Positions 1 to 64,000 of a stretch of 64,000 nucleotides of DNA are shown here, one piece after another (within the stretch, counting starts at the first letter, position 1; every line of letters starts with the position of its first letter). The translations under genes were made by a program, and so were the position numbers. The DNA lies in contig CAZPCY010000004.1 of NCBI GenBank assembly GCA_964585295.1, positions 1,674 through 65,673 of the forward strand, in the 5' to 3' direction. Below the pieces are notes generated by a model that saw only the letters and a list, made by a program, of their open reading frames with translations, was not told where the DNA came from and did no database searches. This DNA comes from an uncultured Candidatus Poseidoniales archaeon. Lineage in GTDB: Archaea; Thermoplasmatota; Poseidoniia; Poseidoniales; Thalassarchaeaceae.

Positions 1-36
1 CTGGGAGCGGAACGGATACCACAACCGCGGGGATCC

Positions 37-1245
37 TTGGGGCGAGGAGAGATACGCCTACCAGGAGTGATGCGCGTGCCGGCTTCTGACCGCGCCCACA
101 TCCCTTTGTTCCTGATATTCCTCTCGCTCACCCTAGCCGGTTGTAACAGCCCATTCCCGGATTCTGAGGACATCTCGGTAGAAGAGTCGATAGCATCGAC
201 GGTGGAACGCGGAATCGCTGACGGATCCCTGCTAGATCTTGAGGCGATGGTATTGGCCGAGGACAGGTTCTCGATGCGGGTTCGTGAGGTCACTGGTTCA
301 ATCCAAGCGAACGCTACATTCGCCTACGATCGAAACGAGAACATCTCATTGATAGGTCTGATTTACGCATCCCCATACCAGAGCGTCTCATTCACCATCA
401 TAGAAGGTGGAGAGACGTACGCCATCGAGCGGGATGGGAACTGGAGCATTGGTCGCGACCTATCTCCTTCCTTCCATGACCCATTCTCCTTCGAGAGCCC
501 CGAAGATCAATCTCCCTCGTCGGTTTCCATGCCGGCCGCGGAACTGCCCGCCGATGTCGCGGACCTCCGTTCGCTCGATTGGAGCATATCACACGACGCC
601 GACAGCGGTCAAATCGTCGCGATGGCCGACAACGATACCGCGACCATCATACTGGAGTTCTCCTCCGGGGTCGAGGGAGTCCACATCGTCTCGATGGAAG
701 CGTTCGGATCCAGCGACTCATACACAAGGATCGTCAGGTTCGATCGGGGAGGGAAGGTCGTCATCGCACTGCCGAACGAAGCCCCGAGGATGGCCTTCCC
801 ACTGCTGATGGAGAGCCATTCGGGCAGCGCAGAGGATGGGGATTTCATCACCAGCGGCGAGATGTCTCCCTCGTTCCGTTGGGAGGTCGATCCATCCGAT
901 GTGACCTTGGAGGTGGTCGAAGAATTGGATGGGGTCCAGACGGTCATCGCCTCGCTGCTTCTTTCAGATGAATCGACGAGCATCGTCGATTCCGACGGAT
1001 CAAACTGGACCGCTTCTTGGTCGGATACCGATGATGATGGCCTCGTAAGCGCTGGTGATGGCTATAATATTAGGACCGATTCTAATCGCTCCTTCCGGGT
1101 CCGATTCAACGATTCATGGGCGGGTGCATACGCGATCGATCCACTCTCCGCCCCCGGCTTACCATCGATTGTCATCGCGATATCTCTCGCACACCTCGCA
1201 ACCTTCGTGCGGAGACGTGAGGTCGATTCGTCAGGTACTCGCTAA
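37..1245 (+). CDS. Secreted or surface protein. It has an N-terminal signal peptide with a lipobox-like LAGC, many N-x-S/T sequons, and a C-terminal TM helix followed by an RRR tail.
   Basis: The N-terminus is hydrophobic (MRVPASDRAHIPLFLIFLSLTLAGCNSP). The body is acidic and Ser/Asp-rich with at least 7 N-x-S/T sequons. The C-terminus reads ...APGLPSIVIAISLAHLATFVRRREV, which resembles an archaeosortase or exosortase-type sorting signal (P-G-x motif, TM helix, basic cluster). Confidence 0.5.
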   Translation: MGRGEIRLPGVMRVPASDRAHIPLFLIFLSLTLAGCNSPFPDSEDISVEESIASTVERGIADGSLLDLEAMVLAEDRFSMRVREVTGSIQANATFAYDRNENISLIGLIYASPYQSVSFTIIEGGETYAIERDGNWSIGRDLSPSFHDPFSFESPEDQSPSSVSMPAAELPADVADLRSLDWSISHDADSGQIVAMADNDTATIILEFSSGVEGVHIVSMEAFGSSDSYTRIVRFDRGGKVVIALPNEAPRMAFPLLMESHSGSAEDGDFITSGEMSPSFRWEVDPSDVTLEVVEELDGVQTVIASLLLSDESTSIVDSDGSNWTASWSDTDDDGLVSAGDGYNIRTDSNRSFRVRFNDSWAGAYAIDPLSAPGLPSIVIAISLAHLATFVRRREVDSSGTR

Positions 1246-2913
1246 TCAAGCGGTCGCGGCAGATAAATCGCACCGATCGGCCAAAGTGGAATCGGAACGG
1301 AGGATGCGCCAACCATCCGGCAGCACGGTCGCATCTTCATTCTCAGGCATGACCTCCTGCCAATGCTCTCCGACCTCTTCTTCGACCTCTGGAGCTAGCA
1401 CTAGAACTGCTACGTTCGCGAGGTCCCCTTGGTGTTCTCTCACAGTGCAGTTCTCGATCTCGTCCACCCAAGTGGTCTCCACCGCTCTCCAATGTCCGGT
1501 GATGTTCCTCGTTCCATTCGCGTCGACACCCATGTGCAGAAGGTACAGCCTGCTCATGCTAGCGTAGGTGCGGGTGACTAGTAGGAACTCCTCTTCATCC
1601 TCGATCACCTCTCCGAGGGCGATTGATGCATCCTCCCCTCTTTTGTCTGGGGTGAAGGTCGGTCCGATAGCTGCTGCGGAAGAGAGGGGGAGCATCAACA
1701 GAGCGACGAAGACCACCCTTGCCCTCCTGCTTCTCAGGTCGAGGAATGGAGCCGGTGCGGAATCGGGCGCCGGCTCATCTGCCTCGTCCTTAGGAAGTGT
1801 CTCGACCAGCCATTGGGCTGGAATAATCAGCAGCGACATGTAACGGCCGTTAATCGCATACGCTGACATCGTCCAGAGGAGTCCCATTCCGTAGATCGAT
1901 CCCTCGTAGGCCCAGAAGGAGGCGTTGAGGACGATGATGACGGTCATTGGGATGAGAAGTGCCATCCATAGGTGGAGGCCACCATTGGGCAGACCTTGAC
2001 CGATCGCCCTTCTGAAAGCGCTGAGATGTGGCCAGAGGAAGAGGCCGAAGATGCCCCAGACGCCAGCGAATATCAAGGTGCTGAAAGCGAGGGCGGGCAG
2101 AAGCGACCACGGCTGTCGAACTGATTCAGACATCGACCATCCAGGGGATGGATTGAGCCAAGCATCGACGAGCATGGCGCCACCTAGCATTACGCTAACG
2201 GCGACGCCGGCCGCGAACCAACGCTTCTCTATGAAATCGCGCCATCGCGTGGATATTTCGAGTGGCACAACCCAAGCGAGTGCGGCGATGCCGACCATGA
2301 TAGGCAGCATCGGTCCCGTGCCCTTGGTCGAGCCGAAGAGGGCGAGAGCACCTCCACACAGCAGCCAATTCGTTGGCATCCTACCCTCGCGACGTTGTTC
2401 GATTCCTTTGAGCAACGCGTCGCATGCTATGAGCATCAGGAGAGCCATCAACTCCTCCTGATAGACGTAGGATGCGCCGAGGATGAAGGCGGGATGGATG
2501 GCAATCATGGCGGTCAGTCTGATCGCCGCATCCTCACCGAAGCGTCGCTTGGTGATTCCATAGGAGATGATCATCAGAAGGGCGGACATGGCCAGAGCAC
2601 TGGTGTGTAGGACGAAGCCGCTGCGGCCGAACGGGATAATCCATATCAGAAGCCACAGATGCCATGCGATGTATCGAAGTCCGATCTCAGCACCGACTCC
2701 ACCTGGGTCCGATGCGAGGGGATTCCAGGGGTTGCGATTCGGCCCCCAGTCGAGGGCGAACACGCCGTGTTGGAGGAAGTTGGTGACATATGTCGCATGC
2801 AGATGCGTATCGACACCCACGTTCGACACCAAGGAGCCGATCAGACGCAGAGCAATGCCAACCACGATCAGGCGGCGCCAGAATCGCTGACTGTCGGTCA
2901 ATTCTAGCCGCAT
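1246..2913 (-). CDS. GT-C fold membrane glycosyltransferase (ArnT/PMT/GT39-like). It has about 12 TM helices plus a C-terminal extracytoplasmic domain.
   Basis: It is polytopic, with hydrophobic helices throughout its first ~420 aa. Loop motifs resemble the ArnT/PMT family of undecaprenyl- or dolichyl-phosphate sugar transferases. The probable start is MRLELTDSQRFWRRLIVVG at 2913; the ORF-track start at 3015 would add a non-hydrophobic leader. It lies convergent to, and directly abuts, the sequon-rich secreted protein. Confidence 0.5.
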   Translation of the reverse strand: MRLELTDSQRFWRRLIVVGIALRLIGSLVSNVGVDTHLHATYVTNFLQHGVFALDWGPNRNPWNPLASDPGGVGAEIGLRYIAWHLWLLIWIIPFGRSGFVLHTSALAMSALLMIISYGITKRRFGEDAAIRLTAMIAIHPAFILGASYVYQEELMALLMLIACDALLKGIEQRREGRMPTNWLLCGGALALFGSTKGTGPMLPIMVGIAALAWVVPLEISTRWRDFIEKRWFAAGVAVSVMLGGAMLVDAWLNPSPGWSMSESVRQPWSLLPALAFSTLIFAGVWGIFGLFLWPHLSAFRRAIGQGLPNGGLHLWMALLIPMTVIIVLNASFWAYEGSIYGMGLLWTMSAYAINGRYMSLLIIPAQWLVETLPKDEADEPAPDSAPAPFLDLRSRRARVVFVALLMLPLSSAAAIGPTFTPDKRGEDASIALGEVIEDEEEFLLVTRTYASMSRLYLLHMGVDANGTRNITGHWRAVETTWVDEIENCTVREHQGDLANVAVLVLAPEVEEEVGEHWQEVMPENEDATVLPDGWRILRSDSTLADRCDLSAATA

Positions 2914-3121
2914 GGCACAGCCTCCTGACGCCGGCTCGGCTCGGCCCCCCTTTTCAAGGCCACGCCGATGATCAGGTCTCGTGTACCGACTGTGTTTCAA
3001 CGCACTGCATTCCATCGCTAGTCGTCACATTCCTTCGCTTGGATGTATTCCAAAGGTGGAATCCGGGCGGTTTGGGTGACGGGATAAACTAGTTGATGCA
3101 GAGGCGGCCCAACGAGCGCCG

Positions 3122-4648
3122 ATGCGCCGCATGACATACTGTCCCACCTGTGGGGGAGTATTCAACGAAGAGGCGGGATTCTGCCCGAAGTGCGACTTGG
3201 ATGACTCCGAAGGAGCCTCCGAGATTCCCCCTCTCGCCGACCTCTGGGACCTCTCGTTCGCGGATTTGCAAGCGCTCGCCGAGCGACAAGGGGTGCGCGG
3301 ATATCGACGACTCACGCAGAAGAGTCTCATCTGGCAATTGGACCAGATGAGGCTGGAGCAGGTGCAGAATGCGGCCGAAGAGACCGCTGCAAGGGAACTA
3401 GAAGAGGCGATTGAGCAATGGACGGCAGCGTTCGTCGATGCAGCCCACTCGCGTGACGTGGAGGCCGCTCAGGCTGCCTACGATGGCTTGAGCCAGTGTA
3501 CGGATGACATCCACGAGGACATCGTGGTGACGATGGAATGGCTGCTTCTCCCCTCCGTCATCGCGGCCGCGCTTACGGTAGAGGACATCCCACCTCTCGC
3601 ATTCCAAATCGACGACGCCGAGGTGCAGCAGGCCGCGCACGCCATGATTGAGATGATTGGCTACCGAGATGAGGTTCGTGAAATGCTGCAAGAGGTCGCC
3701 AAATCGACCGACGTCGAGCAACATCTACTCGGCCATGAGGACCATGTGATACGCAGCCTTGCGGAGGAGAGAAGAGACGATCTCCGCAAGTTGGAGGCTG
3801 CTCAAGCCGAGGTGGAAGCCGCGCAGGATGAGGCGATCCAGATTAGGAGAGAGCGGATCGCGAGCCTCGATGCCGCCAATGACTTTGAGTCGTTCCCAGA
3901 GCACCTGCTAGAGGTAGATGATCGGGAGGTGAGGAGCCATGCCAAGTCCCGATGGAATACGTTGGAGGAGAAGTTCGCCATGCTGGAGTTGGTGAGTGAG
4001 GCGACGGAACTCGATACAATTGCTGACGCTCTCAATCACGACGATGAAGAGGTGGTCCGCGCCGCCGAGACGAAGCGTCGCGCTCTGCTGCGCAGCAACA
4101 AGCGCGACCTCCTACGCAGGATTGAGAACAGTATCCTAGCGGCTGATCTGCCGGCCGATGCCATCGATCACAGCGACGAAGAGGTGCGAGCCGCCGCAGC
4201 GATGAAGTTGGAGTACCTGCGAGGAGTCGAAGCAACCGTCGACTCGATCTCGTCCATCTACTCATCAGAACCCCTCGAAGATTTGCTGGAGCATGAGCAT
4301 GTCCGGGTTCGTGAGGCGGCGAGGTTGCGATTGCGGATTCTCGACGAGATTCCCGACCGTATCCGTCAGCGTGGCGAACGCTCATCCCGCCTGATCAAGA
4401 TGGTTGACGAGATCGCAGCGGAATGGCACACTGAGGCGGAGGAGAGTCGTGCGGCCGAGGAGAAGGCACTGGGCATGGCCGACAGCGTCGGATTCTCTCT
4501 AGGGGATTCCGTCGATGTCGATTACATAGGACAGAGATTCATTGGGGAGGTTCAGGGATTCACAGCTGATGGAGAGTTTGTCGAGGTGAAGCATTCCGAG
4601 ACCGGCATGGTATGGCCGGTGCCTTTTGACTGCGTCAAACCGGTGTAA
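3122..4648 (+). CDS. Zn-ribbon, Rho_N/SAP-like helix-extended-helix and HEAT (PBS-lyase-like) repeat protein.
   Basis: The N-terminus has a Zn-ribbon: CPTCGG...CPKCD. It is followed by LSFADLQALAERQGVRGYRRLTQKSLIWQL, which matches the Rho termination factor N-terminal / SAP helix-extended-helix pattern. Repeated DEEV(V)RAAA...L units are HEAT-like. The small C-terminal beta domain is GEFVEVKHSETGMVWPVPFDCVKPV. Confidence 0.45.
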   Translation: MRRMTYCPTCGGVFNEEAGFCPKCDLDDSEGASEIPPLADLWDLSFADLQALAERQGVRGYRRLTQKSLIWQLDQMRLEQVQNAAEETAARELEEAIEQWTAAFVDAAHSRDVEAAQAAYDGLSQCTDDIHEDIVVTMEWLLLPSVIAAALTVEDIPPLAFQIDDAEVQQAAHAMIEMIGYRDEVREMLQEVAKSTDVEQHLLGHEDHVIRSLAEERRDDLRKLEAAQAEVEAAQDEAIQIRRERIASLDAANDFESFPEHLLEVDDREVRSHAKSRWNTLEEKFAMLELVSEATELDTIADALNHDDEEVVRAAETKRRALLRSNKRDLLRRIENSILAADLPADAIDHSDEEVRAAAAMKLEYLRGVEATVDSISSIYSSEPLEDLLEHEHVRVREAARLRLRILDEIPDRIRQRGERSSRLIKMVDEIAAEWHTEAEESRAAEEKALGMADSVGFSLGDSVDVDYIGQRFIGEVQGFTADGEFVEVKHSETGMVWPVPFDCVKPV

Positions 4649-4663
4649 TCCGACGCCACCCAT

Positions 4664-7600
4664 TCATGAATCGCTTCGACGCTTGCGGCGAATCGGCCGC
4701 TTCCGGCCACCTCCGCCCTTCCGTCGCACGGTTCTACGCGCACCCTCGCGCTTCTTCGACTCCTCTGCCTTCGCCGCTCCCTCTACCAGACTGACCGAGG
4801 AAGCGAGATCCTTCCCAAGCAGCCTGCCGAGAGCTCCAATTGAGTCCGGACGCCTCTCCGATTCCTTCCACCAAGATTGCTCGTAGATCTTTGTTCTAGC
4901 GGGTTTTGCTTTCTGTAGAGTCCGCCGTCGCTCATCGATTAGATCGAGGAACTCACGCTGCCTCGTACGCTCCAGTTTTTCGGCCAGCCAGCCGGGAAGG
5001 CCGATGTCGTAGACGACGCCTCGCACCCTGATTAGGATCCCGCTCAACAGCAGATGGGTGCCGACGGGAAGTCCATTGGGATCGAATCTGATTTTGCTCC
5101 TCCGCATCCTCTTCGCCAATTTGACCATCGCCGTCTGATCCCGGTGGGTGATGACTGTTTCCTGGCTTTTCTGCACGCGAAGCAGGAAGATATGACCGCC
5201 GACTAGGGTCATCGCAGTGAGGAAACCCGGTGTTAAGTCACCGAGCGTGAAACCGATCGCCACGCCTATTCCGACCCAGATGGGCATCAGGAGAACATAG
5301 TGGAACAACGACTCTCTCTCGGTCTGTCGGAGGCTTGGCTGCAAGCCTCGATCAATCGCTTGGTCGCCTACTAGCAGCATGTTGGCCGACAGCACCTCGT
5401 CCTCTCCGCCGCTCGCGTGCATTGCTGCAACCGGGTTGACTGGAGCCGAGTCTATCCACTCCTTCATCGATTCACCATCTCCGGTGACCAGCGCTGGTTC
5501 GATTTCACTGGAGTCGACCTCGTGTCCTAGAATCGCTCCGAGTGCTACCACTCTCGGATCGGCTCCAGCGTCGCGCGCTAGTGCGCGATGGATCTCCAAC
5601 GCGCTGTGCGAATCCTCAGGCATCGCGATACCATCGATGAGACAGAGCGCAAGGGCTATCCTAGCACCCACATGGGAGGGCTCGGCCTTGACCGCCGTCA
5701 CTGCCTCACCGAACGCCTCAACCCCTCTGCGCTGCATCCGGAGCAGGGCTATCGACGAGAGTCTGCTACGCATGGATATCATCGGATCATCGATGGTTTT
5801 TCCCTCGTCCCATGCCTCCCACTCCGGAAGTCGTTTCATGACGTTGCGAAGATGGACGAGTGAGGGGTGGCGAGCGTGGCTCTTTCTTAGATTCTGACTT
5901 ACCTGACCTCGCCACGGATCGAGGAATTCAGTTAACATCATGAGCACCTCGACATCCTCGTCGCATTCCTCCTCCGGAATCTCGTAGAGGATCCGCTTCG
6001 CCGCATCCAATCGTCTAGTCGCGAGGTACGATGCAGCCAGCACCAAGCGCGGTTCGATGCCTGCTCCACCCTGCTGAGCGAGCAGCGACCTAGCCTCTTT
6101 CATTGCCGCTGGCCAAAGGCCACGAATGGCTAATTCGATCATTCTCGCCCTCGTCTTCTCCATCCGGACCACCGCTTCGTCACCGGCCAGCGGCGCGTCT
6201 TGGAAGAGGCGGAGGGCGTTGATGTCCTCACGGCACGCCGATTCGTGGATCATCGCGGTCATCCATTCACCCGCCCCCTCAAGGGTAGATTCCTCGCGTC
6301 GTTCCTCAGGAGATAGGTCGAACGACATGCCACGCAGTTGCTTCAGACGAGGGAGGCTCAGCATCCAGATGACGAGGAAGACGGCCTGACCGACAGCGAT
6401 GAATGACCAGGTGGCAAGGAGGATTACCGGCTCTGTGAATCCCTTCGCCTCCAAGGTCGAGGCGTACGGCATCAGCGATGAGAACTCCTTGTAGCAGACC
6501 AGAACCAAGAGCAGGACGGTGTAGCCGCTAAATCCTGCGAACGAGAAGTAGAGCAGCCTTGCTTGCACGCTTTTCTCAGCTCGAATCTCGTGTGGGGTGG
6601 AGAGGACCAATCCTCCGAATCCGGAGAACGTCTGGCCGCCAATGAAGAGGTTGCGGATTAGTTCGAAAATGAAAGCTAGTCCGACGATGGCGATATTCAT
6701 CGACAGGAAGGTGGCCAAAACAATAGGCACTGCCTTCAACCACTGGAACTGCTCTATCAGATCTTGCAGATTCACTGCTTCTATGAATCCCCAACCCAAC
6801 AATCCGCCATAGTTCAGGATGTTCTCAGACGTCTCTGATGCTGGGTCTCCCAAGGTGACGTAGAGGACCGTCAAAAGGCCGTTCAGAGCCGTGATCGGCA
6901 TGGTACTGAGGAAGAACACCAAAACGGCTGAGTTCAGTCTGGTCAGACGGGTTGACTCGGATGGGTCGATTGGTGTCCTCTCTCCTTTGTACGAACGCCA
7001 CTTGTTGAGAAGAAGCATGTTCCAAGAGGCGCCGAGGATTCTGCCATAGGCGAGGACCGTTGGAGACATGAAGATCAGTGAGGCGTAGACGATCCAGGAG
7101 GCGCGATCCTCGGGGAACCTGTTCCAACCGTAGACGAGGACGAATGAGGTCAGGACAATCAGGATGATCATCTGGGCGAATCGCGAGACGATTCTCATCA
7201 CGAAGGATCCCGACCCCTGCTCTCCCGATTCGCTGGAGAGTTGGGCTGACAGCGTCTCCAGTGGCGAATAGAGGACTGGAAGGGAGATCAGTACTAGCAT
7301 CAGGTAGACCGACGCGGAATGGTAGGTTGTCGGCATGACGAGGAGTTCGGCGATTAGGATCAGAACTCCTGCCATGGCCATTAGATAGGCGGTTACACCA
7401 ATGCCGACGCGAGGCAGTGAGAGAAGCCTCTTTGCGTCCGCCCGGTCCTTCGTCAGTCGGTGTACCTCGTAGAGGTCGTCATCGACTTCAAATGCAACCT
7501 GTAGGGATGAGAGGGAAGTGGGTAGCAACAGTCGCCAGAGAACGGGGACCGCGATGGCAGCTAGGATGATGGGAAGGAACAGAATCGGTTCGAAACCGAC

Positions 7601-7753
7601 GGCTATAATCGCATCCTCCGCCGCGACTCCCGGGAGGAATGCGGAGCAAGCGAGGACTCCGGTGAGCAGGTAGAGGCTACTCCGTCCGAGCGAGCGCAGC
7701 ATCGTTGGGACCCCGGTACCGTACGATGAGGCCCCGGTCACGATATGTAGCAA
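4664..7753 (-). CDS. Large (1029 aa) uncharacterised polytopic membrane protein. It has an internal cytoplasmic TPR-like domain and a poly-basic C-terminal tail.
   Basis: The N-terminal ~560 aa contain at least 12 hydrophobic helices. A central ~330-aa helical soluble region has TPR-like repeats. It has two further TM helices and a C-terminus of RRKGGGGRKRPIRRKRRSDS. Confidence 0.5.
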   Translation of the reverse strand: MLHIVTGASSYGTGVPTMLRSLGRSSLYLLTGVLACSAFLPGVAAEDAIIAVGFEPILFLPIILAAIAVPVLWRLLLPTSLSSLQVAFEVDDDLYEVHRLTKDRADAKRLLSLPRVGIGVTAYLMAMAGVLILIAELLVMPTTYHSASVYLMLVLISLPVLYSPLETLSAQLSSESGEQGSGSFVMRIVSRFAQMIILIVLTSFVLVYGWNRFPEDRASWIVYASLIFMSPTVLAYGRILGASWNMLLLNKWRSYKGERTPIDPSESTRLTRLNSAVLVFFLSTMPITALNGLLTVLYVTLGDPASETSENILNYGGLLGWGFIEAVNLQDLIEQFQWLKAVPIVLATFLSMNIAIVGLAFIFELIRNLFIGGQTFSGFGGLVLSTPHEIRAEKSVQARLLYFSFAGFSGYTVLLLVLVCYKEFSSLMPYASTLEAKGFTEPVILLATWSFIAVGQAVFLVIWMLSLPRLKQLRGMSFDLSPEERREESTLEGAGEWMTAMIHESACREDINALRLFQDAPLAGDEAVVRMEKTRARMIELAIRGLWPAAMKEARSLLAQQGGAGIEPRLVLAASYLATRRLDAAKRILYEIPEEECDEDVEVLMMLTEFLDPWRGQVSQNLRKSHARHPSLVHLRNVMKRLPEWEAWDEGKTIDDPMISMRSRLSSIALLRMQRRGVEAFGEAVTAVKAEPSHVGARIALALCLIDGIAMPEDSHSALEIHRALARDAGADPRVVALGAILGHEVDSSEIEPALVTGDGESMKEWIDSAPVNPVAAMHASGGEDEVLSANMLLVGDQAIDRGLQPSLRQTERESLFHYVLLMPIWVGIGVAIGFTLGDLTPGFLTAMTLVGGHIFLLRVQKSQETVITHRDQTAMVKLAKRMRRSKIRFDPNGLPVGTHLLLSGILIRVRGVVYDIGLPGWLAEKLERTRQREFLDLIDERRRTLQKAKPARTKIYEQSWWKESERRPDSIGALGRLLGKDLASSVSLVEGAAKAEESKKREGARRTVRRKGGGGRKRPIRRKRRSDS

Positions 7754-7854
7754 TCGCCTGCGGCGTCCATCGTTGCCTCGTCGGCAGGATTAGTGGGAGG
7801 TGGCGGAGGACCGAACGGCGCCGCATTCATCCACCCACACCATGTGCCACGTCT

Positions 7855-8286
7855 ATGTCAGAACCTCAGACCATGTCAGAACGTCCTGGTCCAACCGCGA
7901 TTTCCGAGGCCCTTGGGATTTCGTTGGACCGATTCGGGGGCGGCACCGCCTCGGTCCTTTGCAAGGTCAAGGAAGAACACGCCAACCAAGGTGGGACCGC
8001 CCACGGTGCTCTAATTGCATCAATGATGGACATGGCTCTTGGAGCGGCGCTAATTTCCGATCTGCGGATTGAGGAATGGTGCGCGACGGCGCAGTTGGAT
8101 GTCTCTTTCCTAGACGCCGCGCTCGTCGGGCGGACGTTGACAGGTGAGGGTAGGGTAGTTAGGCGCGGGCGCACGATCGCCCATCTGGAAGGAGAGGTCG
8201 TCGATGATGAAGGAACCTGCATCGCTACGGCGAAGGGTGTTTGGGCGATATGGAGCAGGCAGCCATCCAAGTTCCCAGCGCCGTGA
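7855..8286 (+). CDS. PaaI/4HBT hotdog-fold thioesterase.
   Basis: The GGTAHGALIASMMDMALGAALIS...GEGRVVRRGRTIAHLEGEVVDDEG region matches the PaaI-type thioesterase core. The ORF-track start at 7705 overlaps the 5' end of the divergent membrane gene, so an internal ATG at 7855 was chosen. Confidence 0.6.
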   Translation: MSEPQTMSERPGPTAISEALGISLDRFGGGTASVLCKVKEEHANQGGTAHGALIASMMDMALGAALISDLRIEEWCATAQLDVSFLDAALVGRTLTGEGRVVRRGRTIAHLEGEVVDDEGTCIATAKGVWAIWSRQPSKFPAP

Positions 8287-8345
8287 CGGGCGTCTTTGCC
8301 GAGCAAGGGTTGATTTGGAAGTGCTCAGGTGGTTGCACCAAAGGG

Positions 8346-8693
8346 ATGAGTAGCATGGGGAAGGAGGGTTCCAGCATGTGGCTCTTCTTGGGCCTGATTC
8401 AACTCTTTCTCGGCATGAGCGTCGATGTGGCGGTTCTCCAGTGGCTATTCGGGTCCAGCGGTGCGGGGTTCATGGTGCTCGCTGGTTACTTCATGCTGAG
8501 CAAGAGTCCAGGGGCAAAGGACTTCGTGAGTGAATACAACAAGGATGAGCGTTCGGCGATTTCTCGCAACAACGATGGTCAACTGGTTGATATACCCATT
8601 AAGGGCAATAATCAGGGATTCCAGCGGCTCCTTACTATAATCTGGTTCTTCCTGTTGATCTTCGGCCTTTTCTGGAAAGGAATGGGCAGCTGA
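8346..8693 (+). CDS. Small hypothetical membrane protein.
   Basis: It has two or three hydrophobic helices (WLFLGLIQLFLGMSV..., GFMVLAGYFML, LLTIIWFFLLIFGLFW). The start is uncertain. Confidence 0.3.
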   Translation: MSSMGKEGSSMWLFLGLIQLFLGMSVDVAVLQWLFGSSGAGFMVLAGYFMLSKSPGAKDFVSEYNKDERSAISRNNDGQLVDIPIKGNNQGFQRLLTIIWFFLLIFGLFWKGMGS

Positions 8694-8747
8694 GGTGATT
8701 GTCTGGCCGATCGCGTCGATCGAGTTCTGGACCAGCCATCCTACGAG

Positions 8748-8954
8748 ATGCTCGGTGGTTACTACATTCTCTACCGTCGAGTCGTGCTGCTCATCTTCCT
8801 GCTCTTGGTCTTCCTTCTCTCGATGGAGGCAACTGGTGGAAACTCCGTGTTCGCCGCCATTGTGACTGGTGGTTCAATCGGCCCGTTCTTCCTACTTGAG
8901 CAGAGGATTGCGCTTTCTCTGGCGGCTAGAAGAGACCGCGAGTCTGGAGAATGA
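8748..8954 (+). CDS. Possible small (68 aa) membrane protein.
   Basis: This is a hydrophobic ORF (VVLLIFLLLVFLLSMEA...) lying in the gap upstream of the NfeD-flotillin operon. It has no similarity to anything I recognise. Confidence 0.2.
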   Translation: MLGGYYILYRRVVLLIFLLLVFLLSMEATGGNSVFAAIVTGGSIGPFFLLEQRIALSLAARRDRESGE

Positions 8955-9060
8955 AGCCCCGGCAATCCCGGAGATTCTCCATTCGCCTGAGTAGTGCCCG
9001 TTGCCTCGTCATTCGGCCGAACAGGTCAAAGGGGTCGCCCGTACTCCCTACCCCGATCAC

Positions 9061-9690
9061 ATGTCCGAACTGCTCGAATTCATCGGTCTGTCCGGATCAA
9101 GTGGCCTTGAACTCATGTTCGGGGTTTCTGCCTTAATCGGTGGATTGCTTTTCTTAATCTGGTTCGTCTTGATGATGGTCGGAGGAGCCGTGGCTGATAT
9201 CGGCGGAGATGTATTCGGAGCCGATATAGGCCTCGACACGGATCTCTCGTTCAAGGCCCTCACATTCCAGGGCATCAGCGCCTTCACCATGATGTTCGGA
9301 TTGATTGGTCTGGCGATAGTCCGCAGCACCGACAACACCGCCTTCGCAATCGTCGGTGGCACGATCAGCGGCGGTCTCTCGATGTGGGTGATTGGCAAGC
9401 TCTTTGAGGGATTCATGATGTTGCAGGTGGAGGGGAACCTTAGCCTCGACGAGGCGGTTGGGTCACGTGGGACCGTCTACATGAGAATCTCTCAGGGAGG
9501 GACTGGGCAGGTGCAGGTTACCATTCAGGATCAACTGCGGACGCTGGATGCCATCAGTGAGGATGGAGAGGAGATCAAGACCGGGAGTTACATCGAGGTG
9601 ATCGGTGTAATCGCGGGCACCATGCAGGTGAGGCCGCTGACCGGAAGGGAAGCGAAGGAGAAGGCCCGAGATGGGTCCGTGAAGGAATGA
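9061..9690 (+). CDS. NfeD-like membrane protein (short form). It has N-terminal TM helices plus a C-terminal OB-fold.
   Basis: It has hydrophobic N-terminal helices. The C-terminal beta domain reads GSRGTVYMRISQGGTGQVQVTIQDQLRTLDAISEDGEEIKTGSYIEVIGVIAGTMQVRP, which is typical of an NfeD OB-fold. It sits immediately upstream of the flotillin gene, which is the canonical arrangement. The ORF-track start is a TTG at 9001; the ATG at 9061 is preferred. Confidence 0.6.
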   Translation: MSELLEFIGLSGSSGLELMFGVSALIGGLLFLIWFVLMMVGGAVADIGGDVFGADIGLDTDLSFKALTFQGISAFTMMFGLIGLAIVRSTDNTAFAIVGGTISGGLSMWVIGKLFEGFMMLQVEGNLSLDEAVGSRGTVYMRISQGGTGQVQVTIQDQLRTLDAISEDGEEIKTGSYIEVIGVIAGTMQVRPLTGREAKEKARDGSVKE

Positions 9691-9802
9691 TGGCAGTCGC
9701 TATTACGCCTTATCTTTGACATAACTCCTCGTTCGCTAAAGGTCATGGAGTGTCCGCCGGAGGCACCACATTGATACGCACGCGCACGCGTCCTACGCCT
9801 AG

Positions 9803-11332
9803 GTGCGTCAGATGGTTGTGAAGCGAGGCGGAGGATTACTTGCCGATGGGTTGTCTATGAGAGTCAGGAGATTGCTTCTCACTGCTCTTGCACTGATTAT
9901 ATCGATTCCATCAGTCCGAGCAGATAACCATGATGGAAGTTCATCGAGTGGCGCGCTCGTCCTTATCGGGATATTCGCTTTCGTTCTGCTGATCGTTGCG
10001 ACGATTATCTTCCTCGCGCAGCGCTACCGGCGCTGTCCACCGGACAAGATTCTGGTCGTCTACGGCCGCACGAAGGGCGCTCAGGCATCGAAGTGCATCC
10101 ACGGTGGTGGTGTACTCGTTTGGCCATTGATTCAGGACTACGCATATATCGATTTGAAGCCGATGACAATCAACATCAACCTGACCAACGCCCTTTCGAA
10201 GCAGAACATCAGGATCAATGTCCCATCAACCTTCACCATCGGAGTCAGCGTTGAGTCGAATATCATGACGAACGCGGCCGAGCGGTTGCTCGGCCTGACT
10301 CCTCAACACATCGAAGACATGGCCTCGGAGATTATCTTCGGTCAGCTTCGTCTGACCGTCGCCTCGCTCGACATCGAGCAGATCAATCAGGACCGCGAAT
10401 CATTCGCCGAGCACATCAGGACCAATGTCGACACGGAACTGAGGAAGGTCGGTCTGCACCTGATCAATGTCAACATCACCGACATCGACGACTCTGACAA
10501 CTACATCGAGAACATCGGCAAGAGGGCGATTTACCAGTCCGAGGTCGAGGAGCGGAAGGCGAACCAAGTCACCGAGATTCAGAAGGCTGACGCTGAGATG
10601 GATAGAGACACCAAAGTCGCAGCCGCGCAGGCAGAGAAGGAGAAGGGTGTGAAGGACGCCGAGCGAGACCAGCGTGTTTACATCGCTCAGCAGGAAGCAA
10701 TCTCGGTTCGAGGTGAGAACGAAGCGCGTGCCGACATCGCAGGTTCAAATGCCGACCTAGCGGAGCAGGAGGCAATCGCCCACGAGAGATCCGAAGTTGC
10801 TAGAAGGGCGGCCGAAGCGAAGATTCAGGAAGCGCAGTACGACGCCGAGGAGAAGAGGCTTCGAGCAGACGAGATTGTCAAGGAGCAGATCACCAAGGAG
10901 CAAATTCAGATTGCGGCCGATGCAGAGGCAGAGAGGCAACGCCGCATAGCTAGAGGTGAGGCCGATGCGATTCTCGCTCGCTACGAGGCGGAGGCCACGG
11001 GTCTTCGACAGGTTCTGGAGGCCAAGGCGCAAGGATACCAGCAACTGGTCCAAGCCGCTGCCGGCGATCCGAGAGCCGCTTCGACTCTCCTAATGGTTGA
11101 GAAGATCGAGACCATGGTTCAGGCTCAGGTCGAGGCGATCAAGAACCTGCAGATCGACAAGATAACCGTATGGGACAGTGGCGGCGAGGGAGATGGTTCG
11201 TCCACCTCAAACTTCGTCTCAAGTCTGGTGAAGAGCCTGCCTCCGATGCACGATGTGGCCTCGATGGCGGGAGTCGAGCTGCCCGATTACCTAGGCAGCA
11301 TGACTGAATCCTCTGGATCGGAAGCGCAGTGA
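9803..11332 (+). CDS. Flotillin / SPFH (band 7) domain protein.
   Basis: It has N-terminal hydrophobic helices. The SPFH core is KILVVYGRTKG...GGGVLVWPLIQDYAYIDLKPMTININL...IRINVPSTFTIGVS. It is followed by a long Ala/Glu-rich coiled coil (EAERQRRIARGEADAILARYEAEA) and a flotillin C-terminus. A GGTG Shine-Dalgarno sequence lies 7 nt upstream. Confidence 0.75.
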   Translation: MRQMVVKRGGGLLADGLSMRVRRLLLTALALIISIPSVRADNHDGSSSSGALVLIGIFAFVLLIVATIIFLAQRYRRCPPDKILVVYGRTKGAQASKCIHGGGVLVWPLIQDYAYIDLKPMTININLTNALSKQNIRINVPSTFTIGVSVESNIMTNAAERLLGLTPQHIEDMASEIIFGQLRLTVASLDIEQINQDRESFAEHIRTNVDTELRKVGLHLINVNITDIDDSDNYIENIGKRAIYQSEVEERKANQVTEIQKADAEMDRDTKVAAAQAEKEKGVKDAERDQRVYIAQQEAISVRGENEARADIAGSNADLAEQEAIAHERSEVARRAAEAKIQEAQYDAEEKRLRADEIVKEQITKEQIQIAADAEAERQRRIARGEADAILARYEAEATGLRQVLEAKAQGYQQLVQAAAGDPRAASTLLMVEKIETMVQAQVEAIKNLQIDKITVWDSGGEGDGSSTSNFVSSLVKSLPPMHDVASMAGVELPDYLGSMTESSGSEAQ

Positions 11333-11380
11333 AAGAAACGCTGCGATTGACTGAATAACTCCTGGCTGGAACGGTCGTCC

Positions 11381-12628
11381 ATGAGTGGTGGGACAGAGGT
11401 CGTCCTGTGCGGCGGCCGGCGCACCCCATTCTGCGAATGGTCGGGTGGAAAGCGGGGCGATGGGGGGCCGGGTGGCCGATTAGCCGAGGTCTCAGCGGAG
11501 GACCTAGGAGCCACCGCGATTGCGGGTGCTCTCCATGCCACAGGGACCGATCCGTCGACTGTCGATCATGTCGTGATGGGACTCGCTTTGCAGACCAGCG
11601 GTCAAGCGATATTCGGAGCGAGACACGCCGGTCTCAAGGCGGGGATCCCGCAGGAGGTGCCGATGCTCACCCTCTCCCGCATTTGCGGGAGTGGCGCTCA
11701 ATCGATAGTCACCGGATCTCAGATGATTATGCTAGGCGAAGCCGACATCGTCGTCGCTGGCGGCATGGAGAATCTGTCACAGGCGCCGCACGTACTTCGA
11801 GGCATGCGTGGAGAGTATCGGTTGGGTGCTCCGCCTAAGGAAGGAGAGGTTCTCGCCAAGGACATGGAAGACTACCTCTTTACCAATCTCGTCGATGGGA
11901 TGTGTGGATCCTTCATGGCCCAGACCTCAGATGAGCTCTGTCGTAGATTGGGGGTTACTAGGGAGGAAGCAGACGCCTTCGCTGCAAGAAGTCACCAAAG
12001 ATGCGCTGATAGCATCGCATCCGGACGATGGGCGGATGAGATCGTCAATGTCGAGACGCCATCGGGGATGGTCACTGCCGAGCATGATGACCATGTGGTT
12101 CCGGGCACCACCAAGGATTCTCTGGCCAATCTAAGGACTCACTTCGGACCCGATTCCCTCGTAACAGCAGGTAATGCCTCCGGAGTAGTAGATGGCGCCG
12201 CGGCGGTGGTTCTGAAGTCCGAAGCGAAGGCTCAGATGGATGGAGATTCACCCCTCGCACGCATCCGGTCGTGGGGTGTAGTAGGGCTGGAACCAGCAAT
12301 CATGGCCCATGGACCAGTCCCCAGCAGCCGTCTGGCCTTGGAGCGCGCAGGCCTAACAGTTGATGACATTGATCTCTGGGAGATTAACGAAGCATTCGCG
12401 GGTCAGGCGGTCGCCTGCGTCAAGGATCTAGGGGTCGATATCGACCGAGTCAATGTGAACGGCGGTGCGGTAGGTCTCGGGCATCCCCTAGCAGCGACCG
12501 GGACTCGTCTCGTCTTGACTCTCGCCAACGAACTGACCTCCTCCGGTGGTCGGCTTGGTATCGCCACCGCCTGTATCGGCGGCGGTCAAGGCATAGCGAT
12601 TGTGATCGAATCCCTAGCGGAGGCGTGA
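11381..12628 (+). CDS. Acetyl-CoA C-acetyltransferase (thiolase).
   Basis: Motifs LSRICGSGAQSI (active-site Cys) and NVNGGAVGLGHPLAATGTRL, and a C-terminal CIGGGQGIAIVIE, match the thiolase family. Confidence 0.8.
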   Translation: MSGGTEVVLCGGRRTPFCEWSGGKRGDGGPGGRLAEVSAEDLGATAIAGALHATGTDPSTVDHVVMGLALQTSGQAIFGARHAGLKAGIPQEVPMLTLSRICGSGAQSIVTGSQMIMLGEADIVVAGGMENLSQAPHVLRGMRGEYRLGAPPKEGEVLAKDMEDYLFTNLVDGMCGSFMAQTSDELCRRLGVTREEADAFAARSHQRCADSIASGRWADEIVNVETPSGMVTAEHDDHVVPGTTKDSLANLRTHFGPDSLVTAGNASGVVDGAAAVVLKSEAKAQMDGDSPLARIRSWGVVGLEPAIMAHGPVPSSRLALERAGLTVDDIDLWEINEAFAGQAVACVKDLGVDIDRVNVNGGAVGLGHPLAATGTRLVLTLANELTSSGGRLGIATACIGGGQGIAIVIESLAEA

Positions 12629-12631
12629 TAG

Positions 12632-13453
12632 TTGTCATTCGGCATCTTCCTGGTCCTGCTACTTCTGCTTCTAATCATCGTGTTGTTCAGCCCATTGGGG
12701 CTCGGTGGAGGACTGCTCTTCATGCCGGTCCTGCACTACCTCGGAGGATTTCCTCTCGAAACTTCGATTCTCGGTTCACTATGTTTGGTCTTCTGCGTCG
12801 CCTCTGGCAGCGGCTTCGCTCATCGCAGGCAGTGCTTGACGGATGGCTCATTGGTGCGGCGTGCCGTCCTGACGGCCATTCCATGTGGGATTCTCGGTGC
12901 TCTGACATCGATCTGGCTAGTCGAGACGTCAAATGGAGGGGTGTTGAAGGCATTCGCGTTCTGCCTGACCTTCTGGGTCCTAGTGACAACCATAAGTCGA
13001 GAGCGAGGGTCTGAATCCTCAGGATACATTGGATTGGAGAGCCTGCAACATCCCAAGGCCTACTCCTGCGGTGTTGGGCTCGGTGGCTTCTCCTCAGGTC
13101 TGATGGGGGTCGGCGGCGGAGCGATCTATGTAACGATGAATCGTAGAATCGCCGGATTGGGCGTACGGGAATCGGCTGGCACATCGTTCCTGACTGCCAT
13201 TTGGGTTCAGCCGATAGCTTTCTCCACCCACATTCTCGCTGGTGACTGGAGCGGTCCCTCCTCCGAACCAATCCTCATCGCATCGATCGCAATGTTCCTG
13301 ATGGCATCTTTCACCGTCGCCTACATCGGTGCCCGCTTCTCGTTTCGCCATCTACCTGTGAAGGCGATTACCTCAATCTTCATCTTCATTCTGTCCGTCA
13401 GCCTGCTACGCTATGCTGCGGACTTTGTCAGTGTGACTTCCAGCCTGATATGA
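12632..13453 (+). CDS. TSUP / TauE-SafE family membrane transporter (DUF81).
   Basis: It has about 8 TM helices and a Gly-rich GLGGGLLFMP...GVGGGAIYV internal repeat, which is characteristic of the TauE/SafE family. Confidence 0.65.
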   Translation: MSFGIFLVLLLLLLIIVLFSPLGLGGGLLFMPVLHYLGGFPLETSILGSLCLVFCVASGSGFAHRRQCLTDGSLVRRAVLTAIPCGILGALTSIWLVETSNGGVLKAFAFCLTFWVLVTTISRERGSESSGYIGLESLQHPKAYSCGVGLGGFSSGLMGVGGGAIYVTMNRRIAGLGVRESAGTSFLTAIWVQPIAFSTHILAGDWSGPSSEPILIASIAMFLMASFTVAYIGARFSFRHLPVKAITSIFIFILSVSLLRYAADFVSVTSSLI

Positions 13454-13564
13454 TCCGCCATTGATTAGCCGGTCCTTTGGTATGCCCGCCTCATGATTGT
13501 CGGACCAACGCTCCGATTCAGAACCGTTCATAGATTCACGGACATCCTAGCAATTCGTGCTTAG

Positions 13565-14722
13565 TCATCCGAGAATCCCAGTGACTATCCAAGAGCCGGC
13601 GATGATGGCTCCAGCAGATGATCCAAGATTCCCTGCAACCGTGACCAGCAAGACTCGACCGACCCGATTCGACCAGAACAGACCAATCCGGTCTAACATC
13701 AGAAAATCGGTTAGATCCCTCCCCGTGGGGGCATCGAAGCGCAATTGAGCCGCTCCCGCGAACCAGCCAGCCGCCAAGGTAGGATTCAATGACGTGATCG
13801 GAGATGCCACCGCAGCGGTCAGCACCGATAGCGGGTGGCCACGGACGAGAAGAACCGCCAATGCGGCGAGGACGGAGTTGAGAAGGAGCCAATCGATCGC
13901 TGTCGATCTGAGTGACCCCCATTCTCCTCTGTATGCTAGCAGTGCCACAACTGCAATCATCGCGGCTGGTATCGCCCACGGCGCCAATCTGCGGGTCATG
14001 GTCGGCTGCGGGAGTTGTAAGAGTTCACTGGCGCGATTGTCACTCATTTGGTCGCCGCTCCGCAATCTCGATGCGACACCCTCCAGATGGCCGGCTCCAA
14101 CGACCGCCAGCACCCTCCCTTCCCCTCGCAGTTCGGCAATTCTGCCAGCGATGTGCTCGTCTCTTTCGTCGATTAGCACCGAACCGGCTCCTGGAGCGAG
14201 ATCGCGCAACTCGTCCAACATTTGAGAGAGCAGGTCGCGATCCTCGACGAGCAGGTCGACATCGACTTCCTCATCCTCCTCCGGAGCGAGAAGAGACATC
14301 AGCACCCTGATGCGCTCTCGAATTCTCATCTTCGACCAAGCTCTTCGAAGGGTTACCTGAATGTCTCGATCGACCAGTTCTACCTCGGCATCGATGCGCT
14401 CAGCGGCTTCGATTGCTGCGAGGAGCTCCACTCCAGGCTTCTCGCCAGATTCCAGTCCAAGTCGTCGTTGCTCGGTCGCAAGGAACGACTGGAACAGTAG
14501 GAGCGGGGCTCTACCCGATCGTATCACAGATCCTAGGGTCTCGTTGTCGAATCGCTCTGGCTCACGCAGGGAGGCTAGTCTCGAAGGACATAACTCGACA
14601 GCAACCACTCCCGGCTGCCATTCCTCGATAGTGGATGCTACTAGGTCGGCTGAGGACCTAGAGATGTGTGCGGTACCAATCAAACGCAGCGAATCATCGA
14701 TCTCGATTACAGCGTCACTCAA
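13565..14722 (-). CDS. TraB/PrgY/GumN family protein. It has an N-terminal TraB domain and C-terminal TM helices.
   Basis: The N-terminus LRLIGTAHISRSSADLVASTIEEWQPGVVAVELCPSRL matches the TraB family. It has a hydrophobic C-terminal third. It overlaps the folP stop by 4 nt. Confidence 0.65.
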   Translation of the reverse strand: MSDAVIEIDDSLRLIGTAHISRSSADLVASTIEEWQPGVVAVELCPSRLASLREPERFDNETLGSVIRSGRAPLLLFQSFLATEQRRLGLESGEKPGVELLAAIEAAERIDAEVELVDRDIQVTLRRAWSKMRIRERIRVLMSLLAPEEDEEVDVDLLVEDRDLLSQMLDELRDLAPGAGSVLIDERDEHIAGRIAELRGEGRVLAVVGAGHLEGVASRLRSGDQMSDNRASELLQLPQPTMTRRLAPWAIPAAMIAVVALLAYRGEWGSLRSTAIDWLLLNSVLAALAVLLVRGHPLSVLTAAVASPITSLNPTLAAGWFAGAAQLRFDAPTGRDLTDFLMLDRIGLFWSNRVGRVLLVTVAGNLGSSAGAIIAGSWIVTGILG

Positions 14723-15567
14723 CGCCCCCCCTCCAATCTAGCGAGCACCGTTCCCATATCGGCGTGGGCAGCCACATCGTGCACCCTCAGGATGTCGACA
14801 CCCAAGGCCTGAGCTTCAGCTGCCACCCCGAGCGTACCTGAAAGTCGGCCATCACTCGCCTTATGTCCCAGAAGATCCCTGAACATTGATTTCCGGCTGA
14901 CTCCCCAGAGTACCGCGAATCCCTCGTCTCCTGCCAATCTAGACCTTGCATCTGGTGTGAGCAGTTTCAGGTTGTGCTCCAAGGTCTTGCCGAATCCGAT
15001 GCCTGGATCGAGACATATCGAATCTTTCGGATGTCCTTGATCGACGAGTGATCTCGCCATTTCCAGAAGTTGGAAGGACACCTCCTCGATGACATCGGCG
15101 TATTCTGGAGACTGCTGCATCTTAGCCGGCTCACCTTGCATATGCATGATGCAGACTCCGCATCCTTGCTCAAGGACGAGATCGCGCATCGCGGGATCCC
15201 TCAACCCTGACACATCGTTGACAAGGTCCGCTCCAGCTTCTAGAGCAGCTTCGGCGACCACGGCTCTTCGGGTGTCGATTGATATCGCCGCATCCGGGTT
15301 GAGGTTACGGATTCCAGAGATGACCGGGACGACCCGTTGCAGTTCCTCTTCTGGATCGACCGGCGAAGCTCCTGGTCTAGTGGATTCACCTCCGACATCG
15401 ATCCAGTCGGCCCCCTCATCAAGCATCTCTCCAGCGCGCTCGATTGCGGCTTGAACTTGGGTGTATCTTGAGCTGGGATGGAATGAGTCCGGGGTGACGT
15501 TCAGAACTCCCATCAGGCGCGGTCTTCCATCGGTGTGGCGATGGAGATAGAGTCGTGACTCGCGCAT
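14719..15567 (-). CDS. folP: Dihydropteroate synthase.
   Basis: Motifs LMGVLNVTPDSF, DVGGESTRPG and a pterin-binding barrel match DHPS. The real start may be the internal Met of LMGVLNV. Confidence 0.75.
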   Translation of the reverse strand: MRESRLYLHRHTDGRPRLMGVLNVTPDSFHPSSRYTQVQAAIERAGEMLDEGADWIDVGGESTRPGASPVDPEEELQRVVPVISGIRNLNPDAAISIDTRRAVVAEAALEAGADLVNDVSGLRDPAMRDLVLEQGCGVCIMHMQGEPAKMQQSPEYADVIEEVSFQLLEMARSLVDQGHPKDSICLDPGIGFGKTLEHNLKLLTPDARSRLAGDEGFAVLWGVSRKSMFRDLLGHKASDGRLSGTLGVAAEAQALGVDILRVHDVAAHADMGTVLARLEGGR

Positions 15568-15623
15568 GTTGAGGTGCGGACGCTACGATTGCTTTATGAT
15601 GTGACCGAGAACCGTTCCGGCGG

Positions 15624-16289
15624 ATGAGCGAAGCGGCCGGAGGAACCTCTCATACGGCCTCCAGCGCAACTCCGGATGGTGATGGGGTGGCACGGCTGAG
15701 CGTCTCGGACGAGGCAGCGGCACTGCCATCCGAGGATCTCTTGGTGCTAGCCGACTCGATCATCCAGAGGCTTGAGCCCTCCGATCGACACGATATGCAA
15801 CAGATGACCGTCCGTTTCGGTCTAGCTTCTGGAATCTTGATGATGGTAGTCGCTCTCTTCTGGTGGCTGGCCGTGAAGACAGTAGGCGACGCTTGGGGGG
15901 ATGTCAGCACCCCCGCCTCCGTCGTTCTTGATCTGACCTTCGCTCAGGTATCCTGGATAGTCCCGCTACTCGTCTTCCTCGCTACAGTAGTGTACTCCTT
16001 AGCTCGAGAGAGGGGCGGTCCAGTGATGGCATTTCTAGGAGGGCTGCTCTATGTCCTAGCGGTTTATCTGGCGGTCGAACCGATTGGATTCATGATGTTC
16101 GATCCATCGACGGGAACCACACTCTCGACCGCCTTCCTCCAGACCATTCGACTGGCAGCTCTTGGAGTGATGGTCCATTACAGCGCCCGGTTCTTCCTCG
16201 ATGCGGTACTGCTGGCTTGGGTTCGGAACCTCTTGACGAACTTCCCCGTAGACCTCCATCCTCCAGAGGAGTCTGAATCAACCCCTTGA
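15624..16289 (+). CDS. Hypothetical membrane protein (4-5 TM helices).
   Basis: It has hydrophobic helices after an N-terminal acidic region. No family could be assigned. Confidence 0.35.
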   Translation: MSEAAGGTSHTASSATPDGDGVARLSVSDEAAALPSEDLLVLADSIIQRLEPSDRHDMQQMTVRFGLASGILMMVVALFWWLAVKTVGDAWGDVSTPASVVLDLTFAQVSWIVPLLVFLATVVYSLARERGGPVMAFLGGLLYVLAVYLAVEPIGFMMFDPSTGTTLSTAFLQTIRLAALGVMVHYSARFFLDAVLLAWVRNLLTNFPVDLHPPEESESTP

Positions 16290-16352
16290 TGGCGAACCAT
16301 CTACTTCGCGAAGGTTCGGACATCCTGAAGAGGTGAACCACGTCGCCGAAGC

Positions 16353-16928
16353 GTGTCCGAAGGTCCGGCCCGTTCTGTTCCTGTGACTGTGCTGAGGCTT
16401 GAGCATCGCAGGGACCGAGACAAGCGGATTACAAGCCATCTCGGCCTCGTCGCAAGAGCATTCGGCGCTGATCGCTTCCTGCTCGCCGGGGACGTCGACG
16501 ACGGAGTCATTTCCACTCTCGATGAGGTCACGAGCAGATTCGGGGGGCCGTTCGAAGCGAGGTTCGAAGAGAGCCCGAACGGTTGGCTCAGGAGATTCTG
16601 CGAGCGAGACGCAGGTGATGGGTCTCCCGGCGTAGCCATCCATTTGACCATGTATGGTGAACCTCACACAGAAGCGATACCGACGATTAGAAGAGACCGT
16701 CCCATAGCATTGGTGGTCGGAGGGGCGAAGGTTCCTGGCAAGGTGTATGGGATCTGTCAGCACAATGTATCGATTGGTACTCAGCCGCACTCGGAAGTCG
16801 CTGCTTTGGCGCTGTTCCTCGACACGTGGTTTGGTTCGGTCGCCATCGATTCCCGCTTCGCGAACGGGAGCATTCGCGTCGTCCCCAGTCGGTCTGGCAA
16901 GATAGTCGAATCACGCGAAGACCCATGA
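16353..16928 (+). CDS. trm56: tRNA (cytidine56-2'-O)-methyltransferase (aTrm56, SPOUT fold).
   Basis: Motifs VTVLRLEHRRDRDKRITSHLGLVARAFGAD..., IALVVGGAKVPGKVY and ICQHNVSIGTQPHSEVAALALFLD match archaeal Trm56. Confidence 0.75.
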   Translation: MSEGPARSVPVTVLRLEHRRDRDKRITSHLGLVARAFGADRFLLAGDVDDGVISTLDEVTSRFGGPFEARFEESPNGWLRRFCERDAGDGSPGVAIHLTMYGEPHTEAIPTIRRDRPIALVVGGAKVPGKVYGICQHNVSIGTQPHSEVAALALFLDTWFGSVAIDSRFANGSIRVVPSRSGKIVESREDP

Positions 16929-17035
16929 ATCGACTTCATCCAATCCATTACGCTACGATAGGTCGTCGGCGCACGGCTCCGTAGGAGCCGGAACCTTCGC
17001 CAACGATTAAGGACGAATCATCGGCACGATGCGCG

Positions 17036-18424
17036 ATGTCGGAGGAAGGAGCGCCCATGGGCTTCGTTCCCGCCGCAGGTCAGCGGGGTGTCGAGGATCC
17101 CTATAGGGGCCGCGATGCTGCCGATGTCCTCGTTGGAGGGTCCGATGATTGGTCAGCGTCTGCCAAGGGTCGAGGAGTGCTGCTGCTCGCCGACGGTGGT
17201 CGTTACGAGGGAGAGTTGTTCGGAGCCGCTGTCGAGGCCGAGGGGGAACTCGTTTTCACCACCGGAATGACGGGGTTCCAGGAGAGTTTGACCGATCCTT
17301 CCTTCGCCGGGCAGGTACTCACTTTCACCTGGCCCCTTCTGGGCAACTACGGAGTTCTTCCTGGTTGCTCCGAATCCGCAGGGGTTTGGCCTCGCGCTGT
17401 CATCTGCCGAGAGGCGATGTCGATTCCAGACCACCGCGACGCCGTAGGGTCACTCGACGACCTGCTCAGGGCACATGGCGTTCCGGGATTGCAGGCAGTC
17501 GACACTCGATCCATCACTCGCCGTGTCCGAGAGCACGGTACTCTGTTGTGCGTCGTTGGACCGATAGAGAAGGAGGGCGAGTTGAGGGAGAGATTGGGAT
17601 CAATGCGCCCCCCGGATGATTCTGACCTAGTCGCAGAGGTGACCCGGGAGGGCATCGTCACTGTGAACCGAGGGGCGATAGGGGATGACGGCGAACCGCT
17701 ACCTAGGCTCGCCGTGCTCGATTGTGGAATCAAATTCAACATCCTCAGGGAACTCTGCAGGCGATTCGAAGTGACCTGGTGTCCGGCGACCTCCACCTTT
17801 GAGGAGATCGCGATTGCCTGTGATCCAGAGGCTTTCTTCTGTTCAAATGGCCCCGGTGATCCAGCTCATCCCGGAGCTGCGAGCACTGCCCGTGCGACCT
17901 TGGCCACCGCGGTTAGTTCGGGTATGCCGACGATGGGGATATGTCTAGGGCACCAATTGATGGGGCTCGCATCCGGCCTTCGAACCTACAAGCTGCTCTA
18001 TGGACACCGGGGCGCCAACCAGCCGGTGGTAGATCTTCTGACCGGGAAGGTAAGCATAACCTCCCAGAACCACGGATTCGCGGTCGAGGATCCAAGTCTG
18101 GGCATGCTCGCTCCGCACCCCACCGGTGCTTGCTCCAACGCCGTTGAGAACTCCTTGGGAGCTCAGGTCCAAGTCAGGTTCGTAAACGCTAACGACAGAA
18201 CTGTCGAGGGGCTCGATGTCGTAGGTCGGCCATCTTTCACGGTTCAGTTCCATCCGGAGGCATGCCCTGGTCCACACGACGCGAACCCACTATTCGACAG
18301 ATTCTCAGAGATGGTGGCCGACACTTTGGGTCGCTCCAAGCCATCCGCGATGGAGCCGGTAGCGACTCCCGAATCAATCTCTGAAATGCCGATGGCAGGA
18401 CACGGTTTCGGAGGTGGTAGGTGA
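17036..18424 (+). CDS. carA: Carbamoyl-phosphate synthase small (glutaminase) subunit.
   Basis: The N-terminal CarA domain has TGMTGFQESLTDPSFAGQVL. The class I GATase has GICLGHQL. The stop overlaps the carB start (ATGA). The N-terminal ~45 aa of the ORF may be over-extended. Confidence 0.85.
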   Translation: MSEEGAPMGFVPAAGQRGVEDPYRGRDAADVLVGGSDDWSASAKGRGVLLLADGGRYEGELFGAAVEAEGELVFTTGMTGFQESLTDPSFAGQVLTFTWPLLGNYGVLPGCSESAGVWPRAVICREAMSIPDHRDAVGSLDDLLRAHGVPGLQAVDTRSITRRVREHGTLLCVVGPIEKEGELRERLGSMRPPDDSDLVAEVTREGIVTVNRGAIGDDGEPLPRLAVLDCGIKFNILRELCRRFEVTWCPATSTFEEIAIACDPEAFFCSNGPGDPAHPGAASTARATLATAVSSGMPTMGICLGHQLMGLASGLRTYKLLYGHRGANQPVVDLLTGKVSITSQNHGFAVEDPSLGMLAPHPTGACSNAVENSLGAQVQVRFVNANDRTVEGLDVVGRPSFTVQFHPEACPGPHDANPLFDRFSEMVADTLGRSKPSAMEPVATPESISEMPMAGHGFGGGR

Positions 18425-21400
18425 TGCCAAGGCGCGACGACATCCAACGGGTCATGATTCTGGGCAGTGGCCCGATTAGAATTGGCCAGGCTGCGGAGTT
18501 CGACTTCTCGGGCTCGCAGGCCTGCCGCGCTCTTCGAGCCGAGGGGTACGAGGTCATTCTGGTGAACAGCAATCCGGCCACGATTCAGAACGATCCAACC
18601 ATGGCGGATCGTATCTACATCGAGCCGTTGCTCCCTGATGTGGTGCGCCGTATCTTAGAGATTGAGGCACCAGATGCGCTCTTGGCTGGGATGGGTGGCC
18701 AGACTGCACTGAACATCGCCAGCAGCCTCGCCCACGATGGCTCTTTGGCGGCCCTAGGGGTGGAGTTGATAGGTTGCGATCTGCAGGCAATCGATGACGC
18801 CGAGGACCGAGACCGATTCAAGCGAGTATGCGAGGAGATCGGCCTGCCTGTACCTAGAGCGATAGCATGTGGTTCCATCGATGAGGTTCTCGCGGCAGCC
18901 GATGAAATCGGTCAGTATCCAATCCTAGTTCGCCCCGCATTCACCTTGGGAGGATTGGGCGGTGGAACGGCATGGACGATGGGCGAATTGGTAGAGATTG
19001 CGAGCCAAGGTATCCTCCACAGCCGAATTGATCAGGTGTTGGTCGAGGAGAGCATCCTCGGTTGGCAAGAGCATGAGTACGAGGTGATGCGTGATGCTGC
19101 AGACAACGCCATCGTCGTCTGCACGATGGAGAACATCGACCCGATGGGTGTGCACACCGGTGAATCAGTCGTCGTCGCACCACAGCAGACGCTGTCCGAC
19201 AGGGACCACCAGATGCTGCGTGACGCTGCCCTAAGGCTGATTAGGAGATTGGACATCAAAGGAGGTTGCAACGTGCAGTTTGCCTTCGACCAGACGAACG
19301 GAGATTATTGCGTGATTGAGGTCAACCCAAGAGTCTCTAGATCATCCGCCCTAGCTTCGAAGGCGACCGGATACCCGATCGCTAGAATGGCCGCGCTGAT
19401 TGCGGTCGGTTACACCTTGGACGAGTTGCCTAATCCAATCACCGGTGAGGGTACTACCGCTGCTTTCGAGCCGACTCTCGATTACTGTGTAGTAAAGATT
19501 CCAAGATGGCCGTTCGACAAGTTCAGGACCGCCGATCGAAGGATCGGGACCTCGATGAAGTCGACCGGCGAGGTGATGGCTATCGGACGATGTTTCGAGG
19601 AGGCTTTCCTGAAGGCGATCGCTTCTCTCGAGGTTGGAGAGCCTCACCCGAGACCTCTGACTCTCGCTGATGAGGGTGATGGTGAGGGAAGGAGCGAGCG
19701 TGCTGCCAAACCCTTGCCTAACGAGGTTCTGGAGGAATGGCTCGCGGTTCCGACCGACCGTCGCATGGGGGCGCTCTTTGAAGCGTTCCGAAGAGGCTGG
19801 GGGGTCGAGCGAGTGCGCGAGATTAGCGGAGGAATCACCCGCTGGTTTTTGCACCGTTTCCAGCGGATGGCAGCGGTCGAATCAGAAGTTGTCGCAGCCG
19901 GTACGGGAGGTGATGCGGAGCCGATGATCCCCGCCAAGATCGATGAGGAATCGATGCGGAGGTGGAAGGGTGCGGGAATGACGGACGCCCACATTGCCGA
20001 TGCACTCGCTGGTTTCCCCGCCGAGGGATGGCGGTCATTGAGCGGCGCTTCCTCGTCTCTAGCTGTGATGGAGAGGCGTCATGTTCTGAAGGTACATCCT
20101 GTCTATAGAATGGTGGACAGTTGTGCAGCTGAGTTCGCTGCAGTCACCCCCTACTACTATTCGACCTACGAGGGTGGCGGCACGCCGTCAGGTGTTGATC
20201 GGGTGCCCCATCCTAGGAAGGTGGATGAAGAGGGGAATGAATCGCGGAGGATTGCCGTGGTGGGATCCGGCCCAATTCGAATCGGACAGGGGATAGAGTT
20301 CGACTACGGATGCGTGCATGCGGTGATGGCGATTCGTGACGCAGGATGCGAGGCGATCCTGATTAACAACAACCCTGAGACCGTATCCACAGACTTCGAT
20401 ACCAGCGACAGACTGTATTTCGATCCTCTAACTCTGGAATGCACCTGCGAGGTGCTGCTGCGCGAGGGGGCAGACGCGATTCTGCTGCAGTTCGGAGGCC
20501 AGACCGCAATCGACCTGGCCCTACCGATCGCAGAGCGCCAGAATCATCTCTCTTCGATGGGATTGGATATGGTACTTGCAGGCACTCCTCCGGAAGCGGT
20601 TGACGAGGCGAGCGATCGCGAGCGATTCGAGGCATTCGCGAAGAGGCATTCGCTCAGAATGCCGAGAGGAGCGACCGGGAGGACTCCTGATGAGGTGCGA
20701 GCGGCTGTGGAGGAGATTGGCTTCCCGGTCCTCATCCGGCCGTCGTACGTATTGGGTGGAAGGGGAATGGAGATTCTAGCCGATGAATCGCAATTGGAAG
20801 CCTACATGGCGGAGGCGTTCATCGATCCTGAGAAGCCACTGCTGGTCGATCAGTATCTCGGCAGCGCCGTCGAACTGGATGTCGATGCGGTGTCGGATGG
20901 GGAACGGGTGATCATCGGTGCGGTGATGGAGCATCTAGAGGAGGCAGGGATTCACAGCGGCGACTCGACTTGCTTCATTCCTGCGCAGCACATATCACCT
21001 GAGGTGTTGGCTGAGGTGGAGGATTGGACCGAGAGAATCGGCGTTGAATTGGGGATCAAAGGGTGCTTCAACATCCAATTCGCAATCCAGAAAGAGTTGC
21101 TGCATGTCTTGGAGGTTAATCCTAGAGGGTCGCGGACTTTCCCCTTCGTCGCCAAGGCGACCGGTATTCCGCTGGCCCGAATCGCCGCCCAAGTAGCCCT
21201 CGGAAATCCGCTTGACTCGATCGAAATTCCAACCGTGGATACCGATTTGGTCTGCGTCAAGGCCCCCGTTTTCCCCTTCCTCAAACTGCGAGGGCTCGAT
21301 CCCGCACCCGGCCCCGAGATGAAGTCGACCGGTGAGGTGATGGGTTCACACGAGGATCCGGCTGCCGCCTACCTGAAGGCGAGGATGGCAACTGAGATAC

Positions 21401-21810
21401 CGGTTCCCACAGGAGGCGGCGTCTACCTGACAGTGCGAGAGGGCGACAAGGATGGACTCATCCCTGTCGCACGTGAACTATCGGAGATGGGATTCCGACT
21501 CTTCGCGACATCTGGAACTGCGAACGCTCTCCGCGATCGTGGAGGGCTTTCCGTCGAGACGGCTTATCGAATCGCCGAGCAGCGTTCGCCTGACGCTCTC
21601 GATTTGATGAGGAGAGGCGAAATCGATCTCGTGATCAACACCCCCAGCAAGAGCGGCGGCGCCGTTCTCGATGGCAATATGATGCGCCGGCTTGCTGTCG
21701 AATTGAACATCCCGTTCGTTACGACCATGAACGGCGCCCGGATGGAGGTGCAGGCCATTTCAGTCGCTATGGATGGGATTCCTGAGCCTAGGACCCTTGC
21801 CGGGACTTGA
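18421..21810 (+). CDS. carB: Carbamoyl-phosphate synthase large subunit.
   Basis: It has two ATP-grasp halves (RVMILGSGPIRIGQAAEFDFSG and RIAVVGSGPIRIGQGIEFDYGC). An oligomerisation domain and a C-terminal MGS-like domain are present. Confidence 0.9.
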   Translation: MMPRRDDIQRVMILGSGPIRIGQAAEFDFSGSQACRALRAEGYEVILVNSNPATIQNDPTMADRIYIEPLLPDVVRRILEIEAPDALLAGMGGQTALNIASSLAHDGSLAALGVELIGCDLQAIDDAEDRDRFKRVCEEIGLPVPRAIACGSIDEVLAAADEIGQYPILVRPAFTLGGLGGGTAWTMGELVEIASQGILHSRIDQVLVEESILGWQEHEYEVMRDAADNAIVVCTMENIDPMGVHTGESVVVAPQQTLSDRDHQMLRDAALRLIRRLDIKGGCNVQFAFDQTNGDYCVIEVNPRVSRSSALASKATGYPIARMAALIAVGYTLDELPNPITGEGTTAAFEPTLDYCVVKIPRWPFDKFRTADRRIGTSMKSTGEVMAIGRCFEEAFLKAIASLEVGEPHPRPLTLADEGDGEGRSERAAKPLPNEVLEEWLAVPTDRRMGALFEAFRRGWGVERVREISGGITRWFLHRFQRMAAVESEVVAAGTGGDAEPMIPAKIDEESMRRWKGAGMTDAHIADALAGFPAEGWRSLSGASSSLAVMERRHVLKVHPVYRMVDSCAAEFAAVTPYYYSTYEGGGTPSGVDRVPHPRKVDEEGNESRRIAVVGSGPIRIGQGIEFDYGCVHAVMAIRDAGCEAILINNNPETVSTDFDTSDRLYFDPLTLECTCEVLLREGADAILLQFGGQTAIDLALPIAERQNHLSSMGLDMVLAGTPPEAVDEASDRERFEAFAKRHSLRMPRGATGRTPDEVRAAVEEIGFPVLIRPSYVLGGRGMEILADESQLEAYMAEAFIDPEKPLLVDQYLGSAVELDVDAVSDGERVIIGAVMEHLEEAGIHSGDSTCFIPAQHISPEVLAEVEDWTERIGVELGIKGCFNIQFAIQKELLHVLEVNPRGSRTFPFVAKATGIPLARIAAQVALGNPLDSIEIPTVDTDLVCVKAPVFPFLKLRGLDPAPGPEMKSTGEVMGSHEDPAAAYLKARMATEIPVPTGGGVYLTVREGDKDGLIPVARELSEMGFRLFATSGTANALRDRGGLSVETAYRIAEQRSPDALDLMRRGEIDLVINTPSKSGGAVLDGNMMRRLAVELNIPFVTTMNGARMEVQAISVAMDGIPEPRTLAGT

Positions 21811-21871
21811 TTGCACCTACAGCAATCAATTCAATGGATTAAGCGCCACGGGGACGACGGTCTACCACGAC

Positions 21872-23314
21872 TCAGCAGGCTTCGTACGCCTCGATGATGT
21901 ATTGTGTGATTGGGCTGGTCCAAGCAAGATCGGAGAGCCCCGCTTCCCCATGTTCGGCATAGATCCGAACGACATCCTGCACCCTGACATTACCTTCAGC
22001 GGACCGTGCTAGAATCGTGCGCGGCTTGAGGACTTTGCCGGTTCCGTGGGGGTCGTAGACCGTGTCCAAAGCCTCTTCGAGGAACCAATTCTCCTTGTCT
22101 GCATCCGCTCCATCGAATGTTTTCGATTTTGCACCGCCGCCGAAAGAAATGGCTTGAGGCTTGGGTGCAGCGGGCTTCGGCTTCTCTTCTGGCTCCTGTG
22201 GTTCCTCAGCCTCTTCAACATCCTCATCCTTCGAATCAGGTAACGGTTCAGGCTCAGGCTCAGAATCTGGTTCGGGTTCCGGTTCGGGTTCCGGTTCGGG
22301 TTCCGGTTCGGGTTCTGGCTTGGGAGCGGCCTTCTTTGGTCGGAACGGTGTTCCGAATCCCGTGTTCCTTGAGACTCCTCCTGCCCTGCGACTGATTCCC
22401 CGTGCCGATACCATCTCGGCTCGCACCTCTTCCTCGATCTTCTCTCGCAGTGATTCCTCGATTTGAGGTGTGAGTTCCTCCGTCATCTCCTTCCGGATTT
22501 CCTGCATCACCTCTTCCCTGACCTTGTCGATGTCGGCGGAGTCTAGCTCCTCTTGGAGCTCCTTGATTTTCGCCTCCAACCCCCCAATCTCTTCTAGATG
22601 GTGAGCCGAAATTTGGATGCCTGAGGTCTCCATTGCAGCTTCGACCTGCAGTTGTACCACTTCCCCCGAGTGATCCCTCCACTTGCGCCATTGCAGCATC
22701 GTATGGGCGTGGATGTCTGAACCGCATTTTGGACAGAATGACTTGTTCGGAGGCTTGAGGACTGGGATGGCATGCAATTCCTCGCTGGTCAGGTGTTCTA
22801 TGCCGCCAGCGCTGATGTCGTGAACGTGGTGGCTTGCCTCCATCCCTAGTTCCAAGGCCATACGGTAAATCCGCACACCCATGTCGATCTTACCCGAGTC
22901 GACAAACGCCCATGCCGATGTCTCCCTAGACACCGCCGCGGCGGCAGCCGTTGCGGCCGCGTTCCTAGCGAGTCCGCCGGTCAAGGCGGCGAGCATGGCC
23001 CGGTCCTCATCTGTTCCAATCGAACCTCCCACCTCAGCCGCCGCTTGTGCGGCAGCGGCCTTGTTGGCTTCCTCCTCGCTCGCTACAGCAAGACCGAGGA
23101 CGATTGGATTCGCACCATCTTCGACTTTGGCGATGAGATCGAATTTCTCGGCCATCGAGATGTCCTGACGCGATCGGATGAGTTCCTTTAACTGGCGAAC
23201 ATCGTGACCGGTCGCCGTGATAGGGCCGATGACGGACAAGTCGTGTCCGCAAGCGAGACAGAACTTGACTGTCGCCTCCACCGGCGCCTCGCACGTCGGA
23301 CAGTGTACGGGCAT
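21872..23314 (-). CDS. Hypothetical protein with an N-terminal Zn-ribbon, an internal Zn-ribbon and a (PE)n low-complexity linker.
   Basis: The N-terminal Zn-ribbon is CPTCEA...CLACGH and the internal one is CPKCGS...H..H. The protein also has a coiled-coil segment, a PKPEPEPEPEPEPEPEPEPDSEPEPEP tract and a globular C-terminal ~90 aa domain. No family could be assigned. Confidence 0.45.
   Translation of the reverse strand: MPVHCPTCEAPVEATVKFCLACGHDLSVIGPITATGHDVRQLKELIRSRQDISMAEKFDLIAKVEDGANPIVLGLAVASEEEANKAAAAQAAAEVGGSIGTDEDRAMLAALTGGLARNAAATAAAAAVSRETSAWAFVDSGKIDMGVRIYRMALELGMEASHHVHDISAGGIEHLTSEELHAIPVLKPPNKSFCPKCGSDIHAHTMLQWRKWRDHSGEVVQLQVEAAMETSGIQISAHHLEEIGGLEAKIKELQEELDSADIDKVREEVMQEIRKEMTEELTPQIEESLREKIEEEVRAEMVSARGISRRAGGVSRNTGFGTPFRPKKAAPKPEPEPEPEPEPEPEPEPDSEPEPEPLPDSKDEDVEEAEEPQEPEEKPKPAAPKPQAISFGGGAKSKTFDGADADKENWFLEEALDTVYDPHGTGKVLKPRTILARSAEGNVRVQDVVRIYAEHGEAGLSDLAWTSPITQYIIEAYEAC
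22244..22320. repeat. Hexanucleotide tandem repeat (GGTTCS)n, about 12 units. It encodes the (Pro-Glu)n tract of the minus-strand CDS.
   Basis: The sequence ggttcgggttccggttcgggttccggttcgggttccggttcgggttctgg is visible directly. A degenerate ggytca lead-in precedes it. Confidence 0.8.
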
Positions 23315-23402
23315 CGCTAGCCGTCACGGTCCAGCCCCATATCAAGGGTGACGGTCAACAGACTTCGCATCCAACGATACCGTGGGTATCTAAATCGAGT
23401 CA

Positions 23403-24992
23403 TCAGGGCTCGATCTCAAATCGAAGCAGGCCGACCGACCTCTCTCGTCCGATCTCCGCCAGAATTGAAGCGAGACGAGGACCGTATTCGCAATCGAGCA
23501 CCATGCGATAAAGAAGCACGAACACACCTCTCAGAGGTCGCTCCATCTGCCTCGCTATCGAGCAGATCGCGTCGTTAATCGAATCCCCCTTCCATTCCAC
23601 GGTAGAGAGAGTATCCCGCAGGCGCCTAAGGTATTCTCGGTCATCAGCGCCCAGTTCCGAGAGCACCGCCTCGCTCGGCTCGTCGACGATCGTAAGCCGG
23701 AACTCTTCTGGGAAGTGATCGGATGCGATCCAAGAGCGCATCCTCGCCAATCTCATCTCCAACGATTGCGAAGGATTTCCACCTATGTGGCCGCTTAATC
23801 TGAGTGAATCCCAGACTCGATCATCATTCGATCTGATCTGTGCCAGTAACGCAAGATGCCTGAACGAGATACCGACCATCTCCACATCAACAGAAGCCGT
23901 TCGATTAACTTGCGAGAGTCGAATTTTGGCAGAGTCGACTTCGGCAGCGATTCGCTGCCTCCTGCTCATGCCATCAGTATCTTCACCGGAGGCGACCTTC
24001 TCGACAAGCCTTTCGTATTCGTCAGCCATCTCTATCAGAGCGCTCCCAGTGTCGAATTCGATGTGTCTAGCCGGCTTCGTGCGGGCAATCAGGTAGCGGA
24101 TAATCTCAGGTGGGACTAGATCGAGTGCCTCGATGGGGCCTATCGTAATCCCAGCGCTACTGGAGAAAGCGCCTGCCCCCTTGAGGACTATCCATTCGTA
24201 AGGAAGCGGTTGTGGAGCTGCGTGGCCGAATAACTCTGCTATCGGTGCAGCGGTGTCATAACTGCCACCAGCAGCGGCATGGTCCTTTCCGAACGGTTCG
24301 CATGTGATACCTAGGAAGCCCCATCTAGCCGGCCAGTCAAGACGCCAAGGCAGTTTCCCATCCGCTCGCCTGATGTCCGCGAATCCCGTGGCGCCAGAGT
24401 CGTCCTTCCAATGCACGATTGGATCCTCAAAGGATGTAATCGTCACTCCGTCGAGCGACCCCTCGGAGCCAATCGGTGAGTATGGTTGCCAATCCTCCGG
24501 GAGTTCACGCCCTGATCGATTCTCGATAACTGTGCGTATTCCTGCCGCATTCTCGAAGGAGAGCCGGATGGCCTCAGCGAACAGGCCATCCTCGTAAGAC
24601 TCATGGTTCATCACGACTTCAGGCTCGACACCGATTCGAGAGAGCGCGTCCAGAAAGGGGAGCAGGAAGTGGTCGGAGTAAGAGCCGCTTCCTGGATTCG
24701 GTCGGCCATCATCAGAAGGCGCAGGGATGGAGTGCAATGGGTGACCAATCCACCTCTCGTAGGATGGATCGAGGAAGTCATACACCCTGCGAAGTGGATC
24801 CATCGAGTCGACGATGAAGACGAATCTGGAATCGAGGCCTCGGTCGAGTGCAGCCCGGTGGATCATCTCCCCGGTGAGTATCTCCCTAAGATGTCCTATG
24901 TGGAATTCCCCCGAAGGCGTGATTCCGGCCGCTATCACACAAGGCTCTCCCCTCGCCTCCAGCAGAGAGGCGGTGTGGTCCGCCCAGTGCAT
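23403..24992 (-). CDS. lysK: Lysyl-tRNA synthetase, class I (archaeal type).
   Basis: The N-terminus has a HIGH motif (PSGEFHIGHLREI). A class I Rossmann fold is followed by an anticodon-binding domain. The length and layout match LysRS-I. Confidence 0.8.
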   Translation of the reverse strand: MHWADHTASLLEARGEPCVIAAGITPSGEFHIGHLREILTGEMIHRAALDRGLDSRFVFIVDSMDPLRRVYDFLDPSYERWIGHPLHSIPAPSDDGRPNPGSGSYSDHFLLPFLDALSRIGVEPEVVMNHESYEDGLFAEAIRLSFENAAGIRTVIENRSGRELPEDWQPYSPIGSEGSLDGVTITSFEDPIVHWKDDSGATGFADIRRADGKLPWRLDWPARWGFLGITCEPFGKDHAAAGGSYDTAAPIAELFGHAAPQPLPYEWIVLKGAGAFSSSAGITIGPIEALDLVPPEIIRYLIARTKPARHIEFDTGSALIEMADEYERLVEKVASGEDTDGMSRRQRIAAEVDSAKIRLSQVNRTASVDVEMVGISFRHLALLAQIRSNDDRVWDSLRLSGHIGGNPSQSLEMRLARMRSWIASDHFPEEFRLTIVDEPSEAVLSELGADDREYLRRLRDTLSTVEWKGDSINDAICSIARQMERPLRGVFVLLYRMVLDCEYGPRLASILAEIGRERSVGLLRFEIEP

Positions 24993-25001
24993 GGTGCTCC
25001 C

Positions 25002-25586
25002 TCAGATGCTGACAGCCCGAATCAGGCCGCGAAGCGGGATTCCTTCGATCTCGTTCTGTTCCGTCTTATTGACCAGCACTAGAAGGAGTTGAACATCCGC
25101 GCCAGCTGCTTTCAGTGCATCGACCGCGAGTCTTAGAGTAGCTCCAGAGGAGAGCACATCATCGACGATTGCGACCCTCCTTCCCGCGACGTTGCCGTAC
25201 TTGTTCGAAAGGTGTCCGCGACCATCTTCGTCCGCTCGTCGAAAGATCGCGATGTCACAGTCCAGATTATTCGCGAGCGATTGTGCGAAGATAATCCCGT
25301 TCAGACTGATTCCAACCACTGTATCGATTACTTCCGGACATTCTTCCTCGACGATGTCGGCTAGGATGACTCCGACCGCCTCCGTTCGAATCGGTCGCAC
25401 TCCGAGTGTCCGCCAGCCGATCCGCACATCGTCGGGATGTGATTCGGGTGCTGAAGTTGAGGTCGAGGAGAGCCAATTCACCGTCGTGCGGGACAATGAT
25501 AGCTCATCCGCAATCTGTTGGGTGTTCAAGCCACTGGCTTGAAGCTCCTCGACCTTCTCGCGGAGTTCGTCTATGCTCAGTGCCAT
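25002..25586 (-). CDS. PyrE-like transcriptional regulator (orotate-phosphoribosyltransferase-like protein, GfcR family).
   Basis: The N-terminal HTH is NTQQIADELSLSRTTVNWL. A type I PRTase domain has the PRPP-binding loop VAIVDDVLSSGATL. It lies 9 nt upstream of lysK on the same strand. Confidence 0.65.
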   Translation of the reverse strand: MALSIDELREKVEELQASGLNTQQIADELSLSRTTVNWLSSTSTSAPESHPDDVRIGWRTLGVRPIRTEAVGVILADIVEEECPEVIDTVVGISLNGIIFAQSLANNLDCDIAIFRRADEDGRGHLSNKYGNVAGRRVAIVDDVLSSGATLRLAVDALKAAGADVQLLLVLVNKTEQNEIEGIPLRGLIRAVSI

Positions 25587-25777
25587 GGCAACGAAGGACT
25601 CTATCGCTAGCCCTCTTTCAAGTCACCGCTCCAACATCCTACACAACTCGCCAAAATTGATGCTCACACTGCCGCCGGAGAGGTTGGCAACCACCCTAAC
25701 TGAGTGGTGCCGATAGTCATGCGGCCATAATCCATGATTGCCCCCTAGCCAAGCGTCGATTGCGAATAGGGTGGAAG

Positions 25778-26230
25778 TCAGAATCGGCCAGTACTGCCGA
25801 ACCCACCGCCACCACGTTCGGTATCTCCTAGCGCGTTCGCCTCAACCTCGATGAACTCGACTTTTGGAACTGGGGCGATCACTAGTTGGGCGATTCTCTC
25901 TCCGGCCTCAACCGTGTATGAATGCCCTTCGCCTATCCAGGTCGCGAGCACTTGGATCTCACCTCTGTAGTCAGCATCTATGGTCCCAATTCCGTTAGGC
26001 ATCAAGAGCCCCTTCGCTCCGAGCGACGACCTCGCTCTAACCTGCCCTTCGTAACCCGCAGGGATGGCAAGGGCGATCCCCGTAGGAATCCTCTCTGACC
26101 GGCCTTTCCTTATCTCGACGCTGCGTAGTGCGTGGATATCCCAACCCGCGGCCATCGCACTTCCGCGTTCTGGCTCCTTGGCCGCCGGATCGAGTCGCAC
26201 GAAGCGGATCGGTACCGGTTCGGTGGCCAC
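25778..26230 (-). CDS. dut: dUTP diphosphatase (trimeric dUTPase).
   Basis: Motifs AAGWDI, the RSSLG-like motif III, GTIDADYRGEI and the C-terminal GGFGSTG motif V match dUTPase. It is 150 aa long. Confidence 0.7.
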   Translation of the reverse strand: MATEPVPIRFVRLDPAAKEPERGSAMAAGWDIHALRSVEIRKGRSERIPTGIALAIPAGYEGQVRARSSLGAKGLLMPNGIGTIDADYRGEIQVLATWIGEGHSYTVEAGERIAQLVIAPVPKVEFIEVEANALGDTERGGGGFGSTGRF

Positions 26231-26369
26231 GACATGTTGCCGGGCGTGATGGCCGATAGAATCGACGGTTACAGACTAGTGACTGATCTATTGGTGGCCA
26301 CACCTCAATCCAATCTCGGAACGGCATCGGACGTGGGGGTTGAAATGGGGGCGTTGAGTGGGCTAAGCG

Positions 26370-26780
26370 ATGAGCGAATTCGAGTACGACGCGCTCCTGA
26401 AGCGCGCCCGTGAAAAGATCCCCAAGGAGATCAGCGAGCGGTCTCGCTGGACGCTTCCCGAACCTGAGATCCTAATCGAAGGCAACCAGACCATCATCAG
26501 AAACTTCTCGGACATGGTCTCGGTCATGGACCGAGACGCCAATCATGTCTACCAGTTCATGCTCAACGAACTTGGTACCTCAGGGAATCGAGAGCAGCAC
26601 CGTGTTCTCCTGAAGGGAAGGATACCTCCGAAGAGGATCAAGGGCCGAATAGTGAATTACGTCAAGACATACATCCTGTGCGACCAGTGCAATGCACCTG
26701 ACACCCGGTTCATCAAGGAGGATCGAACCACGGTCCTGAAGTGCCAAGCGTGCGGCGCCACCAGACCGGTCAGGCTCTGA
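26370..26780 (+). CDS. eif2b: Translation initiation factor aIF-2 beta subunit.
   Basis: It has the core fold plus a C-terminal Zn-ribbon (CDQCNAPDTRF...CQACGA). It matches archaeal aIF2-beta throughout. Confidence 0.8.
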   Translation: MSEFEYDALLKRAREKIPKEISERSRWTLPEPEILIEGNQTIIRNFSDMVSVMDRDANHVYQFMLNELGTSGNREQHRVLLKGRIPPKRIKGRIVNYVKTYILCDQCNAPDTRFIKEDRTTVLKCQACGATRPVRL

Positions 26781-26826
26781 ATAGAGCGAATCCAATCGCG
26801 GTAATTCTACTGGAACATCGAGAGAT

Positions 26827-27186
26827 TCAACTGCCGTCTGTCGAATCCTCGAATCGCATCAAGCAGCGATCCGCGATACCCCCCCCACCTAGATGCGCGA
26901 GTATTGCGGGCAGATCCACCTCCGGTTCGCGTATCGAATACCAAATCCCTTCTGGATAGACGACGCAGGAAATGCCGTTCTCACAGAAATCGAGACACCC
27001 CGACTTCTGCACCCTGACGCCGGCAAGTGCATCCCCCTTGGCAGCGGTTTTCAGTTTCTTCATGATTGCCAAGGAGCCCTTCGCTCCACAAGATTCCCTG
27101 AGCGCATCCGAGGCGCGCTCATGTCCGCAGACGAACACGTGAATCCGATGGCCTGGCTCGTCTCTCCCCTTCGGATCGCTCGGCAT
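26827..27186 (-). CDS. Thioredoxin-like (2Fe-2S) ferredoxin (NuoE-like family).
   Basis: Cys pattern HVFVCGHERAS...CGAKG...SGCLDFCENG; about 119 aa. Confidence 0.55.
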   Translation of the reverse strand: MPSDPKGRDEPGHRIHVFVCGHERASDALRESCGAKGSLAIMKKLKTAAKGDALAGVRVQKSGCLDFCENGISCVVYPEGIWYSIREPEVDLPAILAHLGGGGIADRCLMRFEDSTDGS

Positions 27187-27220
27187 GTCGTGGCGCTCGA
27201 AGTGGAAGGGTGATGAGTTT

Positions 27221-27550
27221 TCACGCCTGCAAGCGGTCGAGTTTCGCGGCCAGCACGAAGTCAGCTTCAGTCAACCCGCCGACGCTGTGCGTGTGGATCG
27301 AGGCCACGACCCTTCCCCAACCGACCTCGAAGTCGGCGTGGTGCCATTCATCCTCGCAGATCGAACCCGCTTCGACCACGAAGGCTAGCGCCGATTCAAA
27401 GTCCTCAAATGACCAACGCCTTTCGAGATGCTGTCCACCGATAACATCCCAGCACGCATCGAGATGGGCTTCAAACTCCAAGATTGACTCTTCTGGCAGG
27501 GGTGTATGGGCTCGCGGGAGGTCCCGGCATCGCTTCTCGTGCAGATCCAA
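27221..27550 (-). CDS. Pterin-4a-carbinolamine dehydratase (PCD/DCoH).
   Basis: The core ...ERRWSFEDFESALAFVVEAGSICEDEWHHADFEVGWGRVVASIHTHSVGGLTEADFVLAAKLD matches the PCD signature ([EDKH]-x(3)-H-H-P, HS-x-GGL-[TS]). The proposed start is a TTG at 27550. A GGTGAT Shine-Dalgarno sequence lies 3 nt upstream and overlaps the stop of the upstream gene. The longer ORF-track start would add about 30 aa that look non-native. Confidence 0.6.
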   Translation of the reverse strand: MDLHEKRCRDLPRAHTPLPEESILEFEAHLDACWDVIGGQHLERRWSFEDFESALAFVVEAGSICEDEWHHADFEVGWGRVVASIHTHSVGGLTEADFVLAAKLDRLQA

Positions 27551-27554
27551 GGTA

Positions 27555-28028
27555 TCACCCCCACAAGTGGCTGTCGTCGTTCTCCTTGGTCTCCTTCTCG
27601 ACCTTCTCGTGCAACTTGGAACGCCTCTTGATATCCTCTCGCTCAAAGGTCAACAGTTCCTCGTCCTCGATGTACGGAGGACGAGTGTGGGCGATGAGTC
27701 GGACCTCGACGATGGCATCTCTGGCGATTGCGCGGAATCTCTCCTCCTCGTCGACGATTTCCAAGGAGGACTTGTGCGAACTGACGAGCCGCCCTCGGAT
27801 CCAAGGGTCATCTCCTTCAGGAAGTCCCCGGGCATCGAGGAGTATCTCGACGATGTCATCTCGACGCAGCCCGCTACGCCTATCCATCAAGGGTCCGTAG
27901 TGCTCGTCCCGGTACGCGTCGATGTCGGGTCGACCTAGGCGTTCCCATGCACTGACGGCCCAGTCCGGCAGATCCTCTGGTGGCTTCCTTCGTCCTCGGC
28001 GACTCATCAGCACCCTTCGGGCGGCCAC
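27555..28028 (-). CDS. Hypothetical basic/acidic protein, possibly an RNase P protein subunit Rpp29 (Rnp1)-like beta-barrel.
   Basis: The segment IRGRLVSSHKSSLEIVDEEERFRAIARDAIVEVRL resembles the Rpp29 core, which has G-I-x-G-x-V-V-D-E-T-K-N-T-L-x-I at the same position. The assignment is weak. It is translationally coupled to PCD downstream. Confidence 0.3.
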   Translation of the reverse strand: MAARRVLMSRRGRRKPPEDLPDWAVSAWERLGRPDIDAYRDEHYGPLMDRRSGLRRDDIVEILLDARGLPEGDDPWIRGRLVSSHKSSLEIVDEEERFRAIARDAIVEVRLIAHTRPPYIEDEELLTFEREDIKRRSKLHEKVEKETKENDDSHLWG

Positions 28029-28082
28029 CTAATATCAAGCCCACCATGCTCGCTCGTCTACCTCTTACTTCAAGAGGGATAG

Positions 28083-29294
28083 GTGGCGCGGCTTTTCCGA
28101 GGGGATTCGATGGCTGTCGTCGAGTGGCGCAGAATCCCTACCGTGCTTCGACCGGACGAACTAATCGACAAAGCATTCGGTCGTGCTTCCAAACAGTCCG
28201 GCCTCGTCGATGACCCAGACCGGTATCATAGGGTCAGGAAGCAGATGGTGCGGATGATTCAGAGCGCGACGGACACGCTTTCCACTACTTTGCGAGATTG
28301 GATCTCAAGGTGGCCTAGCCTCGACCAACTCAGCCACTTCGATGTTGCACTTATCGATGCTGCTGTCGGCTGTGATGCCTATCGGCAGAATCTCGGCGCG
28401 ATTCAGTGGGCGGCGGACCGGATTGACGCTTTCGGGCGGGATGGCCAGCGCAGAATCGCGAGGCAACGCCGTTTGGAAGCTTTCCACGAGACAAGGCGAG
28501 AGGTATACGGCAGATGCGTCTCGGTCTTAGATCAGATTGGCGCCCGAATCCTCTGGCTTGGGGAAGCGCGCGACACCATGCGGACTTTTCCTGAGATTGA
28601 TGCGACGGAACCTTGCATAGTTGTGGCCGGGGCACCGAATGTGGGTAAATCCGCCTTGATCGCCGCTCTATCCACTGGAGAGCCAGAGATAGCAGCTTAT
28701 CCGTTCACGACCAAGCGACTCCATGTCGGCCATTTCATCCACAGGCGGAGGATGCATCAATTGGTCGACACCCCTGGTCTGCTAGATCGGCCAATGGATG
28801 AGCGTAACGATATCGAGATGCAGGCCATAGCTGCTCTCAGCCATGTCGGTGATCTAGTGCTATTCCTATTCGATGTGACAGAGGAGAGCGGCACATCGAT
28901 TGAGGCTCAGAAATCGCTCAGAGAGGAGATCGAATCGATGCTCGGCGACACACCGATGTTGACCGTAGTAGGAAAGGCGGACCTCCTCGGGCTGGAAGGC
29001 TGGGACGAAGCGCATCATCAATTGTTGGAATTCCCATTGGAGAGGATTACAGACACCTCGGACGAGTCGTCCCTCGCAGATTCAGAACCAGTATTGGAAC
29101 ATCCAAGTCTCAAAGCCAGAGCGGTCAGCCCGGTCACGGGAGTAGGTCTCCGGCCGCTGAGATCCGCCATGGTCGAGTCTATCGGAGCAGTTGGGAAGGG
29201 CGATCGGTTGGTACTACCAGAAGGCTGGCATGTCCGCCGAATCGAGCCGAAGGAGCCTATCTTTGACGAACGTCCACAAAGAGACCGGTTGTAG
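28083..29294 (+). CDS. NOG1-family GTPase (archaeal Nog1/MJ1464-like).
   Basis: It has a NOG1 N-terminal helical domain. The G-domain has G1 GAPNVGKS, G3 DTPG and G4 GKAD. Confidence 0.75.
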   Translation: MARLFRGDSMAVVEWRRIPTVLRPDELIDKAFGRASKQSGLVDDPDRYHRVRKQMVRMIQSATDTLSTTLRDWISRWPSLDQLSHFDVALIDAAVGCDAYRQNLGAIQWAADRIDAFGRDGQRRIARQRRLEAFHETRREVYGRCVSVLDQIGARILWLGEARDTMRTFPEIDATEPCIVVAGAPNVGKSALIAALSTGEPEIAAYPFTTKRLHVGHFIHRRRMHQLVDTPGLLDRPMDERNDIEMQAIAALSHVGDLVLFLFDVTEESGTSIEAQKSLREEIESMLGDTPMLTVVGKADLLGLEGWDEAHHQLLEFPLERITDTSDESSLADSEPVLEHPSLKARAVSPVTGVGLRPLRSAMVESIGAVGKGDRLVLPEGWHVRRIEPKEPIFDERPQRDRL

Positions 29295-29596
29295 TCTAAA
29301 ACAGCCAAATAAGAATAGTATTTCAAGCAGGCATGAATTCTATAGAAAAAACCTATGGCCCTAGAATATCGATAGCAACGCAGTCCATGAATCAGCATTC
29401 TCAATCGACATGCGTTACTTGGCCGCATACGACGCAGTAGAGGTTATGTCCTCCGTGGCTGATCTCCAATCCTCCGGCATCGAAAGCACTGCCACAACCG
29501 CGACATTTGATCGAATCCATGCTCATCCCTCACATTGCTCTGAATCGTGCCCGGTTATTCAACGCGACGCTGGTGAAATCACACCAACGACACCGC

Positions 29597-30208
29597 TCAT
29601 CGACTATTCTTGCGCCGTCTCTCGGAGAATGGGAAAGCCATCTCGAAGGCTGACATAAGTAGGATGGTGGCAGTAAGCGCGAGCAGTAACTCGATGAAGA
29701 TGCTGAATCCAACTTCAGCCCCCACCGTCACCTTCTGGGTACCCATATTCAGTGATCCTGACTTGCCTCCAGTGACGAAACGCACTTCTCCCGGCTTCCC
29801 GGATGCGGAAAACGAACCATCTGCATCCGGCCCCCCTGCAAGGAATGTGAAGTCTTCCGGTTGGCAATCAGTCATTCCGTTCTCATCAGGGGGGCAGCTC
29901 TCAGCAGCGCTCGCATCCACCATGCCGATCCAAGTCTGGTCGCTCCTCTCCCAATCGAGATTCAAATCGAGGTCGAGTAGTCCGAAGGCGAGTGGAAACT
30001 CTAGATCCTCTTCTGTCATCCCCACCGGACAGTCCTCAAACCCCGTCCCCCCACATGGGATGGTCGGGATTTCCATCTCGCTCTCTGGAAGTGGGATTCC
30101 AATCAGAGATACCAGCAGGAGCAGGCCACACAGGACCGCGGTCGCGGTCGGGAGGATCGACAGGACCCTGACCATCATCGCTACCAATCCGAGGGCACAA
30201 GGATTCAA
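29597..30208 (-). CDS. Hypothetical membrane-anchored protein with N-terminal and C-terminal TM helices.
   Basis: The N-terminal hydrophobic segment is VLSILPTATAVLCGLLLLVSLIGI. The C-terminal segment is FSIFIELLLALTATILLMSAF. A Cys/Asp/Glu-rich middle region lies between them. No family could be assigned. Confidence 0.35.
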   Translation of the reverse strand: MNPCALGLVAMMVRVLSILPTATAVLCGLLLLVSLIGIPLPESEMEIPTIPCGGTGFEDCPVGMTEEDLEFPLAFGLLDLDLNLDWERSDQTWIGMVDASAAESCPPDENGMTDCQPEDFTFLAGGPDADGSFSASGKPGEVRFVTGGKSGSLNMGTQKVTVGAEVGFSIFIELLLALTATILLMSAFEMAFPFSERRRKNSR

Positions 30209-30217
30209 CCATTGCGC

Positions 30218-30511
30218 TCAGGAGCCTATGCTCATCGCCTGCAGGAAGACTAGGAGTATCGCTATGGCGGGAAAGAGATAGAGCATCACCGTCAGTCGAG
30301 AACGAGCCTTCTCCTGCTTCGCTCTCTTCTCCACACAATCCGCATCGTCGCAGACGGGTGGGTCCGATTCCAAGGCTATCGGGACATTGCAAACCGCGCA
30401 ATGACGATGTGGAGGTACGCTGGAAGGAGCGCGCCTGCCCTGCTTGCGCTTCCTCATCCGATCGGCGGTTTCCTTCACCGCTCCTGCGAGTCTTTCTCCC
30501 TTCTTGACCAT
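30218..30511 (-). CDS. Small tail-anchored Zn-finger protein (97 aa).
   Basis: It has a basic N-terminus, the Cys motif HCAVCN...PPVCDDADC, and a C-terminal TM helix (LYLFPAIAILLVFL). Confidence 0.35.
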   Translation of the reverse strand: MVKKGERLAGAVKETADRMRKRKQGRRAPSSVPPHRHCAVCNVPIALESDPPVCDDADCVEKRAKQEKARSRLTVMLYLFPAIAILLVFLQAMSIGS

Positions 30512-30522
30512 CTGTTCACCCC

Positions 30523-31230
30523 TCAGTTCGAGACTTCGATAGTGGTTCCCTCGAACGGCTCGTCGGTGAGCGCGGCAGTAAGCCGGTCCAGCCTCCTTCC
30601 ATCCAACACCGCCAAAGGCATGCCTGCGGCAAGAGCTTCACCAACCCCGATAGGATCAATCACGGCGGAAGCACCCGCCGTGCTATGTTCGGCTGGGCCG
30701 ACGATTTCCACTAATCGCTCTAGGGTGATTGAGTCCAGCGGTTGCGCTTCTGGATCCTCGCGTGGATCGGAGGAATGGACTCTGTCGACGTTCGTGGCGA
30801 TGTAGCAGCGAGCCGCTCCCACATCGATAGCCAGGCGGATTGCGACGGCATCGGTCGTGTGACCGGGTACCGTCCCTCCCATCACGACCGCTCGATTGGA
30901 TGCAAGGGCGGCGCTGGCCTGCTCCACGGTGGAGGGGATGTTCGGAAAGACGTCGACTCCCCGCTCAGCAAGAGAGACCCTGACGATCTCGGCGTTAAGC
31001 CGGGTCGCTGCGATACCAACCCCATCCAGTAGTGCTGTGTCGCTGACGCTGCCTGAAGCTAGGGCGATCGCTTCTCTGGCGGGCGCGCCACCGCCAACCA
31101 CAATGCCGAACTTATCTCCGTCGTCCGTCAAGGAAGACACGAGACTTGCGACGCCATTGATCCAAGCGCCTCGCTCGCTCTCCTCGGGCCGCAGCAGGCT
31201 GCCACCCAGAGCGACCACCCTGATCGTCAT
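30523..31230 (-). CDS. pyrH: Uridylate (UMP) kinase, archaeal type (amino-acid kinase fold).
   Basis: Motifs VVALGGSLL, VVGGGAPAR and GGTVPGHTTDAVAIRLAIDVGA, and the ~235 aa length, are typical of archaeal PyrH. Confidence 0.65.
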   Translation of the reverse strand: MTIRVVALGGSLLRPEESERGAWINGVASLVSSLTDDGDKFGIVVGGGAPAREAIALASGSVSDTALLDGVGIAATRLNAEIVRVSLAERGVDVFPNIPSTVEQASAALASNRAVVMGGTVPGHTTDAVAIRLAIDVGAARCYIATNVDRVHSSDPREDPEAQPLDSITLERLVEIVGPAEHSTAGASAVIDPIGVGEALAAGMPLAVLDGRRLDRLTAALTDEPFEGTTIEVSN

Positions 31231-31432
31231 CGTCCATCGCGAGCCGGCCCAATCAAATGAATCCCGCCGACGGTCGAGCCGTCTAGAGATGGAACATCAA
31301 ATGGTCGGACCGAAGTCTATCGGTCGTATTGCTGCAACTATCCGTCTGACCCAGCACTATGACAACTCTTCTGGAAACCGGCGTGAAGGGTTGAAATGCC
31401 GCAGCCGCGGCGCTTCTGAAGAGGACCCCTTC

Positions 31433-32686
31433 ATGGCTGACGATCTGGAGCAGCAGCAGCGTCGGCTCCGGCTCAAGAACGCCGTCGCAGACCTGTCGGA
31501 GATGCGTGGAATGGGCACCGAACTGGTGACCGTAGTAGTCCCCCCAGATCGCCAGATTCACGATGTTCGAGGCCAACTGTCCAACGAACTTGGCCAGGCT
31601 GCGAACATCAAATCTAAATCGACTCGGAAGCACGTCTGCGATGCGATAGAGAGCGCAATCTCGTCTTTGAACAGACACCGGGATGCAGGTGAGAGAGGGC
31701 TGGCGATTTTCGTAGGCCATGTAATCATCGGCAACAACAAGACTAGGATGGTGAACGTGGTCATAGACGACCCTCCAGAAACCCTGCAGTCGTTCAGGTA
31801 TCGATGCGATTCGACCTTCGAACTTACACAGTTAGAGGAGATGCTGATTGACAGGACGGCTTACGGTCTGTTCGTCATCGACCGTGGTGAGGCTGCCTAC
31901 GGGATAGCCACCGGCAAGAGGCTCCATTGTCAGGAGCATCTCGAATCGAACATTATGGGAAAGCACAGGCAGGGAGGTCAGTCCGCGCAGAGGTTCGAGC
32001 GTCTCATCGAGGAGGCGGCTCACAAGTTCTTCAAACGCTCAACGGAGCATGCTAGTGACTACTGGCTACCTATGGTCGAGGATCTGCAGGGAATCATCGT
32101 CGGTGGCCCGGGAGCTACCAAGGAACAGGTCGTCAAGAATGGCTACTTCCATCATGAGATTAGGAAGCTGATTCGCGAGCCGTTCTTCGATGTTGGATAC
32201 TCCAACGAGTCTGGCCTGAGGGAGTTGGTTCAACGCGCCGGTGGGCTGATGGATAGGATCGCGCTCGACCGGGAACGCGACCTCGTCGACTGTTTCCTGA
32301 AGGAATTGAACCACCCGCACCCAAAGGCGACATATGGTGAGATGATGATTAGGTCGGCTCTCGACCAAGGCGCAGTCGACACACTGCTGTTGAGCGAGTC
32401 CCTTCGTAGGATGCGGACGACTTTCACATGCCAGCAGTGTGGCGATTCTTGGCAGGAGACCACAGGAAGGGTTCCAGAGATACCGTCTTGCGAATCATGT
32501 CCAACGGGTTCGAATCGGGTTCGAATTGATGAGGAGAGCAGTCTCGACCTAGTGGACGAGCTATCTATCCTCGCCGCTCACACCTCATCAAAGGTTGAGA
32601 TAATCTCCACAGACACTGAGGAAGGATCGACCTTGATGGAGGGCTTTGGTGGACTAGCAGCGCTGCTGCGCTATGCTTGGAGTTGA
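31433..32686 (+). CDS. prf1: Peptide chain release factor aRF1.
   Basis: The NIKS motif (QAANIKSKSTRK) and GGQ motif (KHRQGGQSAQRF) are present. Domain 3 contains a Cys4 insertion (CQQCGD...CESCP). The ORF-track start at 30896 is antisense to pyrH, so the ATG at 31433 (MADDLEQQQRRLRLK...) was chosen. Confidence 0.85.
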   Translation: MADDLEQQQRRLRLKNAVADLSEMRGMGTELVTVVVPPDRQIHDVRGQLSNELGQAANIKSKSTRKHVCDAIESAISSLNRHRDAGERGLAIFVGHVIIGNNKTRMVNVVIDDPPETLQSFRYRCDSTFELTQLEEMLIDRTAYGLFVIDRGEAAYGIATGKRLHCQEHLESNIMGKHRQGGQSAQRFERLIEEAAHKFFKRSTEHASDYWLPMVEDLQGIIVGGPGATKEQVVKNGYFHHEIRKLIREPFFDVGYSNESGLRELVQRAGGLMDRIALDRERDLVDCFLKELNHPHPKATYGEMMIRSALDQGAVDTLLLSESLRRMRTTFTCQQCGDSWQETTGRVPEIPSCESCPTGSNRVRIDEESSLDLVDELSILAAHTSSKVEIISTDTEEGSTLMEGFGGLAALLRYAWS

Positions 32687-34505
32687 GGTGGACGGAATGC
32701 AGACTTTGCAGAGAATCCTTGAGCCCCATCTAGAGAGGGCTTTATCCTCGATTGGGGTGGCCGAATCGAAAACCTTGGCGAGGTCGATGCCTGAGCGACC
32801 TGCCGCCGACTCGAATGGGGATCTCGCGGTTCCATGCTTCCAACTCGCAGGTGAACTACGCCGATCCCCTGCAGAAATCGCTGCCGATCTCTGCGAGTCT
32901 CTGTTGCATTCAACCGCTGAAGATTGCACCTTCACCGCCGAAAATATTGGCGCGTTCGTAAACATTAGGGCCACACAGCGATTCCTTTGGGATGAGGCGG
33001 TCGCTCACTCAGCCGATGCGCCCGGCGCCGAGAGTAGATTCCGAGCAGATCGCTCAGCGGTCTTGATTGAGCACACATCGGCCAACCCGAATGGGCCGTT
33101 CCATGTGGGAAGGATTCGCAACGCAGTAATCGGAGACACGATGGTTCGCCTTGAACGCCTCGCTGGCGCCGAGGTGAGATCGGAGTACTACGTCGATGAC
33201 ATGGGCAAGCAGGTGGGTATCCTGTGTTGGGCGTTGGAGAACCTCGACGAAGCCAAGGTGGATGAGACTCTGGCAGAGGTAGGGCTGGACATCGATGACA
33301 GTCGAACCAGACACGCTGGCAAGGAGGACCACAACCGGGTGAGATGGTACCAGGCAGCGAACCAGATCCGAATCGATGATGAGACAATCGAAGATGATCT
33401 AGCCGCCTTGATTAAAGCGAGCGAAGAGGGTGATAGGGATGTTCTCTCACGATTCTCAGAGGCATTCCGTCCAGTTCTCGATGGCATGCTTGAGACTTTG
33501 ACTCGGCTGGGCATCGAGTACGATGTCTTCACCGACGAGTCAAGATTCGTCCTCGATGGCTCGGTCGATGATGTTGTTCTGAGGCTGCGATCCTCAGAGT
33601 TGTGTCACGAAGCGGAGAATGGCGCAGCCTATCTGGAACTCGAAGGACGAGGAGTGGCCGGTAAGAGCACTCGTTTCTACTTCATGAGAGGAGATGGAAC
33701 AAGCCTCTATGCGACCCGTGACATCGCCTACCACGAGTGGAAATCCGAAACTAGTTCGCGCCTCCTAGATGTTCTTGGAGAGGACCATCGTTTGCAATCA
33801 AAGCAGGTTTCTATTGCTCTAGATGAGTTGGGCTCTCCTCGTCCTGAGGTGCTGTTCTACGCGTTCACGAAACTACCGGATGGGAAGATGAGCACTCGCC
33901 GAGGTAACGTCGTATTCGTAGACGATCTGCTGGATGAGGCGGTGGCGCGGGCGGCCACGGTCGTCTCTTCGATCAGGGATGATCTTGGACCTGAGGAAAT
34001 CGCTGCGATCGCAGAGGCGGTCGGCGTCTCCGCGGTCCGCTTCAATATCGCTCGAATCGCTCCGGAGAAAGGTATCGAGTTCAGATGGGAAGACGCTCTC
34101 TCCTTTGAAGCTGACAGCGCTCCATTCATCCAGTACGCCCACGCCAGAGCCTGTTCACTGGTTAGGAAGGTGGATCTTGCAGGTATCGATGCGGAGGCAG
34201 CACTGCACGGCTCGCTCGCCAGCGGGGTTGGAGATGGCCCACTGCCACGTGTGGCCATCGACCTGCTTCGGGCCATCTCCTTGCTGCCAGAAGAGCTTGC
34301 TAAATCCGTTGATGAATTGCGACCCAATCGGTTCTGCAATGCGGTCAACGACTTAGCAGCAAGATACAACCGATTCTATAGAGAGTGCTACGTGTTGACT
34401 GAAGAAGGCTTGGAGGGGAGATTCCTGGCAATCTCGGAATCGGCTCGTCACCATCTACGTATCTCCGCCGAATCGGTTGGGATAGTGGCCTTGGAGACGA
34501 TGTGA
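32673..34505 (+). CDS. argS: Arginyl-tRNA synthetase.
   Basis: It has a HIGH-like SANPNGPFHVGRIRN motif. A class I catalytic core is followed by a DALR anticodon-binding C-terminus. It overlaps the prf1 stop by 14 nt; an alternative start lies at 32697. Confidence 0.85.
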   Translation: MLGVEVDGMQTLQRILEPHLERALSSIGVAESKTLARSMPERPAADSNGDLAVPCFQLAGELRRSPAEIAADLCESLLHSTAEDCTFTAENIGAFVNIRATQRFLWDEAVAHSADAPGAESRFRADRSAVLIEHTSANPNGPFHVGRIRNAVIGDTMVRLERLAGAEVRSEYYVDDMGKQVGILCWALENLDEAKVDETLAEVGLDIDDSRTRHAGKEDHNRVRWYQAANQIRIDDETIEDDLAALIKASEEGDRDVLSRFSEAFRPVLDGMLETLTRLGIEYDVFTDESRFVLDGSVDDVVLRLRSSELCHEAENGAAYLELEGRGVAGKSTRFYFMRGDGTSLYATRDIAYHEWKSETSSRLLDVLGEDHRLQSKQVSIALDELGSPRPEVLFYAFTKLPDGKMSTRRGNVVFVDDLLDEAVARAATVVSSIRDDLGPEEIAAIAEAVGVSAVRFNIARIAPEKGIEFRWEDALSFEADSAPFIQYAHARACSLVRKVDLAGIDAEAALHGSLASGVGDGPLPRVAIDLLRAISLLPEELAKSVDELRPNRFCNAVNDLAARYNRFYRECYVLTEEGLEGRFLAISESARHHLRISAESVGIVALETM

Positions 34506-34509
34506 TAGA

Positions 34510-35241
34510 TCAGATCTCTTCAGCAATCCCGTCAGCGAGTTCCGATTCCAACACGAATCCGGCGGCGGCAGCCCTACCTTTCATCTCGATTAGGTTCTCG
34601 TATGCATCGTCGTAGTCATCACCTTTGTCAGTGTCGCTCGCGGCGGGCCAACCACAATCCCAGCGCCTCGGGTCTATCGCGTTCGGAGCAAGCCACGCCC
34701 TGCACATTCGTTCATGGCACTCCGCCTTTTCGTTCTCGCCCTTCACCCAGAAAGTCGCTCGGGCGCAGACCGGACAGGTGGATAAGGCGTACCAAACCTC
34801 GGTGCGGACGCAGTCCGGACCAACTCGGCCAACGGTCCAGGAATCGATGCGAATCTCGATCACGTCAGTTCCTTGAGCATCCGCCATGAAACCACGGGCG
34901 ACATTCTCGGCTTGCGACACGAGAGGTACCATGCCCAGAACATCCGTATCCCCGTCCCTCTCCACCGTGGCGACTACGAAGACCTCGCCGACCTCCTCGA
35001 TGGTCGTTGGCTTGACCTCGGCGAATCCTGCACCCACTGGCCCTGAACCACGACTGCGAGATTTAGGTGCCAGAGGTACGAAGGTCGGCTTCACAGCCTT
35101 CTCTGCTTCGGGGGATTCATCCTCCTCGTCGCCCTTCTCCTCAGCTTCGCTCACGCTTGCTGCGGATAGCGGGAGACGGATGAATCCAACGCCTGAATCG
35201 AGCCGAAGCGCTAGGATCGATTCGGACGGGAGCACCTTCAT
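34510..35241 (-). CDS. Hypothetical Cys-rich protein with a putative Zn-binding motif.
   Basis: The motif CPVCARATFWVKGENEKAECHERMCRAW is visible. It has an acidic N-terminus. No family could be assigned. Confidence 0.35.
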   Translation of the reverse strand: MKVLPSESILALRLDSGVGFIRLPLSAASVSEAEEKGDEEDESPEAEKAVKPTFVPLAPKSRSRGSGPVGAGFAEVKPTTIEEVGEVFVVATVERDGDTDVLGMVPLVSQAENVARGFMADAQGTDVIEIRIDSWTVGRVGPDCVRTEVWYALSTCPVCARATFWVKGENEKAECHERMCRAWLAPNAIDPRRWDCGWPAASDTDKGDDYDDAYENLIEMKGRAAAAGFVLESELADGIAEEI

Positions 35242-35265
35242 CTACGCTTACCGAGGGCGGGGTCC

Positions 35266-35730
35266 ATGGTAGATGTCGGAGATGATGCGCCTGACTTCAG
35301 ATTACTCGATACTGATCGCAATATAGTGACCGGGGTTGAGCACAAGGGTCGCAAGGTGGTGCTCGCCTTCTTCCCAGCGTCATTCACCGGGGTATGTACG
35401 AAGGAGATGTGCACCTTTCAGGATTCGCATGCAAGGCTCGATTCAGCAGATGCAACCATCCTTGGGATTTGCGTAGATTCACCATTCTCTAATGGTGCCT
35501 TCGCGACTTCCAATGGAATCTCCTTCCCCATCCTATCCGATTACGAAAGATTGACGATTAGAGCGTATGGCATTGCGCACGAAGACTTCGCCGGCATGGA
35601 GGGTTACACTGCCTCGAAGCGCGCAATCTTCGTCGTGGATGAGGATGGCGATGTCTCTTACAAGTGGGTCGCCGATGTCCCGTCCGAGGAGCCAAATTAC
35701 GAAGTGATAATGGCTCACATAGAATCGTGA
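35266..35730 (+). CDS. Peroxiredoxin (AhpC/TSA / Bcp-like thiol peroxidase).
   Basis: The VVLAFFPASFTGVCTKEMCTF motif gives the peroxidatic Cys in a T-x-x-C context. Confidence 0.75.
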   Translation: MVDVGDDAPDFRLLDTDRNIVTGVEHKGRKVVLAFFPASFTGVCTKEMCTFQDSHARLDSADATILGICVDSPFSNGAFATSNGISFPILSDYERLTIRAYGIAHEDFAGMEGYTASKRAIFVVDEDGDVSYKWVADVPSEEPNYEVIMAHIES

Positions 35731-35847
35731 TATCCGATTGATGATCAGGCCCTCCTATCCAATCCATTGCACAGCGTTCGGGATAGGTTCGCGAACGGGC
35801 TGCTGCAGCACTCCTGAACACTGGCCATTAGAAAATGGCTGAGAATC

Positions 35848-36153
35848 TCAGAAGTCACGCTCGTGGACTAGGATTAGGTGCCATCCGAATTCGGTGTTCA
35901 CCGGATCTCCGACCTCGCCTAACGACTGTTCTCGGCACGCGGCGTCGAATTCGGCGACCATCTGACCAGATACGAACCACCCAAGATCGCCTCCACGACG
36001 TCCAGAGGGGCAGGTAGAGTTACGTTTCGCCCTCTTCGCGAACTCCTTCCCGGGCTTGCGCGCCCTTTGAATCAGGTCCAGCAATGTCTTCGCCTCCCCT
36101 TTGCTGGAAACGAGGATGTGACTAGCATGGATTCGATCTCCCATTCCGAACAC
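35848..36153 (-). CDS. Parvulin-type peptidyl-prolyl cis-trans isomerase (PpiC/PinA-like).
   Basis: Motifs HILV, GGDLGWFVSGQMVAEFD and GWHLILV match the single-domain parvulin family. Confidence 0.7.
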   Translation of the reverse strand: MFGMGDRIHASHILVSSKGEAKTLLDLIQRARKPGKEFAKRAKRNSTCPSGRRGGDLGWFVSGQMVAEFDAACREQSLGEVGDPVNTEFGWHLILVHERDF

Positions 36154-36182
36154 CTAGGTAGTACCGACAATCTAGGTCCTAT

Positions 36183-37961
36183 TCAGATAGGGGTCTCTCC
36201 CCATGCCAGATAGTGGACATAAGACCCATAGATAATGCCACTGACCTTCAGTGACTCCTCGTTGAACCTGCTCATGTCGTCGAGATAGGTGTGGTATTCC
36301 GATGAGCCGGATCCGTAGCACACAATTGCGTTACCGTATGGCGGTCCTTCAGCGGGGTCGATCTCGAAAACGAACGGTGCGTGATCGCTGTTGTAGGGCA
36401 TCTCCTCGGAATCTAAGGTGCCTATAGAAATTGGATATTTGGATGACAGTTCGGGGTACGAAGCGTTGAATCTCGCCGCTATTGCTCGGATGTGCTCCAT
36501 GTCTTCGGCTCCATTGCCGAACATCCACACCCCGTCACCTCGTTCAGCATCGACGTGATTCATGTCGAGGTTGACGTACATCCTCAGATTCGCAGAAAGG
36601 TCCTCTCGATGCTTCTCAACCCAAGCCTTGGAACCCCAAAGTCCCTCCTCTTCTCCACCCCAAGTGCAGAACTTGAGGGTGTATGCTGGCTCACCCTTGC
36701 TCTCCCAGATTGCTCCCAATTGTTGCCCCAACTCCAGAACGGTGGAGGTTCCGGAGGTGTCGTCAACTGCTCCTGGACCATTGTAGACAGTGTCGTGATG
36801 AGCTCCGAAGATGATCATCTCGGAGGATGCTCCAGGAATTACTCCGCAAACCGTCCTGACATTCCTCGTTCCTTCGTTGTCCATCGATGTGAACATCGAG
36901 AGTCTGGCTGAGCCATTCAGAACCTCATCCATGATTTCGAGACCGGTGCTCTTTGAGACCATGATGAATCCGATGCCAGCCGGCATCGACTCAAATTCGT
37001 TGACTCTGACGCCCTTGAAGAAAGGGACGCAGTCGTCTGGAACGAGAACATCGCAGTTCTGTTGAACGTTGACAAGGATGAGTGCACGTAGGTCGTTCTC
37101 CTGCGCTGCGAGGAACAGATCAGTGTTGCCGGCGTTGTCCCCTTTGCCCCAAACTACGCCGACGCCACCTGAGGCACCGGTCCAATCGGCTTCGGCAGAT
37201 CCGTTTCCGAGGTCGACTAGTGTGATGTCCTCACCGTAACGAATGTCGCTGGAACCAGAGTATCCTTGCAGGACGAAGTCGATTCGGTGCTCGTATTCGG
37301 TGACTGTTCGGCCGAAGTCCGCTCCGCTGCAGGGAGCGACGGTGTTCACTCCGAATATTGGCCCGGGGCTGCAAATGCCGAGGGATGGTTCCGACAGAAT
37401 CTCGAACATAGGAACCTCGTGCTCCTCGATGGTAGCCCCCATTCCGGTCTGCGTTAGGTTAGCCTTGACGAATTCCGCCGTTGCTGTCTCCTCGACGGTT
37501 CCGCTGAGCCTTCCCTTCCACTCGGGATGGCCGAGTTGCACGAGTCCTTCAGCATATCCTCGAGCCCGAGACTCGTCGAAATCGATAAGCTGGTAGTCCG
37601 GCTCACCAGCTAGCCAATCAATGATACTCGGGCCAAGGACAACCGCCCCTCCAGCGGACGCTACGACTACGATCAAAGCAGAGATTAGAACCGGAATCGG
37701 CAGCCCTCGGATGGATTGCACTGGGTCATGCCGCATTCGGGCGAGGAACGAGATCTCGGAGGGAGTTGTTGTGGTATCAGCGCGGTCGTTATCGACGAGA
37801 CTCGCCTCAATCGTTTCTCCACCATCGTATTCGATTAGTCGTTCGACCAACTCGCTCTTCCTTCCTCCAACAGGTAAATCTCGGTCGCGAAGTAGACCCT
37901 TGAGTTCGGTTACCGTCATTCCTTCGTAGGCGTCCTTGCCATCCATCGGTTCGCCCTCCAT
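36183..37961 (-). CDS. Membrane-anchored M28-family Zn aminopeptidase. It has an N-terminal cytoplasmic SAP domain and a PA-like insert.
   Basis: The N-terminus MTVTELKGLLRDRDLPVGGRKSELVERLIEY matches the SAP motif. It is followed by a TM helix (IPVLISALIVVVASAGGAVVLG). The M28 catalytic motifs are FGAHHDTV and AVDDTSGTSTVLELG, ending in a C-terminal EE...H motif. Confidence 0.6.
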   Translation of the reverse strand: MEGEPMDGKDAYEGMTVTELKGLLRDRDLPVGGRKSELVERLIEYDGGETIEASLVDNDRADTTTTPSEISFLARMRHDPVQSIRGLPIPVLISALIVVVASAGGAVVLGPSIIDWLAGEPDYQLIDFDESRARGYAEGLVQLGHPEWKGRLSGTVEETATAEFVKANLTQTGMGATIEEHEVPMFEILSEPSLGICSPGPIFGVNTVAPCSGADFGRTVTEYEHRIDFVLQGYSGSSDIRYGEDITLVDLGNGSAEADWTGASGGVGVVWGKGDNAGNTDLFLAAQENDLRALILVNVQQNCDVLVPDDCVPFFKGVRVNEFESMPAGIGFIMVSKSTGLEIMDEVLNGSARLSMFTSMDNEGTRNVRTVCGVIPGASSEMIIFGAHHDTVYNGPGAVDDTSGTSTVLELGQQLGAIWESKGEPAYTLKFCTWGGEEEGLWGSKAWVEKHREDLSANLRMYVNLDMNHVDAERGDGVWMFGNGAEDMEHIRAIAARFNASYPELSSKYPISIGTLDSEEMPYNSDHAPFVFEIDPAEGPPYGNAIVCYGSGSSEYHTYLDDMSRFNEESLKVSGIIYGSYVHYLAWGETPI

Positions 37962-38137
37962 ACCTTCCTCAGACGGCCTCCCTTTGAACCGATGGGTTGC
38001 CCGCTCATCTCCGCCGCAGCGTCGCTCACGCGGGCGCGGCTACTGGCGTTCCAAATCGATGCCAATCGGAATCCAATACAACCATCCTAGAGCATTACAG
38101 GCTAGATTTGATCCATAATGGAACAATCCAAGGTTGA

Positions 38138-38716
38138 TCAGCCACGGTCGACCTCGACACCGGTCCATCTAACAGCCAAATCGTTCTCAACCCCCATTTG
38201 ATCGAGTATTCTCTGGACGATGAAATCGACTAGGTCATCGATTGTCTCAGGAGAGTGGTAGAATCCGGGACTGGCAGGAATCACGACCGCGCCCCATTGG
38301 GATAGTTTCGTCATGTTCTCGAGATGGACAGTGGCGTATGGCGCCTCTCTAGGAACAACGATTAGTCGCCGCCTCTCCTTCAGCGCGACTATCGCGCTCC
38401 TTGTAACGAGGTTGTCTGAGATGCCTCCCGCGATTCTGCCGATTGTCGTACCCGAGGCAGGTACAATGGCACAGGCAGTCCAAGCAGCAGAACCGGATGC
38501 TGATTTGGCAGCTAGATCGTCAGGATTCTCTAGGATCGCTCCCGTCGAATCAGCGAGAGATTGCGGCGTGATACCGCATTCCAAGTCGAGGTTGATTGCT
38601 CCAGTGCTCGTGACTATCAGGCGGACTGTCCAAGCAGCCGAACGTAATTCTTCCACCAACCTGACGCCATACCTGGCTCCAGAGGCTCCGGTGATGGCCA
38701 CGACAGCTTCAGGCAT
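38138..38716 (-). CDS. ubiX: Flavin prenyltransferase UbiX/Pad1.
   Basis: The N-terminus VVAITGASGARYGVRLVEELR and a flavoprotein fold match UbiX. It is 192 aa long. Confidence 0.75.
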   Translation of the reverse strand: MPEAVVAITGASGARYGVRLVEELRSAAWTVRLIVTSTGAINLDLECGITPQSLADSTGAILENPDDLAAKSASGSAAWTACAIVPASGTTIGRIAGGISDNLVTRSAIVALKERRRLIVVPREAPYATVHLENMTKLSQWGAVVIPASPGFYHSPETIDDLVDFIVQRILDQMGVENDLAVRWTGVEVDRG

Positions 38717-38742
38717 CAGTCAGGGGTGGCGATGCGTCCACT

Positions 38743-39927
38743 TCAAGGCTCGTTCAGGCGCAGGTCAGCGAGGAACCCGGATAGAGCCCCCATGGATGTG
38801 ATGAATCTAGCCAGATCGCCACCCCAAGCGATTCGCATCCAACCATCCAATCTTCCATCGAACATCAATCCCGGAACTGCTAGCAGGCCACGAGGGAGAG
38901 CGTACCTCTCAATTGCCGCCAATGATGAGTGGCCATTGGGTAGAGGGATGCATCCGAAGATCCCGTATCTTGGTGGAGTCCATTCTATCTCATGTTCCTC
39001 AAGAACCTCAAGCAGTAGGGGTAGGTTCGATTCCCTCTGCGTACGCATCGAGAGAAGTGCCTCATCCAGATTGGGCCAAACCGCTGTCGCAATGCTGCGT
39101 GACGGTATCGATATCATTCCCTGCACATGATGGAATGCAGAAGTCATCCGGCGCGCGATGTTCTCCTCACAGATCGACCATCCGAATCTGATGGAACCCA
39201 AGCCATAGCACTTGGTCAACGAATTGATGGAGATCGCATGCTCCGCCTCCCTCCACAAAGGTCGGTGTTCCGGAGCACCTCTACTAGCATCGAGATAAAC
39301 CTCATCGCTGACGATCTTTACTCCGTTGCTAGCTGTCACTTCGATGAGCCAATCCAAGTCATCGTCATCTAGATGGTGTCCGCTCGGATTCTGCACTTGG
39401 GTCAATACCACAGCGCACACTCCTGGAAGAATTTCCTCAAGCCCCTCTCGGTCGATTCTCCAAGGTCCGCTGTCTGTCTGGTAGGCGGGCGATCTATCGA
39501 AGGGCACGGCCTCGCAACCGAGGATTCTAGCAGTCTGCGAAATCGGAGAGAAACCGGGGCGTTCGACTGCCACCCTAGGAACCCGTCCCGGTTCGGATTC
39601 TTCGATCACTGCCATCAGGGCGAGCGAGAACAACTGTAGAGTTCCATGTCCGCATACGACCTGTTCTGGCGCACACCCCTCTCTGGCCGATACGAGGTCA
39701 CGAGGATCGATTGAGGTGCCATGGCCCTGATCGATCAGCCGCTCCGTAAGTTTCCCCCCCGAAGCGAGGGATGAGAGATCCCAAGGGTGCTGGTGACCAG
39801 ATTGGGAAAGGTCGTGAGGGTACCTTTCTGCCAGTCTTTCAACATACCAAGTTAGGTGTTCGACAGAAGGTATCATGCTGCCTCTGGCAGGTCCTCCTAA
39901 TAGAGGCTCAAAGGGGTGCAGTGACAA
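38743..39927 (-). CDS. PLP-dependent aminotransferase, class I/II.
   Basis: The Lys motif SINSLTKCYGLGSIRFGW has the pattern S-x-S-K-x-x-G-x-x-G-x-R-x-G. Its length is about 390 aa. Confidence 0.6.
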   Translation of the reverse strand: MSLHPFEPLLGGPARGSMIPSVEHLTWYVERLAERYPHDLSQSGHQHPWDLSSLASGGKLTERLIDQGHGTSIDPRDLVSAREGCAPEQVVCGHGTLQLFSLALMAVIEESEPGRVPRVAVERPGFSPISQTARILGCEAVPFDRSPAYQTDSGPWRIDREGLEEILPGVCAVVLTQVQNPSGHHLDDDDLDWLIEVTASNGVKIVSDEVYLDASRGAPEHRPLWREAEHAISINSLTKCYGLGSIRFGWSICEENIARRMTSAFHHVQGMISIPSRSIATAVWPNLDEALLSMRTQRESNLPLLLEVLEEHEIEWTPPRYGIFGCIPLPNGHSSLAAIERYALPRGLLAVPGLMFDGRLDGWMRIAWGGDLARFITSMGALSGFLADLRLNEP

Positions 39928-39951
39928 CCTGATACACCTCGGAGAAACCCC

Positions 39952-40737
39952 TCAGCGACGATTGTTGATCTTCTTGAGGAGACGAAGTATCTCGATGTAC
40001 AGCCATACTAGGGTCACGAGCAGTCCAAATGCCGCTCTCCATTCCAATTCCTTGGGGGCACCGTTCTCGACCCCTCTCTCGATGAAATCAAAATCAGCGA
40101 CCAAGGTCAGAGAGGCGATTGCGATGACCACCAATGAGAAGCCGATGCCGATTGGTCCCGATGAGTGAATGTAAGGAACGTGGATTCCGACCAGCGCGCC
40201 GGCGAATGAGAAGAGGTAGATTAGGAATATCGCGCTTATTGCCGAAGCCAAGGCGATTCTCATGTTCTCCGTATATGGGATGGCCCCGGTTCTATAGATT
40301 CCAAGCATGACTGCAAATATTCCGAAGGTGAGCATAACGGCTTGCGGGACAATCGCTACATCCGGATACATCAGAGCCGCGATGGTAGACATACCGCCGA
40401 GCATGAATCCCTCGGCGGTCGCATAAAGGGAGACGAGCAGAGGTGAGGTTCTTCCAGTAGTGATGATGACTATCAACAGAATGAACCCAACTATCCCTCC
40501 GATGATCATCGCCAGCATTGCTAGACTTACCTCGCCAGACATCCAAGTCAAGGACCAGACCATACTCGCAGCCGAGACTACGAGTGCGAGCAGAATCCCG
40601 GTCTTGGTGACTACTCCCTCGATGGTCATCCTGTCTTGGTCCACTTCGATTCCTAGAATCGACGCGAAGGTGCCTTCGTTCAGAGCTGGATTGCCAGACC
40701 TATACATTGAGCCCGCGAGGACGGCTGGCGTTCTCAA
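39952..40737 (-). CDS. Bax inhibitor-1 / YccA (TMBIM) family membrane protein.
   Basis: It has 7 TM helices. The C-terminal DFDFIERGV...EWRAAFGLLVTLVWLYIEILRLL signature is present. Confidence 0.7.
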   Translation of the reverse strand: MRTPAVLAGSMYRSGNPALNEGTFASILGIEVDQDRMTIEGVVTKTGILLALVVSAASMVWSLTWMSGEVSLAMLAMIIGGIVGFILLIVIITTGRTSPLLVSLYATAEGFMLGGMSTIAALMYPDVAIVPQAVMLTFGIFAVMLGIYRTGAIPYTENMRIALASAISAIFLIYLFSFAGALVGIHVPYIHSSGPIGIGFSLVVIAIASLTLVADFDFIERGVENGAPKELEWRAAFGLLVTLVWLYIEILRLLKKINNRR

Positions 40738-40744
40738 GGATTGC

Positions 40745-41440
40745 TCATTCAGATTTTCCCGGCCTCTCCGTCCAATCGATGCGCTTCCCGATGCTTCGAC
40801 CCATTGACGATTCGATGCACTCGAGTAGCGCCTCCTCGAAGCGGAATCGGTCTATCTTGGCCCCATGACGATCGACATTCTTCCCGATGGCTGCGAGCGA
40901 GGTGGTAGTTCCAGCCTCAAGACCGCAGCCTTGCAAATCCTCAACTCGACCAGGCTCCGTGTCGATGTTGATTGAGACGCCGTGTCTACTCACCCAATGT
41001 CGGAAGGAGAGGCCGATGCTCGCTATCTTCGCCCCATCGACCCAGACTCCCTGCATGCGAGGGTCTAGATGGCCATCTATGCCTAACTCCGACAACGCGT
41101 TGATGACCCAGCATTCGAGCAGGTTGATCACCTTGGGAACCGAACGCTCCTCTAGATTCCAACCGAAGACAGGGTAGACGACGCACTGCCCAGGTCCATG
41201 GTAGGTGATGTCTCCACCTCTGTCGACGTCCCTTACTTGATAGGAAGATTCGACCTCAACTCCGTCGCGCTGCGCTCTAGGTCCTCTAGTGACGATTTCC
41301 GGGTGCTCGACGAGGATAAGAGAGTCCGGTATCTCGTACGCGATTCTGAGGGTCTGCAGCCTGCGCATCTCATCGTCAACCACGGAATGTTCGAGGACAC
41401 CTGCATCGATCACCAGAATCGATGCGAGGTCATCGGCCAT
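40745..41440 (-). CDS. lipB: Octanoyltransferase (lipoate-protein ligase B).
   Basis: Motifs RGGDITYHGPGQCVVYP, the catalytic Lys in GAKIASIG and the Cys motif match LipB. Confidence 0.7.
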   Translation of the reverse strand: MADDLASILVIDAGVLEHSVVDDEMRRLQTLRIAYEIPDSLILVEHPEIVTRGPRAQRDGVEVESSYQVRDVDRGGDITYHGPGQCVVYPVFGWNLEERSVPKVINLLECWVINALSELGIDGHLDPRMQGVWVDGAKIASIGLSFRHWVSRHGVSINIDTEPGRVEDLQGCGLEAGTTTSLAAIGKNVDRHGAKIDRFRFEEALLECIESSMGRSIGKRIDWTERPGKSE

Positions 41441-41617
41441 CTGAGATCACCCGTCATCGACCACTTTACCATCCGTTGCGGCCTTAAGCTAGGTCAACCC
41501 ATTCCAGATGTTGGCCCAGATTCTCCCCGATGGTCCTAGAATGGCCCACTGTCATGGGCGTGGTTCGTGGATGACCGTTGAAAAATCGACCGGATCGGTC
41601 GGAGGGGAAGGACTCTG

Positions 41618-43075
41618 TCACACCGAGTGTATTGCATGTCCGAGTGACTTCAGGATTGACTCGTGGAACGATTCCGTCATCGTCGGGTGGGCGTGCACCG
41701 TCTGTGCGACATCTTCGAGGGTAGCACCCATCTCTAGAGCGAGGACGAATTCACCACTGAGTTCTGCGATATGACTGCCCACTGCTTGTATGCCAAGTAT
41801 GAGGTGATCAGAAGAGCGTGCCACGACTCGAACGAAGCCACCGCTCTTGTCCGCCTCCAGAGTCAGGGCTCGGCCATTGCCTGCAAGCGGGAACTTGCCG
41901 ACCACTACATCGCATTCGGCAGCCGCCTGATCGGGATTCATCCCTACACTGACAATCTCCGGTTCGGTGAATACTATTGCAGGTACCGCGACCTTGTCCC
42001 AAGCCCGGCTCCTTCCAGCGATGATCTCAGCCACCATCTCCCCTTGGGCACTCGCCTTGTGTGCCAACATCGGCTCACCGGCCAGATCTCCGATGGCGTA
42101 TACTCCGCGCATGTTCGTCCCGCACCGTTCGTCGATGGCGACGAATCTCCCTGATTCATCCATGGCGACTCCCATTGAGTCGAGACCCCAGCCATCGATG
42201 TTCGGCCGCCTACCAACCGTGACGAGGACCTTGTCGACGGTGGTGGATGAAGCACCACCTTCCTGATCGGTCCATGAGATGGTCACCATACCGTTGGGTT
42301 CGCTATTCGTACCAGTTGCCGAGCAACCAGTGTGCACGACCAATCCGTTCCGCTTCATCCATCGTTCCAGAGGGCGTCTCAGTTCGGCGTCGAACATCGG
42401 TAGCACCGACTCCATACCCTCGATGACGGTCACCTCGGAGCCGAGGCGGCGCAAGGCACAGCCCAGCTCTAATCCGATGTATCCACCGCCAACCACCGCG
42501 AACGAATCGGGCAAATTGTCGAGTTCGAGTGCTTCCGTCGAGGAGATGACACGATCTCCATCAATAGGCATGAACGGTAAATCGATTGGCGAGGATCCTG
42601 TGGCTAGGATGACGTTGGAGGCTTGGATTCTGACAACATCCCCGTCCGTGAGCTGGACATCGCATGTCTTGGCGTCTCGGAATGTCGCCCAACCGTGCAG
42701 GAGATCGGCTCCTGCTTTTGCCAGCAGTGTCTCGACGCCCTTGTTCAAGCGATCCACTATTCCATCCTTCCAATCGATTAGGGCTTCCATCTCTATCTTC
42801 GGGTCCTCAGCCTTGATCCCCATGTGACCTGCCTCGGCAGCGTGTTCGGCCAGTGCTTCAAACCGCTCGGCAGCGTGAATAATCGCCTTTGATGGGATGC
42901 AGCCTCTGATGAGACAGGTGCCGCCCGCTCTGGACCCCTCGACGATAATCGTGTCGAGGCCTAGTTGAGCCGCCCTGATGGCAGCGACGTATCCACCGGG
43001 GCCGGCGCCAACCACCAAGACCTCGCAACGTCGCGATTTGGCCATCTCGATGCCCCCTGATAGCCGCTTCCTCAC
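41618..43075 (-). CDS. lpd: Dihydrolipoyl dehydrogenase (E3).
   Basis: It has FAD-binding VLVVGAGPGGYVAA and the redox-active disulfide GGTCLIRGCIPSK. An NAD-binding site and a C-terminal H-x-x-x-x-E dimer-interface motif are present. Confidence 0.85.
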   Translation of the reverse strand: MRKRLSGGIEMAKSRRCEVLVVGAGPGGYVAAIRAAQLGLDTIIVEGSRAGGTCLIRGCIPSKAIIHAAERFEALAEHAAEAGHMGIKAEDPKIEMEALIDWKDGIVDRLNKGVETLLAKAGADLLHGWATFRDAKTCDVQLTDGDVVRIQASNVILATGSSPIDLPFMPIDGDRVISSTEALELDNLPDSFAVVGGGYIGLELGCALRRLGSEVTVIEGMESVLPMFDAELRRPLERWMKRNGLVVHTGCSATGTNSEPNGMVTISWTDQEGGASSTTVDKVLVTVGRRPNIDGWGLDSMGVAMDESGRFVAIDERCGTNMRGVYAIGDLAGEPMLAHKASAQGEMVAEIIAGRSRAWDKVAVPAIVFTEPEIVSVGMNPDQAAAECDVVVGKFPLAGNGRALTLEADKSGGFVRVVARSSDHLILGIQAVGSHIAELSGEFVLALEMGATLEDVAQTVHAHPTMTESFHESILKSLGHAIHSV

Positions 43076-44358
43076 ATGAAGATCAGAGCCGGATGCTCTA
43101 GCATCCTTTTGATGGTCTGCACAAGTGCTGCCCCATCTGATCCATCCACCACTCTATGGTCGAATGACGAAGAGAGGTTCATCATGCGCCTGACCTCTAT
43201 TCTTCCTTCGACCACCATCGGACGCTCCAGCGCCTTGTGGACGCCAAGTATGCCGACCTCAGGATGGTTGATGATTGGTGTCGCTCCGATACCTCCATCC
43301 CGACCTAAGCTGGTAATCGTGAATGTCGATCCTCCGAGTTCATCGACAGCTATGGTCCCGTCTCGTGCGGCGCCGCTCAACCTGCCGAGTTGGGCTGCAG
43401 CGGTCCACACATCCATCTCCTCCACGTGCTTGACAACGGGAACATAGAGTCCTCTCTCGGTGCTCGTCGCGATGCCTAGGTTGACCGCCTCGTGCCTGAT
43501 TACGGTGTTGGCATCCTCATCGTGGATGGCATTGCACTCGGGATGCGATGGCATCGCTCGAGCAATCGCGAGCATGATGAAAGGCAGGTATGTGAGCTTC
43601 GGTTGTTCTGGCGCCCTGCTGTCATTGAGCGCCTTCCTCAGCGCCTCCAATTCGGTCACATCGACCTCCTCAAAGTACGAGAAGTGTGGGATGTTGCTGC
43701 TGCTGATGACCATCTTCTCAGCAATCTTCCTACGAAGGCCCATGACCGGATGCTCACTGGCCCCAGTCCGCTTCACTCCAGCCGGCTTGGAGGGCAGAGG
43801 TTGCATCGCGCCGCTAACAGATGCGCCAGCCAAACGTGCGTCTAGGTCGGCATGGGTGACGCGGCCGGCAGGACCGCTGCCTGCTATCGTCGCGAGATCG
43901 ATGCCGCTCTCACGAGCCCGGTGGCGTACGGCGGGGCTCGCTATCGCCCGTCCTCCCGTATGGGTCGATGGTGGAGTCTGCACGCTTTGTGGAAGCGCTT
44001 CGGTCTGACCCGAATCCTCTAGTTCGGCAGTCTGGTAGGTCGGCTCCGGATCGCTCGCGACTGATGCAGTTTCAGACTCACTGGTATCAGCCTCTTCATA
44101 GTCCGCGTTTCCCCCTCCCTCCACTTCGAACTCGATGAACACCTTGCCGACTGGAATCACTTCTCCGACTGCACCGGTAGCTGAGAGGACGGTGCCATCG
44201 ACTGGACTGGGAATCTCCACGGTCGCCTTGTCTGTCATCACCTCGAGGATTGGGTCGTCCTCGATGACCTTCGATCCGACCTCTACATGCCAGACGACGA
44301 TCTCACCTTCGACGACTCCTTCACCGATGTCCGGCAATCTGAATTGGTACAACCCCAT
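43072..44358 (-). CDS. Dihydrolipoamide acyltransferase (E2) of a 2-oxoacid dehydrogenase complex.
   Basis: The lipoyl domain has DIGEGVVEGEIVVWHV...MTDKATVEI. An Ala/Pro linker and E3-binding domain follow. The catalytic domain has the DHRVVDG motif. The start was chosen at MGLYQF; the ORF-track start lies 46 codons upstream. Confidence 0.8.
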   Translation of the reverse strand: MGLYQFRLPDIGEGVVEGEIVVWHVEVGSKVIEDDPILEVMTDKATVEIPSPVDGTVLSATGAVGEVIPVGKVFIEFEVEGGGNADYEEADTSESETASVASDPEPTYQTAELEDSGQTEALPQSVQTPPSTHTGGRAIASPAVRHRARESGIDLATIAGSGPAGRVTHADLDARLAGASVSGAMQPLPSKPAGVKRTGASEHPVMGLRRKIAEKMVISSSNIPHFSYFEEVDVTELEALRKALNDSRAPEQPKLTYLPFIMLAIARAMPSHPECNAIHDEDANTVIRHEAVNLGIATSTERGLYVPVVKHVEEMDVWTAAAQLGRLSGAARDGTIAVDELGGSTFTITSLGRDGGIGATPIINHPEVGILGVHKALERPMVVEGRIEVRRMMNLSSSFDHRVVDGSDGAALVQTIKRMLEHPALIFM

Positions 44359-44360
44359 AC

Positions 44361-45371
44361 TCAAACCTCCTGCGTCCGACCGATTGCCTCGGCTATGCGG
44401 TGTGGGCTCGGCATGTAATCCCATTCCGTCGTGTGGGGGAAAGGAGTGTCCCAACCCGTCACTCTCTCGATTGGCGTCTCTAGATGCCAGAAGCAACGCT
44501 CCTGAACACTAGCGGCCATCTCGGCGCCGAATCCACTGGTCTTAGGAGCCTCGTGCACAATCACACATCTCCCGGTTCTTCTGACCGAATCGACCACGGT
44601 CTCTCGGTCCCATGGGACGAGCGACTGCAGATCGATAAGGTCGCACGACACACCTGAGATGTCGATCGCCGCTTCGCTGACATGGACCATCGCTCCCCAT
44701 GAGATGACTGTGCAATCATTACCTCTCTTGACCATCCTCGCTTGTCCTATCGGTATCCTGAGGGTGCCTTCAGGAACCTCGGCATCAGGGTGGTCAGTCC
44801 ACGTCGGAACAGGGTGTGGGGCACCATTGAAGGGGCCTCTGTAGCAGCGCTTAGGCTCGAAGAACACGACCGGGTCGTCGGATTCTACCGCGCTGGTGAG
44901 CAGACCCTTGGCGTTGTGTGGGGTCGAACAGTAGACCACCTGGAGGCCTGGGGTGTGGGTGAATTGCGACTCTGGTGACTGCGAGTGGTGATGGCCTCCA
45001 CGGATTCCTCCTCCTGCAGGTGTGCGTACCGTGACAGGGGTCCAGAACTCGCCTCCCGAACGGTGCCTAATCTTCGCTATCTCGTTGACGATTTGATCGT
45101 AGGCAGGGAAAATGTAGTCCGCGAATTGCATCTCGGCCACCGGTCGCAAGCCGTTCAATCCCATTCCCATCGCCATGGATGCTATGCCACCCTCTGCCAG
45201 TGGTGTGTCGAAGACTCGGTGCGCTCCATGTTTATCCTGCAATCCATCTGTGACCCTGAATACGCCTCCGAAGTAGCCGACATCCTCCCCGAAGACAACC
45301 ACCGAAGGATCGCGTTCCAGCAGGTCGTCGAGGGCGCTGTTCAGCGCTTGGATCATGTTCATGCTAGGCAT
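44361..45371 (-). CDS. 2-oxoacid dehydrogenase E1 component beta subunit (transketolase-like).
   Basis: The N-terminus MNMIQALNSALDDLL and the pyrimidine-binding and C-terminal transketolase domains match. The start is approximate. Confidence 0.8.
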   Translation of the reverse strand: MPSMNMIQALNSALDDLLERDPSVVVFGEDVGYFGGVFRVTDGLQDKHGAHRVFDTPLAEGGIASMAMGMGLNGLRPVAEMQFADYIFPAYDQIVNEIAKIRHRSGGEFWTPVTVRTPAGGGIRGGHHHSQSPESQFTHTPGLQVVYCSTPHNAKGLLTSAVESDDPVVFFEPKRCYRGPFNGAPHPVPTWTDHPDAEVPEGTLRIPIGQARMVKRGNDCTVISWGAMVHVSEAAIDISGVSCDLIDLQSLVPWDRETVVDSVRRTGRCVIVHEAPKTSGFGAEMAASVQERCFWHLETPIERVTGWDTPFPHTTEWDYMPSPHRIAEAIGRTQEV

Positions 45372-45385
45372 TAATGACCCTCCAT

Positions 45386-46708
45386 TCAGACGCCGAGCTC
45401 CTCTCGCTGCTCTTGGATGTGCCACGGTATCTCAGCGTAGACATCGGAGAAGATTGTCGAAGCGGACGGCCATGGTCCATTGGCGAGGTCGCCGTAGGAG
45501 GTCGCCTCCTTGTACGCCTCTACGATCTTTGAGTCGATTCTATCGATGGCTGACCGATGCTTTTCATCATCCCATTCGCCAATAGCCACCAGATGTTCGC
45601 GGAGGCGCTCGATTGGATCTCCTCCGGGCCATTCCAGATGCTCTTCTGCCGGCCGGTATCTGCTTGGGTCATCGCTGCTGCTGTGAGCGCCGGATCGATA
45701 GGTGAAGACCTCGATGTGAGTGGCACCAGCACCAGAGGCCGCCCGCTCCCTAGCCCATGCGGTGACCGAGTACAGAGCTAGGAAGTCGTTCCCATCTACA
45801 CGGAATGAGGGGATGTCGTAAGCGATTCCACGCTCTGCGAAGGTCGCACCGCCGGTTGCGAGGTTTCGATGGGTACTGATGGCGAATTGGTTGTTGACCA
45901 CGTTAAGGATGACTGGCGGCTTGTAGACGCTTGCGAAGTTCAGGCCGTAGTGATAGTCGCCCTGAGCGCTGGTGCCGTCACCGAGCCAAGTTATCGTGAC
46001 CTCGTCATCTCCCTTGTAGGCACTCGCCATCGCGACACCCACCGCTTGGTTGAACTGGGTACCCACAGGGCTGGAGATGGAGATGAATCGCCCATCTTTC
46101 CAAGTGTAGTGGACCGGCATCTGCCTCCCTTTCACATTGTCCATCTCGTTGCCGATGCAGTGGTTCATCATGCTGACTAGATCGCGTCCTCTAACGAACT
46201 GAGCTCCAGGCTGTCGGTATGACGGGAATATCCAATCCTGTGGTTGCAGAGCCATCGTTTGCGCAATCGCCACTGCCTCTTCACCGTACGAACGCATGTA
46301 GAAAGAGAGCTTCCCAGTCCGTTGCAGTTTCATCATCCGGTCATCGTATATGCGGAGTCGAAGCATGTGCTCCAGCCCCTCGCGGAGAACATCGGGTGAG
46401 AGATTTGGGTCCCAGGAACCCGACGCTTTGCCGTCATCTCCTAGGACTCTCACTAGACCGCGTGCGTGCTCCATCGTGTCAGCGGCTTCACAAGATCTAG
46501 GTTCGGGCCTATTCAAATCGCCCGGCTTCCATGGCCAAGATGCGAACTCAGCTTCGTCACCGGGCCTGTGTGGGGCGGTCGGGACGCAGTAAGGGGACGC
46601 GGTGGCTAGAGGCGTCTCCTCCGACATGCCACCGGCTTGTGGGGGCGTGCTATCATGGTTCCCCAATTCGATCTTCGTCCGCATGCTCGGTTCCTCCTCC
46701 GACCTCAT
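45386..46708 (-). CDS. 2-oxoacid dehydrogenase E1 component alpha subunit (TPP-dependent).
   Basis: The TPP-binding motif GDGTSAQGDYHYGLNFAS...N and the phosphorylation-loop region are present. The start overlaps the lipA stop by 4 nt (ATGA). Confidence 0.8.
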   Translation of the reverse strand: MRSEEEPSMRTKIELGNHDSTPPQAGGMSEETPLATASPYCVPTAPHRPGDEAEFASWPWKPGDLNRPEPRSCEAADTMEHARGLVRVLGDDGKASGSWDPNLSPDVLREGLEHMLRLRIYDDRMMKLQRTGKLSFYMRSYGEEAVAIAQTMALQPQDWIFPSYRQPGAQFVRGRDLVSMMNHCIGNEMDNVKGRQMPVHYTWKDGRFISISSPVGTQFNQAVGVAMASAYKGDDEVTITWLGDGTSAQGDYHYGLNFASVYKPPVILNVVNNQFAISTHRNLATGGATFAERGIAYDIPSFRVDGNDFLALYSVTAWARERAASGAGATHIEVFTYRSGAHSSSDDPSRYRPAEEHLEWPGGDPIERLREHLVAIGEWDDEKHRSAIDRIDSKIVEAYKEATSYGDLANGPWPSASTIFSDVYAEIPWHIQEQREELGV

Positions 46709-47667
46709 TGAACGATGTGCGTGATGGCAGACCCTGATGGGTCGGAAGCGATGGGCGGTGATTCTCCGAGCGCTTCGAAGAGTAATCGTCCAGCCCGGTA
46801 GGATGAGCGGACAAGCGGTCCAGAAGCGACCGCAAGGAATCCCGCTTCGCGTGCCTCGGCATCCCAGTCAGCGAATCTATTCGGCTGTGGAAATCGATCG
46901 ATAGGAAGATGTCTGTCGGAAGGTTGCAGGTACTGTCCTATGGTGAGGATGTCGACCCCCGCACCTCGAAGCCGTTCGATAGCATCCGATACTTCCTCAT
47001 CGGTCTCACCAACTCCGACCATCAAGCTCGACTTAGTCATCAGGTCAGGTCGCAGTCTCTTGGCCTCGAGCAGAATCAAGATTGATTGATCGAAGGAAGC
47101 GCGGGCGTCGCGGACAATCTTATCCAATCGAGGCACGCATTCCACATTGTGTGCGAATACTTGGATCGGCAAATCAGCGAGGAGATTAGCCAGCGCCTCC
47201 ATGTTCCCATCGAGGTCCGAGCACAGGAACTCGAGATTGACGGATGGAACCCGATCGTGGACGGCCAGCAGGCATGATCTGTAGTGTGATGCACCACCGT
47301 CGTCTAGGTCATCCCTGTTGACGCAGGTCACGACAGCGTGGTCGAGCCCCATCGATTCGACCGTAGCAGCCAATCTGTCCGGCTCCTCTGGATCCAGTGG
47401 TGGTGGTTCTCGAATGGTTCCGACCGCACAGAATCTGCATCCACGTGTGCAGGTTTCTCCTGCGACCATGAAGGTCGCAGTTCCCCGACCCCAACAATCG
47501 TGTATGTTCGGACAACGCGCCTCTTGGCATACCGTGTGCAAGGAGCCGTCCAGAACGGCATCTCTCGTGGAGTTGAATCGAGTCTGTCCGGCTCCGGTAG
47601 GGAGTCGGGTCCTGAACCATCTAGGCAATCGTTTTCGTTGCCCACGGCGGCGGTCCACGGCCGACAT
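46705..47667 (-). CDS. lipA: Lipoyl synthase (radical SAM).
   Basis: It has the N-terminal cluster CQEARCPNIHDCW and the radical SAM motif CTRGCRFCAV. The start is uncertain: Met80 at 47667 or Met54 at 47745 of the ORF-track ORF. Confidence 0.8.
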   Translation of the reverse strand: MSAVDRRRGQRKRLPRWFRTRLPTGAGQTRFNSTRDAVLDGSLHTVCQEARCPNIHDCWGRGTATFMVAGETCTRGCRFCAVGTIREPPPLDPEEPDRLAATVESMGLDHAVVTCVNRDDLDDGGASHYRSCLLAVHDRVPSVNLEFLCSDLDGNMEALANLLADLPIQVFAHNVECVPRLDKIVRDARASFDQSILILLEAKRLRPDLMTKSSLMVGVGETDEEVSDAIERLRGAGVDILTIGQYLQPSDRHLPIDRFPQPNRFADWDAEAREAGFLAVASGPLVRSSYRAGRLLFEALGESPPIASDPSGSAITHIVQ

Positions 47668-47884
47668 CCTCGCGCTGCCACCGCAGCCACCAGAGTTCGC
47701 CTCATCTGGTTCATGGATGATTGGAAGACGCCTTTCATCCTCCATCGCGACTGCCCCCCCTAGCAGGTCTCGGAGCCTGCCGGATATACGTTCGCTCAAA
47801 CTCGCCCCTGGTCTCCGGATGCCAGAAAGAGCCAGACATGGGTTCTCCGGCACCCTGAAGTCGCATAGTCCTACTCGACCACCG

Positions 47885-48682
47885 ATGCCGGCGGCAATCA
47901 TCACCGGAGCATCCCGCAGAATAGGGCGGGCTATCGCCCTCCGTCTCGCGGACGACGGCTACGATCTCATTGTTCATCATCGATCGTCCGCAGATGCAGC
48001 CGATGATGTCGCAACTGTTGCGCGTTCCTTAGGAGTGGAGAGCGCTGTCGTCTCCTGCGATTTGACCGATCTAGGTTCCGCCGAGAAACTGGTAGGAGCT
48101 GCCTTCGAGAAGTTCGGTAGTGTGGGTGCCTTGGTCAACAGTGCCTCCATGTTCGAAGCAGACGATTGGCAAGACGTCACCATCGAGATGATGCAGGCCC
48201 ACATGGCAGTGAATGTCTTCGCACCTCTGGATCTCAGCAGGGCCGTAGCCTCAGCCGCGTCCAAATCAGACGCCGACCCAGGATCTGTGAGCATCGTCAA
48301 CATCCTAGATCAGAAACTAATCAATCCGAACCCCGACCACATCTCATACACGATGTCCAAGAGCGCTCTAGAGGTACAGACTAGGATGCTCGCTCGAGCC
48401 TTGGCACCCATTGTTCGAGTAAATGCAGTCTCACCCGGTCACACCGCACCCTCACCCCGTCAGTCGGAGGAGTCGTTCCAACGCGCACAGTCCTCATCCC
48501 CACTCGGTTTCGGTCCATCTCCTGGCGACATAGCGGACGCGGTCTCGTTTCTCTGCCACACCCGTTCTGTGACCGGCCAGATACTGACGGTCGATGCCGG
48601 AGAGCACATGCTCTCAAGATTACGAGACGTTGAGTATGAATGGCATGGGTCAGGATTGATAGAGCGAACTCCATCGGAGTGA
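47885..48682 (+). CDS. Short-chain dehydrogenase/reductase, pteridine reductase / FolM-like.
   Basis: The Rossmann motif is ITGASRRIGRAIA and the catalytic site is Y-x-x-x-K (YTMSK). The HHRSS...D pattern resembles PTR1/FolM. The ORF-track N-terminal extension (47318-47884) is antisense to lipA and was trimmed. Confidence 0.55.
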   Translation: MPAAIITGASRRIGRAIALRLADDGYDLIVHHRSSADAADDVATVARSLGVESAVVSCDLTDLGSAEKLVGAAFEKFGSVGALVNSASMFEADDWQDVTIEMMQAHMAVNVFAPLDLSRAVASAASKSDADPGSVSIVNILDQKLINPNPDHISYTMSKSALEVQTRMLARALAPIVRVNAVSPGHTAPSPRQSEESFQRAQSSSPLGFGPSPGDIADAVSFLCHTRSVTGQILTVDAGEHMLSRLRDVEYEWHGSGLIERTPSE

Positions 48683-48684
48683 CT

Positions 48685-49098
48685 ATGCAAGAGAGCGCAT
48701 TGATGGTTCTTCTCCGAGAGCGCGGGACGGGCTTCACTACGCTGTTCGTCGAGGGCCTCGTGAAGAGAGCTGACATCGGTGTCCTCGACCATGAAAGAGG
48801 CGTCCTTCAACGGCTGCGATTCGATGTCGAGGTGCACATCAAGGGCGCCTCGGCCCCGGTAGAGGATCGAATCGATGCAGTGTTGGACTACGATTCTATT
48901 GAGGCATCGATTGATCGGCTACTTTCAGGTCCTCGCAGCGAGTTACTGGAAACCCTGTGTAGCCACTTGCTCGACTCATTGCTCTCATCACCTGAGGTCA
49001 CTGCTGCATCGGTATCCATTGCCAAGATGGATGTCTTGGATGGTGACGCATCTGTCGGCTGTCGTATGACCCGCTTCGTCGATCATGTGACGGTCTAG
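48685..49098 (+). CDS. Dihydroneopterin aldolase-like (FolB family) protein.
   Basis: It is about 138 aa. The pattern ...LFVEGLVKRADIGVLDHERGVLQRLRFDVEV...DRIDAVLDYDSI is consistent with the tunnel-fold FolB family. The gene starts 3 nt after the SDR stop. Confidence 0.45.
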   Translation: MQESALMVLLRERGTGFTTLFVEGLVKRADIGVLDHERGVLQRLRFDVEVHIKGASAPVEDRIDAVLDYDSIEASIDRLLSGPRSELLETLCSHLLDSLLSSPEVTAASVSIAKMDVLDGDASVGCRMTRFVDHVTV

Positions 49099-49145
49099 CA
49101 TGACCGCCCATCGACATATATCCTTGACCCATCCTCGCAGGTGTC

Positions 49146-50102
49146 ATGGTGTGGCGAGTCGCACATGATTTCGATCCGTCCCGACCCATCTCCGGTGGGA
49201 GATTCGGCCGGACTTCAGTCCACAGTTCTCTGGAATTCGAGATCTCGGGCGGACATCTGCGAGCCCATCTTGGACCTGCGACCGCAGAGTGGCCTCTCTC
49301 CTCCCTCGCTGCCGTTCATGTCGAAGAAGTGGGGACAAGATTCCCACCTATGTGGTCGATTTGGATTGATCAGGAGAGCCGTTCCTTCGAATTGATGCGA
49401 ACCACGGATCAGATTGACGCGCTCATACTAGGGGAAAGGATCGCAGCCCACGCTGGCGTCCGTTTCGCAGAGCACACTGGACGAGAGGTCGAAGCGGACG
49501 AGCATGGATTGAGCGTCATCCAGCAGATTGCCCGATATCCAGATCGCTGGGATCGTCCACCAAGGACCGAATCGATGCGCGGTAGGGTCGTCGCGAACGA
49601 AGATTCTGTGATTGCACATCTGCCATCCGAGTTGCAGACATCCTCCTTCGTTCTTCTCGGACTGGCTATCGTCTTGGCAATCGCGAGCGGTCCATTGAGT
49701 TACCTAGCTTTCTTTGTCACTCAGCCCGTCCTTGGTATGATCCAACTCTTCTGGATGCCTCTTCTCTCCTTGTTCGTAGTCATACTTTCCGCGGCATGGT
49801 TGAATCAGTTGCATCATAGTGTTGAGTCGAAGCACCGTTTGGTCATTTCGAAGAATGGGGTGGAACTGCGTGGTGCTCTCTTCGGTATACTTCCGATTCC
49901 CGGCACGGTGGTTCATCTCTCCGAACTACGAGACATCGATGCCACCGAACGACGAGGATTGACGATACTCCTAGGTGACCGCCGATTCAACTGCAGCATG
50001 GATGTGCTAGAGGCGGAATGCCTCATCGGAGAGATTGCCAGCTCTCTGGAGGACATCGGAGCCATCCCCCGGCAGATGGCCGCGCCTCCGGAAGAGGAGT
50101 GA
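49146..50102 (+). CDS. Hypothetical protein with a soluble N-terminal domain and 3-4 TM helices.
   Basis: Hydrophobic helices are FVLLGLAIVLAIASGPLSYLAFFV and LFWMPLLSLFVVILSAAW. No family could be assigned. Confidence 0.35.
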   Translation: MVWRVAHDFDPSRPISGGRFGRTSVHSSLEFEISGGHLRAHLGPATAEWPLSSLAAVHVEEVGTRFPPMWSIWIDQESRSFELMRTTDQIDALILGERIAAHAGVRFAEHTGREVEADEHGLSVIQQIARYPDRWDRPPRTESMRGRVVANEDSVIAHLPSELQTSSFVLLGLAIVLAIASGPLSYLAFFVTQPVLGMIQLFWMPLLSLFVVILSAAWLNQLHHSVESKHRLVISKNGVELRGALFGILPIPGTVVHLSELRDIDATERRGLTILLGDRRFNCSMDVLEAECLIGEIASSLEDIGAIPRQMAAPPEEE

Positions 50103-50225
50103 GCCGACCATTTCCTTTCCTAGGGGCCCGGCCGATGTGGGAGAGGAGGAATTCCAAGGTGGCCTCATTCCAAACTCGATAGAGAACGGCATCTTGAGCC
50201 CATCAGCAGCCCTATGCGAAGGTGG

Positions 50226-50309
50226 TGCGGGGAGAGGGATTCGAACCCTCGAACGCTGTTTGCGCCCGGAGCTTAAATCCGGTGCCTTTGACCGCTCGGC
50301 AATCCCCGC
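50226..50309 (-). tRNA. tRNA-Leu (anticodon UAA), type II with a long variable arm.
   Basis: The reverse complement reads GCGGGGA-TT-GCCGAGCGGTCAAAGGC-A-CCGGA-TTTAAGC-TCCGG-(variable arm GCGCAAACAGCGTTC)-GAGGGTTCGAATCCCTC-TCCCCGC-A. The genomically encoded CCA is at 50223-50225. It has the classic Leu/Ser D-arm, a 7-bp acceptor stem and a T-loop of TTCGAAT. Confidence 0.8.
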
Positions 50310-50332
50310 GAGCCGCCATCGTGCGCCGGGCA

Positions 50333-50340
50333 ATGAATAC
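50333..50340 (-). promoter_or_regulatory. Candidate archaeal TATA box (TATTCATT) for tRNA-Leu.
   Basis: This AT-rich octamer is centred about 27 nt upstream of the tRNA 5' end on the minus strand, in otherwise GC-rich sequence. Confidence 0.3.
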
Positions 50341-50409
50341 TGCCCCGAGCGCGGCTTCACTTGCTCACGATTCACAAACGGTAAAACGAGGTTGTCGTCA
50401 CCCACTACC

Positions 50410-53400
50410 GTGCTATCCCCTCAAGTCGGCGGCGGACGGGCGTCCTATGGACGCCATTGGGCGGCTCTGTTCGTCCTCACCATGCTGCTTGCTTCGTGGT
50501 CCGGAGCCTCTGGCCAGATGTCTCCAATGGAGGGGCATCAAGGATCTCTCGATGCTGATTCTACCCGACTGAGCACCTCGTCGCAGTCCTTCCACGACTA
50601 CACGCTCTTCTTAGCCAGATCAAATGGCTCGGCTGGAGGTGATGGTTTCATCACCACCAAGGTGCCCTCCAGTGGCGGCCAAGAAGAGGAACAGGCGGGA
50701 GACACGGATGTGATATTCCGATCACCTGCGATGCTCGAGGATCTGACGATCAAAGGACGCGCGAAGCATGGTTCTTCATCGACCTACTACCTTCCGAGTA
50801 CGTTGTTCATCAAGGCAACCGGTCCAACCAATGCGACTGCCGATTGGAAGATTACCCTGCTGAATGACGGCGACATCGTCGCCGAGGACGATTGGAACAC
50901 TGTCGTCTGTACACCAACCTTCCTCGAACCTTGCGGCTTCGACGAACGTTCGTTTAAGTTGGAGTGGAATGGCCCGGGAGCTAACGGCGACCGGTTCAAT
51001 GTCAGCAAAGGAAACCAGTTGGTTTTGGAGGTCCGTGCCGACCTCGATTGTTCTTCAAACCAACCAGGAGGGCCGTCCGATGCTAGTGGGACAGAGGGGC
51101 GGCAATTCGGTCAACCCGAGTGCGCGGCTTGGATTGCGTACAATGAGATCGATGGAGCAAGCGACCGTTATTCGTTCATCGATGTAGAATCGAATGCTCT
51201 CAAGGAGAGCCTCATTCTTGTGCAGAGATCCGGAGCGGGACCTGGGGAGGATGTCCCCATCACCGAGTGGTTCCCCAATGATGTCCTCTCAGCAAGGACG
51301 ATGCAGTTCCGTTTCCACGTAACCTCATCGTTCGGTAGATTCGATGTCGACACGGTGAAACTGACTGTGATCTCTCCGTCTGGAAGCAAGGACGTCGATC
51401 AGGAGATTGACGGACAGTTGGATGGGGTGGAGGACAATCATTGGGGCATAATCGGTACACATCAGTGGACATACCCGGGGGGTGTCGAATCGGGTGAATA
51501 CGTGGTCCGGTTGGAGGTCACCGATATCCAGGGCAACGTGATCGTGATTGACCATCCGAATCTCCAGATGAGGAGATTCGGTGTCGCTCTCCGTCATGGT
51601 GATGATCGGAGCGTCGAGTATGTCGCTCCTGATCAGCAGACTTCGATTCCGTTGCAACTGCAACACCGAGGCTCAGTTTCCGAATCGGTTGAGGTCGAAT
51701 TGAGGTTGTTGACCTCTCTTGGAAGCGCTTGGTTCAATGAGTTCGATCGAGATGATGGTTACACCTTGGAACGAGGTGGCGCAGTGATGAACCCGATTCT
51801 CACTCTCAGGGCTCCAAGTGACCTCACTGGTTCACCCAACGCAATAGAGATCAAGGCGACCGCTACCGCCATGATTGAGAACATCCCGACCGTTGTCCAT
51901 GAGGATGTCCTCTATCTATCGTTAGAGAAGATCGATGTCTATGCACCCCCAATGGTCAGCATCTGGAACGGCAATCACAGTGAGCAGTACGCGAACAGCA
52001 GCCGCCCGGACGCTTTCGATACCAGCATCCCGAGATACGTGGAGGATGGCGAATTCACAACCTTCCTAATCGAGATCTTCAACACCGGATTCGACAGTGA
52101 CACATTCCGGATAGATGTCCTTGAGAGATCGAAGGCAATCGTGCAGTTGTACGACAACGACACCAACCAGAGAATCCTCGAAGATGAGGGGGACGGGACT
52201 TTCCATACCGCGGAGTTGTCCCGACATACCACAGATGTCTTCAGGTTGCAGATCAAGCCCTCTGCCAATCGAGAGGATGGCGATACCGGTGTCGTACGGC
52301 TTCAAGTCATGAGCAGTGGCAACGGTAGCCACGCCAGCACCACGGAATTCACAGTGCAGCGAACCTTCGGTGTGCGTGCAGTCGTAGTACATGACTGCGA
52401 CGGCGTCCCTCTTGGGTCCGTAAGTGAGGCTGCCTGCATCGTGGATGCAGATGATTCGATTGGGATGCGAATCAAGGTCACGAACAGCGCCACTGCGGGG
52501 ACCGCTTCGACTTGGTGGCGCTTAATCAATCCAGCCGACTTGCCTGAGAATGCAGCCACCGACCCCGCTCTAGTCCAATGGGAATACCGTATAACCGATG
52601 CAGATGGCGATGGGATCGGCCGAGTCTCACTCGCCCCCCAGGAATCGACTGAGGTGATGCTGGACATCTCGCCGAAGCAGGAGATAGAGGTGGGTAATCA
52701 CACCATCCTCCTTAGAATTGAAGAGGACACCACAGACGAAGACAAGGCATACTTCGACCTACCAATCATCGTACAAGTGTCGGCCGATGATCCATCCTTG
52801 CGTGTGGTCCAGGTGTCGAGATCCGAGTCACTCCGGCCCGGTGAGACTCGGGAGGTACAGATGAAGGTGCACAATGATGGCAACTCCCCCTTGCTGGTCC
52901 TCCTCACCGCAACGGTCGAACAGTCAAACTGGGATGCTGATGTGATTGGACCCTCAGGCTCTCCTCTGATTGAGATCGGGCCGTTTGAGGAGGCGGCCTT
53001 CACCCTCCGAATAACCGCGCCAGCGGATGCCAATTCCGGCACCGAGGTTCCAGTGCGCATTGAAGCCGAGCCCTACGGTACCAACACTTCGTTTGAGGAG
53101 GATGATACCGCGATCTTAGATGTCAGTGTGAAGATCGAGATTACCGGCATATCGGAGCGACTGATGAATGAGGTCAAGCATCCGAGGGTGACCACGGTCC
53201 TGTTCGGCATTGGAGCCCTCCTGTTGCTTGTGGCCGCCATGCAGAATCGGGTCAATCGCCGCCGTTGGGCAGAGCACACGGCGGCTCAGGAAGAGTGGTA
53301 CGAGGATGAGGAAATCGAGGAATTCAAGGTTCGGGACGACCCACTGCCTGATCCTATCGGAGAAGAGGATACGGACGATGACGACATTGAGTTAATCGAA

Positions 53401-53424
53401 CTGGTCGACGAAGACACTGATTAG
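50410..53424 (+). CDS. Large secreted surface protein (about 1000 aa). It has CARDB/NEW3-like beta-sandwich repeats, a C-terminal TM anchor and an acidic cytoplasmic tail.
   Basis: The proposed GTG start at 50410 gives a signal peptide: basic residues, then AALFVLTMLLASWSGASG, then Q. It carries many N-x-S/T sequons. CARDB-like segments include ESTEVMLDISPKQEIEVGNHTILLRIEED and GETREVQMKVHNDGNSPLLVLLTA. The TM helix is VTTVLFGIGALLLLVAAM, followed by RRRW and an Asp/Glu-rich tail. The ORF-track start at 50035 runs through the tRNA gene and was rejected. Confidence 0.5.
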   Translation: MLSPQVGGGRASYGRHWAALFVLTMLLASWSGASGQMSPMEGHQGSLDADSTRLSTSSQSFHDYTLFLARSNGSAGGDGFITTKVPSSGGQEEEQAGDTDVIFRSPAMLEDLTIKGRAKHGSSSTYYLPSTLFIKATGPTNATADWKITLLNDGDIVAEDDWNTVVCTPTFLEPCGFDERSFKLEWNGPGANGDRFNVSKGNQLVLEVRADLDCSSNQPGGPSDASGTEGRQFGQPECAAWIAYNEIDGASDRYSFIDVESNALKESLILVQRSGAGPGEDVPITEWFPNDVLSARTMQFRFHVTSSFGRFDVDTVKLTVISPSGSKDVDQEIDGQLDGVEDNHWGIIGTHQWTYPGGVESGEYVVRLEVTDIQGNVIVIDHPNLQMRRFGVALRHGDDRSVEYVAPDQQTSIPLQLQHRGSVSESVEVELRLLTSLGSAWFNEFDRDDGYTLERGGAVMNPILTLRAPSDLTGSPNAIEIKATATAMIENIPTVVHEDVLYLSLEKIDVYAPPMVSIWNGNHSEQYANSSRPDAFDTSIPRYVEDGEFTTFLIEIFNTGFDSDTFRIDVLERSKAIVQLYDNDTNQRILEDEGDGTFHTAELSRHTTDVFRLQIKPSANREDGDTGVVRLQVMSSGNGSHASTTEFTVQRTFGVRAVVVHDCDGVPLGSVSEAACIVDADDSIGMRIKVTNSATAGTASTWWRLINPADLPENAATDPALVQWEYRITDADGDGIGRVSLAPQESTEVMLDISPKQEIEVGNHTILLRIEEDTTDEDKAYFDLPIIVQVSADDPSLRVVQVSRSESLRPGETREVQMKVHNDGNSPLLVLLTATVEQSNWDADVIGPSGSPLIEIGPFEEAAFTLRITAPADANSGTEVPVRIEAEPYGTNTSFEEDDTAILDVSVKIEITGISERLMNEVKHPRVTTVLFGIGALLLLVAAMQNRVNRRRWAEHTAAQEEWYEDEEIEEFKVRDDPLPDPIGEEDTDDDDIELIELVDEDTD

Positions 53425-54347
53425 AAGTCGTCCCACGCCATTCCAGACCTCAGCTTGGGTCCTGTGTCGCCCCTAGCGGCCTCCCTACTTGCCATTCTTC
53501 TCAGATCGGCATTTTCCTCTTCCTTGAACAATCCCCGCAAAGTGTTCCAAGAAATCGTCAAGGCGAACCAGCCAATCACGATGGTCGGGAACCATAGGAT
53601 CACCCAATCTGGTACCTCCACATCGGCTGCCGGTTCGTCCGAATCATCACCGGCCTCGAGATCGATTCGATCTTCTAGCCCCTCGAGGAAGGCGGTTTGA
53701 TTGGTCATCACTATGACCGCCCAAGCCAAGACTAGGAGCGCACCAATCAGATACTTACCCCTTCTAATCCACTTCGGGTCCGGATAGGGAGAATCCACCC
53801 ATATCAGCTCGATCTCACGGATTTTCTCTGATTTCTTGTGCAGCTTCAGTACGGTTCTGCGTCGCACATTGCTTAGCATCCTAGCCTCATCTCCGGCGGA
53901 CCAGAGGAAGACATCGAATCGCTTGTTTCGGTGGTTGGTACCGACCGCGACCATGCGAGGTTGCTCTGCGATCATGGGCTTGCCTCCTAGGAATCCCCAC
54001 TTGTGGATTCTAACTATGGCCCCGTGTTCATTCAGAGCAACCCTACTAGAACGTCTGCTATACTTCCAGGCAGCGGCCCACATCAAAGGACCGGCAGCAA
54101 TGTACTGGCCAGCCTCAACCTCTTCGGAGAAGCCGAATATGTAGGCTTGGATGCCGGCGACAACCAGCATGATTCCAACAGGGAATCCAAGCAGTGCCAA
54201 GCGAGCCTCAAGGACCGTGCTTCCAATCCGCTTGGCTCCTTTCCTCTGCTGCTTGGAGGCAACACGCACTCCTACTCCCAAATCGTGGTTCAACTTCAAT
54301 CCTGTGCTGTATCGCAGCCCTATGAAAGCGCCTCCTATGGCCATCAA
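53421..54347 (-). CDS. Hypothetical membrane protein with a PH-like (bPH/DUF304-type) segment.
   Basis: It has two N-terminal TM helices. A soluble domain (VALNEHGAIVRIHKWGFLGGKPMIAEQPRMVAVG...FDVFLWS) is followed by two more TM helices and an acidic C-terminus. Confidence 0.35.
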   Translation of the reverse strand: MMAIGGAFIGLRYSTGLKLNHDLGVGVRVASKQQRKGAKRIGSTVLEARLALLGFPVGIMLVVAGIQAYIFGFSEEVEAGQYIAAGPLMWAAAWKYSRRSSRVALNEHGAIVRIHKWGFLGGKPMIAEQPRMVAVGTNHRNKRFDVFLWSAGDEARMLSNVRRRTVLKLHKKSEKIREIELIWVDSPYPDPKWIRRGKYLIGALLVLAWAVIVMTNQTAFLEGLEDRIDLEAGDDSDEPAADVEVPDWVILWFPTIVIGWFALTISWNTLRGLFKEEENADLRRMASREAARGDTGPKLRSGMAWDDF

Positions 54348-54367
54348 TCCAATCGCCTAGATTCGCA

Positions 54368-57300
54368 TTGCAATCACCATCCCGGCTCACTTTCCCGCGC
54401 GTGAGGGCGCGCGCATGTCCGAACATCGCTCCATTCTCCTTAAGGTGCGGATTGACCGCCTCGCGGTTGATTCACATGTCGCAGACATGCACGGCCTCCT
54501 GGTCCGCCGACCCACTCCGACCGCACCGCCAGAGTTCAATCACACTGGCCCTGCTGCTGCTGCTGTCTTCTCTGGCCGGCTTGCAATATGCATCTTGGAA
54601 GGCTCTCGCTAGCACTGATCAGGATGGTGACGGACTAAGTTATGGATTGGAATTCCTACTGAACACCCAGCCTCAGGACTGGGATAGCGACAACGACGAA
54701 CTTCCTGATGGGTGGGAGTGGCTCCATGGTCTCGATCCACTGGATGGGTCGACGCTCACGAGCAACGGCGCTCAGGGTGACCCCGACGGGGACGGACTGT
54801 CGAACAAGGATGAGTACCAATACGCCATGCCGAACAATTGGGACTCTACCTCGACGCCCAACGAACTCGACAACGGAGTATGGTGGAATGGCACGGTCCC
54901 GACCCGTAACTGGGATGAGGAGAGTGCAATGCAGGCGAGCCAGGGCACAGGAACCGATGGCAGTGACGAGGATCCGATGGGGAACATCTGCGCAGATGGC
55001 ATGGACAACGACCGCGATGGCGCCGTCGATGCAGCGGATTCGGATGGTGATGGCGACGCGGATTGCTCCAGTGACGACGATGATGGAGATGGTTTGATCG
55101 ACGAGGACCCGGATGGTTACGATACGGACAACGATGGCATGAACGATGGCTGGGAGGTCGCGAACAATCTCGACCCTCGATCCCCCTCAAATCAGGATGG
55201 AGCCTCGGGTGATCCGGACGGCGATGGATTGGTGAATCTCTTCGAATACGTCAATCCGAGTTGGACCACACAGAACCAAGGCGTACCCTACTACATGCCC
55301 GGCCACCCATCTCAGCAGCGGACCGAGACCGAATCACCCTGCAACCCAGTCCTAGGCCTAGGCCCTGGCGGTTGCCAGTCTCTGACCGCCGAGGTGGATG
55401 GTGTCACATCGACGAATCCGCAGAGTGCCGACACCGATGGAGACGGATTGAACGACAGCTATGAGGCACTGACTCTCCGGACCGATCCCACCGCCTCTGA
55501 CACGGACAGCGATGGCGTCTCTGACGGCGTCGAGGTGAACGGTGCCTATGGCAATCCTCCGCAGGCGAGTGACCCTAGGGACAACAACACCGATGACGAT
55601 CCATTCGACGACGGCGATGAGGACATCGACGGCGATGGCGTTGTCGATGCAAACGAGACGGATCCCACTAGAAGAGAGGATTCTGGAGACTATGATGGTG
55701 ACGGCATAGAGAATTGGGAGGAGAACCTGACTTGCACGCTCTGGAATATCGCCGACACCGACTACGGTGGAGTAAGTGATGGTCTGGAGCGCCAGAACCT
55801 CCATCAGACCGACCCCTGTCTCTCGACAGTGGACTTTTCTACCAACCACATCTCATATTCCTCACTCAGTCAAACCCTACTGGTCCAGAACGTGACTGGC
55901 TTCGGCGTAGGATGGAATGATTGGAGGCCCACCGCACCTCCGAGACAAGGATTTTACAACCTATCGAACGGATCCCTAATCCCCTTCACATACTCGTATA
56001 CCGAGATTGTTGGAAGTGAGCATAGAATTGTCGGAGTGACGGTACCCCCTCCAGGTTCCACCACCGAGGTTCTCTCCAAGAACGGCTCATGGTGCTGGAA
56101 TGCGAACATCCTCGCTGCGAACAACGTCGCTTGGTGCGATGACGACTACTACGACCACGACTTGGATGGCCTTGCCGATTGGGAGGAGCAGGCAGGAACC
56201 TGGGGTTTCACCAGTGATCCTTTCCTTTGGGATACTGATGGCGACACCGTCAACGATCTTGATGAGATTATGAATGGCACCGATCCAAACGAGCCATGTG
56301 ACAACAATCGCGACAGCGATGGCGACGGATTGAACGATTATTTCGAGAACAACACTGGCTGCCCGATGATCTATGTTCCTGGTATGGGTGGCAATGGCTC
56401 GTTAGACACCTATGTTACGGATTATCTGACGCAGGACACGGACAATGGTGGGGTGGCGGACGGTCAGGAATATCTGGATGGGACCAATCCGCAGAACGAT
56501 GCGAGCGACGATCAGAATCCGGCCGACACAGACGGAGACGGGATCCCGGATGCCGTCGAAAACAACACAGGTACGGACTGGCGTAATCCCGATACCGATG
56601 GCGGTGGGATGACTGATTACGAGGAGTGCCCGCCACAGTTCTGGATGTTCAACTGCCAAGGGAGCGGTCAGGATCCGTGGGATCCGACCGATGACATCAG
56701 GCCAACCGACATCGTGTTCTGGGCCAATAACACGACGAACGGCACGGATCCCTTCCAGTCACACTTTTGGCGTCAATACACATATGATGAATACACTGGA
56801 GTCGCCTTCGGCGTAAACCAGTCTTTGGTTACTTGGAACGAGATGTCCTCTGGATTCACTGACACGCAGTGGTTGGCAGATCCATCCTTCCACAATGTAA
56901 CGAACACCTGGCAGTTGACCTTCAATCAGACAGTGAACCCTAGTTCGAATCTTCCGAATCCCTACGCAGCAACTCAATTCATGATGTGGGCAGATCCATC
57001 TGCCGGGTTGAACCATTCCAATTGGACTCATGACATCAGGGTTTCCGATGTGCCAATAGATACCGCGATGATTGATTCACCTGGAATTTTCTTCCCAGAT
57101 CAGGTAAGGCAGAATTCGACCGCATTTCAGGGATCCTCATATTCAACTGAAGTGCCGTCATCCTTCTACGACCCCAACAACCCCGAATCGTACGCGCTCA
57201 ATGTGACGGATGCGATAATCTCCGAGGCTGGAGCGATTAGCGCTTGGGAAAAGATGGAAGCACTCGTCACTTGGATAAGGGAGGGCAACAACACCACCGA

Positions 57301-60300
57301 GCCTAAACTGAACCACGATGGTAGCGTGATGCCGGTCGGACTCGACCTGACGACGTTCATGCTGCACGACTCGCTTGAGGGTACTTGCAACGAATGGTCC
57401 ATCACGCTAACCATGATGGCTCGGCTCGCTGGTCTGCCAGCTAGACAGGTCTCAGGTTACTCCAGTGGGGCCTGGCACGGCACTGGATTCCAGGTGCTCG
57501 GATTGCACCATCAGACATGGACCGAAGTACATCTGCAGACCAATCCAGCGCAGGGCAACCGAGACATGGGTTGGGTCCCCTTCGATTCCTGTCCTCCTGC
57601 AGAGGAAGTGGACATCATCGACTCTGTATGGGGCCCGGACATAATCGATCGGAACATGTCAGGAGACCAAATATTCCTCAATGGCACCTTAATCTTCACT
57701 GAGAACCAGAGCGTCGCCGTCGGAGTCGTGCTGCAACTGTATCTAGTACCTCCTGAAGAGGCGGCGAACATCCCTGGTCTGGCCGCCACCGGAGGTCGGC
57801 TGGTGGGGACCGGTATCTCAGCGAGCAATGGGACCTTCTCGCTGAAGGGATTCGCCAATGAGCCGATACGAACCGGATTCGGACGCCTCGTGGTCCAGAC
57901 CGTAGCTAGCGGCTATGTCGGGCAAGGGGGTATCGCAAATACCAGTTGGTTGGTCAATGTGACAGACGATACAAACCTGACCATCGAGGCACCGATGCCG
58001 GTCGCGGCACCAATCATCGGCGCAGGGGCAAACACCACGCTGAGCGGCCGTCTTCGATTGGAGATGCTGCCTTGGATAGACATGCCGACCTTCGACACCC
58101 ACACGGTATTCCTGAACTTCACCTCGAACATCAGCGGACCCATATCCATCCAAACTGTGGTCCAGCCCACTGGTTCCTTCGAGTTCTACCTTAGCCTCGA
58201 TGAGAACGAGACCCAAGGACTCAGGCCTGCGACCATCGAATTCCCCGGCTGGCATGAGAGCGATCTCAACAATGCTTCTACCCCAATCTACCACGCTCGT
58301 CCGTCGAATCTCTCATTCGAACTCAATGTAACGGCCGCTCCGGACTTGACCGTCACCGTGGAAGGGAATGGTGCGAACTCATCCCTACTATCAGTCGATG
58401 AACCAATCCATCTGAATGGAACCGTCCTTTCCAGAGGGCATAATCCGGTACCTGTTTCAGGAACCTTGACCTTGCAGATGCGAGAGAACGGCACAGGTCT
58501 TGGATTCGTGAACATCACCACATTCACGCTTGGCCCCGGAAATTGGACCGGCAATCCAGGGAACTTCTCCATCAATTGGGTGATGGCGGCCAACCAGACC
58601 CCGATTCCACCCGGTTTCATCGATCTCCGTGTTGTGTTCGAGGCTGCGAACATTCCCGCGACCGACGAGGAGAACCTGATTGGCTATGGAATCCGAAGCA
58701 TCGTCATGTTCGAGTACTCACTCAGTCCGGTGTTGCGAGGTCAGGGTACCACGGTGTTCGTCAGTATGCTCGATCACACTGGCAGCCAGACGACATCATT
58801 CAACGGAACATATGTCGTCGAGGTGGATGGAACGATGGTGAATACCACTGTTGATCCAGTCGAGGAGTTCTTCGACGTATCTTGGATACCTGATGCCAAC
58901 ACCGCGGCAGGCGACTACTCCTGGTGGATTAACTACAGTGGTTCGCAGTGGTACAAGCCCAACTCTTCCAACAGCAGTCTGAGAATTCAGGGTTTGGCGG
59001 ACATATCTATCATCATCGCTCAGGATTGGACTCACATAGGTCAACAGACGTATGCGACCGGTGACATCCGGGATTCAGTACTGGGCACCATCATCCTGCT
59101 CAACGAGAGTCAGGTCACCTTGCAAGTCGAGCGGCCGGGGAGTGGTCCGAGTGGACCAGGGGGGGAACCACCTCCTCCAGAGATTACCATGCTCGGTCAA
59201 GGATGGGTGGATTCCCTGAATGGGACCTACAACATCTCCTATACGATTCCCAGCCATATCGGTTCAGGCGTCTACAATCTCACCGTGTCCTGCGATTTCC
59301 AACTAGTAGCACCGACAGGTGGGCCGTACTATGAGATGAATGAATTGGGGTTCACCGATGTTGGCATACAGAGCGAGGCGAAGCTAATCAGTGAGATATC
59401 CTCCACTGTCGTCGTGGTCGGTAATCAACTACTTGTCAATGTCAGTGCCCAAGATGTCGCTGACTCATCTAACTTGACCAACGCAGCATTGGAGTTGGTC
59501 TGGGATTGGGATGGTCCTGACAACGGGACGCTATCCACAGCGAATGTCGGAGTAGACGGCTGGGCAAGATTCTCTCCGACAATCGACATAGATGTCGAAC
59601 CTGGTTGGTACGATGTACGGATATTCATGGCAGATGATGTGTCGGATACGCTGTCGACGCCGAATGCAGGACGTTGGCTGGGCAACGAAACATTCGTCAA
59701 TGTGACCGTCCAAGTCCCGAGTAACATTTCTCTTGATCCGATGCCCACGTTCGTGACTGCTGGCACCTCGTTCATGCTCACCGGTCAGGTTCTAGATGAT
59801 GTGAACAACAGCCGTCCATTCAACGGAACTGTCGAGGTGACTGTGTTCTTCCTGAATGACAGCAGCGAGGTGCTGATAGATTCCTTCACCACGACTCCGA
59901 ATGGATCGTTTAACATCAGCGTCCCGACCGATCCGAATGGCGATGGTGTGACCAGCGGCGACAAGACTGTCGTGGTAAGCGTGCTGAACGACACCAATCC
60001 ATTCTATCTGACCAGTACTGGGACTGGGATGATTCTCGTGAAGGGGGTGACGGAATTCACCGATGTGAGCCCGCTGATTCCGATTATAGTCGAGCGCGGA
60101 GGCAATGTCACCTTTGGTGGCATGTTGCGAGAGGCCAGCGATGGCGACCGACTGCTGTCGAACATGACCATCGCGGGATTGTTCCACGACACTTGGATGA
60201 ATGAGTCCATGACGAACTCGACCGGCGATGTTGACTTCTCATTCTCCATTCCGAACAGCCATCCGCTAGGTCAGGTCGAACTTACCCTGTTCTTCAACGG

Positions 60301-63300
60301 CACCTATCCGTTGCATTCCACCAATCGAACCTTCAGTACCGTGACCGTACGATCTTTGACGGTATTGGTCATCAATCCTATCAGCGACAATCCGGTCGCG
60401 GGTGGATGGCTGAACGTCACGGGGACTCTATTGAGTGATAATGGATCAGGTATCATAGATCGCAACGGCAATGCTCTCTTGCCTTCGCTGACCTTCCGAA
60501 TTGATGGATTCGAAGACACCTTCACAGCTCAGAACGGCACCGTTCTAGCTGATGGATCGTGGAGAGCGAATCTAATCCTAGATCATGATTTCCCGCGCGG
60601 CACCCATAATCTAACCGCGATTTACACCCCAACGGTCAACGATTACGCGACAGCGAACAACATCACGACATTCGACAGTAGAGGATACTCCGTGCTGACA
60701 TTCACGAATCCGCTCGACCTCGACCCGGATCGTAGGACAATCCGTGGCGAAAACATCACGATCGATGTTCTTCTGGTAGACAATTCCGGTGCGCCGATAG
60801 AGAACGCTTCGATCATTCCCACCATAATCGGACATACGGTCTCTGACATGATGACGGATGCGAACGGCACGGCGACACTCACCTTCACGGTCGATCAGAT
60901 GCAGGCACCCGGAGCTCTCTCGATTGACATATCCTTCGCGGGCATTCCGGGAACTACCGGTGTACAGGGGGATGCGACGTTCACTCGCGTCGTAATCCTC
61001 GCGCCCACCAACCTGATTATCGACACCATAGAGGGTGATCTGATTGCTGGCCAGACGGTGATTGTGAATGGTACCCTGCTCGATGAGCATGGCCAGCCAC
61101 TGCTAAACGAGACCGGATTAGCGGCTGGTGGAATAATCCATCTCGCCATCGATGGTCAGGATACGGGAAGTGTGACCATCGCCATGTCGAATGCGACGAC
61201 AGGGTCCTTCTCCATGGTCCACACGCTGCCATTCGACACCACGCCTGGTCCACACATCGCTACGGTGACCTTCCTAGGCGGTTTCATTTGGGTCGATCCG
61301 ATGGGTTCCGGCGATTCTCTGAATCCCGAGTACTATCTCGGCTCAGTCTCGAATGCGACATTCAACGTCTCCGTACCAACTTCGATAGAGATAACTAGCG
61401 ATGCTGGCGAGGTCGAACGCAACGATTTGTTCCGAGTCGATGGGATACTGTTGGACATTGTAGACCGTCCGCTGGACAATGCAACACTCTCCGTGACCAT
61501 GAATGGAGTGTACCTCACCGATGTGAAGACCGATGAATTCGGCATCTTCTCAGTCTATTATCCGGTTCCAGCAAACATGTCTCTAGGTCCGCAACTGGTG
61601 GAAATCAGCTTCGCAGGAGACGAGTTCCATCTGTCGAGCCTCGGTCAGACTACATTCGATGTGTATGCCCCCACCATCCTGACGATTGATGTTCCGCAAG
61701 TGGCAGCCGTTGGCGACTTGGTCACCTTCCAGGGAACCGTTCGGGACAACCTTCCAATGGGATGGTTGGCCAATCACACCGTAGAGATTCGCGTCAATGA
61801 GACATTGCTGGATACGGTAGTCACGGATTCCAATGGCAGTTGGTCGTATGAATGGACGATTCCACAATGGCTCGACATCTCCAACCACACAGTGGAGGTA
61901 TTCGCTCCGGCTACCACAGATGGTTGGTACCGAGAAGGCCGAGCCAACGATACGATTCGCGTCGTCCACAACGCTGGATTGGACCTCGATGCCGATGGAG
62001 GAGGCCACTCCACCCGTGGTGGTGATTGGAATATTTCCGGAAGGTTGTACGATGCCGATGTCGTGGGAACTCCACCCTTGGTCGGCAGAACTGTGACGAT
62101 TACTGTTGATGGAAACACCGGTGTCACCGTAACCACAGATGACGAAGGTCGCTTCCAAGTGCTCTTGCCGGTCGACTCTTCCGCCTCACGCGGGAGTCAT
62201 CTCATAGAAGCGGCATACGCTGGCGAGGAGGATTGGGTCGCCGCTTCCGCTTCCGTCACTGTGTATGCGTGGGCTGATGTCGCTCTGGAGGTCCTAGATA
62301 TCGCCTCGCCGGTGATTAGGAGCGACTCCGCCCACCCGATTGAGATTACTGGCCGAATCGTCGAAGTCGGTGGATCTGGCAATGTGCTCGCCAACCTCAA
62401 TCTCCAAGTGTCTTGGGAGGGCGAGGAGAAGGTGTTCGCGACTGATTGGGACAATGCCACCGGTCACTGGACCATCCGCTTCACAGCGAACGCTCCCATG
62501 GCAGAGGATGAAACCATTCTAATCACAGTCGAAGAGAATCCGTCTTCGTACCTGCATTCTGCATCAGACGGCGCCAAGGTCTTCGTCATGGTTCCAGCCG
62601 CATTCTCTTTCGATCCTCTGCATATCGATCTTGACTCACGGATCATCGAGAGCATTGTCAGGGTGACTTCGGCCGACACTGGCGAGCCGCTGGAAAATGT
62701 CTCGATTGAGGCACGCTTGATGAACGAGACAACCTCGATTGCTCAGTATGGTAGAATGACGGGAGATGACGGCGTTTTCACCTATTCCTTCGCCGCCGTC
62801 GAGCCACTTCCTCCCTTCTCAGACCAAGCAGCATGGGGGCGGTTGTCGATAGCGTTCAACTCGACCTCACCGCTACTCGCCGCTGATGACCGTGCACGGT
62901 TGGAGACGTCACCACCGGTGATTGCCACCTATGAGGTCGCCGAGAATGTGGCGAGTGGCCCCTCCACCCCCGCGATGGCTGGAGGCCTACTCCTTCTGGC
63001 CGGATTGGCTGCTGCACTTCTGCACATGCGCAAGCGCCGCACTGCGGTCGAGGCACTCGACGATACATTCGCTTACTCGGCCGAGTTGCTGATGGCAATG
63101 GATGAGATACGTGAAGCGATTTTCCAATGCTATGAGAGCCTATGTGTGACCTTGATGGAACACGGTTTCCTAAGGCGTGATTTCGAGACGGTTCGAGAAT
63201 TCGAACTTGCAATCCGTGAGGCTCTTCCGATTAGAGAGCAAGCACTCGTCGCTCTGGACCGGGTGTTCGAAGAGGCACGTTACTCCAGTCACGAACTCGG

Positions 63301-63397
63301 CGACCAACACAGAAATGCTGCGCAGCAGGCAATCGAAGGGGTGAGATCCGAGATTGCCTCTCTTGAGGCACAGGGACAATCCATACCTCAGCGATGA
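54368..63397 (+). CDS. Giant (3009 aa) surface protein. It combines a signal peptide, thrombospondin-type-3-like Ca-binding repeats, a transglutaminase-like Cys-His-Asp core, long arrays of Ig-like repeats, a TM helix and a DUF4129-like cytoplasmic domain.
   Basis: The signal is LTLALLLLLSSLAGLQYA. There are at least 15 D-x-D-x-D-G-x-x-D-x-x-[DE] repeats, for example DQDGDGLSYGLE, GDPDGDGLSNKDEY and DTDSDGVSDGVE. The transglutaminase-like core is GTCNEWSITLTMMARLAGLPARQVSGY ... HQTWTEVHL ... GWVPFDSC. N-x-S/T sequons are extremely dense throughout. The C-terminal TM helix is GGLLLLAGLAAALLHMRKRR. The tail contains FLRRDFETVREFELAIREAL, resembling the DUF4129 'ETPREY' motif that typically follows transglutaminase-like membrane proteins. 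Confidence 0.7.
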   Translation: MQSPSRLTFPRVRARACPNIAPFSLRCGLTASRLIHMSQTCTASWSADPLRPHRQSSITLALLLLLSSLAGLQYASWKALASTDQDGDGLSYGLEFLLNTQPQDWDSDNDELPDGWEWLHGLDPLDGSTLTSNGAQGDPDGDGLSNKDEYQYAMPNNWDSTSTPNELDNGVWWNGTVPTRNWDEESAMQASQGTGTDGSDEDPMGNICADGMDNDRDGAVDAADSDGDGDADCSSDDDDGDGLIDEDPDGYDTDNDGMNDGWEVANNLDPRSPSNQDGASGDPDGDGLVNLFEYVNPSWTTQNQGVPYYMPGHPSQQRTETESPCNPVLGLGPGGCQSLTAEVDGVTSTNPQSADTDGDGLNDSYEALTLRTDPTASDTDSDGVSDGVEVNGAYGNPPQASDPRDNNTDDDPFDDGDEDIDGDGVVDANETDPTRREDSGDYDGDGIENWEENLTCTLWNIADTDYGGVSDGLERQNLHQTDPCLSTVDFSTNHISYSSLSQTLLVQNVTGFGVGWNDWRPTAPPRQGFYNLSNGSLIPFTYSYTEIVGSEHRIVGVTVPPPGSTTEVLSKNGSWCWNANILAANNVAWCDDDYYDHDLDGLADWEEQAGTWGFTSDPFLWDTDGDTVNDLDEIMNGTDPNEPCDNNRDSDGDGLNDYFENNTGCPMIYVPGMGGNGSLDTYVTDYLTQDTDNGGVADGQEYLDGTNPQNDASDDQNPADTDGDGIPDAVENNTGTDWRNPDTDGGGMTDYEECPPQFWMFNCQGSGQDPWDPTDDIRPTDIVFWANNTTNGTDPFQSHFWRQYTYDEYTGVAFGVNQSLVTWNEMSSGFTDTQWLADPSFHNVTNTWQLTFNQTVNPSSNLPNPYAATQFMMWADPSAGLNHSNWTHDIRVSDVPIDTAMIDSPGIFFPDQVRQNSTAFQGSSYSTEVPSSFYDPNNPESYALNVTDAIISEAGAISAWEKMEALVTWIREGNNTTEPKLNHDGSVMPVGLDLTTFMLHDSLEGTCNEWSITLTMMARLAGLPARQVSGYSSGAWHGTGFQVLGLHHQTWTEVHLQTNPAQGNRDMGWVPFDSCPPAEEVDIIDSVWGPDIIDRNMSGDQIFLNGTLIFTENQSVAVGVVLQLYLVPPEEAANIPGLAATGGRLVGTGISASNGTFSLKGFANEPIRTGFGRLVVQTVASGYVGQGGIANTSWLVNVTDDTNLTIEAPMPVAAPIIGAGANTTLSGRLRLEMLPWIDMPTFDTHTVFLNFTSNISGPISIQTVVQPTGSFEFYLSLDENETQGLRPATIEFPGWHESDLNNASTPIYHARPSNLSFELNVTAAPDLTVTVEGNGANSSLLSVDEPIHLNGTVLSRGHNPVPVSGTLTLQMRENGTGLGFVNITTFTLGPGNWTGNPGNFSINWVMAANQTPIPPGFIDLRVVFEAANIPATDEENLIGYGIRSIVMFEYSLSPVLRGQGTTVFVSMLDHTGSQTTSFNGTYVVEVDGTMVNTTVDPVEEFFDVSWIPDANTAAGDYSWWINYSGSQWYKPNSSNSSLRIQGLADISIIIAQDWTHIGQQTYATGDIRDSVLGTIILLNESQVTLQVERPGSGPSGPGGEPPPPEITMLGQGWVDSLNGTYNISYTIPSHIGSGVYNLTVSCDFQLVAPTGGPYYEMNELGFTDVGIQSEAKLISEISSTVVVVGNQLLVNVSAQDVADSSNLTNAALELVWDWDGPDNGTLSTANVGVDGWARFSPTIDIDVEPGWYDVRIFMADDVSDTLSTPNAGRWLGNETFVNVTVQVPSNISLDPMPTFVTAGTSFMLTGQVLDDVNNSRPFNGTVEVTVFFLNDSSEVLIDSFTTTPNGSFNISVPTDPNGDGVTSGDKTVVVSVLNDTNPFYLTSTGTGMILVKGVTEFTDVSPLIPIIVERGGNVTFGGMLREASDGDRLLSNMTIAGLFHDTWMNESMTNSTGDVDFSFSIPNSHPLGQVELTLFFNGTYPLHSTNRTFSTVTVRSLTVLVINPISDNPVAGGWLNVTGTLLSDNGSGIIDRNGNALLPSLTFRIDGFEDTFTAQNGTVLADGSWRANLILDHDFPRGTHNLTAIYTPTVNDYATANNITTFDSRGYSVLTFTNPLDLDPDRRTIRGENITIDVLLVDNSGAPIENASIIPTIIGHTVSDMMTDANGTATLTFTVDQMQAPGALSIDISFAGIPGTTGVQGDATFTRVVILAPTNLIIDTIEGDLIAGQTVIVNGTLLDEHGQPLLNETGLAAGGIIHLAIDGQDTGSVTIAMSNATTGSFSMVHTLPFDTTPGPHIATVTFLGGFIWVDPMGSGDSLNPEYYLGSVSNATFNVSVPTSIEITSDAGEVERNDLFRVDGILLDIVDRPLDNATLSVTMNGVYLTDVKTDEFGIFSVYYPVPANMSLGPQLVEISFAGDEFHLSSLGQTTFDVYAPTILTIDVPQVAAVGDLVTFQGTVRDNLPMGWLANHTVEIRVNETLLDTVVTDSNGSWSYEWTIPQWLDISNHTVEVFAPATTDGWYREGRANDTIRVVHNAGLDLDADGGGHSTRGGDWNISGRLYDADVVGTPPLVGRTVTITVDGNTGVTVTTDDEGRFQVLLPVDSSASRGSHLIEAAYAGEEDWVAASASVTVYAWADVALEVLDIASPVIRSDSAHPIEITGRIVEVGGSGNVLANLNLQVSWEGEEKVFATDWDNATGHWTIRFTANAPMAEDETILITVEENPSSYLHSASDGAKVFVMVPAAFSFDPLHIDLDSRIIESIVRVTSADTGEPLENVSIEARLMNETTSIAQYGRMTGDDGVFTYSFAAVEPLPPFSDQAAWGRLSIAFNSTSPLLAADDRARLETSPPVIATYEVAENVASGPSTPAMAGGLLLLAGLAAALLHMRKRRTAVEALDDTFAYSAELLMAMDEIREAIFQCYESLCVTLMEHGFLRRDFETVREFELAIREALPIREQALVALDRVFEEARYSSHELGDQHRNAAQQAIEGVRSEIASLEAQGQSIPQR

Positions 63398-63410
63398 TAG
63401 AATTTGATGT

Positions 63411-63932
63411 CTATCCTATTCGGATGTTCAGGTTTCCATCCTCAACCCATGCGGCTTCGATTGGTCTCCCTCCGCCGATTCGAGCCACCCTCTCGAAGCG
63501 TGAACCGACACCATCGATTGCCAATCGCATGACCGTCTCACCGCTGATTATTCCGACGTTTATGGAGATTCCATCCTTCGACACTCCGGATAACGGGATG
63601 CGCAAAGTCCCATCTGAACTAACACCTTCCAGATGGGCTGCCATCACCTCCATGGTCGGTATCGATGCAATCCATTCTCTAGTCGCTTCGACCATACCTG
63701 CCGTTTGACCCAGCATCGAGATGTGAGCATCTCTGACCTCTACCAGTGCTGAGTTATCGGAGAGATTCGAAATGAATCGGGCATGTTCGATCTCCGCCGT
63801 CGCCTCTAGACCGATCGATCTCCCGTCGATGGTCGAGCCTTGTTCGCCTCCATCTCCATCTTCAGGATTGGATGTTGGCAAGCCTATCGGATCGGAGTCG
63901 TGGACCGGAATCGGGCGCCAACCTGCATCCAT
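63411..63932 (-). CDS. Hypothetical protein (173 aa).
   Basis: This ORF is convergent with the giant gene. It has an acidic N-terminus. No family could be assigned. Confidence 0.3.
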   Translation of the reverse strand: MDAGWRPIPVHDSDPIGLPTSNPEDGDGGEQGSTIDGRSIGLEATAEIEHARFISNLSDNSALVEVRDAHISMLGQTAGMVEATREWIASIPTMEVMAAHLEGVSSDGTLRIPLSGVSKDGISINVGIISGETVMRLAIDGVGSRFERVARIGGGRPIEAAWVEDGNLNIRIG

Positions 63933-64000
63933 CGTTCACCGTCGGCTCTCGGTCGGTCATCAACCCGTCGTCGATACACCCTCCGTCAAGGCGTACGAGC

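Follow-up and report, generated by a model that had tools for sequence, protein, structure and literature searches.

The window analysed here is a 64,000-nucleotide stretch of DNA from a Marine Group II archaeon (Poseidoniales/Thalassarchaeaceae), in which a tRNA-Leu(UAA) gene is followed by three protein-coding genes (termed gene 1, gene 2 and the giant), as summarized in Table 1. Marine Group II belongs to the most abundant archaeal groups of surface oceans; to our knowledge, it has no cultured member and no characterized cell envelope. The three open reading frames reported in a first-pass annotation of the sequence are real and lie at about the positions given there, and the tRNA gene upstream of them was recovered by ARAGORN. 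The GTG start of gene 1 agrees with the N-termini of its orthologues and has a TATA-like box 30 nt ahead of it, which likewise backs this start; a longer version of this frame (1095/1129 aa) overlaps the tRNA gene. Alignment of 19 upstream regions revealed GAACGCTTTAAC in the relatives at the position equivalent to this box, which may serve as the promoter of gene 1; the mRNA is probably leaderless. The giant, annotated at first with 3009 residues, is shorter by our reading of its start codon, because the longer frame would run through a conserved non-coding element and the orthologues start at the equivalent ATG.

Table 1. Features of the locus, with positions counted from the first nucleotide of the window.
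Feature	Position	Strand	Remarks
tRNA-Leu(UAA)	50223..50309	-	found by ARAGORN; 100 nt upstream of gene 1
TATA-like box GGTAAAAC of gene 1	50380..50387	+	alignment of 19 upstream regions, coordinate check
Gene 1	50410..53424	+	1004 aa; predicted type-I membrane ectoprotein
Gene 2	53421..54344	-	307 aa; lineage-specific, apparent insertion outside the conserved pair
GC-rich palindrome CCCGCGCGTGAGGGCGCGCGC	54394..54414		just upstream of the 28-nt element
Near-invariant 28-nt element GTCCGAACNNCGCTCCATTYNNCTTAAG	54417..54444	+	upstream of the giant
Giant	54476..63397	+	2973 aa from ATG 54476; predicted type-I membrane glycoprotein
Acidic TSP3-like repeat region of the giant	54611..56635	+	aa 46-720; at least 13 DxDxDG loops
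Transglutaminase-like core of the giant	57248..57586	+	aa 925-1037
Ig-like stalk of the giant	57596..62971	+	aa 1041-2832; divergent; 73 of 98 sequons
C-terminal TM helix of the giant	62972..63028	+	aa 2833-2851
DUF4129 domain of the giant	63128..63337	+	aa 2885-2954; predicted cytoplasmic

The gene 1 product comprises a signal peptide (about residues 14-36), an ectodomain of some nine β-sandwich domains with a NEW3-like domain at residues 809-886, and a transmembrane (TM) helix (residues 927-945), followed by a juxtamembrane NRRRW motif and an acidic tail (residues 964-1004, 54% Asp plus Glu) that bears a conserved DDDDIEL motif. In most orthologues the motif DD[DE]IELV is the actual C-terminus, and the mean column identity among orthologues reaches 70-79%, including the TM helix, NRRRW and the DD(D/E)IEL tail motif. 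The AlphaFold2 model of gene 1 is all β-sandwich. The label CARDB-like, which gene 1 had been given, found no match to CARDB (PF07705) at E <= 0.1; what the domain search did return was NEW3 (PF10633) at 22.8 bits, below the cut-off of 24.4, and PF10633 is on record for most orthologues. A search for solved relatives yielded none by sequence, and Foldseek only generic multi-Ig structures at a TM-score near 0.1. The gene 1 product also shows no detectable homology to the stalk of the giant (hhalign probability 0.2%).

The giant is built from a distal array of TSP3-like repeats, a transglutaminase-like core, a long Ig-like stalk, a single TM helix and a DUF4129 domain. The repeat region holds most of the best-conserved stretches of the ectodomain, with 59-78% identity at residues 61-420 and 541-720 and a dip to 34-36% at residues 421-540. 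The best-conserved stretch of the whole protein is DUF4129 (31 bits against a cut-off of 24.8), with 79% identity and no sequons. Both large proteins have the single C-terminal TM helix and the charged tail that were described for them, acidic in gene 1 and DUF4129 in the giant. Both had also been called sequon-dense, which is correct for the giant (98 N-glycosylation sequons, z = 12.6 against shuffles) but not for gene 1 (9 sequons, z = 1.5). The sequons of the giant number 4 per 100 residues in the stalk versus zero in the tail, which supports a cytoplasmic placement of the latter. The surface localization proposed for the two large proteins is supported by their signal sequences, C-terminal anchors, ectodomain-confined sequons, and Ig-like and TSP3 domains. 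A search for PGF-CTERM/archaeosortase signals found none; the only hit, to PVV-CTERM at 17.4 bits, stays below its cut-off of 27.

The architecture of the giant varies little among relatives. The 27 aligned orthologues span 2868-3000 residues and align nearly without gaps, with a mean identity of 47%. Each of them has 74-93 sequons, and of the 98 sequons in the window's giant, 34 are kept in more than 80% of the orthologues. Within the population, 12 synonymous and 4 non-synonymous SNPs indicate that the giant is under purifying selection. A search with the DUF4129 tail returned only short orthologue fragments and no other lineages.

The transglutaminase domain reported for the giant is well supported as a fold, with Transglut_core (PF01841) scoring 41 bits (cut-off 23, E = 2.6e-10) and the same family on record for the orthologues. 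The best sequence match in the PDB is the periplasmic domain of TgpA (6g49, profile E = 3.6e-6). TgpA (PA2873) of Pseudomonas aeruginosa and TgpA-like proteins share with the giant an external transglutaminase core, a TM segment and a cytoplasmic DUF4129. TgpA has 668 residues according to a TMHMM legend (688 in the text of the same paper), begins with a five-TM DUF3488 module and retains the full Cys-His-Asp triad; its periplasmic domain is active in vitro and the protein is needed for viability (PMC3507681). By contrast, the giant has only a signal sequence at its N-terminus, lacks the catalytic His, and adds about 675 residues of TSP3 repeats and an Ig-like stalk of about 1800 residues to a total of 2973 residues. 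DUF3488 gave no match in the giant, which has one N-terminal hydrophobic segment only.

Following TgpA, the giant might be an active extracellular transglutaminase or cysteine protease that cross-links or trims envelope proteins, including the gene 1 product, and so remodels the cell surface. The shared topology, the above-threshold domain match, the invariant Cys971 and the proven activity of TgpA all speak for such an enzyme; however, the Cys-His-Asp triad required for activity is incomplete. The canonical His position is occupied by Gln1013 in the window and by Thr/Ser in 27 of 27 orthologues, under both TgpA-based and PNGase-based alignments, and the orthologues have Glu or Gln in place of Asp1037. 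Moreover, the core is among the less conserved parts of the protein (35-47% identity), and a second invariant cysteine, Cys1039, two residues past the Asp position, suggests a structural disulfide. Since neither the giant of the window nor any of the 27 aligned orthologues has the catalytic His, the giant is probably not an active transglutaminase, and the plain label 'transglutaminase' is overstated. We regard an active enzyme of the TgpA type as quite improbable, while some non-canonical form of catalysis could still be based on the invariant Cys971. A literature search found no paper linking Marine Group II with transglutaminase, or DUF4129 with transglutaminase.

The locus had been interpreted as the most accessory-like part of the window, a three-gene surface-remodelling or attachment cassette integrated beside the tRNA-Leu gene as a hotspot of integration and hypervariability. 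Three adjoining membrane or surface genes downstream of a tRNA do fit such a cassette, as do gene 2 and a 318-aa ORF, the second lineage-specific small membrane gene in the neighbourhood. To place the locus among its relatives, we surveyed 80 GTDB species-representative loci, 75 of which extend upstream of gene 1. The order E1a/LipA/SDR/FolB, gene 1, giant was found in all 75, and the same holds in metagenome contigs; the giant lies directly 3' of gene 1 in every related locus with downstream sequence. In total, 159 genomes encode a relative of gene 1. The tRNA-Leu gene, which sits between FolB and gene 1, has the same position and strand in 47 of 48 related loci checked. It is therefore not an integration hotspot but part of a conserved backbone of FolB, tRNA and gene 1.

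Marks of a tRNA-linked island are variable presence among relatives, a shift in GC, an integrase and flanking direct repeats, and none of them was seen. Gene 1 and the giant are syntenic across the 80 species-representative genomes wherever the flanks reach. The GC content of 0.535-0.570 across the locus, against 0.549-0.592 in the rest of the window, is flat, so that the suggested compositional check revealed no deviation. No integrase came up when the large ORFs on either side of the locus were scanned with Pfam, no repeats were found around gene 2, and the neighbouring genes are housekeeping genes. For gene 1 and the giant, the synteny survey already refutes the cassette. The first-pass annotation had itself named synteny in relatives as the finding that would count against it, and its central accessory claims fail on that point.

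Gene 2, which is present only in the window's own population and missing in both sister species, stands apart from this pair. Its product consists of two TM helices, a PH-like β-sandwich (residues 98-183) and two further TM helices. The PH-like domain proposed for it stands at the level of fold only: a search for bPH_2 (PF03703) gave no Pfam or NCBIfam match, whereas the AlphaFold2 model, modest in quality (pLDDT 62 overall, 70-87 in the PH-like region), shows a PH-like topology. The top Foldseek matches are PH domains, all with E above 0.03, among them the bacterial PH proteins 3b77, 3dcx and 3hsa and the membrane-anchored PH protein EROS. Bacterial bPH_2/YdbS-like proteins likewise have two TM helices followed by a small helix-capped β-sandwich; compared to these, gene 2 adds two TM helices after the domain and lacks the family match.

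The gene 2 family is very rare. A word-indexed search returned gene 2 alone, an exhaustive HMMER search added three remote relatives, and a metagenome scan re-found one already known contig and nothing more. These few remote homologues lie elsewhere in unrelated contexts, and the one with readable surroundings sits among unrelated housekeeping genes. A viral or mobile origin of gene 2 was considered and rejected, as it has no relatives in IMG/VR, no PHROG matches and no flanking repeats, and its GC3 matches that of its neighbours and the host. From this distribution, gene 2 appears to be a recent, unrelated insertion between a conserved pair, and the proposal that the three genes function as a joint system does not hold. 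Since the large pair is core and occupies the same place in every Marine Group IIb (MGIIb) genome examined, and gene 2 is an apparent latecomer, there is no accessory island at the tRNA. A three-gene cassette integrated beside the tRNA is scarcely credible, and the locus serves as a reminder that large surface genes adjoining a tRNA need not form an island.

The reading we favour, with moderate confidence, is that the locus consists of two family-wide conserved core cell-envelope genes of MGIIb, with a species-specific and functionally unrelated gene 2 wedged between them. Archaeal S-layer and envelope glycoproteins typically possess a signal peptide, an ectodomain rich in β-sandwiches and N-glycosylation sites, one C-terminal TM anchor and the status of a core gene. 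The pair has the same overall features as those with a C-terminal anchor; a search against solved S-layer proteins gave no sequence or specific fold match to the locus proteins. The data establish conservation, synteny, topology features, domain content and the loss of the catalytic His; beyond them, we propose that a signal sequence at the N-terminus directs export of both large proteins, with one C-terminal helix as their membrane anchor. The giant would present a Ca2+-binding TSP3 head as its outermost part; next inward would follow the transglutaminase-fold module without catalytic His, most likely in a binding or structural role, and below it the heavily N-glycosylated stalk of about 1800 residues. 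The cytoplasmic DUF4129 would link the protein to something inside the cell. The gene 1 product would be a shorter rod whose conserved acidic tail docks in the cytoplasm, and the two proteins may interact physically, although their apparently separate promoters and the lack of detectable homology count against this. Most likely, the pair would form or organize a canopy of glycoproteins with a fixed height, in the manner of an S-layer-like layer or a glycocalyx.

A rival reading makes the giant, perhaps together with gene 1, primarily an adhesin that would attach to particles, phytoplankton or other cells via its Ca2+-dependent TSP3 head, the stalk serving as a spacer only. TSP3 repeats and similarity to CglD and MtsD are classically tied to adhesion, and these Myxococcus proteins, like the giant, carry acidic DxDxDG Ca-binding TSP3 arrays on the cell surface. 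The giant has at least 13 such predicted loops and gives a CglD-like match in NCBIfam as well as an MtsD-like match; however, the CglD-like match (72.8 bits, far under the equivalog cut-off of 400) covers the repeats only, a partial region, and the giant has no detected VWA domain, is predicted to be TM-anchored rather than a lipoprotein, and comes from an archaeon. Poseidoniales 'thrombospondin' genes have been read as adhesion factors (Rinke et al. 2019, PMC6461757; PMC8821943), and a flotillin gene lies in the same window. Against this, the 27 orthologues have a fixed domain order and length and do not vary in repeat number. Every locus inspected has the gene, as a single copy, also in lineages that the literature describes as free-living, and conservation peaks in a cytoplasmic stretch rather than in the distal head alone. 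An adhesin proper is thus a rather unlikely primary role, one that overlaps the envelope reading because conservation is compatible with adhesion; a variable adhesin set is probably not what the pair represents.

As a pair present in every MGIIb genome examined, a giant ectoprotein predicted to be glycosylated and to bind Ca2+ together with its predicted partner offers a concrete envelope candidate, as well as antibody or proteomic markers. The labels 'transglutaminase' and 'thrombospondin/adhesion' need care when applied to such genes, given the degenerate active site and the rigidly conserved architecture.

The two conserved genes appear to be transcribed separately, each from its own promoter. 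Upstream of the giant, the 28-nt element is present as a single copy in all 89 pair-bearing sequences (88 loci and the window), exactly in 83 and with one mismatch in 6, and nowhere else in 1.76 Mb. Of the two sister species, both without gene 2, one (L006) has a clear version of the adjacent palindrome CCCGCGCGTGAGGGCGCGCGC and the other (L005) a degenerate one. A structured RNA was also considered for the 28-nt element and rejected: it has no Rfam match, compensatory hairpins noted by eye were unsupported, and RNAalifold gave no consensus pairs on 32 sequences. The parts seen of a Red Sea transcription start site paper make no mention of the locus. We infer that the 28-nt element GTCCGAACNNCGCTCCATTYNNCTTAAG is a dedicated promoter of the giant, with a TATA-like CTTAAG, together with an upstream operator. 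A more specific scheme, in which the pair supplies the main S-layer-like components of the MGIIb envelope, is coupled to the cell interior via DUF4129 and the gene 1 tail motif and is switched by a dedicated regulator of the 28-nt element, seems unlikely to us as a whole. As a putative cis-regulatory site, the element is unusually well conserved for archaea and could serve to find its regulator.

Gene 1, which encodes the ectoprotein, and the giant surface-protein gene that follows it are core genes, and the tRNA-Leu(UAA) preceding them is part of the stable backbone. More than 160 clusters of gene 1 homologues were found, the named ones labelled Candidatus Thalassarchaeum, Thermoplasmatota or Methanobacteriota archaeon; these labels assign the window to Marine Group II (Poseidoniales), within the family Thalassarchaeaceae (MGIIb). 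Among GTDB species representatives, a scan identified relatives of gene 1 in 159 genomes. Housekeeping genes lie upstream (2-oxoacid dehydrogenase E1a/E1b/E2/E3, LplA, LipA, an SDR and FolB), with CPSase, ArgRS, aRF1 and LysRS farther away, and contigs bearing orthologues keep the gene order of the window. In a tblastn survey of 80 species-representative loci and metagenome contigs, the order E1a(-), LipA(-), SDR(+), FolB(+), gene 1(+), giant(+) is kept in 75 of the 80 representative loci, those reaching upstream. Wherever a locus includes downstream DNA, the giant gene (~8.9 kb where complete) lies immediately after gene 1, and both products share 43-50% identity with those of the window.

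The first-pass annotation had correctly described three ORFs here, and had read them as an accessory surface cluster at the tRNA-Leu, to be regarded as core if syntenic in relatives. As the pair is fixed in order and the tRNA keeps its place and orientation in 47 of the 48 loci checked, the two genes are core by that annotation's own measure, and the three-gene island is refuted; GC content, a further check for an accessory signal, is flat across the window. Two small ORFs flank the pair. The 318-aa ORF, which has no Pfam or PHROG match, is restricted to the window's clade (L005, L006 and L007) and is missing from other relatives covering the region, being the second lineage-specific small membrane gene of the neighbourhood beside gene 2. 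The 173-aa ORF is without known domains; seven relatives carry weak homologues (25-31% identity) at the corresponding site, with a 122-aa gene call there in L002, and beyond this position relatives have a DEAD_2/XPD-type helicase.

Features of the gene 1-giant region and other loci of the window
Feature	Position	Strand	Remark
PMT_2-type glycosyltransferase gene	1246-3015	-	
1029-aa protein gene	4664-7753	-	~10 TM segments
Flotillin gene	9803-11332	+	Band_7 + Flot
M28 peptidase gene	36183-37961	-	N-terminal SAP domain
318-aa ORF	49146-50102	+	between FolB and tRNA-Leu; two adjacent TM helices
tRNA-Leu(UAA)	50223-50309	-	sole tRNA in region
Gene 1	50410-53424	+	1004 aa, best placement
Gene 2	53421-54344	-	307 aa
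Palindrome CCCGCGCGTGAGGGCGCGCGC	54394-54414		GC-rich; abuts 28-nt element
28-nt element GTCCGAACNNCGCTCCATTYNNCTTAAG	54417-54444	+	between gene 1 stop and giant start; also L002 12951-12978, L016 12922-12949
Giant gene	54476-63397	+	2973 aa
173-aa ORF	63411-63932	-	convergent on giant's stop

The maximal ORF of gene 1, from 50035, crosses the tRNA. In an alignment, the GTG at 50410 coincides with the start of a 69%-identical orthologue; a TATA-like box lies 30 nt upstream of it, with GAACGCTTTAAC at the equivalent site in relatives, and this suggests a leaderless mRNA. Public gene calls on contigs L007 and L008 give a 1095-aa product (window 50137-53424) overlapping the opposite-strand tRNA; orthologue alignment and the putative promoter position support the 1004-aa version instead. 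The giant had been proposed as 3009 aa, the length given by a TTG start, but is shortened here to start at an ATG, since the 36 extra codons span a conserved non-coding element and orthologues begin at the equivalent ATG.

The gene 1 product has, as previously described, a single C-terminal TM helix in the hydropathy scan and an acidic tail (54% Asp+Glu). It is conserved over its full length (70-79% mean column identity among orthologues), including the TM helix, a juxtamembrane NRRRW motif and a DD(D/E)IEL motif, which forms the C-terminus (...IELV) in most orthologues; in the window's clade a short acidic stretch extends beyond it. The sequon density assigned to the protein did not hold, its nine N-X-S/T sequons giving z = 1.5 against shuffles. 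As for the CARDB-like label, the Pfam scan gave no CARDB match and a NEW3 score of 22.8 bits, under the 24.4 cut-off. The AF2 model (pLDDT 66) presents a string of about nine β-sandwiches and a TM helix, for which Foldseek retrieved generic multi-Ig proteins and nothing else; no sequence-related solved structure was found.

The giant likewise bears one C-terminal TM helix, followed by a DUF4129-type tail (31.2 bits, cut-off 24.8), and is sequon-dense (98 sites, z = 12.6 against shuffles; 74-93 in orthologues), both as first annotated. The stalk has as many as 4 sequons per 100 aa and the predicted cytoplasmic tail none, a distribution that fits the predicted topology. Pfam also matched Transglut_core (41 bits, cut-off 23) and Big_3_5/CarboxypepD_reg, with weak Ig-like matches scattered along the stalk. 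Orthologues from 27 species (2868-3000 aa) are colinear and almost gapless at 47% mean identity, the best-conserved parts being the acidic N-terminal region (59-78%, aa 61-420 and 541-720) and the cytoplasmic DUF4129 (79%); within-population SNPs comprise 12 synonymous and 4 non-synonymous changes. The N-terminal region contains at least 13 DxDxDG Ca-binding TSP3-like loops and a partial CglD-like match (72.8 bits). Together, these data favour core envelope glycoproteins of fixed architecture as the reading of the pair. The main rival, that the giant is an adhesin, is less likely but plausible; it draws on the literature, where 'thrombospondin' genes of Poseidoniales are interpreted as adhesion factors (PMC6461757), and we infer that those genes correspond to the giant.

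Among solved structures, the P. aeruginosa TgpA periplasmic domain (6g49) is the closest in sequence, and both proteins place an outside TGase core before a TM helix and DUF4129. The TgpA domain is enzymatically active (PMC3507681). When the giant is aligned with its orthologues and, by profile, with TgpA, Cys971 is invariant, and the His of the TgpA H-A-W motif aligns with Gln1013 in the window and Thr/Ser in 27 of 27 orthologues; a PNGase-based alternative alignment likewise has no His at this site. The Asp position is Asp in the window only and Glu or Gln in orthologues. Of cysteines the core contains just two; both are invariant, and the second lies two residues past the Asp position. Thus an active transglutaminase is unlikely, and the fold would be non-catalytic, possibly disulfide-locked. 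The giant thereby adds to the TgpA-type TGase/DUF4129 membrane proteins a new, greatly elaborated and probably catalytically dead form, with a conserved and uncharacterised partner, gene 1, in a family of uncultured archaea of ecological importance.

The existence of a family speaks for gene 2 being a real gene, yet it is an interloper rather than a component of a three-gene system. It is confined to contigs of the window's own population (99-100% identity) and missing from every related species surveyed, including two sister species (gene 1 identity 66-69%), where gene 1 and the giant lie ~125-180 bp apart. Among 1.84 billion representatives, an exhaustive HMMER search retrieved only three remote relatives (24-32% identity over aa 31-214) that share the layout of two TM, soluble domain, two TM; a metagenome scan added nothing new. 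The only homologue with usable context has RNR, fumarase and further unrelated genes as neighbours. The GC3 of gene 2 equals that of its neighbours, and it carries no viral or mobile signature. Against L008, of the same population (6.5 kb), all four SNPs fall inside gene 2 (53421-54347; two synonymous, two non-synonymous) and none in gene 1 or the giant's start. Hydropathy indicates three hydrophobic segments, to which the AF2 model (pLDDT 62; about 70-87 over aa 31-180) adds a fourth helix, with a β-sandwich capped by a helix. The earlier PH-like label is plausible but weakly supported: the top Foldseek matches are nearly all PH-like (EROS, SSRP1/Pob3 and the bacterial PH proteins 3b77, 3dcx and 3hsa), but none reached E < 0.03, and Pfam gave no match.

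The insertion of gene 2 lies upstream of the 28-nt element and leaves it intact. This element occurs once in each of 89 pair-bearing sequences (88 loci and the window; 83 exact, six with one mismatch), near-invariant although the flanking proteins are ~45% identical, and nowhere else in 1.76 Mb with five mismatches allowed. An invariant GCC follows after 13-15 nt, then an SD-like purine run and the start codon. The element is probably a dedicated promoter of the giant (TATA-like CTTAAG) with an upstream operator; a structured RNA is probably not the case, as there is no Rfam match and no consensus fold. The adjacent palindrome is clear in L006 and degenerate in L005, both sister species without gene 2, and was not seen in more distant relatives.

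Elsewhere in the window, the 1029-aa protein near the PMT_2-type glycosyltransferase has no Pfam match and no WWDxG motif, and might belong to the glycosylation machinery. The M28 peptidase shows an unusual combination with its SAP domain. The window also encodes a flotillin, discussed with the 'thrombospondin' genes as a cell-aggregation trait in the MGII literature.

What the first reader, a model, noticed from the sequence alone, without database searches (positions are those of the whole stretch)
54368..63397. A 3009-aa archaeal surface protein fuses TSP3 Ca-binding repeats, a transglutaminase core and a DUF4129-like tail.
A single ORF of more than 9 kb encodes the following, in order:
- A signal peptide.
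- About 15 aspartate-box repeats of thrombospondin type 3 / bacterial Ca-binding type (roughly 54600-56640).
- A transglutaminase-like papain-fold core with a recognisable Cys (GTCNEWS), His (HQTWTEVH) and Asp (VPFDSC) triad (roughly 57370-57600).
- About 1800 aa of repetitive beta-rich, Ig-like modules saturated with N-x-S/T sequons.
- One TM helix (62956-63040).
- A ~115 aa cytoplasmic domain whose FLRRDFETVREF motif matches the DUF4129 signature.

In bacteria, DUF4129 follows the membrane anchor of transglutaminase-like proteins, which in those proteins face the cytoplasm. Here the transglutaminase core sits in a huge extracellular, glycosylated, Ca-binding adhesin-like ectodomain. That points to an extracellular cross-linking or protease activity coupled to trans-membrane signalling or scaffolding.

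I do not know of a described archaeal protein with this architecture. It would be a candidate cell-cell or cell-surface interaction factor.
Basis: partly seen in the sequence, partly recalled or inferred. Interest (0 to 1): 0.7.

Follow-up and report, generated by a model that had tools for sequence, protein, structure and literature searches.

The report
Giant TgpA-like surface glycoprotein of MGII archaea
The 9-kb gene is real and encodes a huge membrane-anchored, sugar-coated surface protein found in essentially all Marine Group II archaea. Its "transglutaminase" part has lost the catalytic histidine, so it is more likely a structural or binding envelope component than an extracellular enzyme.

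Summary
The ORF is real and uninterrupted. The probable start is ATG 54476, giving 2973 aa. The same protein occurs at 100% identity on two independent assemblies.
- bacterial-type TSP3 Asp-box repeats
- a Transglut_core domain
- about 17 Ig-like repeats with 98 N-glycosylation sequons against 33 expected
- one C-terminal TM helix
- a DUF4129 tail

Two claims fail.
- **Catalytic triad.** Cys971 is invariant in 119 orthologues. The canonical His position is Gln here and Thr/Ser/Ala/Asp/Gly/Asn/Arg in all the others. The module has no conserved His anywhere. A clade-specific invariant Cys1039 appears instead, as the seventh conserved Cys pair of the ectodomain.
- **Contrast with bacteria.** The closest solved structure is the periplasmic domain of P. 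aeruginosa TgpA. Short TgpA relatives carry the same outside-TGase, TM, inside-DUF4129 layout.

The protein is not unique. It belongs to an order-wide family of fixed length (2983 ± 12 aa) in Poseidoniales, at a conserved locus, always paired with an upstream ~960-1095-aa surface protein. Databases label it "transglutaminase domain-containing protein", and I found no paper describing it.

Best reading: a non-catalytic, TgpA-derived envelope or adhesion glycoprotein.

The parts
54476..63397 (+). Coding sequence of the giant protein (2973 aa plus stop). The maximal ORF starts at TTG 54368, but ATG 54476 matches the database protein.
54476..54610 (+). N-terminal basic region, a hydrophobic segment of about 15-19 residues and a conserved A-L-A-S motif (residues 1-45). 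This is a probable Sec signal peptide, and an uncleaved anchor is not excluded.
   Evidence: Inferred from sequence features; no signal-peptide predictor was available.
54611..55825 (+). TSP3-like Ca-binding repeat region A (residues 46-450). It is the most conserved extracellular part, at 72% identity between MGIIb and MGIIa, and holds three conserved Cys pairs.
55826..56125 (+). Poorly conserved insert between the two TSP3 blocks (residues 451-550).
56126..56710 (+). TSP3-like repeat region B (residues 551-745).
56711..57655 (+). TgpA-like extracytoplasmic module: an N-terminal beta domain plus the transglutaminase-fold core (residues 746-1060). Cys971 is at nt 57386-57388. The canonical His position is Gln1013 at nt 57512-57514. 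Asp1037 is at nt 57584-57586 and Cys1039 at nt 57590-57592.
   Evidence: Pfam; profile against PDB; AF2 pLDDT 88.5; Foldseek to 6G49; column counts
57656..62965 (+). Stalk of about 16-17 diverged Ig-like repeats of roughly 105 aa (residues 1061-2830). It carries 72 sequons and no conserved Cys, and aligns almost without indels across the order.
62972..63028 (+). Single transmembrane helix (residues 2833-2851).
63029..63394 (+). Cytoplasmic tail (residues 2852-2973). The DUF4129 Pfam match covers nt 63128-63337. The tail is predicted as a helical bundle continuous with the TM helix, and its core motif FLRRDFETVREFE..AIR..LP is nearly invariant.
50527..53424 (+). Conserved upstream partner gene on the same strand. 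It encodes a surface protein of about 960-1095 aa with Ig-like domains, a C-terminal TM helix and an acidic tail. The start is uncertain, but it must lie downstream of the tRNA at 50223-50309.

Best explanation
This is the Marine Group II (Poseidoniales) version of a TgpA-family membrane protein, rebuilt as a constitutive cell-envelope glycoprotein.

**Layout**
- A C-terminal TM helix anchors it.
- A highly conserved DUF4129 helical bundle sits in the cytoplasm.
- Outside, a fixed-length stalk of about 17 heavily N-glycosylated Ig-like domains holds a head away from the membrane.
- The head consists of a TgpA-like transglutaminase-fold module capped by disulfide-stapled TSP3 repeats, which are of the Ca2+-binding type.

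**Proposed mechanism**
- The transglutaminase-fold module is no longer a Cys-His-Asp enzyme.
- Its old nucleophile, Cys971, is probably tied up in a disulfide with the clade-specific Cys1039.
- The module then serves as a structural or binding unit.
- The working end is the Ca-loaded TSP3 head. It would contact a conserved partner, such as copies of itself, the co-encoded upstream surface protein, or a common ligand.

**Status of each step**
- Shown: domain identities, loss of the His, the conservation pattern and the synteny.
- Inferred: topology, the disulfide, Ca2+ binding and the envelope or spacer role.
For: **Family and fold**
- Transglut_core and DUF4129 score above their Pfam cut-offs.
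- The whole 746-1060 module matches the periplasmic domain of TgpA. hmmsearch gives E 3.6e-9. Foldseek gives E 7e-13 over 313 columns, using an AF2 model with pLDDT 88.5.
- Short relatives have the TgpA_N + Transglut_core + DUF4129 architecture.

**Loss of the catalytic His**
- The canonical position, two residues before the invariant Trp1015, is T70/S22/A8/D8/G4/N4/R2/Q1 in 119 orthologues, and never His.
- No His is invariant or nearly invariant in the module.
- Among 247 core matches in the 150 nearest representatives, 161 have Cys+His. The 12 with Cys, no His and Cys1039 appear, among the rows inspected, to be this giant clade and fragments of it.

**Cysteine pattern**
- The ectodomain has exactly 14 conserved Cys, in 7 sequential pairs. 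The 1770-aa stalk has none.
- Pair 718/727 is missing together in the same number of sequences, 6.

**Housekeeping character**
- The tail motif occurs in 462 stretches of species-representative genomes, and the top 80 are all MGII apart from one bacterial-labelled contig.
- The locus is the same in 5 of 5 genomes examined, always with the upstream surface protein.
- Length is 2945-3017 aa with an SD of 11.6.

**Where the constraint lies**
- Between MGIIb and MGIIa, identity is 72% and 61% for the two TSP3 regions and 60% for the tail. It is 38% for the TGase module and 35% for the stalk.
- For comparison, neighbouring E1 dehydrogenase subunits are 75-79% identical and the XPD helicase 43%.

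**Topology**
- There are 98 sequons, all before the TM helix, and none in the tail.
Against: - There is no direct evidence of expression, glycosylation, Ca2+ binding, lattice formation or binding partners.
- The invariance of Cys971, Asp957, Glu1017, Arg983 and Arg990 could also reflect a residual non-canonical activity.
- 34 of 119 orthologues, including this one, have a His two residues upstream of the canonical position, at the site where TgpA has Asp.
- A membrane anchor, Ig-like stalk and distal head is also the classic build of fibrillar adhesins. A purely adhesive role is therefore not separable from an envelope role with these data.
- The TSP3_bac score for this protein is just under Pfam's cut-off.
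Confidence: 0.45

Rival explanations
1. It is a fibrillar adhesin. The Ig-like stalk presents the TSP3 and TGase-fold head to bind particles, phytoplankton surfaces or other cells, mediating attachment or aggregation of MGII cells.
For: - The build is anchor, long Ig-like stalk, then distal head.
- The TSP3 region resembles that of the Myxococcus CglD and MtsD adhesion and cohesion proteins.
- The MGII literature already invokes 'thrombospondin genes' for adhesion and aggregation (PMC6461757; PMC8821943).
- Methanogen adhesin-like proteins include a transglutaminase-type group (PMC11532034).
Against: - From general knowledge, adhesins usually vary in repeat number and have fast-evolving tips. 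They are also often strain-specific.
- Here the length is fixed (SD 11.6 aa).
- The tip is the most conserved extracellular part, at 72% across families.
- The gene sits in a conserved housekeeping neighbourhood in every genome examined.
Confidence: 0.3
2. An active extracellular transglutaminase or cysteine protease cross-links or cleaves surface or environmental proteins, and is coupled to signalling through the DUF4129 tail.
For: - Transglut_core scores above its cut-off and has the correct fold.
- The nucleophile Cys971 is invariant, and an acidic or amide residue sits at the third triad position.
- The periplasmic domain of TgpA has transglutaminase activity in vitro (PMC3507681).
Against: - The canonical His is absent in 119 of 119 orthologues, and no conserved His substitutes for it.
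- The TGase module is among the least conserved parts of the protein, at 38%.
- A clade-specific invariant Cys1039 suggests that the nucleophile is disulfide-bonded.
- Inactive transglutaminase-fold domains with structural roles are well documented, for example Cyk3p (PMC3386208) and EPB42 and Rad4 (PMC10318531).
Confidence: 0.1
3. It is a two-end-anchored transmembrane coupling device. The N-terminal hydrophobic segment is not cleaved, so the ectodomain forms a loop as in TgpA. Extracellular Ca2+ or ligand binding is then relayed to a cytoplasmic partner of DUF4129.
For: - TgpA-type relatives have membrane segments on both sides of the TGase module.
- The tail core motif FLRRDFETVREFE is almost invariant.
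- The TM helix is predicted to continue directly into the cytoplasmic bundle.
Against: - The N-terminal segment looks like a normal signal peptide with a conserved A-x-A-type site.
- No conserved cytoplasmic partner gene lies in the neighbourhood, and no MoxR, DUF58 or VWA gene lies within 6-10 kb in 5 loci.
- The tail fold matches only generic helical bundles, with the best E at 0.08.
Confidence: 0.1

Closest known systems
TgpA (PA2873) of Pseudomonas aeruginosa and the TgpA family (TgpA_N + Transglut_core + DUF4129; PDB 6G49)
   Same: - The whole extracytoplasmic module (beta domain plus transglutaminase core) is homologous. It is the best sequence and fold match in the PDB.
- The order is the same: outside module, TM helix, cytoplasmic DUF4129.
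   Different: - There is no multi-helix TgpA_N domain. A single signal-like segment and about 700 aa of TSP3 repeats take its place.
- About 1770 aa of Ig-like repeats are inserted between the module and the TM helix.
- The catalytic His is lost and a new Cys lies two residues after the Asp position.
- The size is 2973 aa rather than about 670-740 aa.
Transglutaminase-type adhesin-like proteins of Methanobrevibacter and Methanosphaera (PMC11532034)
   Same: Both are archaeal surface proteins that combine Ig-like ('archaeal big') domains, a membrane anchor and a transglutaminase-like domain.
   Different: - The methanogen proteins are short and N-terminally anchored.
- They carry the TGase domain at the C-terminus next to pseudomurein-binding repeats.
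- They have no TSP3 head and no DUF4129 tail.
Bacterial TSP3-repeat surface proteins (Pfam PF18884; Myxococcus CglD and MtsD)
   Same: Both have strings of Asp-box Ca-binding-type repeats, DxDxDGxxDxxE.
   Different: - Only the repeat region matches. The scores of 72.8 and 30.8 bits are far below the equivalog cut-offs of 400 and 800.
- The remaining architectures are unrelated.
Catalytically inactive transglutaminase-fold proteins (fission yeast Cyk3p, erythrocyte band 4.2/EPB42, Rad4/XPC)
   Same: The transglutaminase or papain-like fold is kept without a complete triad and is used for binding or scaffolding.
   Different: - Per the cited review, EPB42 and the papain-like domain of Rad4 are catalytically inactive. 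My recollection, not checked here, is that such proteins usually lose the Cys.
- Here the Cys is invariant and the His is the residue lost.
- The known inactive examples are eukaryotic and intracellular.
Stalked archaeal envelope proteins such as Staphylothermus tetrabrachion, and giant haloarchaeal surface proteins such as halomucin (recalled from memory, not tested here)
   Same: These are very large, glycosylated, membrane-anchored surface proteins that set the architecture of the envelope.
   Different: There is no sequence relationship. Tetrabrachion uses a coiled-coil stalk. Nothing is known about the supramolecular arrangement of the MGII protein.

Membership tests
Transglutaminase-like superfamily (Pfam PF01841 Transglut_core) | Profile match above the curated cut-off | tested here: met
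   41.0 bits against a cut-off of 23, covering residues ~925-1037. All listed orthologues carry PF01841.
Transglutaminase-like superfamily (Pfam PF01841 Transglut_core) | Papain-like transglutaminase fold with the Cys at the N-terminus of a helix | tested here: met
   The AF2 model has pLDDT 88.5, and Cys971 sits at the start of a helix (model residues 232-245). Foldseek hits 6G49, 3ISR, TG2 and factor XIII.
Transglutaminase-like superfamily (Pfam PF01841 Transglut_core) | Catalytic Cys | tested here: met
   Cys971 is present in 119 of 119 orthologues.
Transglutaminase-like superfamily (Pfam PF01841 Transglut_core) | Catalytic His, two residues before the conserved Trp ('HaWvE') | tested here: not met
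   The position is Gln1013 here and T/S/A/D/G/N/R in the other 118 orthologues, and never His. It aligns with the His of the 'DAHAW' motif of TgpA. No His is conserved anywhere in the module.
Transglutaminase-like superfamily (Pfam PF01841 Transglut_core) | Catalytic Asp after 'GW.p.' | tested here: inconclusive
   The residue is Asp1037 here. Across the family it is E63, D34, Q10, N8, K2, H1, Y1.
TgpA family | N-terminal multi-helix membrane domain TgpA_N (PF11992) | tested here: not met
   Pfam gives no hit at E<=1. There is only one N-terminal hydrophobic segment.
TgpA family | Extracytoplasmic module homologous to the TgpA periplasmic domain over its whole length | tested here: met
   Foldseek aligns 313 columns to the 288-residue 6G49 chain, with TM 0.61 normalised to the target and E 7e-13. 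TgpA-type proteins match profile positions ~10-328.
TgpA family | TM helix followed by a C-terminal DUF4129 domain | tested here: met
   DUF4129 scores 31.2 bits against a cut-off of 24.8, directly after the TM helix. P0210, P0216 and P0250 have the same arrangement.
TgpA family | Neighbourhood with MoxR-type ATPase and DUF58 genes. This is my recollection for bacterial tgpA loci and is not a formal defining feature. | tested here: not met
   No AAA_3, DUF58 or VWA families appear among the called genes within 6-10 kb in 5 loci.
Bacterial TSP3 repeat (PF18884) | Profile match above the cut-off | tested here: inconclusive
   The score is 23.8 bits against a cut-off of 25, with 5 stretches. Many orthologues have PF18884 on record.
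Bacterial TSP3 repeat (PF18884) | Tandem Asp-box motifs, DxDxDGxxDxxE | tested here: met
   14 strict motifs against 0.11 expected from shuffles, with a maximum of 3.
   It is not among the Pfam hits at E<=1. No thrombospondin chain was found in the PDB at E<=0.01.
DUF4129 (PF13559) | Profile match above the cut-off, at the C-terminus of a transglutaminase-core protein | tested here: met
   31.2 bits against a cut-off of 24.8, covering profile positions 1-69 of 69.
Fibrillar adhesins (stalk of repeated domains, adhesive tip and anchor) | Repeated Ig-like stalk plus a cell anchor | tested here: met
Fibrillar adhesins (stalk of repeated domains, adhesive tip and anchor) | Demonstrated or recognised adhesive domain, and ligand binding | not testable with these tools
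   This needs binding assays.
Archaeal S-layer or envelope glycoproteins | Secreted, N-glycosylation-rich and C-terminally membrane-anchored | tested here: met
   There are 98 sequons against 33 expected, a C-terminal TM helix and a signal-like N-terminus. These are sequence features only.
Archaeal S-layer or envelope glycoproteins | High abundance and a regular lattice on the cell | not testable with these tools
   This needs proteomics and cryo-ET of MGII cells.

The most novel reading that the evidence does not exclude
An entire order of abundant, uncultured marine archaea depends on one fixed-length 'ruler' glycoprotein derived from TgpA. In this reading, the former active-site Cys has been converted into a Cys971-Cys1039 disulfide. 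That disulfide could be structural, or a redox- or Ca2+-sensitive switch. Alternatively, the Cys could still work as a nucleophile without His. Together with the co-encoded ~1000-aa surface protein, the giant protein would form the otherwise unknown MGII cell envelope, coupled to the cytoplasm through the near-invariant DUF4129 bundle.
Probability: 0.15. Interest if true: 0.7.

Novelty: new variant of a known kind. Interest (0 to 1): 0.42.

Why it matters
- **Open question.** Marine Group II archaea are among the most abundant archaea in surface oceans, have no cultured members, and to my knowledge have no described cell envelope. A universal, single-locus, 320-kDa surface glycoprotein is a concrete candidate for a major envelope or attachment component.
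- **Practical use.** The extracellular TSP3 head is about 60-75% identical across the whole order. That makes it a possible handle for antibody-based capture or labelling of MGII cells.
- **Annotation.** The current automatic label, 'transglutaminase / putative cysteine protease', probably over-states an enzymatic role. It should not be counted as protein-degrading capacity in metabolic reconstructions.
- **Evolution.** It shows a TgpA-type protein being rebuilt by replacing the N-terminal membrane domain, inserting a long stalk and losing the catalytic His.

Tried and rejected
- **Thioester or covalent-adhesion idea.** I considered a Cys-Gln thioester as in Gram-positive TED domains or alpha-2-macroglobulins, prompted by faint MG2, MG4 and bMG3 hits in the stalk. 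I rejected it because no Gln is invariant in the module and the residues after Cys971 are D/S/T-E-F, not a CxEQ motif.
- **PNGase-like deglycosylase.** 2F4M appears weakly. This chemistry also needs the His, so I rejected it.
- **Alternative His.** His1019 is H92/R14/Q9/N3/K1. His1011 is D66/H34/N16 and aligns with an Asp of TgpA. His1012 is His in this protein only. None is a conserved replacement.
- **Tail function.** The profile search against PDB sequences gave nothing below E 0.7. The fold search of the tail model gave only generic helical bundles, best E 0.08.
- **Upstream partner and small flanking ORFs.** They gave no informative Pfam, NCBIfam or PDB hits.
- **The two membrane ORFs near the gene.** ORFs 49146-50102 and 53421-54347 are unrelated to each other.
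- **Lysine depletion as a clue to self-protection from cross-linking.** Lys is low throughout this genome, at about 2%, so the 0.5% seen here is only a modest extra depletion.
- **Literature.** Searches combining transglutaminase or DUF4129 with MGII or Poseidoniales found nothing relevant.

Full report
**Is it there?**

A single ORF runs from 54368 to 63397 on the + strand with no stop codon. The first ATG is at 54476. Starting there gives 2973 aa, the length of database protein P0001, which the search lists at 100% identity and 100% coverage. P0001 is encoded on two independent assemblies, an ENA scaffold of 151 kb and a JGI contig of 69 kb. In addition, 118 further full-length orthologues align with it almost without gaps. 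An assembly chimera or an interrupted frame is therefore excluded. All residue numbers below count from Met at 54476.

**Domain content**

| Feature | Result |
|---|---|
| Transglut_core | 41.0 bits, cut-off 23 |
| DUF4129 | 31.2 bits, cut-off 24.8, full profile length |
| Stalk domains | Big_3_5 and CarboxypepD_reg above cut-off; Big_1 and MG4 below |
| TSP3_bac | 23.8 bits, cut-off 25 |
| NCBIfam over the N-terminal region | partial matches to Myxococcus CglD (E 1.4e-20) and MtsD (E 8e-8) |
| Strict Asp-box motifs, residues 102-717 | 14 observed, 0.11 in shuffles |
| Eukaryotic TSP_3 model | no hit |
| Thrombospondin chains in the PDB | none at E<=0.01 |
| Stalk, residues 1061-2830 | profile self-comparison shows diverged repeats of about 105 aa, so roughly 16-17 Ig-like domains |
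| N-x-S/T sequons | 98 observed, 32.9 ± 4.9 in shuffles, all before the TM helix, none in the 122-aa tail |
| Hydrophobic segments | only two: 21-39 at the N-terminus and 2833-2851 |

- The C-terminal helix is followed by RKRR here and by an Arg-rich cluster in the family consensus.
- The N-terminus has a basic stretch, a hydrophobic core and a conserved A-L-A-S motif. That pattern fits a Sec signal peptide (inference, because no predictor was available).

**The catalytic triad does not hold**

I aligned 119 full-length orthologues and examined the relevant columns.
- Cys971 is invariant.
- In transglutaminase-like proteins the catalytic His sits two residues before a conserved Trp, in the motif 'H-a-W-v-E'.
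- A profile of this family aligns Trp1015-x-Glu1017 with the 'DAHAWVE' motif of P. aeruginosa TgpA (PDB 6G49). That puts the TgpA His opposite position 1013. An hmmalign of further relatives gives the same register.
- Position 1013 is Gln in this protein. In the other orthologues it is T70, S22, A8, D8, G4, N4 and R2. It is never His.
Position 1011 is D66/H34/N16 and aligns with an Asp of TgpA. Position 1012 is Phe in most orthologues and His only here.
- No His is invariant or nearly invariant anywhere in residues 740-1110.
- The third triad position, 1037, is E63/D34/Q10/N8.

The AF2 model of residues 740-1110 is confident, with pLDDT 88.5 and pTM 0.86. It puts Cys971 at the N-terminus of a helix and position 1013 in the following strand, as expected for this fold.

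By sequence, the family has the fold and the nucleophile but not the general base.

**What replaced the His**

- Cys1039, two residues after the Asp position, is invariant in the family. Inspected TgpA-type relatives have Thr there, or Ser in one case.
- Among 247 core-domain matches in the 150 nearest representatives of a 1.8-billion-protein library, the combinations were as follows.

| Combination | Count |
|---|---|
| Cys + His, no second Cys | 161 |
| His, no Cys | 50 |
| None of the three | 17 |
| Cys, no His, second Cys | 12 |
| Cys, no His, no second Cys | 4 |
| Other | 3 |

- The members of the group of 12 that I inspected are this giant clade or fragments of it. This is one lineage, so the association is a clade character and not an independent statistic.
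- The ectodomain has exactly 14 conserved Cys, in seven sequential pairs: 172/197, 289/300, 420/448, 540/554, 608/629, 718/727 and 971/1039.
- Pair 718/727 is missing in six sequences at each position, and the 1770-aa stalk has no conserved Cys.
- My inference is that these are seven disulfides and that the former nucleophile is now structural.
- I could not measure the distance, because the tools do not return model coordinates. This is the main gap in the analysis.

**Which family it belongs to**

- The best sequence match in the PDB is the periplasmic domain of TgpA, at E 3.6e-9 with the family profile.
- It is also the best fold match. Foldseek gives E 7e-13 over 313 aligned columns, covering the whole 288-residue target.
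- Milani et al. annotate the TGase domain of TgpA as periplasmic and support this with membrane-shaving peptides and a PhoA fusion. They also found in-vitro transglutaminase activity (PMC3507681).
- In the representative search, proteins of 690-740 aa match the whole module. One of them, P0210, is TgpA_N + Transglut_core + DUF4129.
- An outside TGase module followed by a TM helix and an inside DUF4129 domain is therefore the ordinary TgpA layout.
- Three things are new here. The multi-helix TgpA_N domain is replaced by a signal-like segment and about 700 aa of TSP3 repeats. About 1770 aa of Ig-like stalk are inserted. The His is lost.

**Distribution**

- The homologue search returned more than 100 clusters of 2945-3017 aa at 42-57% identity and 99-100% coverage.
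- Where they carry a name, they are called Thalassarchaeaceae, Poseidoniaceae, MGII/III euryarchaeote or 'transglutaminase domain-containing protein'.
- The mean length is 2983 aa with an SD of 11.6.
- A scan of one genome per GTDB species with two tail motifs found 462 confirmed stretches. The best 80 are all MGII or Poseidoniales, apart from one contig labelled Chloroflexota, which is probably mis-binned.
- The locus is the same in five genomes that span both families and a more distant member, P0131. The gene order is:
  1. 2-oxoacid dehydrogenase genes and lipoyl synthase on the opposite strand
  2. a short-chain dehydrogenase gene
  3. a surface protein of ~960-1095 aa on the same strand
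  4. the giant gene
  5. a small ORF on the opposite strand
  6. an XPD-type helicase gene
- The upstream protein is 31% identical between MGIIb and MGIIa over 932 residues. It has Ig-like domains, a C-terminal TM helix and an acidic tail.
- No MoxR, DUF58 or VWA gene is nearby.

**Where selection acts**

Identity between this protein (MGIIb) and P0109 (MGIIa), with neighbouring genes for scale:

| Region or gene | Identity |
|---|---|
| TSP3 block A | 72% |
| TSP3 block B | 61% |
| Cytoplasmic tail | 60% |
| TgpA-like module | 38% |
| Stalk | 35% |
| Neighbouring E1 dehydrogenase subunits | 75-79% |
| Lipoyl synthase | 65% |
| XPD helicase | 43% |

- The distal Ca-binding-type head and the cytoplasmic tail are under enzyme-like constraint. 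The supposed enzyme domain is not.
- The tail is predicted with pLDDT 89 as a TM helix running straight into a helical bundle. It has no specific structural relative, the best Foldseek E being 0.08.

**Mechanism**

I commit to the following, at moderate confidence of about 0.45.
- This is a constitutive envelope glycoprotein of MGII archaea. It is anchored by its C-terminal helix.
- A fixed-length glycosylated stalk presents a TgpA-derived, non-catalytic module and a disulfide-stapled TSP3 head whose repeats are of the Ca2+-binding type.
- The head engages a conserved partner, which may be itself, the co-encoded surface protein, or a common ligand.
- Universal presence, fixed length and the conserved housekeeping locus argue for a structural or spacer role rather than a variable accessory adhesin.
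- The anchor, stalk and head build and the adhesion-type TSP3 repeats keep a fibrillar-adhesin role alive (0.3). The MGII literature already attributes adhesion or aggregation to unspecified 'thrombospondin genes' (PMC6461757; PMC8821943).
- An active extracellular transglutaminase or protease (0.1) would need a non-canonical mechanism.
- A two-end-anchored signalling device (0.1) is not excluded.

**Novelty and score**

- The family is already in public databases under an automatic name. Its core layout is that of TgpA. Archaeal surface proteins with transglutaminase-like domains are known (PMC11532034).
- I found no paper describing this giant, order-wide, His-less form.
- I rate it a new variant of a known kind, with interest 0.42.

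Noticed in passing
window 50223-50309 (-): A tRNA-Leu (anticodon TAA) lies inside the maximal ORF 50035-53424 of the upstream surface-protein gene. One public gene call (1095 aa, start ~50137) overlaps it. The true start is therefore probably downstream, for example at 50527.
   Followed up: partly
window 53421-54347 (-): A 307/308-aa ORF on the opposite strand has predicted membrane segments and no family match. It sits in a ~1-kb gap between the upstream surface-protein gene and the giant gene. In four other MGII genomes the two genes are only ~70-110 bp apart, so this looks like a lineage-specific insertion or a spurious call.
   Followed up: partly
window 49146-50102 (+): A 318-aa membrane protein has no Pfam or NCBIfam match. 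An ORF of similar size (310 aa) occupies the same position in the closest relative (L006 1861-2793). It is unrelated to the 308-aa ORF.
   Followed up: partly
window 63411-63932 (-): A small ORF (173 aa, no family match) lies directly downstream on the opposite strand. An ORF of 140-173 aa holds this position in all five loci examined. It is 35% identical between MGIIb and MGIIa.
   Followed up: partly
proteins P0128, P0130, P0132, P0134, P0141, P0155: Other giant proteins of 1400-3300 aa in the metagenome library carry 3-7 transglutaminase-like cores each. Some copies lack the Cys: in P0128, none of the six cores that could be scored has it. Their organisms and roles are unknown.
   Followed up: no
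L056 (PBAZ01000027.1): A contig labelled 'Chloroflexota bacterium isolate SP4360' encodes the MGII-type DUF4129 tail at 62% identity. It is probably a mis-binned MGII contig.
   Followed up: no
whole window: Lys is scarce and Arg is preferred in nearly all ORFs of 200 aa or more (about 2% K and 7% R). The giant protein is more extreme, at 0.5% K, and is 2-3 times enriched in Asn and Thr.
   Followed up: yes
window 18421-21810 (+) and 4664-7753 (-): Two further ORFs of more than 1000 aa are in the window. I did not examine them.
   Followed up: no
L063/L067 (isolate ARS96), L054/L081 (UBA106), L010/L084 (ERR599032_concoct_73): Three species-representative MAGs show the tail motif on two different contigs. 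This could mean real paralogues or strain mixtures within the bins.
   Followed up: no
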